Shown here one piece after another: positions 1 to 64,000 of a DNA stretch of 64,000 nucleotides. Every line of letters begins with the position of its first letter. Positions within the stretch are counted from its first letter, which is position 1. The notes below the pieces were generated by a model that saw only the letters and a list, made by a program, of their open reading frames with translations, did not search any database and was not told the origin of the DNA. The translations under genes and the position numbers were made by a program. The DNA lies in NCBI GenBank assembly GCA_964187785.1, contig OZ076409.1, positions 17,610,001 to 17,674,000 of the forward strand, in the 5' to 3' direction. This DNA comes from Amphiscolops sp. MND2022. Taxonomy: Eukaryota.

Positions 1-3000
1 ATTTTTAAGAAAGCTTTTTCATTTTTTATAGTTCGAATTAACAAAAGTTCCGAAAATTTCTAAGTGTTGACAACTTTTTCACATTTTCAAACCCACACCA
101 TTCGTTAACTTCTTGAATTTAAAAAGCTATCAGACTCAGCAATTAAATACTTAGCTATCAGTAGTTTCGAAGCGAAACCGGACAAAATTGTATGCAAAAC
201 CTTTGAACTGTATTGAGGAGGTCTTTTGCTGTTTTTTGTCCGGGGAAATTTTTATTTCGAAAATTTTCTCGTGTCACAAAAGATTCATTTACCATAGTCT
301 CATTTTCCAATTTTTAAGAAAGCGTTTTCATTTTTTATAGTAAGAATTAACAAAAGTTAAGAAATTTTCTAATTGTTGACAACTTTTTCACATTTTCAAA
401 CCCACACCATTCGTTAACTTCTTGAATTTAAAAAGCTATCAGACTCAGCAATTAAATACTTAGCTATCAGTAGTTTCGAAGCGAAACCGGACAAAATTGT
501 ATGCAAAACCTTTGAACTGTATTGAGGAGGTCCTTTGCTGTTTTTTGTCTCGGTGAAATTTTTATTTCGAAAATTTTCTCGTGTCACAAAGATTCATTTA
601 CCATATTCTCATTTTCCAATTTTTAAGAAAGCGTTTTCATTTTTTATAGTTCGAATTAACAAAAGTTAAGAAATTTTCTAATTGTTGACAACTTTTTCAC
701 ATTTTCAAACCCACACCATTCGTTAACTTCTTGAATTTAAAAAGCTATCAGACTCAGCAATTAAATAATTAGCTATCAGTAGTTTCGAAGCGAAACCGGA
801 CAAAATTGTATGAAAAAACTTTGAACTGTATTGAGGAGGTCCTTTGCTGTTTTTTGTCTCGGGGAAGTTTTTATTTCGAAAAATTTCTCGTGTCACAAAA
901 GATTCATTTACCATTTTCTCATTTTCCAATTTTTAAGAAAGCTTTTTCATTTTTTATAGTTCGAATTAACAAAAGTTCCGAAAATTTCTAAGTGTTGACA
1001 ACTTTTTCACATTTTCAAACCCACACCATTCGTTAACTTCTTGAATTTAAAAAGCTATCAGACTCAGCAATTAAATACTTAGCTATCAGTAGTTTCGAAG
1101 CGAAACCGGACAAAATTGTATGCAAAACCTTTGAACTGTATTGAGGAGGTCTTTTGCTGTTTTTTGTCCGGGGAAATTTTTATTTCGAAAATTTTCTCGT
1201 GTCACAAAAGATTCATTTACCATAGTCTCATTTTCCAATTTTTAAGAAAGCGTTTTCATTTTTTATAGTAAGAATTAACAAAAGTTAAGAAATTTTCTAA
1301 TTGTTGACAACTTTTTCACATTTTCAAACCCACACCATTCGTTAACTTCTTGAATTTAAAAAGCTATCAGACTCAGCAATTAAATAATTAGCTATCAGTA
1401 GTTTCGAAGCGAAACCGGACAAAATTGTATGAAAAAACTTTGAACTGTATTGAGGAGGTCGTTTGCTGTTTTTTGTGTCGGGAAAGTTTTTATTTCGAAA
1501 AGTTTCTCGTGTCACAAAAGATTCATTTACCATTTTCTCATTTTCCAATTTTTAAGAAAGCTTTTTCATTTTTTATAGTTCGAATTAACAAAAGTTCCTA
1601 AATTTTCTAAATGTTGACAACTTTTTCACATTCTCAAACCCACACCATTCGTTAACTTCTTGAATTTAAAAAGCTATCAGACTCAGCAATTAAATACTTA
1701 GCTATCAGTAGTTTCGAAGCGAAACCGGACAAAATTATATGCAAAACCTTTGAACTGTATTGAGGAGGTCCTTTGCTGTTTTTTGTCCGGGGAAATTTTT
1801 ATTTCGAAAATTTTCTCGTGTCACAAAGATTCATTTACCATATTCTCATTTTCCAATTTTTAAGAAAGCGTTTTCATTTTTTATAGTAAGAATTAACAAA
1901 AGTTAAGAAATTTTCTAATTGTTGACAACTTTTTCACATTTTCAAACCCACACCATTCGTTAACTTCTTGATTTTAAAAAGCTATCAGACTCAGCAATTA
2001 AATAATTAGCTATCAGTAGTTTCGAAGCGAAACCGGACAAAATTGTATGAAAAAACTTTGAACTGTATTGAGGAGGTCCTTTGCTGTTTTTTGTCTCGGG
2101 GAAGTTTTTATTTCGAAAAGTTTCTCGTGTCACAAAAGATTCATTTACCATTTTCTCATTTTCCAATTTTTAAGAAAGCTTTTTCATTTTTTATAGTTCG
2201 AATTAACAAAAGTTCTGAAATTTTCTAAGTGTTGACAACTTTTTCACATTTTCAAACCCACACCATTCGTTAACTTCTTGAATTTAAAAAGCTATCAGAC
2301 TCAGCAATTAAATACTTAGCTATCAGTAGTTTCGAAGCGAAACCGGACAAAATTGTATGCAAAACCTTTGAACTGTATTGAGGAGGTCTTTTGCTGTTTT
2401 TTGTCCGGGGAAATTTTTATTTCGAAAATTTTCTCGTGTCACAAAAGATTCATTTACCATAGTCTCATTTTCCAATTTTTAAGAAAGCGTTTTCATTTTT
2501 TATAGTTCGAATTAACAAAAGTTAAGAAAATTTCTAATTGTTGACAACTTTTTCACATTTTCAAACCCACACCATTCGTTAACTTCTTGAATTTAAAAAG
2601 CTATCAGACTCAGCAATTAAATAATTACCTATCAGTAGTTTCGAAGCGAAACCGGACAAATTTGTATGAAAAAACTTTGAACTGTATTGAGGTGGTCCTT
2701 TGCTGTTTTTTGTGTCGGGGAAGTTTTTATTTCGAAAAGTTTCTCGTGTCACAAAAGATTCATTTACCATTTTCTCATTTTCCAATTTTTAAGAAAGCTT
2801 TTTCATTTTTTATAGTTCGAATTAACAAAAGTTCCTAAATTTTCTAAATGTTGACAACTTTTTCACATTCTCAAACCCACACCATTCGTTAACTTCTTGA
2901 ATTTAAAAAGCTATCAGACTCAGCAATTAAATACTTAGCTATCAGTAGTTTCGAAGCGAAACCGGACAAAATTGTATGAAAAAACTTTGAACTGTATTGA

Positions 3001-6000
3001 GGAGGTCCTTTGCTGTTTTTTGTCTCGGGGAAGTTTTTATTTCGAAAAGTTTCTCGTGTCACAAAAGATTCATTTACCATTTTCTCATTTTCCAATTTTT
3101 AAGAAAGCTTTTTCATTTTTTATAGTTCGAATTAACAAAAGTTCTGAAATTTTCTAAGTGTTGACAACTTTTTCACATTTTCAAACCCACACCATTCGTT
3201 AACTTCTTGAATTTAAAAAGCTATCAGACTCAGCAATTAAATACTTAGCTATCAGTAGTTTCAAAGCGAAACCGGACAAAATTGTATGCAAAACCTTTGA
3301 ACTGTATTGAGGAGGTCTTTTGCTGTTTTTTGTCCGGGGAAATTTTTATTTCGAAAATTTTCTCGTGTCACAAAAGATTCATTTACCATAGTCTCATTTT
3401 CCAATTTTTAAGAAAGCGTTTTCATTTTTTTAAAGTTCGAATTAACAAAAGTTAAGAAAATTTCTAATTGTTGACAACTTTTTCACATTTTCAAACCCAC
3501 ACCATTCGTTAACTTCTTGAATTTAAAAAGCTATCAGACTCAGCAATTAAATAATTACCTATCAGTAGTTTCGAAGCGAAACCGGACAAAATTGTATGAA
3601 AAAACTTTGAACTGTATTGAGGAGGTCCTTTGCTGTTTTTTGTGTCAGGGAAGTTTTTATTTCGAAAAGTTTCTCGTGTCACAAAAGATTCATTTACCAT
3701 TTTCTCATTTTCCAATTTTTAAGAAAGCTTTTTCATTTTTTATAGTTCGAATTAACAAAAGTTCCTAAATTTTCTAAATGTTGACAACTTTTTCACATTC
3801 TCAAACCCACACCATTCGTTAACTTCTTGAATTTAAAAAGCTATCAGACTCAGCAATTAAATACTTAGCTATCAGTTGTTTCGAAGCGAAACCGGACAAA
3901 ATTGTATGCAAAACCTTTGAACTGTATTGAGGAGGTCCTTTGCTGTTTTTTGTCCGGGGAAATTTTTATTTCGAAAATTTTCTCGTGTCACAAAGATTCA
4001 TTTACCATATTCTCATTTTCCAATTTTTAAGAAAGCGTTTTCATTTTTTATAGTTCGAATTAACAAAAGTTAAGAAATTTTCTAATTGTTGACAACTTTT
4101 TCACATTTTCAAACCCACACCATTCGTTAACTTCTTGAATTTAAAAAGCTATCAGACTCAGCAATTAAATAATTAGCTATCAGTAGTTTCGATGCGAAAC
4201 TGGACAAAATTGTATGAAAAAACTTTGAACTGTATTGAGGAGGTCCTTCGCTGTTTTTTGTCTCGGGGAAGTTTTTATTTCGAAAAGTTTCTCGTGTCAC
4301 AAAAGATTCATTTACCATTTTCTCATTTTCCAATTTTTAAGAAAGCTTTTTCATTTTTTATAGTTCGAATTAACAAAAGTTCCGAAATTTTCTAAGTGTT
4401 GACAACTTTTTCACATTTTCAAACCCACACCATTCGTTAACTTCTTGAATTTAAAAAGCTATCAGACTCAGCAATTAAATACTTAGCTATCAGTAGTTTC
4501 GAAGCGAAACCGGACAAAATTGTATGCAAAACCTTTGAACTGTATTGAGGAGGTCTTTTGCTGTTTTTTGTCCGGGGAAATTTTTATTTCGAAAATTTTC
4601 TCGTGTCACAAAGATTCATTTACCATATTCTCATTTTCCAATTTTTAAGAAAGCGTTTTCATTTTTTATAGTTCGAATTAACAAAAGTTAAGAAATTTTC
4701 TAATTGTTGACAACTTTTTCACATTTTCAAACCCACACCATTCGTTAACTTCTTGAATTTAAAAAGCTATCAGACTCAGCAATTAAATAATTAGCTATCA
4801 GTAGTTTCGAAGCGAAACCGGACAAAATTGTATGAAAAAACTTTGAACTGTATTGAGGAGGTCCTTCGCTGTTTTTTGTCTCGGGGAAGTTTTTATTTCG
4901 AAAAGTTTCTCGTGTCACAAAAGATTCATTTACCATTTTCTCATTTTCCAATTTTTAAGAAAGCTTTTTCATTTTTTATAGTTCGAATTAACAAAAGTTC
5001 CGAAATTTTCTAAGTGTTGACAACTTTTTCACATTTTCAAACCCACACCATTCGTTAACTTCTTGAATTTAAAAAGCTATCAGACTCAGCAATTAAATAC
5101 TTAGCTATCAGTAGTTTCGAAGCGAAACCGGACAAAATTGTATGCAAAACCTTTGAACTGTATTGAGGAGGTCTTTTGCTGTTTTTTGTCCGGGGAAATT
5201 TTTATCTCGAAAATTTTCTCGTGTCACAAAAGATTCATTTACCATAGTCTCATTTTCCAATTTTTAAGAAAGCGTTTTCATTTTTTATAGTTCGAATTAA
5301 CAAAAGTTAAGAAATTTTCTAATTGTTGACAACTTTTTCACATTTTCAAACCCACACCATTCGTTAACTTCTTGAATTTAAAAAGCTATCAGACTCAGCA
5401 ATTAAATAATTAGCTATCAGTAGTTTCGAAGCGAAACCGGACAAAATTGTATGAAAAAACTTTGAACTGTATTGAGGAGGTCCTTTGCTGTTTTTTGTGT
5501 CGGGGAAGTTTTTATTTCGAAAAGTTTCTCGTGTCACAAAAGATTCATTTACCATTTTCTCATTTTCCAATTTTTAAGAAAGCTTTTTCATTTTTTATAG
5601 TTCGAATTAACAAAAGTTCCTATATTTTCTAAATGTTGACAACTTTTTCACATTCTCAAACCCACACCATTCGTTAACTTCTTGAATTTAAAAAGCTATC
5701 AGACTCAGCAATTAAATATTTAGCTATCGGTAGTTTCGAAGCGAAACCGGACAAAATTGTATGAAAAACCTTTGAATTGTATTGAGGAGGTCCTTTGCTG
5801 TTTTTTGTCTCGGGGAAATTTTTATTTCAAAAATTTTCTCGTGTCACAAAAGATTCATTTACCATATTCTCATTTTCCAATTTTTAAGAAAGCTTTTTCA
5901 TTTTTTATAGTTCGATTTAACAAAAGTTCCGAAATTTTCTAAATGTTGACAACTTTTTCACATTCTCAAACCCACACCATTCGTTAACTTCTTGAATTTA

Positions 6001-9000
6001 AAAAGCTATCAGACTCAGCAATTAAATATTTAGCTATCAGTAGTTTCGAAGCGAAACCGGACAAAATTGTATGAAAAAACTTTGAACTGTATTGAGGAGG
6101 TCCTTTGCTGTTTTTTGTCTCGGGGAAGTTTTTATTTCGAAAAGTTTCTCGTGTCACAAAAGATTCATTTACCATTTTCTCATTTTCCAATTTTTAAGAA
6201 AGCTTTTTCATTTTTTATAGTTCGAATTAACAAAAGTTCCCATATTTTCTAAATGTTGACAACTTTTTCACATTCTCAAACCCACACCATTCGTTAACTT
6301 CTTGAATTTAAAAAGCTATCAGACTCAGCAATTAAATATTTAGCTATCGGTAGTTTCGAAGCGAAACCGGACAAAATTGTATGAAAAACCTTTGAATTGT
6401 ATTGAGGAGGTCCTTTGCTGTTTTTTGTCTCGGGGAAATTTTTATTTCAAAAATTTTCTCGTGTCACAAAAGATTCATTTACCATTTTCTCATTTTCCAA
6501 TTTTTAAGAAAACTTTTTCATTTTTTATAGTTCGAATTAACAAAAGTTCCTATATTTTCTAAATGTTGACAACTTTTTCACATTCTCAAACCCACACCAT
6601 TCGTTAACTTCTTGAATTTAAAAAGCTATCAGACTCAGCAATTAAATATTTAGCTATCGGTAGTTTCGAAGCGAAACCGGACAAAATTGTATGAAAAACC
6701 TTTGAATTGTATTGAGGAGGTCCTTTGCTGTTTTTTGTCTCGGGGAAATTTTTATTTCAAAAATTTTCTCGTGTCACAAAAGATTCATTTACCATATTCT
6801 CATTTTCCAATTTTTAAGAAAGCTTTTTCATTTTTTATAGTTCGATTTAACAAAAGTTCCGAAATTTTCTAAATGTTGACAACTTTTTCACATTCTCAAA
6901 CCCACACCATTCGTTAACTTCTTGAATTTAAAAAGCTATCAGACTCAGCAATTAAATATTTAGCTATCAGTAGTTTCGAAGCGAAACCGGACAAAATTGT
7001 ATGAAAAAACTTTGAACTGTATTGAGGAGGTCCTTTGCTGTTTTTTGTCTCGGGGAAGTTTTTATTTCGAAAAGTTTCTCGTGTCACAAAAGATTCATTT
7101 ACCATTTTCTCATTTTCCAATTTTTAAGAAAGCTTTTTCATTTTTTATAGTTCGAATTAACAAAATTTCCTATATTTTCTAAATGTTGACAACTTTTTCA
7201 CATTCTCAAACCCACACCATTCGTTAACTTCTTGAATTTAAAAAGCTATCAGACTCAGCAATTAAATATTTAGCTATCGGTAGTTTCGAAGCGAAACCGG
7301 ACAAAATTGTATGAAAAACCTTTGAATTGTATTGAGGAGGTCCTTTGCTGTTTTTTGTCTCGGGGAAATTTTTATTTCAAAAATTTTCTCGTGTCACAAA
7401 AGATTCATTTACCATATTCTCATTTTCCAATTTTTAAGAAAGTTTTTTCATTTTTTATAGTTCGATTTAACAAAAGTTCCGAAATTTTCTAAATGTTGAC
7501 AACTTTTTCACATTCTCAAACCCACACCATTCGTTAACTTCTTGAATTTAAAAAGCTATCAGACTCAGCAATTAAATATTTAGCTATCAGTAGTTTCGAA
7601 GCGAAACCGGACAAAATTGTATGAAAAACCTTTGAATTGTATTGAGGAGGTCCTTTGCTGTTTTTTGTCTCGGGGAAATTTTAATTTCAAAAATTTTCTC
7701 GTGTCACAAAAGATTCATTTACCGTATTCTCATTTTCCAATTTTTAAGAAAGCTTTTTCATTTTTTATAGTTCGATTTAACAAAAGTTAAGTATTTTTCT
7801 AAATGTTGACAACTTTTTCACATTTCAAACCCACACCATTCGTTAACTTCTTGAATTTAAAAAGCTATCAGACTCAGCAATTAAATAATTAGCTATCAGT
7901 AGTTTCGAAGCGAAACCGGGCAAAATTGTATGAAAAAACTTTGAACTGTATTGAGGAGGTCCTTTGCTGTTTTTTGCCTCGGGGAAGTTTTTATTTCGAA
8001 AAGTTTCTCGTGTCACAAAAGATTCATTTACCATTTTCTCATTTTCCAATTTTTAAGAAAGCTTTTTCATTTTTTATAGTTCGAATTAACAAAAGGTCCG
8101 AAATTTTCTAAATGTTGACAACTTTTTCACATTCTCAAACCCACACCATTCGTTAACTTCTTGAATTTAAAAAGCTATCAGACTCAGCAATTAAAAAATT
8201 AGCTATCAGTAGTTTCGAAGCGAAACCGGACAAAATTGTATGAAAAACCTTTGAACTGTATTGAGGAGGTCCTTTGCTGTTTTTTGTCTCGGGGAAATAT
8301 TTATTTCGAAAAGTTTCTCGTGTCACAAAAGATTCATTTACCATATTCTCATTTTCCAATTTTTAAGAAAGTTCTTTCATTTTTTATAGTTCGAATTAAC
8401 AAAAGTTCCGAAATTTTCTAATTGTTGACAACTTTTTCACATTTTCAAACCCACACCATTCGTTAACTTCTTGAATTTAAAAAGCTATCAGACTCAGCAA
8501 TTAAATACTTAGCTATCAGTAGTTTCGAAGCAAAACCGGACAAAATTGTATGCAAAACCTTTGAACTGTATTGAGGAGGTCCTTTGCTGTTTTTTGTCTC
8601 GGGGAAATTTTTATTTCGAAAATTTTTTCGTGTCACAAAAGATTCATTTACCATATTCTCATTTTCCAATTTTTAAGGAAGCTTTTTCATTTTTTATAGT
8701 TCGAATTAACAAAAGTTAAGAAATTTTCTAATTGTTGACAACTTTTTCACATTTTCAAACCCACACCATTCGTTAACTTCTTGAATTTAAAAAGCTATCA
8801 GACTCAGCAATTAAATATTTAGCTATCAGTAGTTTCGAAGCGAAACCGGACAAAATTGTATGAAAAACCTTTGAACTGTATTGAGGAGGTCCTTTGCTGC
8901 GTTTTGTCTCGGGGAAACTTTTATTTCGAAAATTTTCTCGTGTCACAAAAGATTGATTTACCATATTCTCATTTTCCAATTTTTAAGAAAGCTTTTTCAT

Positions 9001-9325
9001 TTTTTATAGTTCGAATTAACAAAAGTTCCGAAATTTTCTAATTGTTGACAACTTTTTCACATTTTCAAACCCACACCATTCGTTAACTTCTTGAATTTAA
9101 AAAGCTACCAGACTCAGCAATTAAATATTTAGCTATCATTAGTTTCAAAGCGAAACCGGACAAAATTGTATGAAAAACCTTTGAACTGTATTGAGGAGGC
9201 CCTTTGCTGTTTTTTGTCTCGGGGAAATTTTTATTTCGAAAATTTTTTTGTGTCACAAAAGATTCATTTACCATATTCTCTTTTTCCAATTTTTAAGAAA
9301 GCTTTTTCAATTTTTATAGTTCGAA
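1..9325. repeat. Tandem satellite array, ~309-310 bp monomer, ~30 copies, continues beyond the left window edge
   Basis: The anchor CCCACACCATTCGTTAAC recurs every ~309-310 bp with only scattered substitutions and 1-bp indels. The array ends abruptly at ...ATAGTTCGAA (9325). Confidence 0.98.
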
Positions 9326-9559
9326 ACTTTGGATTTCTCAGCACTGTGAGACTTTTCGTGATTTTTGTCTCTGTTCGAGCGTTTTTGACGTTTTCATTAC
9401 AAGGAAAGTGTTTTGGACGGTGCAGGTTGCCCATTTGGATATTTCTACACTTTTCGATATTTCTTAAGCTTGAACCTTTTAATGAGTCTTTGATCTTTTT
9501 GACCTTAAAGGACGCAGACTTTAAACGTTCTTGTCTTGTTTTTAGTCGGGACTTCATTG

Positions 9560-9993
9560 AGTGAAACGCGACTATTATAGTGACTTATTTTCAATCCGCA
9601 CGAACTGACCAAAATAGTTCTACGAACTTTCATGACGTCAAATTGAATCATTTGGCTTAGGGAACTGAACCAAAAAGAATTTTCATTTTGTTCCGCGTAA
9701 CATACAGTACCGGGCGGGACTAAAGGGTCCTACCTTCCGCATTTTAGCATTGTGAGACTTTTTCGAAAAAAATGTTTCCTCAAAGGGTCCCCTTCATTTT
9801 TTTAAATGTTTTGCGACAGAATGGAATTTGGTAAGCACACACCCGGCGCAGCAGTTTGGTCGTTTGAGTTTTCCGAAAGTGTTTCGAATTTTTTTTTGTG
9901 AGTTTGATTCTTTGAGTTTTTTGACAATTTGATGTCCTTTTGCTATTTTTTAGTCTTAGATACGGCGCCGACTTATGCCGTTCCCGGCTTGTT
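9560..9993 (+). repeat. Dispersed non-autonomous repeat family A (Helitron-like 3' end); other copies at ~10968-11233, 11543-11937, 12290-12420 (minus), 27530-29390 (interrupted), 31441-32126, 34420-34449, 35100-35140
   Basis: Copies share the blocks AAGGGTCCCC..TTTCGGCAnTGTGnGACT and a conserved end TTAGATAnGGCGCCGACTTnnGCCGTTCCCGGCTTGTT. The Helitron class is an inference from the GC-rich end and the CTTGT terminus. Confidence 0.6.
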
Positions 9994-10423
9994 GATTGGA
10001 ATATTAGTAGTTTTGATATTTCTGAGATGAAACTGAATTTTGTTGATTGGCGTATGTAGTCAAATGCACATGAACTATTTTTTCGCAAATTTGGTTTTTC
10101 ATTTCTCGATCGTTTTCCTCGAAACACGAATCGCATATTAGCTCAATTAGCTAAATCGATAACTGAATTTATTGGATATTCACTGATCGTTTCTTTTTCT
10201 TTTTTATGATTGAAACCCTGACATATTAAATGTCCAGATTTCTACTTTTCTTACTTTTCCGGCGCGAAAAAGCCGCGAAAACACTAAATAATACTCAGAT
10301 AGTACTGTCAGAAGTTAAGATTCACATAATAAACATTTATTTCATCTCATATTTCAAACATCTTCATTTCAAACATCAATATTTCATCTGTTTCAACTAA
10401 CCAAATCGATTGATCAAAGTAGA

Positions 10424-10963
10424 CTCTGTGTAAAAACTCTTGAAACTCTTGCCAAGATCTTATATATTCTTACATATTCCTGTTTACTCTTGAAAGTCTT
10501 GATAAGATCTTGTTTATTCTTGCTTCACACAAACCTCTTGAATTTCTTGATAGTATTCTTGGTAAGAGTTTTATCAAGAAATTCAAGAGAATGAATAAGT
10601 TGTAAAACAAACATCAATTTAGTTTACAAGTTTTTTGCTGTTGTTCGCACTACCAGCTACACTATCATTGTTTGAAGTATTGAACATTGGACAACACAAA
10701 GTAGTGAATTTCAGAACGTGATAGCGTGGTTGGTAGCGCGAAAAGCTGCGACATAATAGGTAACCTGATCAAGCTGCAGTTGGTGTTACTTTTTGTTTGT
10801 TTTCATTCACTTTTGTCAGTTCATCTCTTGAATTTTTTGGCACGATCTTGCAAGATCTTGCAAATTCGTGGATTTCTTGGTAAGAATCTTGGCAAGATTC
10901 TTACCAAGAAATTCAGGAACATCCAAGATTCTTATCAAGAAATGCAAGAGCTTTCACACTGGG
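10424..10963. mobile_element. Degenerate non-autonomous TIR element with CAAGATCTTG-type subterminal repeats, related to the 25226-26733 family
   Basis: The imperfect terminal IRs CTCTGTGTAAAAACTCTTG and CAAGAGCTTTCACACTGGG match at 15/19 positions. Many TCTTG/CAAGA motifs occur at both ends. Confidence 0.5.
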
Positions 10964-12731
10964 TGGCTAGTCTAAAGGGTCCCCTTCCAATTTTTTCGGC
11001 ATTGCGAGACTTTGTTTCAATTTTTTTCCGAAAGGGTCTCCTCTCAACTTTTTTGATGTTTTGCGACAGAAGTTTTGAAAACTCCAAAAGGGTTCCCCTT
11101 TTAGTGCGCCAGCGCAAATTCGATCCAACTTTTAGGATTTTGTGTACTGTGAAAGAATGCTTGGCATTTTGAAGTCCTTTTGCTATTTTTGAGTCTTCGG
11201 TATGTCGCCAATTTATGCCGTTCTCGGGTTTGGTTTATCCGTCAGGTGACAGAATGTATCTCAATAAATTTTGACTCTGTTCAAGTTTTAGATCATATTT
11301 TTTTCAGGTAGGTTGCTTGACCCGCCACTTGCTTGGGCTATTGTTCCACGAACTAATAATATTGCTTCCGTGATATTATTTCGTGTTTCCCTTCATCAAC
11401 ACGGATTCCAAAAACATTGGTATGTTTTCTAAAAACCAGTGATGAATCAATTTTAAAATGAGGATCGCCTTGCGCCTTTTATTTCGAGCAGTTAAAAAAC
11501 TTTTGATCTTTTGCGATTTTCTTATGTGTTTCTTTTCATGAAGTGAAACGCGACTTCAATCCCCACGAACTGACCAAAATAGTTCTACAAGTTCTTCGAA
11601 ATTTTAAGGTGTCAAATTGAACCATTTGGCCTAAAGAACAGAATCAAAAAGCTTTTTCTTTTTTTTCTTTGTAACATACAATACCGGGTGGGACTACATA
11701 CAAGACTAGATGGTCCCCTTTCAGTTTTTTCGGCGTTGTGCGACTTTTTTTCAAAAAAATTTCCCGAAAGGGTCCCCCTTCAATTTTTTGTGATGTTTGG
11801 CGCGCCATTTCGGTCGCTTGAGTTTTTCGAGAATTCTTTTTGTGAGTTTGAAACTTTGAGTCTCTTGACACCTTCATGTCTTTTTGCTATTTTTCTGCCT
11901 TAGATTTGGCGCCGACTTATGCCCTTCCCGGCTTGTTTACTCAATAGTTTATCTTAGTTTTCGAAGATATGTCCCGAATACCAGAAACCAAGAACTTATG
12001 CACCCGTTTTTAAACGCTACTTGAACGCAGAGTTAATCGTATCAGTTATAGACCGGAGACTACAGTGGAGGTCTTGGAAAGATCTCCACTCAAGACTTCT
12101 TTTCCGAGCAATGGCTTTAGGCGTCCAGTGTCTTTACGGGCAACAATGACTTTTTAGGTTTTCCCTTTAGGCAAGTAGCGTCCTGTACTATGTTGACGTT
12201 ACATAACTTTCAGAAGATCTGAATTTTTTGAAGTGTTTCCAAGTTCGCTGGATTTGCTCTAGATTACTTAGAGGTGTCGTTAAAAAATATCAAGTCGAGG
12301 CCATATCTAAGGCTCAGAAATAGCAAAAAGGACTTCAAATTGTCAAAGTATTGGTGAATTGTGGCCCCTTTTATGAAACAAAATTTTGAAAAAAGTCTCA
12401 CAATGCCGAAAAAACTGAAAGGTTCAGTTCCTTGGACCAACAAGTAAAATTTTGTGTCTTCTTAAAATTTTGTAGAGATTTTGGGGTTGAACTATTTTGG
12501 TCACTTTAGGTGTATCCAAAAAAAATTTAAAAACTGACGAAAATCCATGACTATAGTCGACTCTTTCCTCTAGAAAAGCGCCGACTAAAACTGCTAGCAA
12601 AATAGCGTCGAATAGGCTACTCAATAGGGTCGAATAGTACTCAGCGGATTCTGTGGTCAAGACATTTCACATGATTAACACTGGTTAATACAAAGCAACC
12701 AAATCAGTACCGGGCACTAACGGGTTTTCGG

Positions 12732-15700
12732 AAGTAAGTAAGTAAGTAAGTTAATTTATTTGGATGAAGTCGTACAAAAAAGATACAAAATAATGATACA
12801 TACAAATAAGTATCAATCTAAAACATCCAAAAAGGACAAGGAATGAGCATACATGCTCTTCGAGTCCTTGCCCCGAGAACCAATTATGACGAATTGAATA
12901 TAGATTTTACGTTTTACTTTAAAGCCTAGAAAAAAATTGAGTAGAGGTGTTTGTTATCAACAAGGTACAAATCAGTGAGATTTTTTGTATATTTACGCAA
13001 TTGAACCTTACTCAAAGACTCAATATTTTCCGGGAGTAAGTTCATCCACTTCAACCAATTGAATGCTTTTCGCAGAGTGTTCCCAAGTGATTTCCTTTTT
13101 ACTACAGTTCTGCAATAGGTTGAAGAAAAGAGTCCTTTTTGACTCCAGCGGGTTGTAGGTTTATTCTTTTCTGCTACTTTCTCAGGGAAAAACTTTTGTG
13201 GTGTCTCATTACGTAGTTGCTTAAACAACTCCTTGACAAGCTCTTCCATGTAAAGTTCAAAAACTGTTAGGACTTTATTTTCCAATACCAAGTTTGAAAT
13301 GGATTCAGATCGCTTTTTGAAAAAAATAGCTCGGATAATTCTTCGCTGTGCGTTTTCAATTTTTTTCAAATTTGTTTTTGCTGCTGAGCCATACACTAAG
13401 ATACCGTAGGAAATTATTGACCTGGCAAACGAATTATAGAACATGAGAAGACATTTTCTCGGATACAAGTCTCTGACACGGTAAATTAAACCACAAAATT
13501 TATTGAGTTTCTTCACAACGTAATTGATGTGTTCCCTGAATTTGAGACTTCCATCTAGATGTAGACCTAAGTATTTACATGAAGATTTGTAACATAGTTC
13601 TTCATTTAGAATAGTTATTTTTTTTCTGGTAATCCGTTGCCAAATGATATTGCTTCGCATTTACCTATATTAACTGTAAGTTTACTAGCTGTGAACCAAT
13701 CAGTGATTCTATGTAGATCTTCGTTGAGTTTCCGGTCAGTATGTTTTCCAGATTTCACAATAGTTGTGTCATCTGCAAACATCACTATTTGGCTGTCCTT
13801 CACAACTTTTTGTAGATCATTGATGTAAAGGAGGAAAAGGAAGGGGCCTAGTACACTGCCCTGGGGAACGCCAGTTTTAACACAGAGTTTTTTGGAATGA
13901 TTTCCATTTTCACAAACAAATTGGTACCGGTCACTGAGATACTTTCGGAGTATTTCTAAAATTGTTCCTCTGAAGCCATATTTCTCCAATTTGAACATAA
14001 GAATTTCATGGTCAAGTGTATCAAACGCTTTCTGTAAGTCAATAAAGCAAGCTTGTCCTTTATTTTTTGCCTCAATTTCATTTCTCATGAATTCTGTCAC
14101 AGAGTTAATAGCGTCAATGCATGATCTTTTCTCTCTGAAACCATATTGAATATGTGTTAGTATATTCTCTTTTTTGCAGAATTTGACCATACGTTTGTGC
14201 AAAAGTTTCTCGAAAATTTTTCCTAATGAACTCAAAAGACTAATTGGTCGGTAATTGGATGGATTTGTTTTATCGCCTTTTTTGTGTAGAGGAATAACTT
14301 TTGCAGTTTTGAAACACTTCGGATATGTTTTTTCTTGGATGCATTTATTAAAAGCAATTGCAATAAAACTTTCAACAATGGGAGAACAGCTTTTGATTAT
14401 TTCGTTGGTGATGCCATCTTCACCATAACTTTTTTTGCACTTCATTTCGCGTATTATCTTAGTTACCTCTGAAGCATTTGTTTGATGAACAACCATTGTT
14501 TTTTCTAACCTGTCAATATCCGTTTTAATTTGGATTTCAGGTAATTTAGATGATAACTTCGAGCCAATATTTGCAAAATATTCATTCATCACATCAAGGT
14601 CAGGAAGATTTGAAACTTGTTGTTGCCGTTTCTTCATACCTAATGTTTTGTAAATGGTTTTGGAATCCGGATTTTTATCTAGTTTTTTGAAATTATCAAT
14701 TCTTTTAGCTTCCCGTATCATATGCGTGACTTTATTACGATAGGATTTGTATTTCTTTCTATAGTCATCACACGGATTGTCAATCCACTTCTGATACAAT
14801 TGGTCTCGTTTAAGCAATGCATTTTTTATCGAATTTGTTATCCACTGATTATCACTATTATGCAAAATCGGTTGTTTCGGAGCGAACTTATCGATGCATT
14901 CCATTATTGCTTCAGACATTTGAACAATGAGGTCATCAACGGGGGAGTCCAACGATATTCTCTTAAGCTTTTGATCGAGGAGAAAAAGAAATTTCAGAGC
15001 TCCATCCCCTTTAATTGTTTTCAGATTTCTCACGGATTGTTGTTCCCTGGTTTTTTCACGCCTTCCAGTCTTCGGAAATTTTGCTGGCACGCTGTAGTCG
15101 TCACTAATTGTTGTTTTGACTGTTTCTGTCAGAATGTCATTCTGTGATATCATATGATCAATACAAGTTCTAGACTTAGGTGTGACTCGCGTTGGTTAAA
15201 AGTTTCTGAGCTGGAAATCATAAGCATTTAACAATGATACATAGTTTTCATGATCACAGTCGGTTTTTAGGGTATCAATATTGAAATCCCCAAAAATTAT
15301 CGATTCATGAATGAAAGAGTTGATGAAATGCAAAACGTGTTCAAATTTCGGGAAAAATTGGGTCAATCTCATTGTCTCTGGTCTATAGACAACGCAAACT
15401 AGCTTCACATCGTCATCACTGAATTTTATTTCCAAAATTTTGCATTCTATGTCTGTGTCAAACGCAATAGGGCTGAACTCGATACCGTTTTTCACATAAA
15501 TAGCAACTCCGCCCGACCTCCGTTTGACGTTATGTCTATGCTTTGATTCTATCGGCTGATAGCCATCAATATTGTAATCATAGAGGTCATCCTCTTCCGA
15601 AATCCATGTTTCAGCAAAAGCTAAAACTTGTGGTAGACTCGGTAAACTTTTCAAAAAGATTTGTAGTTCATCTTTATGGTACCTTAAGCACTGGATATTT

Positions 15701-15753
15701 AGTCCTAAGATTAGATTGTTTGATAGCGTCATTGTTTGGTTCTCGTTAAACAA
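12732..15753 (-). mobile_element. Non-LTR retrotransposon (LINE, CR1/L2-group), ORF2 region with 3' UTR and (CTTA)n tail
   Basis: APE+RT ORF. The 3' UTR has a hairpin at 12837-12870 and an AATAAA, followed by a microsatellite tail seen on + as AAGTAAGTAAGTAAGTAAG (12732-12750). Confidence 0.9.
12926..15753 (-). pseudogene. LINE ORF2 (AP endonuclease + reverse transcriptase), disrupted
   Basis: APE motifs NIQ, AETW, GGVAIY, GDFNID and TCIDH; RT motifs YRPISLL, DLQKAFD, GVPQGSVLGP, FADD and YLGL. There is an in-frame TAA at 15196-15198 (the frame continues PTRVTPKSRTCIDH) and a frameshift in a T-run near 13620. Confidence 0.92.
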
Positions 15754-16770
15754 AAAAATAATTGGGTTGTTTAGAGTTGATTTGGTTGACTTGAAGAATT
15801 CATAGACTGAGCAACCCTAGCTGAAAGCTGTTGTGCGCATTGATGTTCAAACACCTAAACTAAAGTTCATTAGTAATGCTGTTTAATTCTATGTAAATAT
15901 TGCTTCCGTGATGTTATTTCGTGTTTTGCTTCATCAACATGGATTCGAAAAACATTGGTATATTTTTTTAAAAGCTTCAGTGATGAATCAACCTTAAATT
16001 GAGGATCGCCTTGCGCCAAAAGTACGTGATCGAAACGATTCAAAGGCGAATATTCAGAAGGAAGTTGCTGGCCTGAGAAAGCAAATGTCTTTGCAAGGAT
16101 GGTACTCGAGAGCGGGTCATCTACAATGATTTCCCAGTTGATATGATTTCGGTATGAGAAAAACGGTATTGATAAAGATAATGAAAAAATTGAGAATTGT
16201 CAAGTCAAGGGTTTCATGAAGTTTCAACACGCAACCACGAAAAAGGTTTTTGATCTGGTCGCATTTAGATTACTCACCGAAAGAAAAAATGTACAAAATA
16301 TCAAAAAAGTACGAAAAATATCACCACAAGTAAGTTACCCCCAAATCACAAATCTCAGGAAAGTCTCCACGAAAATAGTTGTTGTTTTACAAATTTTTCA
16401 GATGTAGCACCTGCGAATTCAGAGCAAACGGCACTACTCGGCCATCTAAACGTTCAAGGTGAACAACTGCAAAGATTCAGAAGCAAAAAAAGCAAATAAC
16501 GTTGTTGCCTTGATGAAAATTTTTCATCGGAACAACTTACTTCGCTGTTGTTTTTCAAATTTCGACCGTAAACTGTACGAACTACAGTCCCCAGCAGAAT
16601 TGAAGGCAACCAAAAACGGAGTTTTCCATCGTACGGCCGAATTGAAAATGCTAGACTATAGTAGTAAACCATTTTTAAACTTCAGGCAATGAAATACATT
16701 TGAGGAACTTCTGTCAACGTTTATCCTCTCCGTGAAAGAAGAAACGAGAAGTTTTTGCTTTAACATGGGA

Positions 16771-18546
16771 TTTTTCTATACCATCCTGCCAAAAGCTATA
16801 AGTAGAAGGAAAACTGAAAAGTATTTTTTTGGTCTTAATGTTAGAGGGGTCCTCTGAGTGGAGAAAGACTTTTTTATTCAGTTGGCCTCGCAAACAGCTT
16901 CCACTATATTTTAAAGTTTTATTTTTATTTTAAAAAGGATGCCACCAAACATTTGTTCTCAAAATAAACACACCGGAATGTTAGAAGTAGTGCTAATTTC
17001 TGCTCGCTTTCAATTGTAATTCTAGAGTGAATTTTTGCATTGCAGAGACGTTTGAATTGACAAGGCAGATTTTTATAGATAGGCTGTTCGTCTTCTGCTT
17101 GTTCTTAAATCAAGGCTAATATTGCTCCAGCGAAGATAATTGTTTTTTAACTATCTGAAGAAGTTAAATATCCTGTTATTTGTGTCATAGCTGATACCAA
17201 GAAAACATGTTTAGGCTGTGTATAGTTCATTCACATTTTGTTCGTTTTGAAAAAATGTGAAAATATAGTTCGTCAACTTGAAATCAGCGAAAAAAGCTTC
17301 CAAAAACACAAAGCTCAGAATGTTCTCATTGTCTCTTTTGATTTTTTTTTCAAAATGTGAGAGCCCATTTCGCCTGCATTTTCTTATTGTTGATGGGCAG
17401 TTGGAAAATGCTTAGTTTCAGCGCGTGCCATTTTTCGACTTTTTTCGATTTTCTCAAAAACTGTCCATAAGATTCAAACGAAAATTTCTACAGTTATTCT
17501 ACACCATATTAGAGTCCTATATGTGCAATGGTATCAAAATCGTATGGCTGGGATGTGAGAAACATAGCCAAATTTAGCCCAAAAATGGCCAAAAAACAGT
17601 CATTTTTCGATTTTTTTTGATTTTCTCAAAAACTGTCCATACGATTCGAACGAAATTTTCTACAGTCATTCTACACCATATTATGGTCCTTTATGTGCAA
17701 TTTCATTAAATTCGTATGGCTGGGATGCGAGAAATATAGCCAAATTTAGCCCAAAAATGGCCAAAAAAACAGTCATTTTTCGATTTTTTCGATTTTCTCA
17801 CAAACTGTTCATACGGTTCGAACGAAAGCGAGTCAGAAGAAAAAAGACTTAAGCCGACTCCTTCACCGCATATGCGGCTCTGGTTTCTATACCATCCTGC
17901 CAAAAGCTATTAGTAGAAGGAAAACTGAAAAGTATTTTTCTTTGGTCTTAATGTTAAAGGGGTCTTCTGAGTGGAGAAAGACCTTTTTTATTCAGTTGGC
18001 CTGGCAAACAGCTTCCACTGTTTTTTGAAGTTTTAATTTTTTTAAAAAGGATGCCGCCAAACATTTGTTCTCAAAAGATTCACACCAGAATGTTAGAAGT
18101 AGTGCTCATTTCTGCTCGCTGTCAATTGAAACTCTAGAGTGAATTTTTGCATTGCAAAGACGTTTGAATTGACAAGGCAGATGTTTATAGATAGGCTGTT
18201 CTGTTCGTCTTCTGCTTGTTCTTAAATCGAGACCAATATTGCTCCAGCGAAGATAATTATTTTTTAACTATCTGAAGAAGTTAAATATCCTGTTATTTGT
18301 CTCATAGCTGATACTAAGAAAACATGTTTAGGCTGTGTATTGTTCATTCACATTTTAGTTCGTTTTGAAAAATTATGAAAATATAGTTCGTCAACTTGAA
18401 ATCAGCGAAAAAAGCTTCCAAAAATACAATGCTCAGAAAGTTCTCATTGTCTCTTTTTTGATTTTTTTTCAAAATGTGAGAGCCCAATTCTCCTGCATTT
18501 TCTATTGTTCATGGGCAGTTGGAACATGGTTAGTTTCAGCGCGTGC
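16771..18546 (+). repeat. Direct duplication of a ~660-bp segment (16771-17429 and 17884-18546) flanking a Helitron-like piece that has an internal ~175-bp duplication
   Basis: Both copies run from TTTCTATACCATCCTGCCAAAAGC to GTTTCAGCGCGTGC. The intervening piece ends with the palindrome CCGCATATGCGG followed by CTCTGGT. Confidence 0.8.
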
Positions 18547-21250
18547 TGGAACTTTTCGAAAATTTCAGCAGCGTGTTGTGCGCGTGAAAAAATCGGTGGC
18601 AACCTCGTCTTTGGTTGCATTTTCTTGAAAAACATTCATTGCGCATCACTTCAATTCTTCTGTTTCCGAGTACCAAAGTGTCCTGCGAAGGTACTTGTTT
18701 TTGAATTGTTTTTGAGCAGCTTTGCCCGAGGATAAGTATAGTATACGAAGAATCTTTTCATTTGCAGGATGTTGGTCTTGGTATCCCATGAGCGTCCGAA
18801 CCCTGGGATGTGCCTCATCTACCTTTATGATGGATTCTGAGACAGAAATGGAATATTTAACCGTCGTGACTACTTGTAAATCGAAGCGGCATGTTTATAG
18901 ACATACTCGAACCAAAGCAGCTGTGATTTTTGGTGTCTTTGTTGAATTCGGAGTTGCAAAGATACGGACAGCTCAACTGATGATGATTGACATGTTTTGT
19001 TTTCTTTTGAGACTTCTACGAGGTGAACAAAAAACAGCATACAAAATACTCACTCTTCAAAACAAATATTTGTGAACAAGACACTGAAAATCTTTTTCTC
19101 TCTCTATCAATCATCCTCTCACTACAAAATCAAATCTGAAAAACAAAATGATCCGAACCTTCAGAAAACATCTAAACATCTTTACCAGTCACTTCATTCA
19201 CACTTTTGATGAGTGGACACTTATTTGCTTCGAAGAAAAGATGTCGAATTGAATGACTAACGACTTGAACTTTAATGTCCAGAGTTGTTGTGAAACATAT
19301 GTTGACACACATTTGAAACTTTGAGAGCTCAAACATTTTCAAGCGTTCCGTTTGTTCGATCCGCGGTTTTGAGTATTATTGATTCCAACGGATTTAGTAG
19401 GAGTTTAGAAACTTCTAGTCCCGTTTTATTGGACCGGTTCAGGTTCTTCGATTTCATCCTCTTCATTCATGGGCCTTAGAAGTTTCAACAGTTCCTTCTG
19501 GGATTCTACAAGTAGACTTTTGATTTCAGATGTAGTCTACTCTCTTTCTCAAAAACGTTCTAGTCTTCTCCAACTCATTGTTTTCGATTCTGAGGGTCTT
19601 TGTACAAGGCGGATTCTTCGAGATATGAGCCAATCGTCATCACACTTCATACTATCATTCCAACCCGTGGAGTTTTCCACTTCTTTTAAGCAGAAAAACG
19701 ATTTTTTTTGTTTCATCAAACAGGAAATTCTTCCCAGATTTTTAGCAGGACTTCCTTTATCGCTACTTGGATTGGATGGGAAACGACGCAGAGATAACTT
19801 GGGCTTGAACAAGTAATATTCAAATCTTGATTTCCAAATAAGAATGAATACTGAATGAAATTTTTTATGATGCTCGGAAAAGAACCTCGACATCTAAAAT
19901 TTGAATTTGAATAGTCCACTTAGGTAATTGAGCAACTGTTAACATATAACAATGAATAGCACTTGTGGACTGACACCAAAATTCTTCAACGACGCATTAA
20001 CCTCTCTAAATATATAAACTTGGGCAAACTGGCAGAAATAAGCAGATATTATGTACAAAACAATTGTTTTTATCAATCGGTATACGTGATACAATGACAG
20101 TAAAATAGTACGTGTTAAAAAGGTCTTGGAGAAAATCGTTCCGAAGGTTTCGCTCAAAATTTATTCAAGTGTGATGAACATGAGTATGAAATGTGGCTAG
20201 GTTTTCTAAATCATACTAGAACACCAAAAATTCAAGTTGCTCCAGCGAATCATGGCCTACTTTTTCGGTTGTATTAAAATTTTTGGTTTATTACTAAAGG
20301 ACGTTTCATGCATCTAAATCGTACAAATTGCTTTTCGAATTGCATTTGAGCTGCTTTTTTCAGAAAGGCGTAATGCTTTGTTGTCCAAACTTCATGTATT
20401 TTCTATTTTACCTAGAGCTACGAATATTTCCTGAAGTGATTTTCAGGTGTGTCTTCATGTGGGAAATAGTTTTGTAATCGATGTAATTGAGACGTCTTAG
20501 CAGGAACGCGTGAAATTCTTTCACCTTTTCTGTTTTGGTTTTTGTTCATTTCTCAGATTTCCAGATTTTGGCTAGTTGCATATTCTTTTTCAGTTAATTT
20601 ACTGTCTTTTGTCGGCGCTTTTCCTTGGAAAATTATCCGACTATTACATAGGTAGTTTTTTTCAGTTAACTTTGAATGGTCCTCGTTTTCGTTCACTCTT
20701 TCAAGTTCTTAGTCGAAAGGTTAACTCGGTTTTCTAGAGTCTCAGAAGGAGGAGAGAGTGGGTTCGATTCTCGCACTGAACGAATTTTTAAGCTTCCAGA
20801 AGTGGAGGCGACATCAAAGGGTACTATGCTACTTTGTTCCGAATATAACGTTTCCAAAGTTCGGAAATACAGTTTCAACTTTCGGATGTAACGTTTTGAA
20901 AGTTAGGATATTACTCTTTGAAAGTTCGGATATAACGTTTCAATGTTCTGATATAACGTTTTTATTTCTCGAATACATAATCAATTTTTCCTCCGAGAAG
21001 AAGTTTCGCATAATTTGCGTCCAACTTTATACTTTAGGGACAGGTTTTCAGTTCTATAAAGCGTTTTTGGATGTACAAAAAACCTTTCTGCACCGCGTGC
21101 TACCAAAGTCACCTTTTGTTTGGTGCCCGGGGACTCTTTTGTTTGTACCTTGAGCGATGCGCCGACTTGGAGCTTAGAAATTTCGTTGCGCAACCTTGTC
21201 CGCGCCTGATTCCCACTCGCCTGCACCCGCAATCCAGTACACTCGCGGAC

Positions 21251-22367
21251 TGTCACACAGTTTTTTATGGTTCATCCATCTAGTAACTGATAAATGAAAA
21301 GTCATCCCGAATAGAATGAAGCTATTGATTGACGACATACACCTGTCGTCAAGATTCTTAAACTCAATTTCATGTAATCTAGCATATCATAATTTATTTT
21401 TATTTTCAAGAAGAAACGACTGGCCTAAATAGTCGTCATCCATTCAACATTTACATGGAGTTTAATATGCTTCAAATCCTTGACCACGTAGTTATTAGAA
21501 CGTCGATTTGTGCATTTAGTAATCAGTTCACCCCTCATTTGCAAAAGTAGTGTAATCATGATAACAACCAAGAACTTCAGTCGACATTGGTATTTGGATC
21601 ATCGTTTTCTACATTAAGTAACGTATTACCAATTATGTCAAAGGTCTGTAACCATGGTTACGACTACAATCCCTAGTCTTCAATTAGTACGTGCTGTGAC
21701 AGTTAACGATAATAATATACACCAGTGCGATAGCAGGTGCGAAAGTGCAATTATGTTGATTAGCAATGACTGAAGTATCCAGTCGTACTTTAGATCATGA
21801 TGTGTTATTTGGCAGTTAAACTGTCTACAAGTGAAAAAGACGCACTCAATCAGGTATTACTAACGCGCATATAAAGATTTGAAGTAAGAATTGCGTGATA
21901 GTTTTTGATCAGTACAGATTTTAAAATCTTGACGTTCAGACGTACTAGTCGTGTTCTGCATTCTATCAAAATGATACTCAAACCAATCATTATTGTCTTA
22001 TATTAAACCTTCAGGAAAATTCAACTATAAAACTAAACAAGTTTCTCTCCATGGTAATCACAATAGCACAGTCTCATAGAAATAACAGACTCACTCGATA
22101 AGGTCGAAAAGGAAGTGTTTAGTGATGACGATAGCAATACTAGTATTCCCGACCTTTATTCAGGAAACCACTTTACAGAAACAACAACCAAGCTATCCGA
22201 ACTCATGAAAGAGATCAAGAGAGAATTAGGACAGAACAGAGATTTATGGACATGAATCGTCAAATTGGAGAATTGGTATGCATTGTAAAAGCCCTTACTG
22301 AAAAGAAGTCTAACAGTAGGGAAGAGAATTGTCAATACACATCGAAAACGATCTTTTTAATGTTACA
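21251..22367 (+). mobile_element. Degenerate solo LTR related to the Gypsy LTR at 57254-58375
   Basis: It begins TGTCA and plausibly ends ..GTTACA (1117 bp versus 1122 bp). The ATG at 22051 opens a decayed ORF (MVITIAQS..; SDDDSNTSIPDLYS; MNRQIGELVCIVKALTE) homologous to the 57231-57575 ORF (MVTTRSQS..; SDNESESSFPDILS; INRQIGDLTSIVLTLTN). No clean TSD is visible. Confidence 0.7.
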
Positions 22368-23185
22368 GAAACACTCTAAAGCATTACAAGCCTCAACAAA
22401 GGATAGCTAGAAGTATAAATCTAGAGAATCGTATTTTTTCATTCGGCGTTTTCCAAATAGTGGGCAAAACAGGTGGTGAGCCACCAAAATTCTGCCTTCC
22501 GGAGTTTTCTTCTTTGATTAGCAGAGTGATATTCCTAACCCAAATATTGTTCAAATTTTCAACTTCTAAGAACAACTGGAGTTGTTGTAATAACAAGTCG
22601 ATTTAAAAGTCAATAAAGTCAACTTTCAATACGAATAACTTTCATGATATGTCTGAAACGCAAAAAAAACCCGCAAGAATCACTACCTCCTTAAAATAAG
22701 TAAAAAGTTAATAGGTCAGCTAAAAGTCATTTTTCCAGTAAACTTTCACCGAAAAATTCAAGTGCGGTATGATTTTTGTATTTGGTTAGGCACCTGTTAG
22801 CAGACTGGCCGTGTGTCCTCTTTTGTTTACTTTATCAGCGTTGTATTTGCTTGGGCGCTTGTCAGCAGACTGGCCGTGTGTGTTTACTTTATATTACGTG
22901 AACACGTTTGAATAGTTCAATTGGGCAGAAATTGTCGTCGGAAAGCAAATTCGTGCAAAAGTTACTGAACTGGCGAATAAGATTAAGACAGTGCGGTCTG
23001 CTACTGAAGAGAAATAGTTACTTTCCGCCCACATATAATGGGGGAGGAAAATCATAATCTGCCTTGCGTATTTTTCCAAATTCTGCCATATCCCCACGAC
23101 CTCCATCCACTCCACTTGACTTTTTTAGATACATGACTATTTCAGTACCTTGTTCATGTAACTCTGTGATTTACTATTTGAAGTA

Positions 23186-23308
23186 CGATAGCTCTGTTGG
23201 TAGTGCATTCGCCAATCGATCAGTAGGTTGTTGGGTCGAATCTCGGATCCGCCTGATTTTTTTTGACAAGGCGGAAAATATCCCTGTGTTTAGCGGGCGT
23301 CTTCTTTT
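23186..23308 (+). repeat. tRNA-derived SINE-like head joined to a hairpin-type repeat end
   Basis: A-box-like TAGCTCTGTTGG and B-box-like GGGTCGAATC, followed by GCGGAAAATATCCC..AGCGGGCGTCTT, which is also present at ~34127-34162 and ~34336-34370. Confidence 0.45.
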
Positions 23309-25225
23309 TAATTATGGGTGTCTTGGATGGTAAGAAATCAGCAATTTATATAAAAACAAGAGACCTTTAGAACCTTCTCCCGTTGATTGATAGTTTTTGA
23401 TAACCATTTCACAAACAAAATTTAACTGCATTACTTATGACTAGAACTACCTTTCGTTTCCCCCGGTAAAGTTTTTCCCAGAAGTTGAAGTTGGGGGCTG
23501 GTACTTTTGTATTGGACTGATGGTGAACTTATACAAAACGAAGAATCCAAAAAACTTTATAATTGGTATTATGGTGAATTCATGCGAAACGGAGAATCCA
23601 CGAAATTTTAGTGGTTTTAATAGGTGACCTAATTAGTGAAGAATCCTCGCAAAATAAAAATTGCTAATAATTGCTAAGCAATTATTGCTCAGTGAAGAAC
23701 CCACACAATTTCAAGAATTCAGGAAAACAGTGAAAGTTTGCTTTTGGCCATTCTTCGCAAGTTACACACGGTGTTAGTGCAAGAATCCAGAAAATTGTTT
23801 TACTCCACTTTTCTCAATTCTTGAAACGCATGAATTTTAATACAGTTGAAGAATCCACATAAAACGCCATCAGATTTGTAGCAGTCACTGTTTTTCTTCG
23901 ATTGGCGTCGTAATGTTGTATCAGGGCATTTGCTAATACAATTTGAGAATACCCTCTGCACTGTGAACGAAGCGTGGAGCACATCGTTCAATGACTTTTG
24001 TAGCTGACCCTGTGGAAATTTGCCAAAACCTTTTCAAGCGGCTCGAAAACCCGGGGGCAAAAACACTTAGGAACATGGATCGCACTGATATTTCTCCTGC
24101 ACTTTGCTTACGACTGCAAAGCATCCAATCAAGCTGAGCTGCGGTAGAACGAAATTTCTCACTGCTTTAAAGTGTGCTCAGGAAAAACGGAAACTTTTCG
24201 GGTTCCAACGTTGAGAAATACATACTATTGTTTTACAATTGCAAAGCTTAATTCAAGCTTCTACTACTTTGTTTTTAGGTGAAGTCTATAGGTCAATTTT
24301 TCAAAAGTCTTCAATTATGGAATTTATAAAGCCCTTATTATAACAAGATCGTGATTCGATGGCATTTCTATTCGCAACAAAAAAGCGCCTAGGCTATCTA
24401 TTGGTGGACGGGAAGATCACAAAGCCTGGTATTCAATGACGACCTAAAGGTGTTCTAAATCCTGGTAACTCAGAAATTGTTGGTGTTTAAAGCTATGATG
24501 TTCAAATGAGAGAGTCGTCGTGAATTAGAATCGATGAAAAACCATTCGCTTACAATATTTGTCGGAAGTATCTACACTTTTGACAAAACATTAAATGATG
24601 AAGAGTTCTTCTTTGTTGACTTGGTACTGAGAACTTTTCAAATGTTTCTGACGAGACGATTTTTTGCTTATCGGGGATTTATATATGGCACCAGTCAAAT
24701 AATCGATCAAGTTTAACTAACCTGTAACCACAGCCTACCTAACGCTAAAAAGAGCAAACACTTCAAGAAAAACCTTCTGAGAGAATGTTGCACGGTCCTC
24801 TTTCGGACCAAATGGAGACCTTTTTGCCTTTTCGATTCGAAAAGATCTTAAGTGTACACTACAATTTGCAAGCAGATTGAAAGTTTTTAATTGAAATTAT
24901 TGAACGCAATTATTGATATAGGTCTCTATTTCATTTAACGCCGACTAAAGACAAAAAATTAATTTCAATCGAGAGAAGTTTGAATCGATAACAGGTGTCT
25001 TTTTCGAATAGTTTTTGAAATATGAAATGATGAGCGACTTTGAAGTAACGTTTCGTCGTTTTTGTTGCTCAATTCGGTCAAAGGAATCAAAAAGTTAACA
25101 GAAATCTGAATTCTAGAGAGGGCCAGCATGTCCCCACTGTCGTTCTTCGACAATTTTTTTTGAACATTGAAACTCCATGCACAATTTTTGACACTGTGTG
25201 ATTTCTTTCAAAGCAATATTGCTTT

Positions 25226-26733
25226 CCCGGGTTCACCCTCTTACTAGCATCTTGATTGTGAAAAAATAATATACCTTCGGTACAAGCACCGAGACTCAAT
25301 CTAAAGGGTCATTTCACCCTACAACGACTATTTCTACTCGTTTTCTTAATTAAAATGCTTCAACCCGCTGAAATAAATTTACATGCAAAATTGTGCGAAA
25401 AATTATGATAACGTATTCTGGCTTCCGAAAGTCTGACAAAAATCCGAATAATTCCTCACCTGTTTAAGAGTGAGAAAAGCGAATGTACCAAATGAACGTT
25501 CATTTCAAGGACTTTTGAAATCTTGTAATTCATCACTCCTGTCGATTCCAGAGACGGAGAAAAATGGTCTCAAACCTCCAAAGCCACTATCGGAAAGTTA
25601 AACAGGAAACACTAAGAAATCCGGAAAATTTTTGGTATATCATATCTCTGTCTTTCTTTGAGCCTCTTTCAGCAGCCCTATTACTGCTGCAAACGGCGGT
25701 CATTGCATGGATTGGATAATGATGCAGCTCGAGGCTTTTCTGACGACGTTACTGCCGACAGTTTTTCTATTCATAGAACAATTTAAGTATCCCTAAATAA
25801 ACGGTGTACGTTCATTTCACCCCAAAATCATTTCACCCCATATTATTTCACCCCATATCATTTCACCCCACGTTCATTTCACCCTACGTTCATTTCACCC
25901 CACATTCATTTCACCCCACGTTCATTTCACGCCACTTTCATTTCACGCCATATTGTAATTATACAAAAGCGTCTCACGTTAATTAGCCAATCAACAATTA
26001 AACTTTGACGCCACTGTCTTTAAGCTAGCTTTGAGGTTTCTGGCCTGTAGGAAATTTTCTGCCGTAGGAAAACGGAATAGGAATTTTTTGCTGAAGATTC
26101 GCAGCATCCATAGTTGTAGATTTTGATTGATTTGATAATTTTTCTGAGCTCCTTGTTCTGAAGTATTACAATTCCGATAAGTGAAACTTTTCGGTTCGAT
26201 TTTGTGGTTCACATAGCAAGCATCGTTTGCTTATCTAATTGGTAATTAGATCCAAGACGCTTTTTTATTAGCGCTAAGATTGAAATTGGGTGGCAATAGT
26301 CATTTATCTGAGACGCATTTGATAATTTAAGTGTGGGGTGAAATGAACGTGGGGTGGAATGAACTCGGGGTGAAATGAACGTGGGGTGAAATGAACGTGG
26401 GGTGAAATGAACGTGGGGTGAAATGATATGGGGTGAAATGATATGGGGTGAAATGATACTGAACCAAATAAACAACATGAGAACTCTTCAATCAAATTTT
26501 GAACCTTGCGAAAGTTAACAATATAAATCTACATTTTGTTGACTTCCTTTCAGATTTTTTTTCTGGCCAAATAGGATTTTTCATTGAAATTTTGCTTGGG
26601 AACATGGCTCTCTTGATAAGATCTTACCATGATATCTTGCAATTCTTGGCAATATCTTGGCAAGATCTTAGCTAAGATTTTTTCAAGATCTTGCCAAGAT
26701 CTTACTAAGATATTCATGGAGGATCGACCCGGG
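25226..26733 (-). mobile_element. Non-autonomous TIR transposon (CCC...GGG termini, 2-bp TSD; CACTA/EnSpm-like), copy 1
   Basis: Termini CCCGGGTTCACCCTC ... GAGGATCGACCCGGG are flanked by TT/TT. It has CAAGATCTTG subterminal repeats and is colinear (inverted) with 40001-40115 + 54691-55575. Confidence 0.85.
25803..26465. mobile_element. Foldback-type MITE with inverted arrays of a 15-16 bp repeat and an 8-bp TSD
   Basis: (TCATTTCACCCCACGT)n lies at the left and its reverse complement at the right. Termini are GGT...ACC and the TSD is AAATAAAC (25795-25802, 26466-26473). It is absent from the second copy of the host element (~54865). Confidence 0.9.
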
Positions 26734-27644
26734 TTCACAAAAAGGTTCTTGCTTTAGTTATTGTCATGTTTTTGATTGGATAAAGTTCTTTTCATATCCA
26801 AAAGGTCCATTTTAGATTATTGTAACGTTCGGCAAAAACTTTTCCAAAGCTGAACATGATTTTAGGATGCCCCGAAAGAATCGACGAAATCTAAAGTATC
26901 CGTTTTCCCCAAGTAAATAGTCTCCTCGGTCTTTCTAAGGTCAATTCCCCTTTCTTAAGTCAAGAACGCTCTTTACACTAAGTCCGGACACATCTTGCGA
27001 GCCCATAAAAGCATTTTGTAACGTACCTTAGTGTCCTACTCACTTACGGGGCTTGAAAAAAAATTAACTGCAATGCATTGGATTTGAAAATTTCAATTCT
27101 TTATACTTGATAGATATTTTTACCCATTCAAAATGAAGCATATACCTTCAAATTTTTTAACGAGTTTTGCAGTCGCTCTTCCGATTCCCAGGGAAAGTAC
27201 ACAATATATCAAGGCTCTTCGAAACCCGGATCTACAAATAATTTCAAAATAAGTGGGAATAATATTAGTGCAAGGGTTTCCGCAAAATGTTCTACAGATT
27301 CTTTCTTTCTTTGCGTGTTTTTAGCCAGCGCTTTTCTAATGAAAAGAGCCCGACTAATACAGTGGCTAGTTTTTTTATCGTCAGACTACAATCTCACTCT
27401 GAGTGGTCCACTTTTCTTACGATAGAAACTACTAAAACTACTAAGGCCATAGGGCCAAGTCAGGTCAGCGGAAATTAGTGCAAAAGGATCCCCCCTTTCA
27501 TTTTTTACTTTTTTAACGTAACCTACAAAACCGGACGAGACTAAAGGGTCCCCCCTTTTGATTTTTTTGGCACTGTGCGACTTTTTTTCGATAATTTTTA
27601 ATTTCTCAAAAAGTTCCCCTTTCGAGTTTTTTTGATATTTTGCA

Positions 27645-29001
27645 GAATGTGAAATTTTTTCCTGGTGACATCACTGAAAAACGACCATAGACAATTTTAG
27701 CATCTTTCCAAAAACTTTGCCCTGGGATCAAAACACCAAAGAAAGATGAACTTATCATTCTTGGTTCACCGCTCGGTCCGAAATCACAAGCAGACTTATT
27801 GGAAAAGAAAATTAACGAACTGGAAAAAGTTGACAGGATTGTTGAAAAACTAGATGCGCACTATGGTTTTTTATGTTGAAAAAGTGCTTCAGTTTGCCAA
27901 AGTTGTTGTACTTCCTGAGAACCAGCACATGTTTTAATCATCCAGCTCTCTTGGAGAAATACGACAAAACCGTGCGCGACGGACTTTCCAAAGTGTGTAA
28001 CGTGAACTACTTCGACGATATTTCGAGTATTCAGCTGGCTCTACCTGCTGAGGTGGGTGGTCTTGGGGTTTCATCCGCATCATTATTAGCACTTCCCGCC
28101 TTTTTAGCTTCAGCTTTTGGTGCGAGTGACTTTCTCACGGCGATTTTCTCGGAAACATTCGAAGATGTTTCGTTTACAAAAACGCTTGAGAAGTGGTTGA
28201 GTTTGACGAATGAACAAAAAGTATTCTCGATGGAACTCAAAAAAATTGGAAACAACCTGTCTACGTCAAAACCGCCGAAGATTTGATTTCTAGAATGGAT
28301 GACAAACGTTCGAAAGTTTTTACCGCTCATCAAGGCAAATTCGGGTCTCAATGGCTGAACGTCGTTCCTTGCAAGAACCTAGGCCTGAAACTTGATGATC
28401 AGCAACTTCGAATTTCAATTGGTTTGCGTCTCAGTGCCAACATCTGCGTTGCGCATACGTGCCACTGTGGTAAAAGAGTTGAACGGGACGGTTTACACTG
28501 TCTTTCTTGCACCAAGAGTGCTGGTCGCTTCTCACGTTATCTCTCAACTTGCCTTCAATGCTCAAACCGCGTGGACTGTACCGAACTGATGGCAAACGCC
28601 CAGACGGTGTTACGATGATTCCTTGGGAAATGGGTAAACAGCTGGTGTGGGATGTCACGGTTGTGGATGCTCTTGCACCCAGTCACCTGAATCAAGGCTC
28701 TTTATGCAACCCGGGAACCACCGCCACCGAGGCTGAAGGGCGTAAAATTGAGAAGTACCGCGAATTAATAGACAATGGATACATTTTTTAACCGGTGGCT
28801 TTGGAAGTACATGGTTCTTTAGGCGAGAGCAGTGAAATGTTTGTCACGCGTCTCTGTAAAATGCCGTGTCGTTCGCACGACGATCAACGAGCTGGCAGCT
28901 TTTTGAAGCAACGGATTTCAGTAGCTCTTCAGATCGGCAATGCGGCCTGTGTTCTAGGAACTGTGAGCGACAGAGATGCGTTCGAAGAAATTTACATATA
29001 G
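27645..29001 (+). pseudogene. RT C-terminus/thumb + CCHC zinc knuckle + restriction-like endonuclease, disrupted
   Basis: Motifs LGSPLG, LPKLLYFLRT, GGLG, CHCG..H.LSC, KRPDG..WDVTV, VALEVHG and QRISVALQIGNA are spread over ORFs 27873-28286, 28283-28618, 28507-28791 and 28795-29001, separated by frameshifts and a stop. Confidence 0.88.
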
Positions 29002-29170
29002 CCTAATTTTTTTGACCTTTATATCAAAGCAGCTTTAAAAAAAATTCCACCGGTCGACTGCATAGTGGCTGGTTTGAGTAGTTTGTTGGTTGTTTTTTTG
29101 TTACTGGTCTACTGGTATAGTGGCTGGTATGGGGTTCCCTACTTTCGTTGCAGACCACGGGTGTGTGTCT

Positions 29171-29241
29171 TCTCCCCCCAACATGATGATACACATGGCA
29201 CTTGATTGATGACGAAGATCCATGATATCTGATAGAGGAGA
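29171..29241 (+). ncRNA. Box C/D snoRNA-like segment
   Basis: C box ATGATGA at 29183-29189, D'-like TTGA at 29202-29205, C' TGATGA at 29207-29212 and D box CTGA at 29229-29232. The terminal stem is TCTCCCC/GAGGAGA (6/7 paired). No target was identified. Confidence 0.45.
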
Positions 29242-31440
29242 AAAAAAATTTTGCAACAGAATATATGCTAATAAAGCCCAAAGGGTCCCCTTTTACATTT
29301 TTCGGCACTATGCGACATTTTCCGGAAAAAAATGTTTTGCGCTTTTTGAGCCTTAGATATAACGCCGACTGTAGACGTTCCCGTCTTGTTTTCAGAAGCC
29401 ATGGGATGTGTGTCTTTTTACTCTTCGGTATTTATTTTGGGTACCTGCCAAGTTGCAAATACACGCACAAAATTTCTCATGTAAGTGGTTGAATGGTCTA
29501 TCTTCTTGTTAACTCGATCAATTTATCAATGGAAATGTAATGTCTGCCTTTAGAAAAGAATTTAGTATACTTTATGATGCTAAAGATTCCCCCTCGTGGG
29601 TCTTTATACAAGGTCAGACTGTTTTCAGGTTTTTTTCGTGCCAAAGAATACTTTTTGGTAATTTTAATTCTGTCAGAGCGGAAAATTCTGTTTTTGAGCC
29701 TAATAGGCCTCGGATTTCATTGCTGAAGAACTCAGCTATTAAATGGGGATCATGAACTGCAGTTTTCGGCGAAGATAATTTTCCTTCAAAAATATTTTTA
29801 AACATCAGCATTCAAGACATTTCGAGAAATTGACTATCCAGAGAATTTTGAGCGCCAACTCTTTCTTTCTGATTTTTGCAAAGGAAACTTTTTCTCGATT
29901 TCTATTTTATATTTTTCAAATCCCAGACACGTTTACGGCCTACTTCAATTACAAGAATTTTCCTTCAAGGCTATCAAGTTCTTACTTGAGCTAGCCTTGT
30001 TCTAGCGTTTGTATATCGTTTGCTAATTAGTTGAAGTAAGCCGTAAAAGTTTGAACAACCCTAAACTCGATAATAAACTTTCGAATTCAACATCTCCGTT
30101 TTGTCTATTAACAACTATAACGAATTAAACCACAACACATTCGTGGAATTACGTACCTCTAAAGATGTTTTTGAAACTACCGCAGCTTTAATTTAATATG
30201 CTCAACATTGTGAAACAAGCTCCCAAATTGCTACAACTTAAAGCCGATCTATGTTTTACCAATTATTTGACTGCTTTTCAAAAATCGAATTCAAGACAAA
30301 GTACTTTGCCTTTTACGGAAACGATCAAACCGAGAAATTGAAAACATGTTTACAAAGAGCCTTTGATAAAGAGTACAGATTCGAAAGCTGTACGGTGCAT
30401 GTTAAAATAATCTCTCAAACTTTTGTATCTTTGGTACCATTCCTCTAACCAACTTTTATTATAGTCTTGTAACCTTATTATACACCTTATTAAGTCCCAC
30501 CGTTCCTTATACAAAATTGAGCATTTGCAAGGAAGGTAAATTTCAATCCCAATGTTTGAATTCTTCCCTTCCCAGCTAACGGTGTCAATCTTCAAGCTAT
30601 TTCATTGAGGCCAGTGGAACTTCATGACTGAATTATCAAAGTTGCTGACTGAATATTTCAAGTGACTTGTATGAAACTTCCATATTAGTCAAAACTCATG
30701 CCACTTTCAATTAAACTGGACTGATTTATTGGAACAGCTTGCAAGGTGGTGGCAACATTAACCTATCAATATTTCACCTCTCCCTCCATTTTGACAGACT
30801 TCCTAAAACTGGTTATCAAAATGATGGACGAAAAACGAAAACGGTATGTGCAATACTTATAACTTCACGAATAAGAAACACATTTTTCACCTTTGAATCG
30901 ACAATTTATTCAAAAATCTGCGGAAATTAGATTATATTTACAAAACCAGTATCAAATTTTCATCGTTATCATCCCTAAATGGACAATGGTACGATTTCGT
31001 TCGATTTAAATTCTGCAACCTTCTAACCACACCAGCTGACCGTATGGTGAAGAAATCTCTTGAATACGATTTTCAGACAACTTTACATAGCATTGCACGC
31101 CTTTTCACGGAATTTCGACATGATGCCTCCGAAATTGTGGAAATAGGACCAAAAATCAGAAAAAAAATCTGCGCAGATTCCGTTTTTCCAGTTTTCGTTT
31201 CTGGCCATTTTATCCCACTGGTATCAAGATTGGGTCACAGTGACCCTAGCATGCTTTGAAACATGCTGGAATGCAATCAGAGACACATTAAAGTTTAAAC
31301 ACCAGATTTTTGGATGGATCCGGAAATGTACCGGTCCATTTAGGGTTATGTTGATAATGAGAAAAAACTGGAGGAAGCGATAATAATAGGGAAAATTAGA
31401 AAGACTTATTTTCTAACTCAATTTTTGGTTTTGACACTTG

Positions 31441-31530
31441 GCCACTTGGCCTAGAGGTTAACTAGGACTTCCTAGAGACGAGGTTTGAGAAGCAAGATGA
31501 GTACGTGGATTCGAGTCCCGCACCAAGCCA
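31441..31530 (+). repeat. tRNA-like Pol III head upstream of a family-A repeat body
   Basis: A-box-like TGGCCTAGAGG and B-box-like GATTCGAGTCCC; no complete cloverleaf. Confidence 0.4.
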
Positions 31531-33639
31531 TGGGAACCCCCCTTTGGGTTTTTTTTGCACGATGTTACTTTTCTTCCGAAGTTTTTGAAACCGAAGTACC
31601 CTCCTTGATTTTTTTTAGCAGAAAGCAAGCGTTTTGCCCGTATAGAGGGCCCTATTGAATTTTCGGCACATTGCGACTCACCGCACTGAAAACTTTTAAA
31701 TATTTTTTTTTGATCTTTTTGTTTTCTGGTAAAGGAAACCGTTTTTCAAGTCTTAAGGGTGAAATTTTTGGTTATTTTCAGGTCCCGAGGGACTGATGAG
31801 AGGTTTCTCAATACCTGTGGAAAAAACCTACAATTTTTTCGGCACTCTGCAATTTTTTTCGATTTGTTCAAAGAGTACTCCTTTCACTTTTTGCAAACAT
31901 GAAGGGTCTCTTTTTGTTTTTTTTTGCAATGAGATTTTTCCAGAAAAAAAAGTATTGAAAATTGATTTTTTCTGTTTCGAGTTAGGAAAAAGGCTGTTTT
32001 CGAGTCTTATGGGTATCTATCGGGTGTTATTGGCATGGTAAATTTCATGAAAACTTCCACAATATCGTTCTTTCTCAAAAACACTGCTTTGAGTCTGGCG
32101 CCGATTTGGGCCGTTCCCGGCTTGTTGTTTCATAAGAATAGAAATGAATTAACTTTTCTATATTGTGCGAACGAAACTTGTCACAGTGTACGAGCGGCTT
32201 AGAGTTGTTTTCATTTTTTCTAGTCAAATTAAAATCTTTATTCGTAGATGAAACGTTCATAATTTCCACAAATAGTCATGAAAATTTGATATCGATCAAA
32301 TTGCTAATAAAACCATTGCGTAAGCTTCACTAAGGATATTGATGATTTTGATTAATTTTCTGCAAAAAATTTTGCTCTTTTAATCTTTTTTGATAAGAAA
32401 CTCTCCCGTAGAAAACGCTTTGATGGTACTATTTGAAGTCTCTGTGTACATTCATTCCATAGCTAGAAATCTCCATTACTAATTCGACTTTTCCATGTCG
32501 TGTTGAGATATTAATAATTTTTCCCACATCGTACATACACTCCATTCATTTGCAGCGGTAGCTGAGAATAAAAATGGCATCACGCAATGGCACGAAAAAC
32601 TAAATTCAAATCAAATGGCGGGAAAAATTACTACTATTTTTTCGCAGTCAATTGTAATGTTTTTTTTGTGGGGAAATTTGATTGGACCGAAATTTATGCA
32701 ATAATTTTTTCCCTTCTTTTCCACTATACTTCTCAAATCGGTTACACTTTAAGCATAGTAATAGCTTCTTTTTACATGGAGTAATTATTTTTTAAATATT
32801 TGCTCATTTTCGTGTTACTTAAAAATCAATTCTAAATTTTACTTTCTGACGTTCTGTCACGTCATCAATCTTTGCTGAGTCAGTTTTAACGCAACAAAAA
32901 TTGTTAGCATCGTTTCAAGCGTTCATTGTCCTTCCCCTCTTAATCTGTTACCATGTGACTACATGTACAGCGGCGATTACTTACGATGGTTCATTTTTGC
33001 ATTAAAATCAGCAAGCAAGCAAGTGATAAAAATGGGCGAAGGAAGAGTCATATGCAGAAAATTCATGCACCCTAGGGCTTATCTTATTTCTTTCAGGCCT
33101 GGTACTGAAAGTGACAGGCTTTCCTTAACAAGTTATTCAATATTCTTCCCAGAGTACGCAACATTTCTTGTACACTTATAACTAACAGTTTATAAATCAT
33201 AATGGAGGAGCCCAGAACTGGCAGAGGGTAAGCACAATTTTTATTGCAATATAGTTAGAAAAAACTTCACACAAAAAGTAGAACGCCTCTGAAAAAGGCG
33301 TGAATAAGATAAAAATGATTCTGTTGAAAACAGCGAGTAGTTAAATTTTATAATGAAAAAGAATGCAAAATGTTCTAGGAAAAGAGCTTGTTCAAAACTT
33401 GGTTATTCAATGGTTTTGCCTTTAATATAAGTTCGGTTTTGTCGTTTTTGTCCTATGCAAACCTGTTTGTGTTGATGGGGAAAACAATTCAAAATGCAAG
33501 TTTCAAAGTTTCCAAATCTAGCTTTTACAAGGAAAACACAGGAAAAAGTAGTCAACTGAATAGCCTTTAAGCCGCAGTATTTTGTAGTTGATTCCAAAGC
33601 GCTCTTTTTTGGGTATTTTCTGGCACTGGGAGATTTATT

Positions 33640-34370
33640 ATTTTCCGCCCATATTTCATATGGGAAAGGAAAATATTTAAATCAAACGGGTTTTTTTTTT
33701 ATTTTCCGCCCATATTTCATATGGGAAGGGAAAATATTTAAATCAAACGGGTTTTTTTTTTTTTTTACAAAATTTGCCAAGATTTTATTTATATTTAAAT
33801 TTAAGGGTGTTACCCATAGAATTCAACCCACATAAATTTAGCTTCGTGCGATATGTATTTGTAGAGATTTTTGAAGTTTTTTTAAAAAATGACGAAAATG
33901 ACGAAAATGACCCCTTAATGACAAAATGACCCCGAAAATGACAAAAATTCCCAAATTTCTCATTTTTAAACATTTTTATGCAATTTTTGCCATTTTTTGA
34001 GACACCGCGAATTAGAAAAATGGACAAGATGAATCGAAGCTTTCTTTTCTTCGAACTTCTCAGCGTTTTTATAGTGCATTAGTTATTCTTGAGCCTCAAA
34101 TTTATGTAGTTGTAGAACAGTTCGGGGCGGAAAATATCCCGCTCCTCAGCGGGCGTCTTGTTTTTTTTTTTACAAAATTTGCCAAGATTTTATTTATATT
34201 TAAATTTAAGGGTGTTACCCATAGAATTCAACCCACATAAATTTAGCTTCGTGCGATATGTATTTGTAGAGATTTTTGAAGTTTTTTTAAAAAATGACGA
34301 AAATGACGAAAATGTAGTTGTAGAACAGTTCGGGGCGGAAAATATCCCGCTCCTCAGCGGGCGTCTTGTT
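33640..34370 (+). repeat. Helitron-like element with tandemly duplicated internal and 3' segments
   Basis: A ~60-bp tandem duplication lies at 33640-33760, and 33765-33910 is repeated at 34170-34312. The hairpin CCCGCT-CCTC-AGCGGG + CGTCTTGTT occurs twice (~34137-34162, ~34345-34370). Confidence 0.6.
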
Positions 34371-34699
34371 GAAACGTTAAAAGAAACAGCTATTTTGAAT
34401 TCCTAAAAAATGTTGCACTTTTTGAGCCTTGAGACGTTCCCGGCTTGTTCTTGCGTCCCATCTTCACACTATAGCTACCTTTTTTGTCCTCTTAGATTGC
34501 CCTTTCCTAGCAAAACTCTTTGACTGTTGACTACTTCACGCCTATCATAAGCCAATGCTGGATCAAAGCAGGCCGTGTTTGAAAACTTCTGACCATAAAG
34601 TCAGCGTTTTCACCAATTTTTATTCGGCGCTTTTCGTAGAAAATGCAGACTATAGCACTGGCTTTTTAAGGACCAACGAAGAGACAGATTTTATAAGCT

Positions 34700-35050
34700 T
34701 TATAAGCTGTAACGTATACCGGATATAACGTTCCTTGGAGATTTTTTTCAAAGCTGTAGAAAGTGCTAGGGAGTCCCCCTCGACAATAACGCAACCCATA
34801 CCGGATTTAGTGCAAACCGGATACAACGAATTCGGATATAACGTATACTAGAAATAACGTTTTTGGATAATTTTTTAGTTACAAAAGGGTCCTTTCTTTG
34901 GGTTTTTTCTATTTGTTCATTTGCTCAATTTTTTCAGTTTGATCAACCCGGATTTCAGTTCGAATATAACGTTTCAAAGTTCGGATATAACTTTTTTAAT
35001 GTTAAAGTTCGGATATAACGTTTTCAAAATTCGGATATAACATTTTCATT
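34700..35050. repeat. MITE-like fragment with multiple CGGATATAACG repeats; related fragment at ~20835-20965
   Basis: The repeated (TT)CGGATATAACGTT motif occurs at both loci. Confidence 0.6.
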
Positions 35051-38000
35051 TTCCCCCATTTTTTTCAAATTTTCCCCAAAATTTCACATAATTAGTGGAG
35101 CTTTAGATATGTCACCGACTTGGGCCGTTCCAGGCTTGTATTAAAGAATCTTTTTGTTCCTTAAGAAAAATGAAAAGCAGTCTCAGAAGACAACACAGTG
35201 GACAAGTTCGAAGAATTGGGAAATGAAGTCAAAATCATTTCCACGGGTGACGTTTCAGAGCGCGATAAGAAACCATTTGCGTTTATGGGTACACGTGTGC
35301 TAGAAACTATTGCGCCCCGATCAAAAATGCGCCTGTAACTCTCGCTGAAGGAAGAAAGGAACTAAATTTTCGCGGATCCGATCACAACGAAATTTGAGAC
35401 AGGAACAAAAACGATGCGGACTGCATATATTATCAAACAAGAAGCGAAATAGACTTTACTCAAAATAAATTGCTCAGTGACAGTGCCGAAATTACCCCTT
35501 TTGGCTAAAAAAAAATCTTCTCTTCTCTAAACTCAAAACATCAGAAACCTGAATTAGCCAACTTCTAGAATAAAAAATTTGTGAAAAGTCGCAGAGAGCC
35601 GAAAAAGGTCTTTTCGACAACTTTTGAGAAATTTCTCATCAGTCCCACAGAGGTCACCATCAACGTAAGAGATTACCCTTAGGACTCGGAAAACGGTTTT
35701 CCAGACCAAAAAACCTCAAAAAGTTTAAAAAGTGTGGAATCGTTTTTTGGTAAGTTTGCCCCTATATGCTTCTCGAAAAAACTGCTGCTAATCAAAGGGG
35801 TCTTTCGGTTAAAAATGAGTTGAGCTCGCAATGAGAAGTCCCATAGTTCCAAAAAAACACAAATAAGGTACTCTTTTGTCGTTCATCTGCCTTTGGAAGC
35901 ATAAAAAAATTGGTTTACTGCGTGACTCGAACACTGTGCACGTTCACCTTGTAGGGGAAATCGAATCAACTGTAAGGTCGTTGTAAGGTCAAGTGACGTT
36001 AGAATTGAGCAGAAGTGAAGTTATAAACTTATGGTACAACTGTTGCAGGAAAAGAGTAAAAAATTTTCCCGCCCAAAACTAAAACGTTTTGCTCGTTAAG
36101 AAAAAAGGAATGTTTTTAAAGATGTGAACATTCAAAGTTTTTTTGAAAAGATTCATTCAATATTCCAAGAGAGGAGTTACCGCAACTAAAATCAAAACTG
36201 TATTAGATAGAAAAAGTAAGCGCAGAAAATTCAGAAATTCATGTTTATCAGACTTGTTTGCAGATTTTTTGGGGAAAAACAACGTAGCACAAGCAAAGAG
36301 AAACAAACAATAATGAGGTTTGGAATGGAAGCATCTAGCTTGATCAATTCTTTACGCTGCTGGTTGGGTTGCCTAAAAAACAAACACGATTGGAATTCTT
36401 CAACTCTGTGTCGAAGGAGAGGTTCTCAGAAAGCTCAAAGTTGTGTAGGTTTACACAGGTGCAAGACTTTCATAGAAAACTTCTCTTGAAAAAATACCCT
36501 AGTTGAGACTGCTGGAACTTTTTTCATGCTACAGGCCTGCATGCAGGGTTTATATTTTTTATAAATCCTAGAAAATGCAGCTCAGTTCCTGTACTAAATC
36601 TTGTTGAATTAGACTGCATTTTCTACTACTGCAATTTGATTTGAAAACATTTTAGCCTTCTTCACGGACACGATCACGTTGTATTCACCCATTAATTTCT
36701 CAAATACTCATCTGATTTAATCACCCCTTCTCAAATAGGACTCTGAATATGACGCTAGTTCGTTGTTTACATTGTGAATGAAGTTAATTTGCATTAAAAT
36801 GGAGGTAAAATTGTTGACGTCTCAGCTGACTTTAAAATTAGACCTGATGCATAATGAAACTGGCAGAGCTTCACGATTTGAAATTGCCGCCAAAACTTTG
36901 ACGATTCTTTCAAGCAGCTTGATAAAAGTCAATGATAACATGAAAATATTAACGCATTAAAGTTTCCGTAACTTTTAGAAAATCGTTATAAAAATTGCTG
37001 AAAACATTGAAGCACATGTAAAAAATTCAAGCAAGTTGAACAAGGGTATCCAAAGACAATACTAGTTGGGTTGCTCACAAAAAGTTTCAATTCAATGTGA
37101 AAAAAACGGGACTTTTCAGTGAAGTCAGGAAACTTTTGAAAAAGTCGACCTGTGCTGGAGCCTTCTGGTTTAAACAAAACTGTGAAAAATCAAAAGGGAA
37201 ACTACCGGGTTTCTTTGGTAGTTATGCGGAAAACTAGTCAAAATGAATCCGCCAGAACTAAACTGGTCGAAATTTAGACGTGCTTTAATAATTAGGCGCC
37301 AACTCGCAGAGCAAAACATTACCAATTGGGTGTCAGTAACCCAAACGAAAAGCGCTTCTGATAAATTTCATTGCAAATGTTAATTATGGATTAAATTTTC
37401 TTAATTGATGCGTGAAATGTTAAGTTTTACACATAATATAGCCTTTCTAGTTATACATTTTCTGAAATGTCTGACTTTTCATAATTTACGATGTCATTCG
37501 TTTCGTAGTACAGTACGATCACAAAATTGGGACTATACTTGGCTAAATTTTACTGTAACTCACGTCGAGTTTTTCTCTGTATCATTTCGGTCAGTTGCTT
37601 TTCAACGAGTTTTCCGCCCTGCGTTTTCTTCGAGATGTTTTCGACGAGTTTTCTAGGATTCCTTTGGGGCCCTTAGATTGAAAGATCCCAGGCTAGAAGT
37701 TTCTTTAAAAGGTGGAGCCTTTAGAGTGGGCCTTTGATGGGCAGTGACAATTCGAAGACTTTTTCGCCAATTCGTTTTTCGCCCTTAATTTAAAACAAGG
37801 GTATTCAGAATGGCTTGGGAACTTCAACTATATCAACATATTTCTTTTCGGTTCGGGGAGATAAACTTGATCCATGCAGTGTTTCAGATGCCATGTTTCT
37901 TTTGAATCAGACAGTTCAAAATTTTCTCAATCCTTCGGGCGGATCAAGTATTTTTCATTCCTCAAACGGCTATGCAGGTACTGCGAATGTTTACTTGATG

Positions 38001-40115
38001 ATATTGGGCAAGATGTTTTGAGTTCATGCTTTCTGAGTCAATTTCAGAAGCGTCTCCTTTTCTTTTGGTTTCAGAATCCATTCAAATATATAAATAAATA
38101 TATAATAAAATATAGTTGTCGGGCTAGTTGTCACAAGTTGGATTGCTTTCATTGTCACTACACGCTTCGTTTTTTCCTGTTGAAATCCCAAATATGTAAC
38201 TTTTTTCCACAGTTTAGCTACCGTCACTTTCGTTTTTTTGGCGTTTTTTCACCGTATTTAAGCAGCAGCAGTAATTAAGAAAAATTAGTCCAAAAATTGA
38301 GTCTTGTGCCACCCACTGCAACGAATAATTGCTTGTTCAGCCAAGGTTGAGAGCAGAGCTAACGGTAGTTTGGTTTATCCAAGTCGAAGGGTCTTTGCTA
38401 ATGAATGCTCAACTCAGCATGTAATTCAAGAGTCACTTTTTGAACTGAATTTTCCCCAAAACAGTGACGTAATATGGACACTGAATGTTTTCCGTTAATT
38501 TGGATTCATACCAAGCATCAAGAAATTCTTGGAGGCATTCGTAAGTTCGCAGAGGCATTTTTCAAGAAGTTGTACTTCAAATAATTTGAGAAATCTAAAA
38601 ATGAAATCGAAACCGTGTGTTTGTTCACTACTATGATTTTTTTCTATGAGCGAGTGAAATTTTTTGTTTAGCCATAAACAAAATGAATCAGTGTTTTGAA
38701 GAAATGATTCAGTTCGACTTTAGTCAACGCAACGGCAAAGGATGTAGATAATTGATAGCTTTTACCTTACTTTTAGTAATACCAAATTACAGTAATTTGT
38801 ACTTCTCTATAAAATAGACGAATATATACAGATACAGGGAAGTTTTCAGGAACAAATTTGTGATGAATTGAACTTTTGATTTTAGAGAAAGTTCAAAACT
38901 GAGCTTCAGCTCTTTTCATATATATTTTTTTCGCGTTGAAGTCTAGCCAAATGGATTTTTGAGGTTTCTTAACACTATGGTAGCCTATAGGCTGTCATGA
39001 GCAGTTGTTTCCATAATTGATGATTTTTTATCAGAGGAAAAGTTATGGAAGTTTCCCGCTGTGAGCCCGAGGGCTTCTACATTAATTGTCATCATCAAAT
39101 AACACAATCTGACCTTGAAATCTCATTCAATGACGTCATTGTTAGGCAGACAAAGACCCTGAAGTCGCTTCTAACGAAAGACGTAATTTGGTTCAGCTTT
39201 TTTAAACAGACAACTTCCATTTGAACCAGGCTGCAAAATAGCAGACATAAAAGCTAGTTAGAAAGTTTTCATTTCGATATAGATATTTTTTCTGTCTAAG
39301 CGTGTGAAAAAGTATTTCGAATTGTTTCTTGATAATTTTCCTGTAAAAACCCTCCTGCAAATGACATCTAAATTATTTCAAGTCCAAATTTACAGCTGTT
39401 TCGAACTCTTATTGATTTATTTGTGAATTTTGACTACCCTGGTTGACACCCCAGAGGTATATCAGATGTTTCGTAGTCTGGTTCAGAGGACCCAGAGATT
39501 TCTTAGTCTGAGAACAGATATGGCCCCAGTCGACGAGGTCTCAAAAATCACTGGCATTTGGAACTGTTCATTGAACAAATTTGACAAGAAATTTTACTTG
39601 TATTCTTTTGTTTTTTATCCAAATTGGAACTTCGCTGTCCAAATCATCCACGACCCGCCAATCAGCTGCAGAACGCAATATAGGGATTGAAAATGGCCAT
39701 TTCCAGCAAAGTTATTTCTCATGCAAAGAGGGCCAGAAAATTACAATTACGTATTCTGAGTGGCAAGCAACTGTTGAAACTACTACAGCGAACCATTTTT
39801 CCAGAACATTACAAAAACAGCTTTGAATCAACAACTCTACTCAAAAGTAGTACTCACAAGGAGCTCATCACATGCCTAATTTCATCCGCCAAAACGAAGT
39901 CAGTATGGCAAACGAGCATCCTAAGGCTCAACAACCACTGTTGAAAAGTTCGTGTGAAATGGATAAGGTACCATGTAAAGCCAGTATCGAACACTATCCA
40001 CCCGGGTTGACCCTCAATCGATATCTTAGTAAGATCTTGGCAAGATCTCGGAAAAATCTTAGCTAAGATCGTGCCAAGATATTGCCAAGAACTGCAAGAT
40101 CATGGTAAGATCTTA

Positions 40116-40276
40116 AGTAGTAGTGGAAATCCCGATACTGGCCACAAAAACCCCAAAAATTAAAAGTCCTCAAAACCATTGATTTTAAGGACTTTTTAGA
40201 AAACAAATCATCAAAAATAGTGTTTTTACCATGAAGCAAAATTCACTAACCTCTATAGTTTAATGTCAACGTTGCA
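40116..40276 (+). repeat. Polinton left TIR
   Basis: Reverse complement of 54530-54690, with 2 mismatches seen (CCCGAT/CTCGAT and TAATG/TACTG). Confidence 0.97.
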
Positions 40277-40309
40277 ACCAGCGTTCAATGTGTAATAATA
40301 AAATTTTGC

Positions 40310-40415
40310 TGTACAACCAGCGTTAATGCACAACCAGCGTTAATACACAACCAACGTTAATGTACAACCAACGTTAATGCACAACCAACGTTAATGTACA
40401 GCCAACATTAATGTA
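40310..40415 (+). repeat. 17-bp subterminal tandem repeat (~6 copies)
   Basis: (CAACCArCGTTAATryA)n lies just inside the left TIR. Confidence 0.9.
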
Positions 40416-40461
40416 CCGGCGCATACGTTATTCTTATATAACTCCAACTAACATTGATTCG

Positions 40462-40579
40462 TCTCCCATAGCTTAGTGGTTATAGCATTGACTAAAGTTA
40501 AGGCTTCGGCCGGAGTGTTTGGGGTTCACTTCTAACCAACGTCCCCCAGTCTTTGTTACAACTTACATGCTATGGGAGA
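40462..40579 (+). ncRNA. Candidate Pol III-type structured RNA (VA-RNA-like)
   Basis: Perfect 11-bp terminal stem TCTCCCATAGC/GCTATGGGAGA, A-box TAGCTTAGTGG, a GGC-TTCG-GCC tetraloop and a degenerate B-box GGTTCACTTC. Confidence 0.4.
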
Positions 40580-40735
40580 ATAATCACCAATGGCACAGTT
40601 CTTAAAAAGGATAATCCCTGCTGTGGAAACTCTTAGTGGAACGGACTCCCGATGGGCTTTGAGTTTACCATAGGCATGTCAATACCAATGGCATGCCTAT
40701 GGGTTTTGTATTTTTCAACTTTTTCATCTTAATAA

Positions 40736-41563
40736 ATGTATGAAACTCCGTCTCTTCATAAGTTTGGTTATTCTAGTGAACAGCTAAAACTGAGGGAATA
40801 TCAGGAGCTAAAAGATATGATAAAAAGTCAAGAAAAATTAGCCCAAATAACACATTCCAAATTAAAAGAAGATTTGCAACGAGATTTTGAAAATGACATA
40901 GAAAATCAAGTAGAAGAAAAAATGCTAGACGCGACAGCTTCCGCGGTAGCTATCGCGCAGGCGCATCAAACACTAGACCCACAGGAACTTCAAGATGTTT
41001 TATTAAACACAAAGTTAATGAATGATATTTATTCCCAGTTTTCAGACCTTTCAAAAACCATAAATAAATTAGAACAAGGTATGAAAAAATCTTTCGCCGA
41101 ACAAAGAACTGCTTTAGTAAATGAGGTACTAAATTTAATACACAACAATAGTTTTGAAATGGTAACAGTCCGTAATTTAAAGTTTATGAGTCAGGTGGGT
41201 CAAGCTGGAATGATTTTAAATGAAGATGAAATAAATAATATTCTTAATAGCCTAGATCAAAATAAAATTACTATAACTAACAACATAATTCAACTGCTTC
41301 ATGACAAAGGTTTGTTCGATTCCTTTCCCAATAAAGATCAAGCTTTTGCAAATTATCTAACTTTCAGTGAAACATACCTCTTGGAAAAGTATGGAAAAAC
41401 AATATCTACTTCAGATGGTGAATATTATCTGTCTGATTTAGAATATTCTACCAGACAATCAATTCTGGAGTCATTGAAAAAAAACAATTTTAAAGATCTT
41501 GTTGATACGAAACACAGAATGAAATTAACACCAAAGGAAATAAATTTCATTTTATATGATTAA
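40736..41563 (+). CDS. Polinton hypothetical coiled-coil protein (275 aa)
   Basis: Intact ORF starting at AATAAATG, with a helical, charged composition. Confidence 0.8.
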   Translation: MYETPSLHKFGYSSEQLKLREYQELKDMIKSQEKLAQITHSKLKEDLQRDFENDIENQVEEKMLDATASAVAIAQAHQTLDPQELQDVLLNTKLMNDIYSQFSDLSKTINKLEQGMKKSFAEQRTALVNEVLNLIHNNSFEMVTVRNLKFMSQVGQAGMILNEDEINNILNSLDQNKITITNNIIQLLHDKGLFDSFPNKDQAFANYLTFSETYLLEKYGKTISTSDGEYYLSDLEYSTRQSILESLKKNNFKDLVDTKHRMKLTPKEINFILYD

Positions 41564-41566
41564 TAA

Positions 41567-42280
41567 ATGGAACAAAAACTCTATCCCTCCCTGACCCCAA
41601 CGGCCTCTCCCCCCGCACCATATGATGTAGAATCAATGATAAATAAGCGATTGCAAAGCGCGTTGCAAAACGAATTACAAAAAGTAAATAGCTTCAATAA
41701 TTCTATTCAAAACATTAGTCTAATGATGAAATATTATGAAATGGAAGAAAAGAAATACAAACAGAAATACAACAAATACAAGCTAATAAATAACCTAATT
41801 AACTCCCTCGATGGCATTATAGTGATTGGAACAACTTCAGCATCAATCTCACTAAGTATTACTGGTGTGGGTATTATAGTTGTTCCAATCGCTGCAGGAG
41901 TTGGTTGTACAACTGGTATTCTTGTTAAGATTTGTTCCAGTTATTTGAAGAAGAAGGAGCAAAATTATAAACTTAAGTACGCTATTATTCAGAAGACTCT
42001 TGACGACTTTAGACAACTTTATGTTACTAGCCTAAAAGATAATCATATAGATGAAAAAGAATATCGCCGATTTGTGACTCAATTTGAAAATTATCAGGTA
42101 GCTTCACAGGAAATTCACACAAAATCACGCGCAGCTTCGCGCACAGCTTCGCATACAAAATCACAAGTAGCTTCACACGCGACAGCTAACGCAGCTTTGC
42201 ACGCGACAGCTACCGCGACAGCTAACACAGCTTCGCACACACCACCAACAATACCACTTAAACCACACAATTTTTTATAA
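41567..42280 (+). CDS. Polinton predicted membrane protein (237 aa) with a Gly-rich hydrophobic hairpin
   Basis: GIIVIGTTSASISLSITGVGIIVVPIAAGVGCTTGILV lies between coiled coils; the N-terminus contains LYPSL. Confidence 0.8.
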   Translation: MEQKLYPSLTPTASPPAPYDVESMINKRLQSALQNELQKVNSFNNSIQNISLMMKYYEMEEKKYKQKYNKYKLINNLINSLDGIIVIGTTSASISLSITGVGIIVVPIAAGVGCTTGILVKICSSYLKKKEQNYKLKYAIIQKTLDDFRQLYVTSLKDNHIDEKEYRRFVTQFENYQVASQEIHTKSRAASRTASHTKSQVASHATANAALHATATATANTASHTPPTIPLKPHNFL

Positions 42281-42392
42281 TTAATTTATTCAATTTTAAC
42301 ATAAAAAATAAAATAAAAATTAACACTAATAATTGAAAAATATACTATTGAAAAATATGCTGTTATTAAATTCATAATTTTATTATAAATAA

Positions 42393-45300
42393 ATGGAGAA
42401 CTGCAGTATTTGTAATTCTGATTATAAAAAAGCTTACAAGTCCGATCATCTAATATCAATAAACCATTTACAAAAATTAAATCAATATTATTGTAAAAAA
42501 TGTAATACATTTATGCCATTGTCTGACAAGTCTAATCATCTAAATTCAGATGAACATAAAAACAAAACCAAACAACAACGCGAAGCTACACAAATTTGGT
42601 GTGAAGATTGTGGTAAATATATAAGTAATTCAAGACATTTCCAAAGTGAAATTCACACGTTAAGAATTCAAAACAACGCTACAAAAAACACATTTGGTAA
42701 TACACTACATGATTCTGGAACTAACGTAGGAACTAACGTAGAAATAATTGTGAATGAAAAAACATACATTAAACTGAGAGTAAATCCAACAAATCATCTT
42801 GAAGAACAGATTAATGATTTACTAAATAAAAATTACTTTCCCCGATACAAGTTCCAATTGAGTTATTTAGCTAAGTTTTCAAAAATAGTTAATGGGCAGA
42901 GCTTCGCAGAAGAAGTTGTATTTCACAAATGGGTTAAATCAGATTTTAATTACAATCACACGCAGATTGCTTTCGGCACAAACCCAAATTTTCACAACAT
43001 ATTAATGCAGAAATTAGATGATGAACAATTAGAAGGATCAGGTTTTGTGTTAAACGGTATTGTCAATGTTATATTAGAAATTTATAAAGTCAATGATATT
43101 CAAGCTTCTTCATGGGTTGAGTTGCCAGAAAAATATAAGAATAATAAATCAATTATAAATATAAAAAATGATGATCAATTTTGCTTTTTGTGGTGCATCC
43201 TAGCACACCTTTTTCCCGTTGAGGATCATAAAAATAGAACATCAAATTATTCAATGAATCTGAACAAACTCATTTTAAATGGTTTAGAATTCCCCATGAA
43301 AATTAAAGATATTCCCAAGTTCGAAAACTTAAATAATATAAACGTAAATGTATTTGAACTCACAAAAACAGTTTTAACACCAATCCATATCAACACAAAC
43401 TATGATCAACTACAAATAGATTTATTATTATATCAAAATCACTATTGCTTAATAACAAAATTGCATTGTCTAATAAATAAGGATTCGCACATGAAATGGG
43501 TGTGTAGAAGATGCCTAACTGCATTTAGTTCTGAGGATATTCTCAGTCAACACATTGACCGTTGTCAAAAACAACAACCAAATAATATCACATTCAGTTG
43601 GAAGGATCACTTAAAGTTCGAAGATTATCATATGAAAGTTCCCATACCAATAAGAGTATATGCAGATTTCGAATGCATTAATCAACCAACAGACGACCGC
43701 GAAGCTGCGGCAGCTATTGCGCCCAAAGTATTATTTAAACAAATTCCAATTGCAGTAGGATTTTATATAATTTCACCATTTGGTAATAATTACAGCTCAT
43801 ACTTTGGTGAATCGTGTGTAACATGGTTTGTAAATGAAATGTTGACTCTAGAAAACATTGCTAGTAACTATTTTGAAACAAATTTGCCTCTTGACATAAC
43901 TCCTGAAGAACACCAATCATTTCAACAATCCAAAGTGTGTTGGCTTTGCGAACGAAAGTTAGACGGTGAGGATAACGTTCGAGATCATGATCATCTTACA
44001 GGCAAGTACCGAGGAGCAGCCAACAACAAATGTAATTTAAATTGTAAAAAAAGTCAAGTTCGTTTGTTCCTATATTTTTCCATAATTTCAGTGGTTATGA
44101 TTGTCATTTAATTTTTGAAGAACTCTTAACATCAGCTTATAATCTAAAGTTACCAATAAATATTATACCAAAGTCAATGGAAAATTATGTAAGTGTTCAA
44201 GTAGGTTGTTTAAGGTTTTTAGATTCATACAGATTTTTGAGTAGTAGTCCACAAAAACTTATAACATCATTAAATGATTTTCCTTATATGCAAAATGAGG
44301 GCCTAACTGATGATTTATTTAAAAAAAACTAGCTTATCCATACGAAAAATTCAATCTTAACAACCTGCATGAACCACTAAATCTAACAAAAGAGGACTAT
44401 TGGTCAACATTAACACAATCTCACCCATGTGAGGATGATATAAAAAGAACCCAACAATTGATTGACACTTACAACATTACAACAGCACAAGAACTAACAG
44501 AATTGTACTTAAAAATGGATGTACTACAACTCACTGACGTGTTCGAAAACTTTGTTGAGAAGTCTACACTTGAATACGGAATCAATCCTTTGTACAGTTA
44601 CTCTTTACCTGGTTATACATGGAAAGCTGGTTTAAAACTTACTAAAATTAAATTAGATTATATAAAATGTAAAGAATTATTATTACTTTTAGAAAACAAT
44701 ATACGTGGAGGAATTTCAAGTGTTATGGGACCCAGATTCATTGAGTCAAATGAAAATACTAAATTACTGTACATTGATGCAAATAACTTGTATGGATGGG
44801 CAATGAGTCAATACCTCCCTACTGGAGACTTTAAAAAGATGCGTAGCTTCGCGCAGAACTGTCACGAATCTGATTCTGCACTGATGAATGAAATTACAGA
44901 AGACATTTTGAATACACCAGATGACAATGAATTTGGATACTTTATAGAATGTGATTTAAAATATCCAGCAAAAATTAAAGAAAAAACCGAAAACTTTCCA
45001 CTTTGTCCTTATCAAACAAAAGCCGATCCAAATCTTTTCTCAGAATACATGAACAGTGTAAAACAATGCAACTACAAACCAACCGAGAAACCGATGTGTG
45101 ACCTAACAAATAAATATAATTATATGATGCACTACAGAATGTTCAAGTTTTACACCCAGATCGGGATGAAAGTAACAAAGATTCACACAATCTACTGGTT
45201 CAAACAATCACTTTGGTTAGAAAAATACATTAATCATAACACACAAAAACGCACCAAAGCAAAAACAAACTTTGAGAAGGACCTCTACAAATTAATGAAC

Positions 45301-46259
45301 AACGCTTTCTTTGGTAAGACTATGGAAAATGTTAGAGACCGGACTAATTTAGAGTTTATCCCTCACACCAATATTGATGAAATAATAAAAAGACAATCGA
45401 AGTTAAGCTTTAAAGGAATTACTAATCATTACTCCGAATTCAGTGTTTACAAGTTTGATAAGGAAAAAGTAATTTTTGATAAACCAATATACTTGGGGTT
45501 TAGTGTTTTAGAACTGAGTAAATTGTTAATGTATGAGTTCTATTATCACAAATTACAACCATATTATAACAATAAAATTAAACTGCATTACATGGATACA
45601 GACTCATTCATTCTAAGTATTAAAACTGGAGACCTTATAAATGATTTGGAATACTTCAAAGATGATTTTGATTTCAGCGAGCTCGACCCAAGTCATGAGT
45701 TGTACAACTCAATCAACAAGAAAGTTATAGGTAAAATGAAAATAGAAAAATCACCAATTATTGAATTAGACAACTTCGTAGCTTTGAGATCTAAATCATA
45801 TTCTTTTAGCTATGGCTCAGCACAAAAGCTAACGCAAAAGCTAACGCAAAAGTCAAAACAAAAAGGAATACAACATACACCAATTTATTCACAATTTATA
45901 CATTATTTAACTCTGAAACAACAACTGCAACTAATTATTCTATTAGAAGTAATGCTAACAATTTAACTGTTCAGAAACAAGATAAGCTAGCTTTGAATCC
46001 TTTTGATGACAAGCGTATGTACTTGAATCCAATACAAAGTTTATCATGGGATAAACACACACAAAAAGGTGATTGTCCTTGTATACTTTGTATAAAATTA
46101 GTTGGCTTGTATTACACCGAACTGAGCACAAGGGATGGCAAGTCCGCGCAGCTTCGCCTTCGGGATGAAGAAATATACTATAACATTTGGACTCTGAAAG
46201 AAAAATTGAATCATCAACAGCTTTTAAATCTGATAAGTGATCGGGCCCATTTATTGTGA
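42393..46259 (+). pseudogene. polB: Protein-primed family B DNA polymerase with N-terminal Zn fingers, an OTU-like and an EndoVII/HNH-like domain; three frameshifts
   Basis: Exonuclease motifs YADFE, HNFSGYD and YLKMDV; polymerase motifs YIDANNLYG, KLMNNAFFGK and YMDTDS; C-terminal LNPFDDKR. DQFCFLWC..HYCL is OTU-like and VRDHDHLTGKYRGAA..CN is EndoVII-like. Frameshifts fall at ~44050 and ~44325 (A-runs) and at ~45900. Confidence 0.95.
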
Positions 46260-46383
46260 TAACTATCGTGATAACTATCGTGACGCACAGTTTCGCGATA
46301 GCTTTCGCGATAGCTTTCGCGATAGCTTTCACACACATCATTTATAATTAGAAATATCATTTATTATAATATTATCATTAGTC

Positions 46384-47631
46384 TCATATCAAATCAAAAT
46401 GCCTTTGCCCATCACTACTAATACTTATTAGTTTTGGGGTTAATACAAGTGCATAAGCTATATAATCTGCTACATCAATGGCAGCATTAAATTTAAATTC
46501 TAAACGGATTGGTTGACTCGTAATGATATCCTTTTGTTTGCTGAGGTCAAATACATAAAAATTATAATTTGTTCTGAATTTGTTCAAATCAATGAAGGGA
46601 TTGAGTAGGTTAGTTTCACTATTCAAGTGATAAAAGTTTTCAATTTCACTATATGCTTGATCATATTTGTCGCGGTCGTAATCACATTCTATCCCATCAT
46701 CGGGATATTTTTCTGATCCTATTTTACAAACAGCATTACTAATTGGCAACCGGTCAAACACTGCATTATCATGAACCTGAGAATCAGTTTTATTTCTAGC
46801 TTGAAATCCAACAATCACAAAAGTTGGAGTCGATGTTCCCGAAGATCCGCCTGCGCTGCCTAACTCAAATGTCCAATTCGAATTTGTGTTAACATCTTTT
46901 CTAAAAATAATTCGTTCTGTGTAACTCAATTCGGTTGGATCTTTATTTAGAATTTGGTCCATGACAAGTTGTTGGTTTTCGATACTGGGAACATAGTGTG
47001 GGATATACCAACCAATGTCTTTAATAACCACTTTTGCAGCATCCACTCCAACACTTCTTAAAATGGCGTCATTGTTAGAGTTCCGTTTGAGAGTTAATGT
47101 GTAGCCCAACCCATAAGTTATTTTTTCTTGATCAGCAAATCCAAACAAGTCTTTTAGTTTTATTCTCACAAAAAAGGTTCCTTTCTCATTTTTGTTGTTT
47201 GTTAGTTCTTGTCTTCTAATAGTAGTATCTTCTTCAAACCCATACATTAATTGACTTGTGGATTTAGTGCTTGTTAGAAGTTTATACATTAAAGAAATCA
47301 AGTGCAAATTGTCAACTTTTTCTAGGTGTTTCCCACTAGAAGTTGTTAATTTGGCTTCACTAAATAGAGAGATTGGCCCAAAGTTAACCAATCCAATTTC
47401 ATCACCGTTGGTGTATCTTGTGTCGTTGTTTTTAAGTACTTCAAATTCTAGACTTATGAAACTATTTTGTAAACATATGTATGCATCTTCTCTTGGGAAA
47501 CTAATTGTAGTATTCGAGTTTGTATTGTTAATTGTCGCCAAACTACTTGGACTATACTTTATGAAATCAATTTTATGAATAGGTTTTTCAAGAGGGTATT
47601 TATTTTTTAAAGAAAACATATCTGTGTTCAT
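46384..47631 (-). CDS. Major capsid protein (double jelly-roll), 415 aa
   Basis: Size, beta-rich pattern and Polinton MCP-like segments (SFISLEFEV, SLFSEAKL, PTFVIVGFQ, YVFDLSKQ, IRLEFKF), in Polinton context. Confidence 0.85.
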   Translation of the reverse strand: MNTDMFSLKNKYPLEKPIHKIDFIKYSPSSLATINNTNSNTTISFPREDAYICLQNSFISLEFEVLKNNDTRYTNGDEIGLVNFGPISLFSEAKLTTSSGKHLEKVDNLHLISLMYKLLTSTKSTSQLMYGFEEDTTIRRQELTNNKNEKGTFFVRIKLKDLFGFADQEKITYGLGYTLTLKRNSNNDAILRSVGVDAAKVVIKDIGWYIPHYVPSIENQQLVMDQILNKDPTELSYTERIIFRKDVNTNSNWTFELGSAGGSSGTSTPTFVIVGFQARNKTDSQVHDNAVFDRLPISNAVCKIGSEKYPDDGIECDYDRDKYDQAYSEIENFYHLNSETNLLNPFIDLNKFRTNYNFYVFDLSKQKDIITSQPIRLEFKFNAAIDVADYIAYALVLTPKLISISSDGQRHFDLI

Positions 47632-47667
47632 TTATAAAAAAAAATTATTGCGAAACTACGTGGAACA

Positions 47668-48576
47668 CTACTCAAATTTGTGGAAATTATTCATACTTTC
47701 TAACGTTTTGTTGTTAGAGTCAAAGTCGAATATGCTACTTAAAAGTTCTTGTTCATAGTATTTTCCTTGAATAATTTCTCCGTTTTCATCATTTAGAGTG
47801 TATGTTACTGGGTTTGTTTTGTTGATGCTGTGTATTTTAAAAAGTTCTCTATTCCAATTTGTTGTATAACCTTTTGAATAAATGTTCCTTTTCTCAGGAA
47901 CTCTTACAAAATCTCCCACTTGGAATTTAGGTAATTTATTGTTATGATTATTATTATCATTTTTGGGTATCAGATTGGGCGAAGCTGCGGTAGCTGTCGC
48001 GCGCGAAGCTGCACAAAAACTCATTTCAAAAGGTGTCATTTTTGTTGTACCATGCACCCTATTATTATACTTATCCAAAGCAGCATCAAGGTGATTCAAC
48101 CAGTTACCTTTACCCTCAATATACATTGGTTCTTTGATTAAGTCCAGAAGTGTTCTATTGAAACGTTCAACAAAAACAGCCTTCAAATCTGAATGGGTTG
48201 AATAAATTTGAATGTTTTGCTCTTTTAAATAGTGTAAAAATGTTGTGTTGTAAAACTGTTTACCTCTATCACTCCAAATTTTGTGTGGTTTTCTTTTCCT
48301 AGTTTCCAATAAATTCTTGAATGCAGCAGTTGTACTTTTTCCTGATTTATCTTTGAGGGGAATCGCCCTTGCATATTTGGTATGATTGTCAATTATTGTA
48401 AAAATAAACTTGTAGTTTTTGTTGTATTTGCCTAAACTTGAGCGATCAATTAAATCAATACTCCAACATTCATCTTTATAGTGAGTTTGTATTTGAATTC
48501 TTTGAAACTTCTTGATTACAGGAGAGAATATTTCTTTAACAATTTCTTTCTTGCGAAGCCCTGCATTTTGATTCAT
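47668..48576 (-). CDS. Retroviral-type (rve) DDE integrase, 302 aa
   Basis: Motifs WSIDLID, IDNHTKY, WSDRG, VERFNRTL, KFQVGDFVRV, KGYTTNW and YYEQEL. No chromodomain is visible. Confidence 0.95.
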   Translation of the reverse strand: MNQNAGLRKKEIVKEIFSPVIKKFQRIQIQTHYKDECWSIDLIDRSSLGKYNKNYKFIFTIIDNHTKYARAIPLKDKSGKSTTAAFKNLLETRKRKPHKIWSDRGKQFYNTTFLHYLKEQNIQIYSTHSDLKAVFVERFNRTLLDLIKEPMYIEGKGNWLNHLDAALDKYNNRVHGTTKMTPFEMSFCAASRATATAASPNLIPKNDNNNHNNKLPKFQVGDFVRVPEKRNIYSKGYTTNWNRELFKIHSINKTNPVTYTLNDENGEIIQGKYYEQELLSSIFDFDSNNKTLESMNNFHKFE

Positions 48577-48610
48577 TTATTATAGTTTTATAACAATTTT
48601 TTATAAATAA

Positions 48611-49855
48611 ATGAATAATGATTATTGCTTGCAGAGCTATAGAAATAATTATCAAGGTGAAGGAGCCGGCGCGAAAGCTAGCGCGGGAGGCGGCGCGGGA
48701 GCTGGCGCGGGAGCTGGCGCGGCCAATTGGTATCAGAAAACACGAATCTATAAAGTAACCACAAATCCTATGTTTATTGTATGTTTAATTTTATTTATAG
48801 GTATTATTGTTGTAATATATTGGAATTATATTCGTCCTAGACAGTTGAAAACAATTCATAAAAAACTACTACAATTTGCAGGGTTCAAATACTATCATCT
48901 GACAAACCAGGAACGCGAAGCCCCCCAGGATACACGCGAAGCTACGCACAACAACTCACATAACAATTCTCATTGCAACGCGCATTTCATAATCTATGGC
49001 AGTAGTGGCTCTGGGAAGACAAGTTTTTTAAAGCATTATTTGGCACAACGTCCCCACGACAAGTCCTGTGATAGCCCCCGCGATAGCTCACGCAGTTATT
49101 TAGTATTTGGGAGAGATGAACGTGAGTTTCCCTCTCAAAATTTTGTACCACTACTGCAGTTGGAGAAAGTTAGTATTGAATCATTTGCTAATAAAATTGT
49201 TGTACTGGATGATGCAGGTGCATACAAGAACCTTAGATTGAAAGTAGAAGACCTTTTCCGATTTGGTAGACACTTGGGGATTCAAGTGATTTACCCTGCT
49301 CACTATGCAAAGGATGTTCTTCCAATCGTGAGGGAAAATTGCTTCAAAATATACTTGACAATTAATTACCCAGATATTTTCTTCGAGTCGATTGGACAAA
49401 CTTATGCAATAGCTTCCACAATCAAAGAACTTAATTGGAAATACTACCGGGATCAGTTAGAATATGGCGTAATTGAACTGGACACAAGGAGTCAGAAATT
49501 TAAGATACTAAACGACAAGTACAACTTAATTTATGATTCGAGCAAACGAAGTAAATGGGGTCCAGAACAACTCGTTGCCTATGAAAGTTACTTTTTCACT
49601 GGTGATGAATATAACAAACTCAAAATTTTCTTAGAGGAAATGTCCGACCAGACAATTGAAATAACACCACTCAACATAGCTTATTATTATGTAGCATATT
49701 GCAAACAAAATAATATTAAAGTAAATGAATCCAAAATAGAAAACTACGTTGAGCGTATGCAAAAACCACTAATTAGTGATTCAGTTAAAGAGGACTTTAA
49801 AAAGTTAATTTATGATCAGGCAAAAAGTTTTACTAAAAATAAACTGAGTAATTAA
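48611..49855 (+). CDS. A32/FtsK-like ATPase 1 with N-terminal transmembrane segment, 414 aa
   Basis: TM segment MFIVCLILFIGIIVVIYW; Walker A GSSGSGKT; Walker B VVLDD; Arg-finger motif FGRH; VREN. Confidence 0.88.
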   Translation: MNNDYCLQSYRNNYQGEGAGAKASAGGGAGAGAGAGAANWYQKTRIYKVTTNPMFIVCLILFIGIIVVIYWNYIRPRQLKTIHKKLLQFAGFKYYHLTNQEREAPQDTREATHNNSHNNSHCNAHFIIYGSSGSGKTSFLKHYLAQRPHDKSCDSPRDSSRSYLVFGRDEREFPSQNFVPLLQLEKVSIESFANKIVVLDDAGAYKNLRLKVEDLFRFGRHLGIQVIYPAHYAKDVLPIVRENCFKIYLTINYPDIFFESIGQTYAIASTIKELNWKYYRDQLEYGVIELDTRSQKFKILNDKYNLIYDSSKRSKWGPEQLVAYESYFFTGDEYNKLKIFLEEMSDQTIEITPLNIAYYYVAYCKQNNIKVNESKIENYVERMQKPLISDSVKEDFKKLIYDQAKSFTKNKLSN

Positions 49856-49877
49856 CGAGAAATTAACAAAAAAAATA

Positions 49878-50105
49878 TAGTGATTCTTAGAGAAGTTTAG
49901 AGAAATTTAGTGATTCTTAGAGGAATTTAGTGATCTCTAAGAATCTCTAAATTTCTCACTAAATCACTAAGGTTTCACTAAGAGCATTATCTTAGAGAAA
50001 TAAATACTCTCAGAGGAATTTATTGAAACCTTATAGGGATTTAGTGAATTTGGCTTAGTGAAATTTAGTGATTACATAGTGATTATTAGAGGAATTTAGT
50101 GATTT
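49878..50105. repeat. Intergenic cluster of AATTTAGTGATT/CTTAGAG direct and inverted repeats, including a 23-bp hairpin
   Basis: 49900-49922 GAGAAATTTAGTGATTCTTAGAG pairs with 49935-49957 (22/23). Confidence 0.85.
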
Positions 50106-50117
50106 TTTACTAAATAA

Positions 50118-51194
50118 ATGAATTGCTTAATTTGTAATAAAAGTAGTGAAAAAAGTTTGTGTGATGATTGTATTGATAAAAAAAGATGTAAGGAATGTAA
50201 TATTATGAAGAATTGTAATACTTTTTATTCATACAAAAATGGTAAAACGTACTCTTCATGCAGAGTATGTTTTAATAAAAAGGTGAGGTGTGAATTTTGT
50301 AATAAGGATTTAAATAAGAGTTATTTAAGGTCACACATTAAAAAACAACACTTGTATCAGCATTATAATCGCGAAAGCTATCGCGACAGCTATCGCACAA
50401 ATATTAATACCGGGGGTGACTTGCTACCCACGCAGGGTTATTCGCGACAGCTTCGCGATAGCTACCACACACATAATAATAATATTAATGATAATAATGC
50501 GATAGTTATCGCGAAAGCTAACGCGGAAGCTAACGCGGAAGTTATCGCGAAAGCTATCGCTAATGATGATGATAATAATAGTGGTGTGAACGAAACTAAT
50601 AGAACATTAATAGTTGGCCCATCATTTTGTGGTAAGACTCATTTGTTGTTGAATAAATTACGATTGATTCGTTTGGAAGATCCAGAGAAACAAATTCGTA
50701 TCATTACAAGGAGTCCGAAACAATATGAGGATGTGAAACTAGATTTAGAACTACGAGATATTGAAGTGGAAGAAAATGTGGGGGATTTGGAAGAGTATAG
50801 GGGGTGTTGTGTAGTATTTGATGATATGTTAGACTCCAACCAGAAATTGATTGATCCATTTTTTTCTAGGGGAAGACACAAATCTTGTGATGTTTATTAT
50901 TTATGTCAGAGTTATTTTGATGCACCAAAAAAGACAGTTAGGAACAATTCGAATATAATAATTTTATTTCAACAAACACTGAAAGATGTAGAACATATTC
51001 ATAGGGACATATCAGGTTTTGATATGTCTTATGAGGAATTCAAAAGTTTGTGTAGAGAAGCATGGAACGAAAAATTCAACTACCTTTTAATAAACAGATT
51101 GGAAGATAAAAATGGGAGTAGGTACAGGATTTGTAATGAATCTAATCCAAATTACAAGATCTTTAATCCACAAACTGATCCTTTAAGTAATTAG
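50118..51194 (+). CDS. A32/FtsK-like packaging ATPase 2 with N-terminal Cys-rich Zn-binding region, 358 aa
   Basis: Several CxxC pairs; Walker A GPSFCGKT; Walker B VVFDD; RGRH; QSYF; VRNN. Confidence 0.92.
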   Translation: MNCLICNKSSEKSLCDDCIDKKRCKECNIMKNCNTFYSYKNGKTYSSCRVCFNKKVRCEFCNKDLNKSYLRSHIKKQHLYQHYNRESYRDSYRTNINTGGDLLPTQGYSRQLRDSYHTHNNNINDNNAIVIAKANAEANAEVIAKAIANDDDNNSGVNETNRTLIVGPSFCGKTHLLLNKLRLIRLEDPEKQIRIITRSPKQYEDVKLDLELRDIEVEENVGDLEEYRGCCVVFDDMLDSNQKLIDPFFSRGRHKSCDVYYLCQSYFDAPKKTVRNNSNIIILFQQTLKDVEHIHRDISGFDMSYEEFKSLCREAWNEKFNYLLINRLEDKNGSRYRICNESNPNYKIFNPQTDPLSN

Positions 51195-51210
51195 GGACTT
51201 CGTGAGGAGA

Positions 51211-52237
51211 TTAGGAGATCAAGTTGCTTTGTATATTTTGGTGTTGAGAAGGTGATATGCATTCATACTCCAATAACTTGTCTATAATTGCAATAATTTG
51301 TTCATTAATCAAAAACTATCATTTCCTCCAACTTTTTCAAAATAAAGTAGTTTCAATTGATCCACTAATTCGTCTGGGTCAGATGGGAGGAAAATGTACT
51401 GTTGTGTGGAACTTCGCGAATATTCACCATTTAATCCACTTCCTGTGAAGCCCTGTGATTGGCCCTGTGCAGAGCTCCCCGCGAAGCCCTGCAAATCATG
51501 TGCTTGTGTGTAGTCCTGTGTAGAGCTCCCCGCGAAGCCTTGCGTGTAGCCCTGCAATTGATAGCGAGAGTATAATTCTTTAATAAATTGATATCTGATT
51601 GATTTTTATTTCCATAATTTAGATCATATTTCATATCATTTAAGAAGTTATAAATTGAGTCCCAGTTATTTATTTGTTTGTCAAATTGTGTATTAGTTAT
51701 AAAATATTGAAGATCTGTGTCATTTAAATTGTATGAATTCCCATTCTCGAAAGTCATTGTTGAACCTTTGATTAGTACTTGTTGTGGGTTATGGGGATTA
51801 ATTGTGAATAAATTTGTGGAGCTGTGTGGATAACCTTCTATGGGTTCTAAACTAAATTGACTTTTGTTTTTGTCGTTAAGTAAATTAGAAACTGTTTTTA
51901 CAATACTAGAATCAACCTGGTTGGAATTAACAAGACTTGTAAGAAGCTGATTGTTATGATTTGTAATTTCATTATATTGTTTTATTCCTTCTTTAATAGA
52001 ATTTTGAAGAGTATTATTATTGTGTTCTATTGCTCTTGTCTGATTTTCAATGGCTTGTAGTTGTTTTTCATTTGATTCCACCTGCTTTGTAGTAACAGGT
52101 TCAAAAACTTCTTCAAGGTCATAATGAAAGTCTTGCTTCCCTAGTTTCTCTTTTAATCTTTCTTTGTGTACTAAAGATTTTGTTTCTTGTAATTTTTTTA
52201 AATTTTCCAAGTCATCTGGGGTGTGAATTGAATACAT
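51211..52237 (-). pseudogene. Conserved Polinton protein with C-terminal LPSDPDELVDQLKLL..GGN motif; two frameshifts
   Basis: ORFs 51431-52237 and 51309-51557, plus the continuation LINEQIIAIIDKLLEYECI ending at 51211, join through homopolymer frameshifts (~51605, ~51312). Confidence 0.75.
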
Positions 52238-52263
52238 TTATTAAGTATAATTAATGCATATAA

Positions 52264-52728
52264 CTAGTGGATTTTCCCCAGATACAGGCCTTTACTATTA
52301 GTTCTTGCTTTTCTGCCTTTACTCGACAAACCTTCAGCTTTGTATAGGCCCTTCCCTTGATGAACAAATTTAATAACGTCGGGGGCTGTTGCGGCTATCA
52401 TCCGAGGATTTTTACTTGCTGCTGCAGTTCCAATATTCGCTGCTATTTCTAGTGAACGGCCTGGGTTATTGAGTATTTTCTTTCCAACATTTTTGACTGC
52501 AGAACCTAAATGTTTGAAAAAGTCTCCCAATCCTTCCGCATCTACTGTTCGGTCAGATACAATTAGACTCTTATTTCTGTTACATATCATGCAGTTGCCA
52601 CGTAATATTTTTACGGGCCTGCCCATCTGTATCCCAGTGTTTGTAATATCTCCATAAATATTTGTGGTGGGAGAATAATGTTTTCCACCAACACAATATG
52701 AATTATTTATAAATTTATTATAACTCAT
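52264..52728 (-). CDS. Small basic core-like protein with a Cys/His motif and an amphipathic helix, 154 aa
   Basis: YCVGGKH..CMIC motif; GLGDFFKHLGSAVKNVGKKIL helix; repeated GKGLY/KGLYLG. Confidence 0.75.
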   Translation of the reverse strand: MSYNKFINNSYCVGGKHYSPTTNIYGDITNTGIQMGRPVKILRGNCMICNRNKSLIVSDRTVDAEGLGDFFKHLGSAVKNVGKKILNNPGRSLEIAANIGTAAASKNPRMIAATAPDVIKFVHQGKGLYKAEGLSSKGRKARTNSKGLYLGKIH

Positions 52729-52767
52729 TTATTAGAAAAAAATTTTCATTTTTTCCCAACGTCATAT

Positions 52768-53822
52768 TTAGGTAATTTGAATTGTGAAGGTGAGTGTCTC
52801 CCCGTTGAAATCAACTGAATCATGATTAGAGTCCTCAAGGAAAAATTGAATGGTGTCCAGTCGTGTTTTGTTAATTGATTTGTACAAAACAGTTGTGGGT
52901 TCTTTTATAATTTTATATCCGGGAGGTGCGCTTAAATTGAAAGAAAATAAAATTTGTTCTCGTATACCATTAACAATTGAACCATCTACACATTCGCACT
53001 TCAGATGAACTTTGTCGGTGGTTGTTATCATGACTGGTTTTTCTGAAGTGTGAGTTCTGGATGGGTAATCACGTTGTGTAAAACCCAGGACTTTGTTAAG
53101 TTTGGAGTTAAAATGAATAGGGTTTGAGGTTGTTAAAACTGATTTCGTCGATATTGTGTCGGGTATTATGTTGAATTCAATACTAAAAACTGTAAGATCT
53201 TTTTTGAATTTTGACTTATCATCTAATTCATAACCTGAATCAGTAATTCTTTGTTTTATGGTATTATTTATTTCAATCAGTTCGTATACACCTGGAACTA
53301 AATTTATATCAATAAACTCATTCTCAATTTCAAAGTTTGGAATAGTTATAGGAATGTTGCTCTTCATTTGTTTTAAATAGTCAAAATCTTTTTTCGGAAG
53401 TTTCTTCTTTTTTTATAACTAGTAAGTAAATATATATTAGCTTTTTCTATAAATTCATAGTAAAGTTTATTATTTTCTAAATCATAAGTTTCAAATAGTT
53501 TTTTTATATTTGGCACCACTCCCGTGTCAAACTCAAGTGCATCGAGTTGTCGATCATTTAGAATAATCTGTAGTTTGTTATTGCTGTTAGTGATATTATA
53601 AACTGTATTGTATACTTCTAAACTTGTTACTCCCATCATCCATTTTTCATTTAAATTGAGAGGAATATCAAATGAGAAAGATTCTTTTTGTTTATTCATT
53701 TTAAATTCTAGAGTTTCTTGTGGTTTAGAATGAGTATTTTCAACAATTTCTTGATTAGATTTTGCAATACTTAAAAGAAGAGATTCTTTTTTATCATATG
53801 TTACGAAGCTTGACAGATCCAT
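52768..53822 (-). pseudogene. Minor capsid protein (penton, single jelly-roll), split by one frameshift
   Basis: N-half WMMGVTSLEVYNTVYNITNSNN; C-half PGVYEL, FSFNLSAPPGYKI and VDFNGETLTFTIQI. The frames join across the T-run at ~53410 (KKKLPKKDFDYLKQMKSN). Confidence 0.88.
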
Positions 53823-53825
53823 TTA

Positions 53826-54074
53826 TTATAGATTAAATTGTTTGAATCCACTAGCGGAAATGTTATTTATAAATTCTTGCCTATCTTTTGATAATGTTTT
53901 CTTATGCGATAGCTTCCGCAAATTTCTTGTATTTTTTCCATGATTTTGATTTTGATTGTGAAGCTGTTCTGTGGAGCTGTGCGTGAAATTTTGTGCGTTA
54001 GCTGTCGCGAGAGCTGGCGCAAAGCTGCGCGAGATAATTTTATATTGAGTTGAATAATTATTAATTTTCTTCAT
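53826..54074 (-). CDS. Small basic Polinton protein, 82 aa
   Basis: Starts at AATAAATG overlapping the protease stop codon and fills the gap between the protease and penton genes exactly. Confidence 0.65.
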   Translation of the reverse strand: MKKINNYSTQYKIISRSFAPALATANAQNFTHSSTEQLHNQNQNHGKNTRNLRKLSHKKTLSKDRQEFINNISASGFKQFNL

Positions 54075-54502
54075 TTATTAAGTTTGAAAGTTTGGTAGTA
54101 TAAATTTAGTACTGCATTTTTGAACCCAATTTTATTTGTGAGATACAGTGTGTATAAACAATACGCCGCGCAATAACTGTCGTTGGTCTGAGTTTGATAT
54201 TCTGAATAAATACCATTTTTAATATGATAAAGTATATTAGTTGGGGGTGGGCATCCATATGAATCAAAATAATTTTGATCTGTAAACATAACCCAATGTG
54301 TTCCTTTAGTTGGATGTAAGTTAACTATACCACTGGTAGTGGTAAATTTATCATCTCTCATGTAAATTCCTGCTGGGATTGTTAGTTTATCAAGAATTTC
54401 CTTTATTTTTACATTGGAAGTTGCTTCGTTTTTTAATCCATATTTTTCAATAAAGTCTTTGAATGAGAGATAATTGCGAAGCTGTGTTAACTGTCGTGCC
54501 AT
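54071..54502 (-). CDS. Adenain-like cysteine maturation protease, 143 aa
   Basis: GTHWV (His), YFDSYG (Asp) and QT..SYCAAYC (Gln/Cys). Confidence 0.92.
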   Translation of the reverse strand: MARQLTQLRNYLSFKDFIEKYGLKNEATSNVKIKEILDKLTIPAGIYMRDDKFTTTSGIVNLHPTKGTHWVMFTDQNYFDSYGCPPPTNILYHIKNGIYSEYQTQTNDSYCAAYCLYTLYLTNKIGFKNAVLNLYYQTFKLNK

Positions 54503-54529
54503 TTATTAGTTATTTTTCATTGTTGTGTG

Positions 54530-54690
54530 TGCAACGTTGACAGTAAACTATAGAGGTTAGTGAATTTTGCTTCATGGTAAAAACACTATTTTTGATGATT
54601 TGTTTTCTAAAAAGTCCTTAAAATCAATGGTTTTGAGGACTTTTAATTTTTGGGGTTTTTGTGGCCAGTATCGAGATTTCCACTACTACT
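54530..54690 (-). repeat. Polinton right TIR
   Basis: Inverted copy of 40116-40276. Confidence 0.97.
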
Positions 54691-57230
54691 ATCTTATCAA
54701 AAGAACCATGTTCCCAAGAAAAAGTTTAATGCAAAATCCTATTTGGCCAGAAAAAAATGTGAAAGGAAGTCAACAAAAATCAACATTTTTGCCGATTCAT
54801 ATTGTTAGACATTAAAATATCTGTTAGCAAGGTAAAAAATCTTATTGAAGAGTCCTTATGCTTTCTATTTAGGGATCCACTGATTTCATTGTTCTATCAA
54901 TTGCAGAACTGTCGCCAACAACGGCGTCAGAAAAGCTTCGAGCTGAATCATTACCCAAACTGGGGCAATGACCGTCGTTTCTAGCAGTAATAAGGCTGCT
55001 GAAAGAGGCTCAAAGATAACAGGAGATATGCATTTACAAAAATTTCCGGATTTTTACATGTTTCCTGTGTAACTTTCCGATATTGGCTCTGGACATTTTA
55101 GAGCATTTTTCTCTGTTTCTGAAATAGACAGGAGTAATAAATTACAAGTTTTGGAATACCCACGAGATGAGCTTTCATTTGGAACATTTGCATTTCCCAG
55201 TCTTAAACAGGTGAGCAGTTATTAGGATTCTCGTCAAAATTTCGGAAGCCAGAATACGTTATCGTAATTTTTCACGCATTTTTGCATGCAAAATTTTTTC
55301 AGCAGGTTTAAGCATTTTGATTATGAAAACGAGTAGAAATAGTGGTTGTGAAATGAGCCTTCAGATTGAGTCTCACCTGCTTTTACTGAAGGAATAGTGT
55401 TTTTTTATAATAGAACTTTCTCCATCGTGATAAGATACGATCTTGGAATAATGTATTATCTTAGTAAGATCTTAATAAGAATCTTGCTATTTGATCCATG
55501 GTTGCCAAGATGTAGTAAGAATTTGGCAAGATCTTGCCAAGACAGCCAAAATGCTAGTAAGAGGGTCAACCAGGGCAGTCAAGAAATCTATCTTACCGGG
55601 TACAGGAGTTTCTGTCCGGGCTGCGGAATCTTGAATTGATCCTTTCTAGCTCGGAGTGGAGCTAGTTTTATAGCTGTCCAGTTTTTGAGGGAAGCAGTTG
55701 TTCAAGTGATCGCTAAAAAGACTAGTTTATCTGACGTTTCTGAGTCTAGAGTCAAATCTGGGCCAGAGATTTTGTTCCAAGATCTTGTCACGGGGATTTC
55801 TTCTTTAAGACGTGGCGACAGATCTGACCAGAGACTCACAAAATTCTCTGGGATGGTCAACCGCTTGATTTGGTCTACTGTGTTTCTCAAGTTACGTTCT
55901 ATATACCACAAATGAGGAGAATCTTTCGAAAGTTTTGATTCTGATTAAAAGATTTGGATTCAATACTGAAATGAAATAGGCTTCTCTTCTGAAATGAAGC
56001 GCAGACCAATCGATAACCAAGATAATAAAAGGTTTTCTTTAGTTGACTCAGCTCATTCATTATGGCACGTGTCTTTCTGGCTGTGAAAGATATTACTCCT
56101 CATATCCGGGGTTGCCTGACATTACAGCGGGTTGTAAATCTAGGGGTGTCTTACTCTCGGAGCAGGCCTGGCTCTTTTCTGTCCCCCCCACCACCAAAAT
56201 TTTTGAAAATAACATTCCTTAAAAAATTTAGACTAGCCTTCTTAAAAGTAAAACCTTCTTTCATAGCAGGAAGTTAGCTTCTATTAGAGTAGTTTTCTGC
56301 TTGAACAAAACATTTTTCTCACATTTTGACTGTGAATATTTTGGAAATTAACTGTTTTTAGTGACTCAAAACAGGAAGCTGTTGATTTCTTCATCAATAA
56401 TGCGTAACTACATAGGGAATAAGTGTGCGTATAGTTTGTATCTGAATTCTAAAGTATCGGCCCGAGAATAAATATAAAACTGAAGCTTCTGGTTTGTATT
56501 CAAGTCTATTTGTTATAAAATTTTCACTGATTTTCCAAAAACAAATTGGTGGTGGTGGGGGGTTTCAGAAAAGAGCCGCAGGCCTTATAATAGAAGCATT
56601 ACAGTGTTTGTGCATTGAAACTCAAGTGAAACAAGGGTTTGATTCTTCATTCCTGCATTTCAGGAACAAGAGACTTCTACTGAGCAACCACAACAACGGA
56701 CTAAATCATGGGGACTTTGGGGCGCAACAGTTACATCAGTTGTTGCAGCTTTTGGTGGATGTGGGCACCTCTGCTGAAGAACTTCTTCAAGCCCTGCCTC
56801 TCTCGACCCACCCCTCCCCCAGTAGAGAGACCTCCAAGCGGCCATCTGTCGACCTCCAGAGGGCGTCGCCCCTCAGAACAGCCAATCAGGGGTTAGTATG
56901 TTGGTTACGTCAAAAATTGAAGACTGTTTAATGATTATTGGTAACCATCGATCGACATATCGACGTAAATTGCTTGTTTTTGTTGGTCGGAGCTTTATCT
57001 TATTGGATAAAGGAAAGAAAATAAAAGGCAAATAAAGTTCCAAAACGAAGTAAATTGCGATAATAGAACCGATGTTCTTATTGCAATATTTCAAAAACTT
57101 ATGTGTCAATTCAAAGAAGACTTAATTGCGAGTTATTTATTCAGAACTCTTTCATGTATCAAACATGTACCGAAACGTGAATACAACCAATGACACTAGA
57201 AAGTCGATGTCAAAAAATCCAAGACGCCGA

Positions 57231-57575
57231 TTAAGCACCTGGATTTTTTCCGCTGTCGGAACGACTGTCAGTACTTGCAGTTGCTGAATTTAGTCTGTTC
57301 CCTTCTCCATTAACGGAGGCAAACTGATTAGTTAATGTAAGGACTATGCTGGTAAGGTCTCCGATTTGTCTATTTATCTCATTAAATCGTTGGTCAATGC
57401 TATAATTACTGCTATTTTGACGTCTAGTTAATACGTCGTCAGAGTCAAGGTCTACGATTTGGTCTCTGGATAAGATATCAGGGAAACTGGATTCACTTTC
57501 ATTATCGCTTGATTCGTCCATGTTTTCAGCTTCTAATTGTCTATTTTGACTACTTTGAGATCTAGTAGTTACCAT
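57231..57575 (-). CDS. Gag-like N-terminal ORF located inside the LTR; runs out into flanking DNA in this 3' copy
   Basis: Starts MVTTRSQ, has an acidic tract and a coiled-coil, stays open to the LTR end (..DSRSD) and then reads 7 flank codons. A homolog is present in the solo LTR. Confidence 0.6.
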   Translation of the reverse strand: MVTTRSQSSQNRQLEAENMDESSDNESESSFPDILSRDQIVDLDSDDVLTRRQNSSNYSIDQRFNEINRQIGDLTSIVLTLTNQFASVNGEGNRLNSATASTDSRSDSGKNPGA

Positions 57576-58375
57576 GAAAAGTACGAAAGTTCTAAGTTGA
57601 ATTGAAATGCGTTAATGTAATGCTAAGGATTGATACTTCGTAAGTAAGGTAGTAGGCAACTTGTTCTATCAATAGTTACAATTCGTGAGTGACTTCGGTT
57701 TTACCCGATTGTGTAACTATAAAGGTGTGTTAGCACCTTTTTTTTAGCCAATGACATTCGATTTACTAATTGCTATTTAATTGCACTTGACGACTGGTAG
57801 TTACAGTCGTGACGGGTGATAATCGGCGTTTAATTATTCATGTTTGATCTAGTATGACCGCAAGCACCGGTCATTTTAGCACGCAATTGTCTCAATTACC
57901 TCTTAAACTGAGGCTTTACTACCGTGTATCCTTATCATCATGGTGACTGATTCAATTATCGTTTGGAGGTTAATTACTACAAGGCATTGTACAAATTGCT
58001 GATATAAATGAATGAAATGGAGTTGTTATGAATGATCGAGTATTCTGGTAATACTTTACATGTAATATAAAAAATGGATGAAGAATGATTAAATGATGAA
58101 CTATCACGATAGCTGATGACTGATTGTTCCAGTCTTATACGTGAGAATCACTTATGATGACTGAATATTTCAGTCTTAGTTTCTAACGATGCACAATAAC
58201 ATGAATGAATTTAGTATTGATGACTGTTAGTTCCAGTTGTTATATTTCCAACTGTATTGTTCGAGGAATAGATTACTGCAATGTATTTTCATGATGATCT
58301 GTATTTTAGGGAGTTTGATGTATGAATTAATATTTTAGAGTTCGTTTAGTTCCTTCATGCTTGGCGGGCATGACA
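57254..58375 (-). repeat. 3' LTR (1122 bp)
   Basis: The minus strand reads TGTCATG... immediately after the PPT and ends ...CGTTCCGACA, giving the terminal IR TGTC/GACA. Its length matches the solo LTR at 21251-22367. Confidence 0.8.
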
Positions 58376-58389
58376 TTCCCCCTTTTTTG
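58376..58389 (-). other. Polypurine tract
   Basis: A purine run of the form A6-G5-AA on the minus strand directly precedes the LTR TG. Confidence 0.85.
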
Positions 58390-59195
58390 AGAGAGAGAGC
58401 AAGCTGTAGGGGTAATGGGTAAGGTGAACGGTCGAGTTGAGAGGTATTAGGTGTTTGAGTTGAGTATTGAGCAGCGGCTGAAGTGGCGAGCAAGGTATAG
58501 AGAAACGTGTGGGTGGCAATGTAGCGTTTGGAAACTTTCGGAAGCGTGAATGGACAAGGTGAGGCAGGCAAATAGTAGGTAGTCGGAAGTTGAAGTCTAT
58601 TTATAGCAACGGTTTGACAGCCACGTCATCCATGTAGTGCGCATTGAGTGTAATGTTTGTTTAAGCAACTTTTCATCGATCATCGGCAGTTGATTGATTT
58701 GTTGTGTTGCCATAGTGAAAGTCAGTTGAGTCAATTACTGTTTGAATTGAAATTTGATCCCGCTTTAATTTGAGAGTATTCACCTTCGTTTGTCAACCGT
58801 TGGCTTTGCTCATTCTTCCACAACGATGAAAATAGGTCCATGTTTTGTTTTTGCACCGTTAGTCCTGTATTTTTCGGGTATCGATTGTACTGATAAAATT
58901 GTGAGGGGAATTAATCTTTTTTGGCTGGGAAACACGACTGCTTTCTTTCTGCTTCTTGTAATTAGCATTTGATATCTGGTGGAAATAAGTCCAAAATATG
59001 GTTCCTTGAATGTCCAGTATTACTCGAGTAAGACTGTTTGATGAGGAGGTCAGGTATCCATTGTATATTGGAATAGGTGATCAGTCTATAACAACAATAA
59101 ATGGAAGAATGAGCTTTTGCAGTCGTGTCTTCGTCGCCGATTATTATTTCCCCAAAGAGTTTCAGTTATTTCCTTTGCCCCTTGCGCGATTCAAT

Positions 59196-62100
59196 ATGTC
59201 TGATGATGAGGCAGGTCAGTCCTTTGATCCTGGTTTAGCTGATTTAGTCGCTGAAGTTGAGAATCAGATGGCCGGAGAGGGGGCTCAGCTAGGTGGAAGT
59301 GGAGGCGAGCTGGAGTTATCAGGATTATTGCTGAAGACTAGTTACTGCTGTCAGTTTGCGGCTCGTGTATCCTCTGCTAATATCGCTGGTTTAGGCGATT
59401 TATTGGATGTCGTCCTCTCCCAGGAATTTGGTAAGTGCGCTTTTCGTATATTGTTCTATTGTCAGTGGTATATCTAAGGCGTAAGGGAGAGTTTAGTCTT
59501 TCTTTCAAGTTTGCATTCTTTCAAGTTTTAGTCTCGTAATGTTAGGGAGTGTCGGGCATAGCATTTTTAACAGGGCGTTCTCGTGTTTGTAGCTGATGTC
59601 AACATGTCCGACGTGGTCAGTTATTTACGTCGCTTTCGTGCTTCGATAGCCGCTGGAACTGCTGAGGGTCCTAAGACAGAGGCGGCGCCCATCCTTCGTC
59701 GACTGGATGCCTTTCTGACATCGCATCTTGGTAGGTGAATTCGCGGTTACTGTGAAGCTAGGTTATCTGCTGGGGGGTCTTTTGGTTCTTTTGCTGTTCA
59801 ATACCAATGCATGCAGTATACGGTTGCTGTTCTATAACCAGGCGGTGATAGGTGCCTTCAGTCGTTAAGTCCAAAGTAGGTGCTGTGAACTGTGGGTTAC
59901 TTTGCAGATGCCAACGTTCGAGCTGATGCCGTTCTGGGGCAATTCACTGAATTGTTTCGTCGTGTGGAACGGGAATATCAGCAGTGGGTGAAGGCTGCAA
60001 TTGAGTCTAGTTTGGGCCGGCTAGGGACAGTGGGTGCTCTCGCTGTCGAGGAATTCCTGGACAAATTGAATGAAGCTTTGCGAGAACTGGGTCAAGCTCC
60101 TCTCGTTCCCCGTGGTGATGGGACTTCTTCTCTACCACGTTCCGTAGCTGGGAGCATCTCTGGTGTGGACGATCGTCGTGCGGCAGTGGAATCTGATGTG
60201 CCGTCTGATTTTGGAGAAAAAAGCGTCGTTCCTTCTGGGGGGACTTCGTCTGCTGTTGCCTCCACATCAAGGCCTGGTAAGAACTCTCAAAAGATCATGT
60301 GAGGGGTTTTAGTTTTAAGTGGTAAAGAAATAAGAGATATATAACGTACTACTAATGATTAAGGACAAACACGTTTTTTTAAAGTTTTGTAAGGTTTTGA
60401 CTGGATAGTGGTGCTATGTTAGTTGTGTTGTGTGTTAGCAGGACGGAAGCGTGCTATCAAAACGTTGAAACCATCATTCTTCGTTTCTGGGGTCGTGGGG
60501 ACCTTCGTTGGTTTCCCCCGAAACAAACGTGTGGTGGACGGGTTCGCAAGGTGTCGTCTGTGCCGCGTTGATTTAAGTATTGCCGGACGCGGGCTACACA
60601 ACTTGTGGGATCACTGGAAGGGGCGAGAGCACACTCGTCTTGAGCAGCGCTTCCGCATCATGTCTAATAGGCCTCTATTGGACAAGTCCTGTAGGCCCGT
60701 GTCATTGGACGAGGACTGGAGAATTCGGGCAGCCAGAGTGTCAGAGCCACCTGTCATTCTGGAGTCAGAGGTGAAGCTGACTGTGGAAGAGCGGATTGCG
60801 GTCGAAATAGAAGAGGAGGCAGCAGGTTCGAAACCCGAGTTGTCGGAGTCCAGTGCTTCATACCTCTGGCTATGCTGTTTTATCAATAACTTTGTTGAAC
60901 TGAAAGACTTCTCAAGCGTTGTGCGGTCCATGGAAGTGTGGTCCAGTAGCATGCGGGGCGAGCTGGTTTTCAGTGAGAGGGTGCTATCATACCCGAAATG
61001 TCAGGTAATACATGTTTTGTTCGTCCTTTTTTTGTGTTGTGTTCGTGAATGTTGGTTTTTGTCTGCTAGTTCGTGTATGCAGTTGCTTACTGTTTTCGTT
61101 GGCAGTACTTGCTGAGAAGTGTCACTGTTGTATGTTTGTTGTAGAGTCTTGTTTTATACGGCCTGTATCCATTTGTCATGGAGAAGCTGAGCGATCTACT
61201 CTCTGCTGGGGCGCGGTTTGGTCTGCACGTCCGCACTGATGGGTCGTTGAAGCGAGTGGATTGCCACATTTTTGACGCTCTGACAGTCAAGATGGTTGTG
61301 CTAGCTGCTATTCCTGGGGGTGGTGAGTGGGAACGCTAACTACTCAAGATCGTTGTCTCTGTTCTGGCCTGTGTGGAGTCTCATGCGGGTCTGTGTGCTG
61401 TGAGTGTGGGGGAGATACTGCGTCTTGGGCGTGCGTTAGCTAGCATCGCGCATCCAACCATACCTTTGGTTACTCGTCGTCTCGATGTGGACTGGCTGAA
61501 GGATTTGCTGCGGCGCACGTTTCTGCGAGAATTGAGTGGACTGGAACCTTTCTGCGTGTTCGAGTATTTCCGGTTCCGCTTAGCTGCCGTCATCGGTGGT
61601 TCGTCGTTTGACAATATGCCTAGGCTTCGAGAGGTAATTGATTTTAAGTTTGTTAGCGCATTTTTTTTCTTCGGGGACTGGTGTTGTGAGTATGTGTGGT
61701 AATGTGTGGTCGTGGTCTGCTTTGTCCTAACTCGGTGCTGATTTTGTTTTAGTTCGTCCGTGGTGGTGCTGCGCGTTTCCAGGAGTTGTCGGCTCTGTGC
61801 ACCGAACTTGTGGAGCGATGGGACGACCTCGGTGCCTACTTTGGCGTCCACCGGTCAAATACTGTGTCCGAAACGCGGAGTATAGCCAGTATGGAAACTC
61901 AAGTCTTCAACGATGCTTTGTCGAGGCCGCGATTTACAGTTTTGAATTTTCTGGCAGAGACAGGTCAGTATAAGAGTTTTGGGTGTTTCTTGTGTACGGG
62001 TGTGTCGGTACTAGTTTTGTTGTAATTTTTGATTTGGGTGTTATCGACGTCTGAGTTGCTAGGGTGTGTAGTTTTTCGACATGTTGGTTGTGATTCGCCT

Positions 62101-63040
62101 GTGTGTTTCAGTTGTTGCAAAGTGTCCTCGTTTGTGTTCTGCTGGACGAGATCGGAACTTGTGGTTCGAGCAGGAGTTGGCTGTTTTCCTTCGAGAGTTA
62201 TTGTGTCTGGTTGTCGAACCCTCATCGTTACCACCTGATTTTGAAGTCCTCGCCGTGTTGAAATTGCGACTGGGCGAGAGTAAGCCTGTTGACAAGGCCC
62301 GGTTTCAAGTGCTGTTCGGCCAGTATTTCCGCTTCGACGTGGTCAACCAGAAGCCTTTCTTTTATAAAGAAGTGCAGAATTTCCTCAGGACTGTGTGCGA
62401 GGCTTGTATTGGCGATTATGACCAAGGGTGGGTTAAGCACCTCAGCTTGTTGCCGCTGGATCCTTATGCTATTCAGTCGGTGTCAATGGATCGGCTGACG
62501 GACATCCTTGTGGGTACACTTTCTGTCCTCAGTTTTGGAGATCTATGCAGAGGAGACCATGGTGCCATCATCTTACAGCAGTATCGCGAGGTAGTCAACT
62601 ACTTCAAGCATCGATGGGAGTCCAATGCTTCGGTGGTGCCAGTTATTGACGATGCCATGTCTTTGTGGTTGTCATATCCTTCGTGGGACCGGTGCCAAGA
62701 ATTCCGGGGCATTGTGGATATTCTTTTTGTGGGAATGCTCCATGATTCGTATGCTGCTTATTTTCAAGATGTAGGAGGCACGGCCCTCGATGACAGTATC
62801 ATGCTGTCAAGTTTGAACATTATACGAAGCTGGATGTCGAGTGGTTTCGGCGGGCACTCTCGACGCTCGATGATTGGTTTCGTTAGACACTGTAGCACTA
62901 CAGACATGCAGGTTTCTCGGTTAACCGATGAAGGCAGAGCTATTCCTTGGGACCAATTGGTTAAGAGGGGGATTGACGAACTACTTGGGCGCTGTGTCAC
63001 TGTTCTGGAGACGACTGGTAGTCTACCTACTCGCCCATGA
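59196..63040 (+). pseudogene. 7-exon antisense gene inside the Gypsy element: ~977-aa BED-finger, hAT-transposase-like protein with one in-frame stop
   Basis: Exons 59196-59430, 59593-59730, 59908-60276, 60442-61004, 61145-61633, 61753-61963 and 62112-63040. All six introns are GT..AG and phase-compatible (2934 nt total). The BED-like motif is CRLC..HWKGREH, and there is a TAA at 61337-61339. Confidence 0.8.
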
Positions 63041-63052
63041 GGGATGGGTGTT

Positions 63053-64000
63053 TTATAGGTTTCTGTTTTTCAGAAGTAACTGTTGAAGTGAAGGCGTTCC
63101 ATGTAATTCATGCATTAGGAAATCAGGGTACGTGGTAGGTTTTGGATTGTGTCTGAGCCCGTATCGAGACATGGTGTGTCGTGATGGCGCTGGAGGGCGG
63201 TCATTTGTTTGGTGTTCAGAATTGTTCATGCTAGCATTATCCGGTTGTGGTTCTTGTGTTTCAGCTTGGCTTTCAGGTATGGAGATGTTTTGATCAGATT
63301 CTATGTTTTGCCGTTCGTAGTAGATCATTCCATTGTCTGCGTGTAACTCTTCGAAGTTTGATTGTTCAGGTAATGCTTGTTGTGGCTGTTCACGGACATG
63401 ACCGGGTAGGTTATTGTCAAATAACTCCTGTTCGTTGAGGGCGTCGGGATCTTCGAAATATTGTGATGCATTGTCTTGAATGTCTTCGATTGGTGCGTTT
63501 GGCGTGATTGGGCGAAGCGTCATTCTGTGAACGCATTGGGTGCGAAGAGTGCCAATCTTACGTATGATGTAATTTGAATTTGACAAGACTTTGACCACTT
63601 TGTATGGGCCTTCCCACTTGAATTCCTTGAATGGAATTTTTTCAGATTGCTGAGACAGTTTTTTGTTTAGCAGGAAGGTGAAATCATTCACTTTCAGAGG
63701 TGAAGCTTGCGCTTTTCGATCGTAGTAATTCTTGTATTTGTGAAAGGCTTCGATTATGTTGTCATGTGTTTGTTGGAATTTTTTGTTCATGTTATCTAGT
63801 ATTCCAGTGACGTCAGTAGTGTTACGTTGTTCGGTTAATGGATTGCCAAATTTGACGTCAAGGGCATTGAACGGGACACGTCCGTGGAAAATTTCAGTGG
63901 GTGTGCATCGGATAGCCTGGTGGTAGGTTGTGTTATGGGCCATTACGGCCATGTTGACGTATTTGTGCCATTGTGGTGAATCAGCTGAGATGTTGATTTT
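63053..64000 (-). CDS. pol: Gypsy pol C-terminus (integrase end, GPY/F domain), 5' partial
   Basis: MAHNTTYH..TPTEIFHGR, YYDRKA, KWEGPYKVVKVLSNSNY and VHRM. Confidence 0.92.
   Translation of the reverse strand, partial: KINISADSPQWHKYVNMAVMAHNTTYHQAIRCTPTEIFHGRVPFNALDVKFGNPLTEQRNTTDVTGILDNMNKKFQQTHDNIIEAFHKYKNYYDRKAQASPLKVNDFTFLLNKKLSQQSEKIPFKEFKWEGPYKVVKVLSNSNYIIRKIGTLRTQCVHRMTLRPITPNAPIEDIQDNASQYFEDPDALNEQELFDNNLPGHVREQPQQALPEQSNFEELHADNGMIYYERQNIESDQNISIPESQAETQEPQPDNASMNNSEHQTNDRPPAPSRHTMSRYGLRHNPKPTTYPDFLMHELHGTPSLQQLLLKNRNL

What the first reader, a model, noticed from the sequence alone, without database searches (positions are those of the whole stretch)
40731..54507. Every Polinton gene starts at ATAAATG, the poxvirus late initiator: a possible helper-virus-dependent (virophage-like) animal Polinton
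Seen: all 12 genes have ATAA directly before the ATG, usually as AATAAATG. Starts are at 40736, 41567, 42393, 48611 and 50118 on +, and 47631, 48576, 52237, 52728, 53822, 54074 and 54502 on -. The only ORF-track ATG start in the element's gene set that lacks the motif (53367, CAAATG) is an internal frameshift fragment of the penton, which serves as an internal control. Intergenic spaces are tiny and there are no introns. Established: TAAATG is the initiator of poxvirus late promoters, where the ATG is often the start codon, and the virophage mavirus shares its helper virus's late promoter motif. Inference: the element may be transcribed by the RNA polymerase of a co-infecting poxvirus-like or other large DNA virus. 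An alternative is that AATAAA doubles as the poly(A) signal or stop of the upstream gene, but the divergent starts (48576/48611) and the terminal genes also carry the motif.
Basis: partly seen in the sequence, partly recalled or inferred. Interest (0 to 1): 0.85.

Follow-up and report, generated by a model that had tools for sequence, protein, structure and literature searches.

The report
Poxvirus-style promoters in animal Polintons
A virus-like Polinton element with at least a hundred copies in this animal's chromosomes starts nearly every gene with the poxvirus late-promoter pattern (TAAATG with a T-run ten bases upstream), so it likely relies on a still-unseen poxvirus-like helper virus to express its genes.

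Summary
Confirmed and extended. Window 40116-54690 is a Polinton/Maverick with 161-bp terminal repeats and a 6-bp target duplication. All 12 named gene starts read ATAA|ATG, against 6 of 474 other ATGs (P 6e-20).

Across 16 copies from two lineages (capsids 44% identical, different gene orders and polymerases), 169 of 199 starts are TAA|ATG and 12 more have TAAAT just upstream. A T-run peaks exactly 10 nt upstream (49 of 72 contexts), as published for vaccinia late promoters. A third Polinton lineage in the same genome has 0 of 43, so the host does not impose the motif. The TAA is the upstream stop in only 4 of 169.

Some sister polymerases carry an intein whose nearest relatives are in giant-virus-type polymerases.

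Best reading (0.65): a virophage-like, helper-dependent Polinton transcribed by a large DNA virus's RNA polymerase, most like a poxvirus's. No transcript data and no helper relic were found, so this is inferred. Helper-promoter mimicry is known in protist virophages, and entomopoxvirus-associated PLVs exist. My searches found no paper on such promoters in animal Polintons. The scan noted start-fused motifs before in giant-virus-like and archaeal DNA, not in Polintons.

The parts
40110..40115 (+). left target-site duplication ATCTTA
40116..40276 (+). left terminal inverted repeat, begins AGTAGT, 161 nt, 99% complementary to the right one
40736..41563 (+). g1, unknown 275-aa protein (family A only); first gene, TAAATG at 40733-40738 with no upstream ORF
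41567..42280 (+). g2, 237-aa protein with a hydrophobic segment, conserved in A and B; TAAATG at 41564-41569
42393..46259 (+). protein-primed family B DNA polymerase with endonuclease-VII insert, broken in this copy into three ORFs (42393-44111, 44515-45966, 46017-46259); TAAATG at 42390-42395, internal pieces lack it
45955..46341 (-). possible 13th gene (128 aa) antisense to the polymerase tail; TAAATG at its start and again at 46360; coding status uncertain
46384..47631 (-). double jelly-roll major capsid protein (PF21738), 415 aa, open frame; TAAATG at 47629-47634
47668..48576 (-). retroviral-type (rve) integrase, 302 aa; TAAATG at 48574-48579
48577..48610 (.). 34-nt spacer between divergent start codons holding two back-to-back TAAAT promoters
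48611..49855 (+). ATPase 1 (Walker A and B; Pox_A32 E 1e-4, just under the cut-off), family A only; TAAATG at 48608-48613
50118..51194 (+). zinc finger plus A32-type packaging ATPase (family-B homolog hits Pox_A32 at E 3e-12); TAAATG at 50115-50120
51431..52237 (-). g9, conserved Polinton protein of unknown function; C-terminus out of register with sister copies; TAAATG at 52235-52240
52264..52728 (-). g10, small conserved protein; TAAATG at 52726-52731
52768..53822 (-). penton, broken in this copy into two ORFs (53373-53822, 52768-53367); TAAATG at 53820-53825, internal piece lacks it
   Evidence: fold of an unbroken family-B homolog matches mavirus penton, E 4e-11
53826..54074 (-). g12, 82-aa unknown protein; TAAATG at 54072-54077
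54071..54502 (-). adenain-type maturation protease; first gene from the right end, TAAATG at 54500-54505
54530..54690 (-). right terminal inverted repeat, ends ACTACT on the + strand
54691..54696 (+). right target-site duplication ATCTTA

Best explanation
This is an endogenous Polinton whose genes each begin with TAAAT(G) and a T-run ten bases upstream, a two-part signal that is likely a late promoter read by the RNA polymerase of a co-infecting large DNA virus, most probably a poxvirus-like one. Shown: the element's anatomy; the motif and its spacing; its spread over lineages with different gene sets; its absence from a co-resident Polinton lineage and from host histone genes; no detected RNA polymerase or capping gene in the element. 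Inferred from poxvirus biology: transcription would start inside the AAA and slip to add a 5' poly(A) leader, turning the poor translation context (T at -3) into AAA-AUG. All genes, polymerase and integrase included, would be expressed late in helper-infected cells, as in mavirus. The element would then replicate with its own protein-primed polymerase, be packaged in its own capsid and integrate into new chromosomal sites with its integrase. Odds: about 0.65 for any large-DNA-virus helper, about 0.45 that the helper is specifically poxvirus-like.
For: (1) 12 of 12 starts in the window, P 6e-20. 169 of 199 non-fragment starts in 16 elements are TAA|ATG, 12 more have TAAAT 0-5 nt before the ATG, versus 5 of 61 internal fragments. 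(2) TAAAT survives where it is uncoupled from the ATG (TAAAT-ATG, TAAATA-ATG, TAAATACTT-ATG), so the unit is TAAAT, as in the vaccinia initiator (PMC6211774 passages). (3) The vaccinia late consensus has a conserved T at the 10th nt upstream (PMC11980589 passages). Here T stands at -10 in 49 of 72 non-redundant contexts versus 195 of 577 non-start TAAATs, the peak of the profile; 10 of 13 in the window alone. (4) Non-homologous genes carry it: a different polymerase, a U-box gene, zinc/HNH-like genes and fibre-like genes in lineage B. (5) Controls lack it: family D Polintons of the same genome 0 of 43; histone H3, H2A, H2B starts 0 of 3 with a purine at -3; IMG/VR Polintons with the same capsid family 0 of 79; giant-virus loci 57 of 519. 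(6) A 34-nt divergent spacer leaves no room for separate promoters and leaders. (7) A third lineage in metagenomes (capsid 48%) keeps it. (8) Some sister polymerases carry an intein at the YMD|TDS site; 101 of 119 top homologs have it at the same site, almost all in non-protein-primed family B polymerases, and 9 of the best 10 IMG/VR loci bear giant-virus MAG names. (9) Capsid dN/dS median 0.22. (10) Precedent: virophages and Gezel-14T share their helper's promoter, and PLVs of a Maverick-Polinton capsid clade occur in entomopoxvirus occlusion bodies.
Against: No start site, transcript or poly(A) leader was observed. No helper was found: G000 gave only host-type loci for Rpb2 (3 loci), family B polymerase (4 loci, two checked as zeta and epsilon) and capping enzyme (1 locus); searches for VLTF3, NCLDV capsid and poxvirus D13 were blank with silent controls. 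A cytoplasmic polymerase would have to reach copies in the nucleus. The intein is only about 40% identical to its viral relatives, groups first with three other protein-primed polymerases, is absent from the window's copy, and points to giant viruses in general rather than to poxviruses, so it may be old. The motif is short and AT-rich. The 72 contexts include homologous genes and are not independent; the -11..-9 window was chosen after seeing the profile, and 2 of 16 elements were not significant on their own. One zinc-ribbon gene lacks the motif in 3 of 4 copies. The dN/dS set is biased to best-hit, stop-free frames (25 of 30).
Confidence: 0.65

Rival explanations
1. The motif is a promoter read in the nucleus by a host polymerase (an unusual Pol II initiator giving nearly leaderless mRNAs), perhaps guided by an element-encoded factor; no helper virus is needed.
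For: High copy number on 13 large contigs and young insertions are easier to explain without a helper. No helper relic found. Lineage B has a zinc-ribbon protein with faint A2L/TFIIB-ribbon hits (E 0.06, 1-2 of 18 members).
Against: Family D Polintons and host histone genes in the same genome do not use it. T at -3 is a poor context for ordinary capped scanning, and a TATA-like reading would start transcription inside the ORF (both from established knowledge, recalled). The zinc-ribbon gene is absent from the window's element, and g1 is absent from lineage B. The genes shared by all motif-bearing lineages also occur in motif-less relatives.
Confidence: 0.15
2. The promoters are a relic: an ancestor depended on a helper virus, but the copies now spread as nuclear transposons from cryptic or read-through host transcription.
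For: Many copies, including this one, have broken genes. No helper trace. The intein link looks old.
Against: The motif is almost invariant among copies while flanks vary (0-1 of 25 copies differ at -4..+3). Genes peculiar to one sublineage carry it. The capsid is under purifying selection. A mosaic copy with an A-type capsid module and a B-type polymerase keeps it.
Confidence: 0.13
3. The motif is a by-product of compact AT-rich gene packing: upstream stop codon, AATAAA poly(A) signal, stop-restart translation or an A-rich Kozak context.
For: AATAAA is part of 103 of 169 motifs, and 69 of 169 starts lie within 60 nt of an upstream ORF end.
Against: The TAA is the actual upstream stop in 4 of 169, 96 of 169 have no upstream same-strand ORF within 60 nt, and AATAAA is in only 18 of 63 lineage-B starts. 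Equally AT-rich compact viral DNA gives 38 of 256. It does not explain the T peak at -10 or TAAAT uncoupled from the ATG.
Confidence: 0.05

Closest known systems
Vaccinia/poxvirus late promoters (PMC11980589, PMC6211774; passages read)
   Same: TAAAT usually followed by G so that it overlaps the start codon; T at the 10th nt upstream among other Ts.
   Different: Here the signal heads every gene of a 14.6-kb integrating element with no detected RNA polymerase; an A-rich shoulder lies at -13/-12; initiation and poly(A) leaders are untested.
Mavirus / EMALEs of Cafeteria, and the PLV Gezel-14T (PMC10945749, 10.1101/2022.07.28.501842; passages read)
   Same: Integrating small dsDNA viruses carrying a helper-type promoter motif; different endogenous types in one genome carry different motifs; penton folds like mavirus penton.
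   Different: Those live in protists with Mimiviridae-type helpers and motifs (AAAATTGA for Gezel-14T); this is a Maverick-Polinton in an animal-type genome with a poxvirus-type motif, and its helper is unknown.
Entomopoxvirus-associated PLVs AHEV_PLV1, AHEV_PLV2, CBEV_PLV1 (PMC11296320; passages and supplement search)
   Same: Polinton-type elements linked to poxviruses in animals; two are described as divergent members of a Maverick-Polinton capsid clade (mavpol2).
   Different: They were found in occlusion bodies, about 12 kb, one without a detectable integrase; the paper has no hit for 'promoter', 'motif' or 'TAAAT'. Here the link rests on promoter architecture in a high-copy chromosomal family. 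Their gene starts could not be checked.
Polintons/Mavericks = adintoviruses (PMC8502044; passages and section 7)
   Same: TIRs, pPolB, rve integrase, packaging ATPase, adenain, hexon and penton.
   Different: No promoter signal is described there (0 hits for 'promoter'). Co-resident family D and five IMG/VR relatives lack the motif, so it marks one lineage.
Yeast cytoplasmic linear plasmids pGKL (PMC6211774; passages read)
   Same: Protein-primed linear elements with a TAAAN initiator that yields 5' poly(A) leaders.
   Different: They encode their own RNA polymerase and capping enzyme and have no capsid; this element has a capsid and no detected polymerase.

Membership tests
Polinton/Maverick (adintovirus) | terminal inverted repeats and a 6-bp target-site duplication (AGT ends and 6 bp recalled as typical) | tested here: met
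   161-nt TIR, 99%; AGTAGT..ACTACT; ATCTTA on both sides
Polinton/Maverick (adintovirus) | protein-primed family B DNA polymerase | tested here: met
   window pieces have no PF03175 hit but are 53% identical to an unbroken homolog that has one, E 2e-14; broken in this copy
Polinton/Maverick (adintovirus) | rve integrase | tested here: met
   PF00665 E 3e-10
Polinton/Maverick (adintovirus) | double jelly-roll capsid, penton, packaging ATPase, adenain protease | tested here: met
   PF21738 E 2e-22; homolog folds like mavirus penton E 4e-11; Pox_A32; adenain E 6e-7
Poxvirus late promoter | TAAAT, usually followed by G overlapping the start codon | tested here: met
   169 of 199 TAA|ATG, 12 more with TAAAT within 5 nt
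Poxvirus late promoter | conserved T at the 10th nt upstream of TAAAT | tested here: met
   49 of 72 versus 195 of 577; 10 of 13 in the window
Poxvirus late promoter | initiation inside the AAA with a non-templated 5' poly(A) leader | not testable with these tools
   no RNA holder was listed
Poxvirus late promoter | activity needs the viral RNA polymerase and late factors | not testable with these tools
   needs a reporter assay
Helper-dependent virophage-like virus | no own RNA polymerase or capping enzyme | tested here: met
   no such Pfam hit in 14 window ORFs or 12 sister ORFs; several small ORFs remain unassigned
Helper-dependent virophage-like virus | promoter motif shared with an identified helper | tested here: inconclusive
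   motif matches poxviruses in general; no helper found in G000
Helper-dependent virophage-like virus | replication only in helper-infected cells | not testable with these tools
   experimental
Virophage in the strict sense (mavirus, Sputnik) | virophage-type major capsid protein | tested here: not met
   the capsid is PF21738-type with Polinton relatives; it may work like a virophage but is not filed as one
mavpol2 capsid clade of Barth et al. | capsid groups with mavpol2 references | not tested
   reference sequences not available to the tools; assignment is recalled only

The most novel reading that the evidence does not exclude
A whole lineage of animal Polintons, with up to thousands of capsid-gene matches in one genome, are endogenous virophage-like parasites of an undiscovered poxvirus-like virus of a non-insect invertebrate. 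Their promoters reveal the helper class, they live beside Polintons that use host transcription, and they carry a giant-virus-type intein into an animal's chromosomes.
Probability: 0.4. Interest if true: 0.9.

Novelty: new variant of a known kind. Interest (0 to 1): 0.76.

Why it matters
How animal Polintons/Mavericks are expressed, and whether they are autonomous, is open; the papers read here give no promoter for them. A two-part, poxvirus-late-like signal on every gene of one lineage, with a motif-free lineage in the same genome as control, gives a sharp test (start site in AAA, 5' poly(A) leader, activity only with a viral polymerase). It offers a way to sort animal Polintons into likely helper-dependent and host-transcribed classes from sequence alone. 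It also predicts an unseen large DNA virus of this host and raises the possibility of virophage-type antiviral defence in an animal.

Tried and rejected
No RNA holder listed; no evidence either way.

Single-protein scans of viral contigs with capsid, integrase and polymerase, and one capsid alignment, found no relative.

Helper relics in G000: none; three of these searches had silent controls.

An element-encoded late factor: the lineage-B zinc-ribbon protein gave only sub-threshold Pfam hits, nothing in PDB, no match among 711 viral ORFs, and a model at pLDDT 43 that I did not search: inconclusive. Atlas searches for g1 and g9 were blank. No Rfam match.

Other helper motifs near starts: AAAATTGA 3, TAAG 12, TATATA 13, TCTA 39 (TCTA is about what composition gives by my hand estimate), so none stands out. 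ASFV late initiators are TATA.

The shifted integrase start in 8 of 29 copies is not counted as independent re-creation, because it is an 11-nt indel between two ATAA words.

Host clade: not established. H2B and Pol epsilon look animal-type. An acoel was my recalled guess; one acoel genome has 4.5% Mavericks (PMC6451197), which is only a parallel.

Literature: searches found no paper describing this motif in Polintons; none describing an intein in an animal Polinton, though PMC11161782 mentions possible intein-derived endonucleases in pPolBs. Subscription journals are largely missing, and bioRxiv supplements could not be seen.
Full report
Observation. The element is 40116-54690, 14,575 bp, with 161-nt inverted repeats 99% alike, AGTAGT ends and the 6-bp duplication ATCTTA. 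Of its 486 ATGs, 18 have ATAA in front: the 12 starts and 6 of 474 others (P 5.9e-20). Short ORFs and the rest of the window show no such bias. The motif-less long ORFs at 44515, 46017 and 53367 are internal pieces of the polymerase and penton, which are broken in this copy.

What it is. Pfam gives an rve integrase, a PF21738 double jelly-roll capsid, an endonuclease-VII insert in the polymerase and an A32-like ATPase. An unbroken homolog of the polymerase hits PF03175, the protease family matches adenain, and a model of a homologous penton (pLDDT 80) matches mavirus penton. It is a Polinton/Maverick. The capsid gene had 2,901 first-look candidates in the 1.07-Gb genome G000; the 101 scored gave 102 matches at 91-100% identity (candidates are not copy numbers). 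Among 25 stop-free capsid frames of the 30 best loci, median dN/dS is 0.22 over 300 pairs. The host looks animal-type; its clade is not established.

Spread of the motif. In 30 sister loci TAAATG stands at 29 of 30 capsid starts and 29 of 29 ATPase-1 starts. I fetched 17 further element loci, dropped 2 without a TIR pair, and analysed 15 plus the window. They fall into lineage A (capsid 85-98%) and lineage B (capsid 43-44%, another gene order, two unrelated polymerase types, a U-box gene). Among ORFs of 75 aa or more in families seen in at least two elements, 169 of 199 non-fragment starts are TAA|ATG, 12 have TAAAT 0-5 nt before the ATG and 18 have neither (mostly single-base variants, residual fragments, antisense frames, and one zinc-ribbon gene in 3 copies); internal fragments give 5 of 61. 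Metagenome relatives L129-L137, six of them a third lineage about 48% identical to both, give 14 of 18; the more distant L138 has TAAAA instead.

Second promoter element. The vaccinia late consensus is TAAAT, usually followed by G overlapping the start codon, with a conserved T at the 10th nt upstream (PMC11980589, passages). Anchored on TAAAT, 72 non-redundant contexts peak in T at -11, -10 and -9 (47, 49, 47 of 72; binomial P 1.7e-7 at -10), against 195 of 577 at non-start TAAATs. In the window alone T is at -10 in 10 of 13 starts, and 11 of 13 have two or more Ts at -11..-9 versus 42 of 142 (Fisher P 1.5e-4); 14 of 16 elements reach P below 0.05. The -10 position came from the paper; the three-base window was chosen, and the copies are related.

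Controls. A further Polinton lineage in G000 (family D; polymerase about 30% identical, no capsid similarity, 41% GC, same AGTAGT ends and 6-bp duplication in D1) has 0 of 43 TAA|ATG starts and a purine at -3 in 29 of 43. Host H3, H2A and H2B start GAG, ACA and GTG|ATG. Seven IMG/VR Polintons with the same capsid family give 0 of 79, four with a related polymerase 5 of 28, and 80 mostly giant-virus loci 57 of 519, or 38 of 256 in the AT-rich subset. The TAA is the upstream stop in 4 of 169 motifs, 96 of 169 have no upstream same-strand ORF within 60 nt, and AATAAA is present in 18 of 63 lineage-B starts. So neither host context, nor AT-rich packing, nor poly(A) signals explain it. Two of the IMG/VR Polintons (L296, L297) have a looser sister signal, TAAA within 9 nt of the ATG in 14 of 15 and 9 of 14 starts, so related initiators may be wider spread.

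Independent hint of giant-virus contact. A database homolog of the lineage-B polymerase had intein domains. G000 has 25 intein matches among 30 candidates, many in stop-free frames of 1,537-1,541 aa. The intein sits in YMD|TDS, begins with Ser and ends His-Asn. Of its 119 top homologs 101 sit at the same site, nearly all in non-protein-primed family B polymerases, two of which match Pol delta best in PDB. In IMG/VR 9 of the best 10 and 32 of 80 loci carry GVMAG names (reading GVMAG as giant-virus MAG is recalled). In a 48-sequence FastTree it groups with three inteins from other protein-primed polymerases (support 0.987, midpoint root, no clade test), so no direction or date is claimed. One intein-bearing copy joins an A-type capsid module to the B-type polymerase and keeps the motif. 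A survey of eukaryotic inteins lists fungi, algae, protists and viruses, with 0 hits for 'animal' (PMC5784728, passages). The window's own copy has no intein.

Mechanism. Shown: a self-replicating, capsid-encoding, integrating element with no detected RNA polymerase whose genes are each headed by a two-part poxvirus-late-like signal, including a back-to-back pair in 34 nt. Inferred: a co-infecting large DNA virus supplies the polymerase; initiation in the AAA with slippage gives a poly(A) leader (vaccinia and pGKL; PMC6211774, passages), which would explain the fixed T at -3. This parallels mavirus/EMALEs, where types in one genome carry different motifs and only the type with the CroV late motif responds to CroV (PMC10945749, passages), and Gezel-14T (preprint passages). 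ASFV and pacmanvirus late signals are TATA-type, so poxviruses are the nearest match among the motifs I checked.

Against. No transcript data and no helper relic: Rpb2, family B polymerase and capping-enzyme searches returned only host-type loci, and three virus-specific searches were blank with silent controls. Access of a cytoplasmic polymerase to nuclear copies is unexplained. Earlier scan notes of AAAATG starts in giant-virus-like DNA (unchecked) warn that such initiators need not be poxviral.

Known versus new. Entomopoxvirus-associated PLVs are published (PMC11296320; passages and supplement search) without any promoter analysis; the adintovirus paper has none either (PMC8502044; passages, section 7, supplement search). 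Also seen as passages only: the egovirus preprint, PMC6451197, PMC11161782, PMC12220804, the mosaicism preprint (93), PMC11788076, PMC7458399. Searches found no report of this motif in Polintons; bioRxiv supplements and most subscription papers were not visible.

Verdict. The feature is real, lineage-specific and best read as helper-virus promoter mimicry in an animal Polinton: a new variant of a known kind, confidence 0.65, interest 0.76.

Noticed in passing
G000, e.g. L145:1477-2508 (25 matches): Intein in the protein-primed polymerase of many chromosomal Polinton copies, at the YMD|TDS site, related to giant-virus-type polymerase inteins; possibly worth its own study as an intein resident in an animal genome.
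   Followed up: partly
G000:C2:44148764-44163075 (L284-L286) and L287-L289, L293-L295: A separate Polinton lineage (family D, 41% GC) without the motif; used as control, otherwise undescribed.
   Followed up: partly
L290-L292: Mosaic copy: A-type capsid module with a B-type intein-bearing polymerase and the zinc-ribbon gene, showing module exchange between lineages.
   Followed up: partly
L063:3519-6641 and 3010-3483: Sublineage B3-B5 has a different polymerase type (PF03175 E 2e-20) and a U-box/DUF4116 gene, both with the motif.
   Followed up: partly
L296, L297: AT-rich IMG/VR Polintons with TAAA plus a few As just before nearly every ATG and an upstream T-run: a possible sister initiator.
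   Followed up: partly
L056:1907-2419: Lineage-B zinc-ribbon protein with faint likeness to A2L/TFIIB ribbons; fold inconclusive.
   Followed up: partly
window 42169-42216, 45823-45852, 46291-46330, 48662-48722, 50368-50396, 50499-50560: GC-rich 12-nt tandem units with self-complementary cores scattered inside family-A ORFs, encoding Ala-rich stretches that vary between copies; origin unexplained.
   Followed up: no
window 40310-40416: 17-nt tandem repeat (6.3 copies) just inside the left terminal repeat.
   Followed up: no
window 1-9325: 310-bp satellite, about 30 copies, 95% matches.
   Followed up: no
window 40023-40114 and 55470-55545: The element is inserted in or beside an 11-nt palindromic tandem repeat family also seen at 26644-26711.
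   Followed up: no
window 31789-35646: 41-nt imperfect inverted repeats 3.8 kb apart enclosing direct repeats; possibly another DNA transposon.
   Followed up: no
window 12926-15732 and 57231-63952: Broken retroelement-like ORFs on the minus strand (LINE-like and Gypsy-like by recalled appearance, not tested).
   Followed up: no
L090-L119: Host histone genes lie in long tandem arrays with a unit of about 3.63 kb.
   Followed up: no
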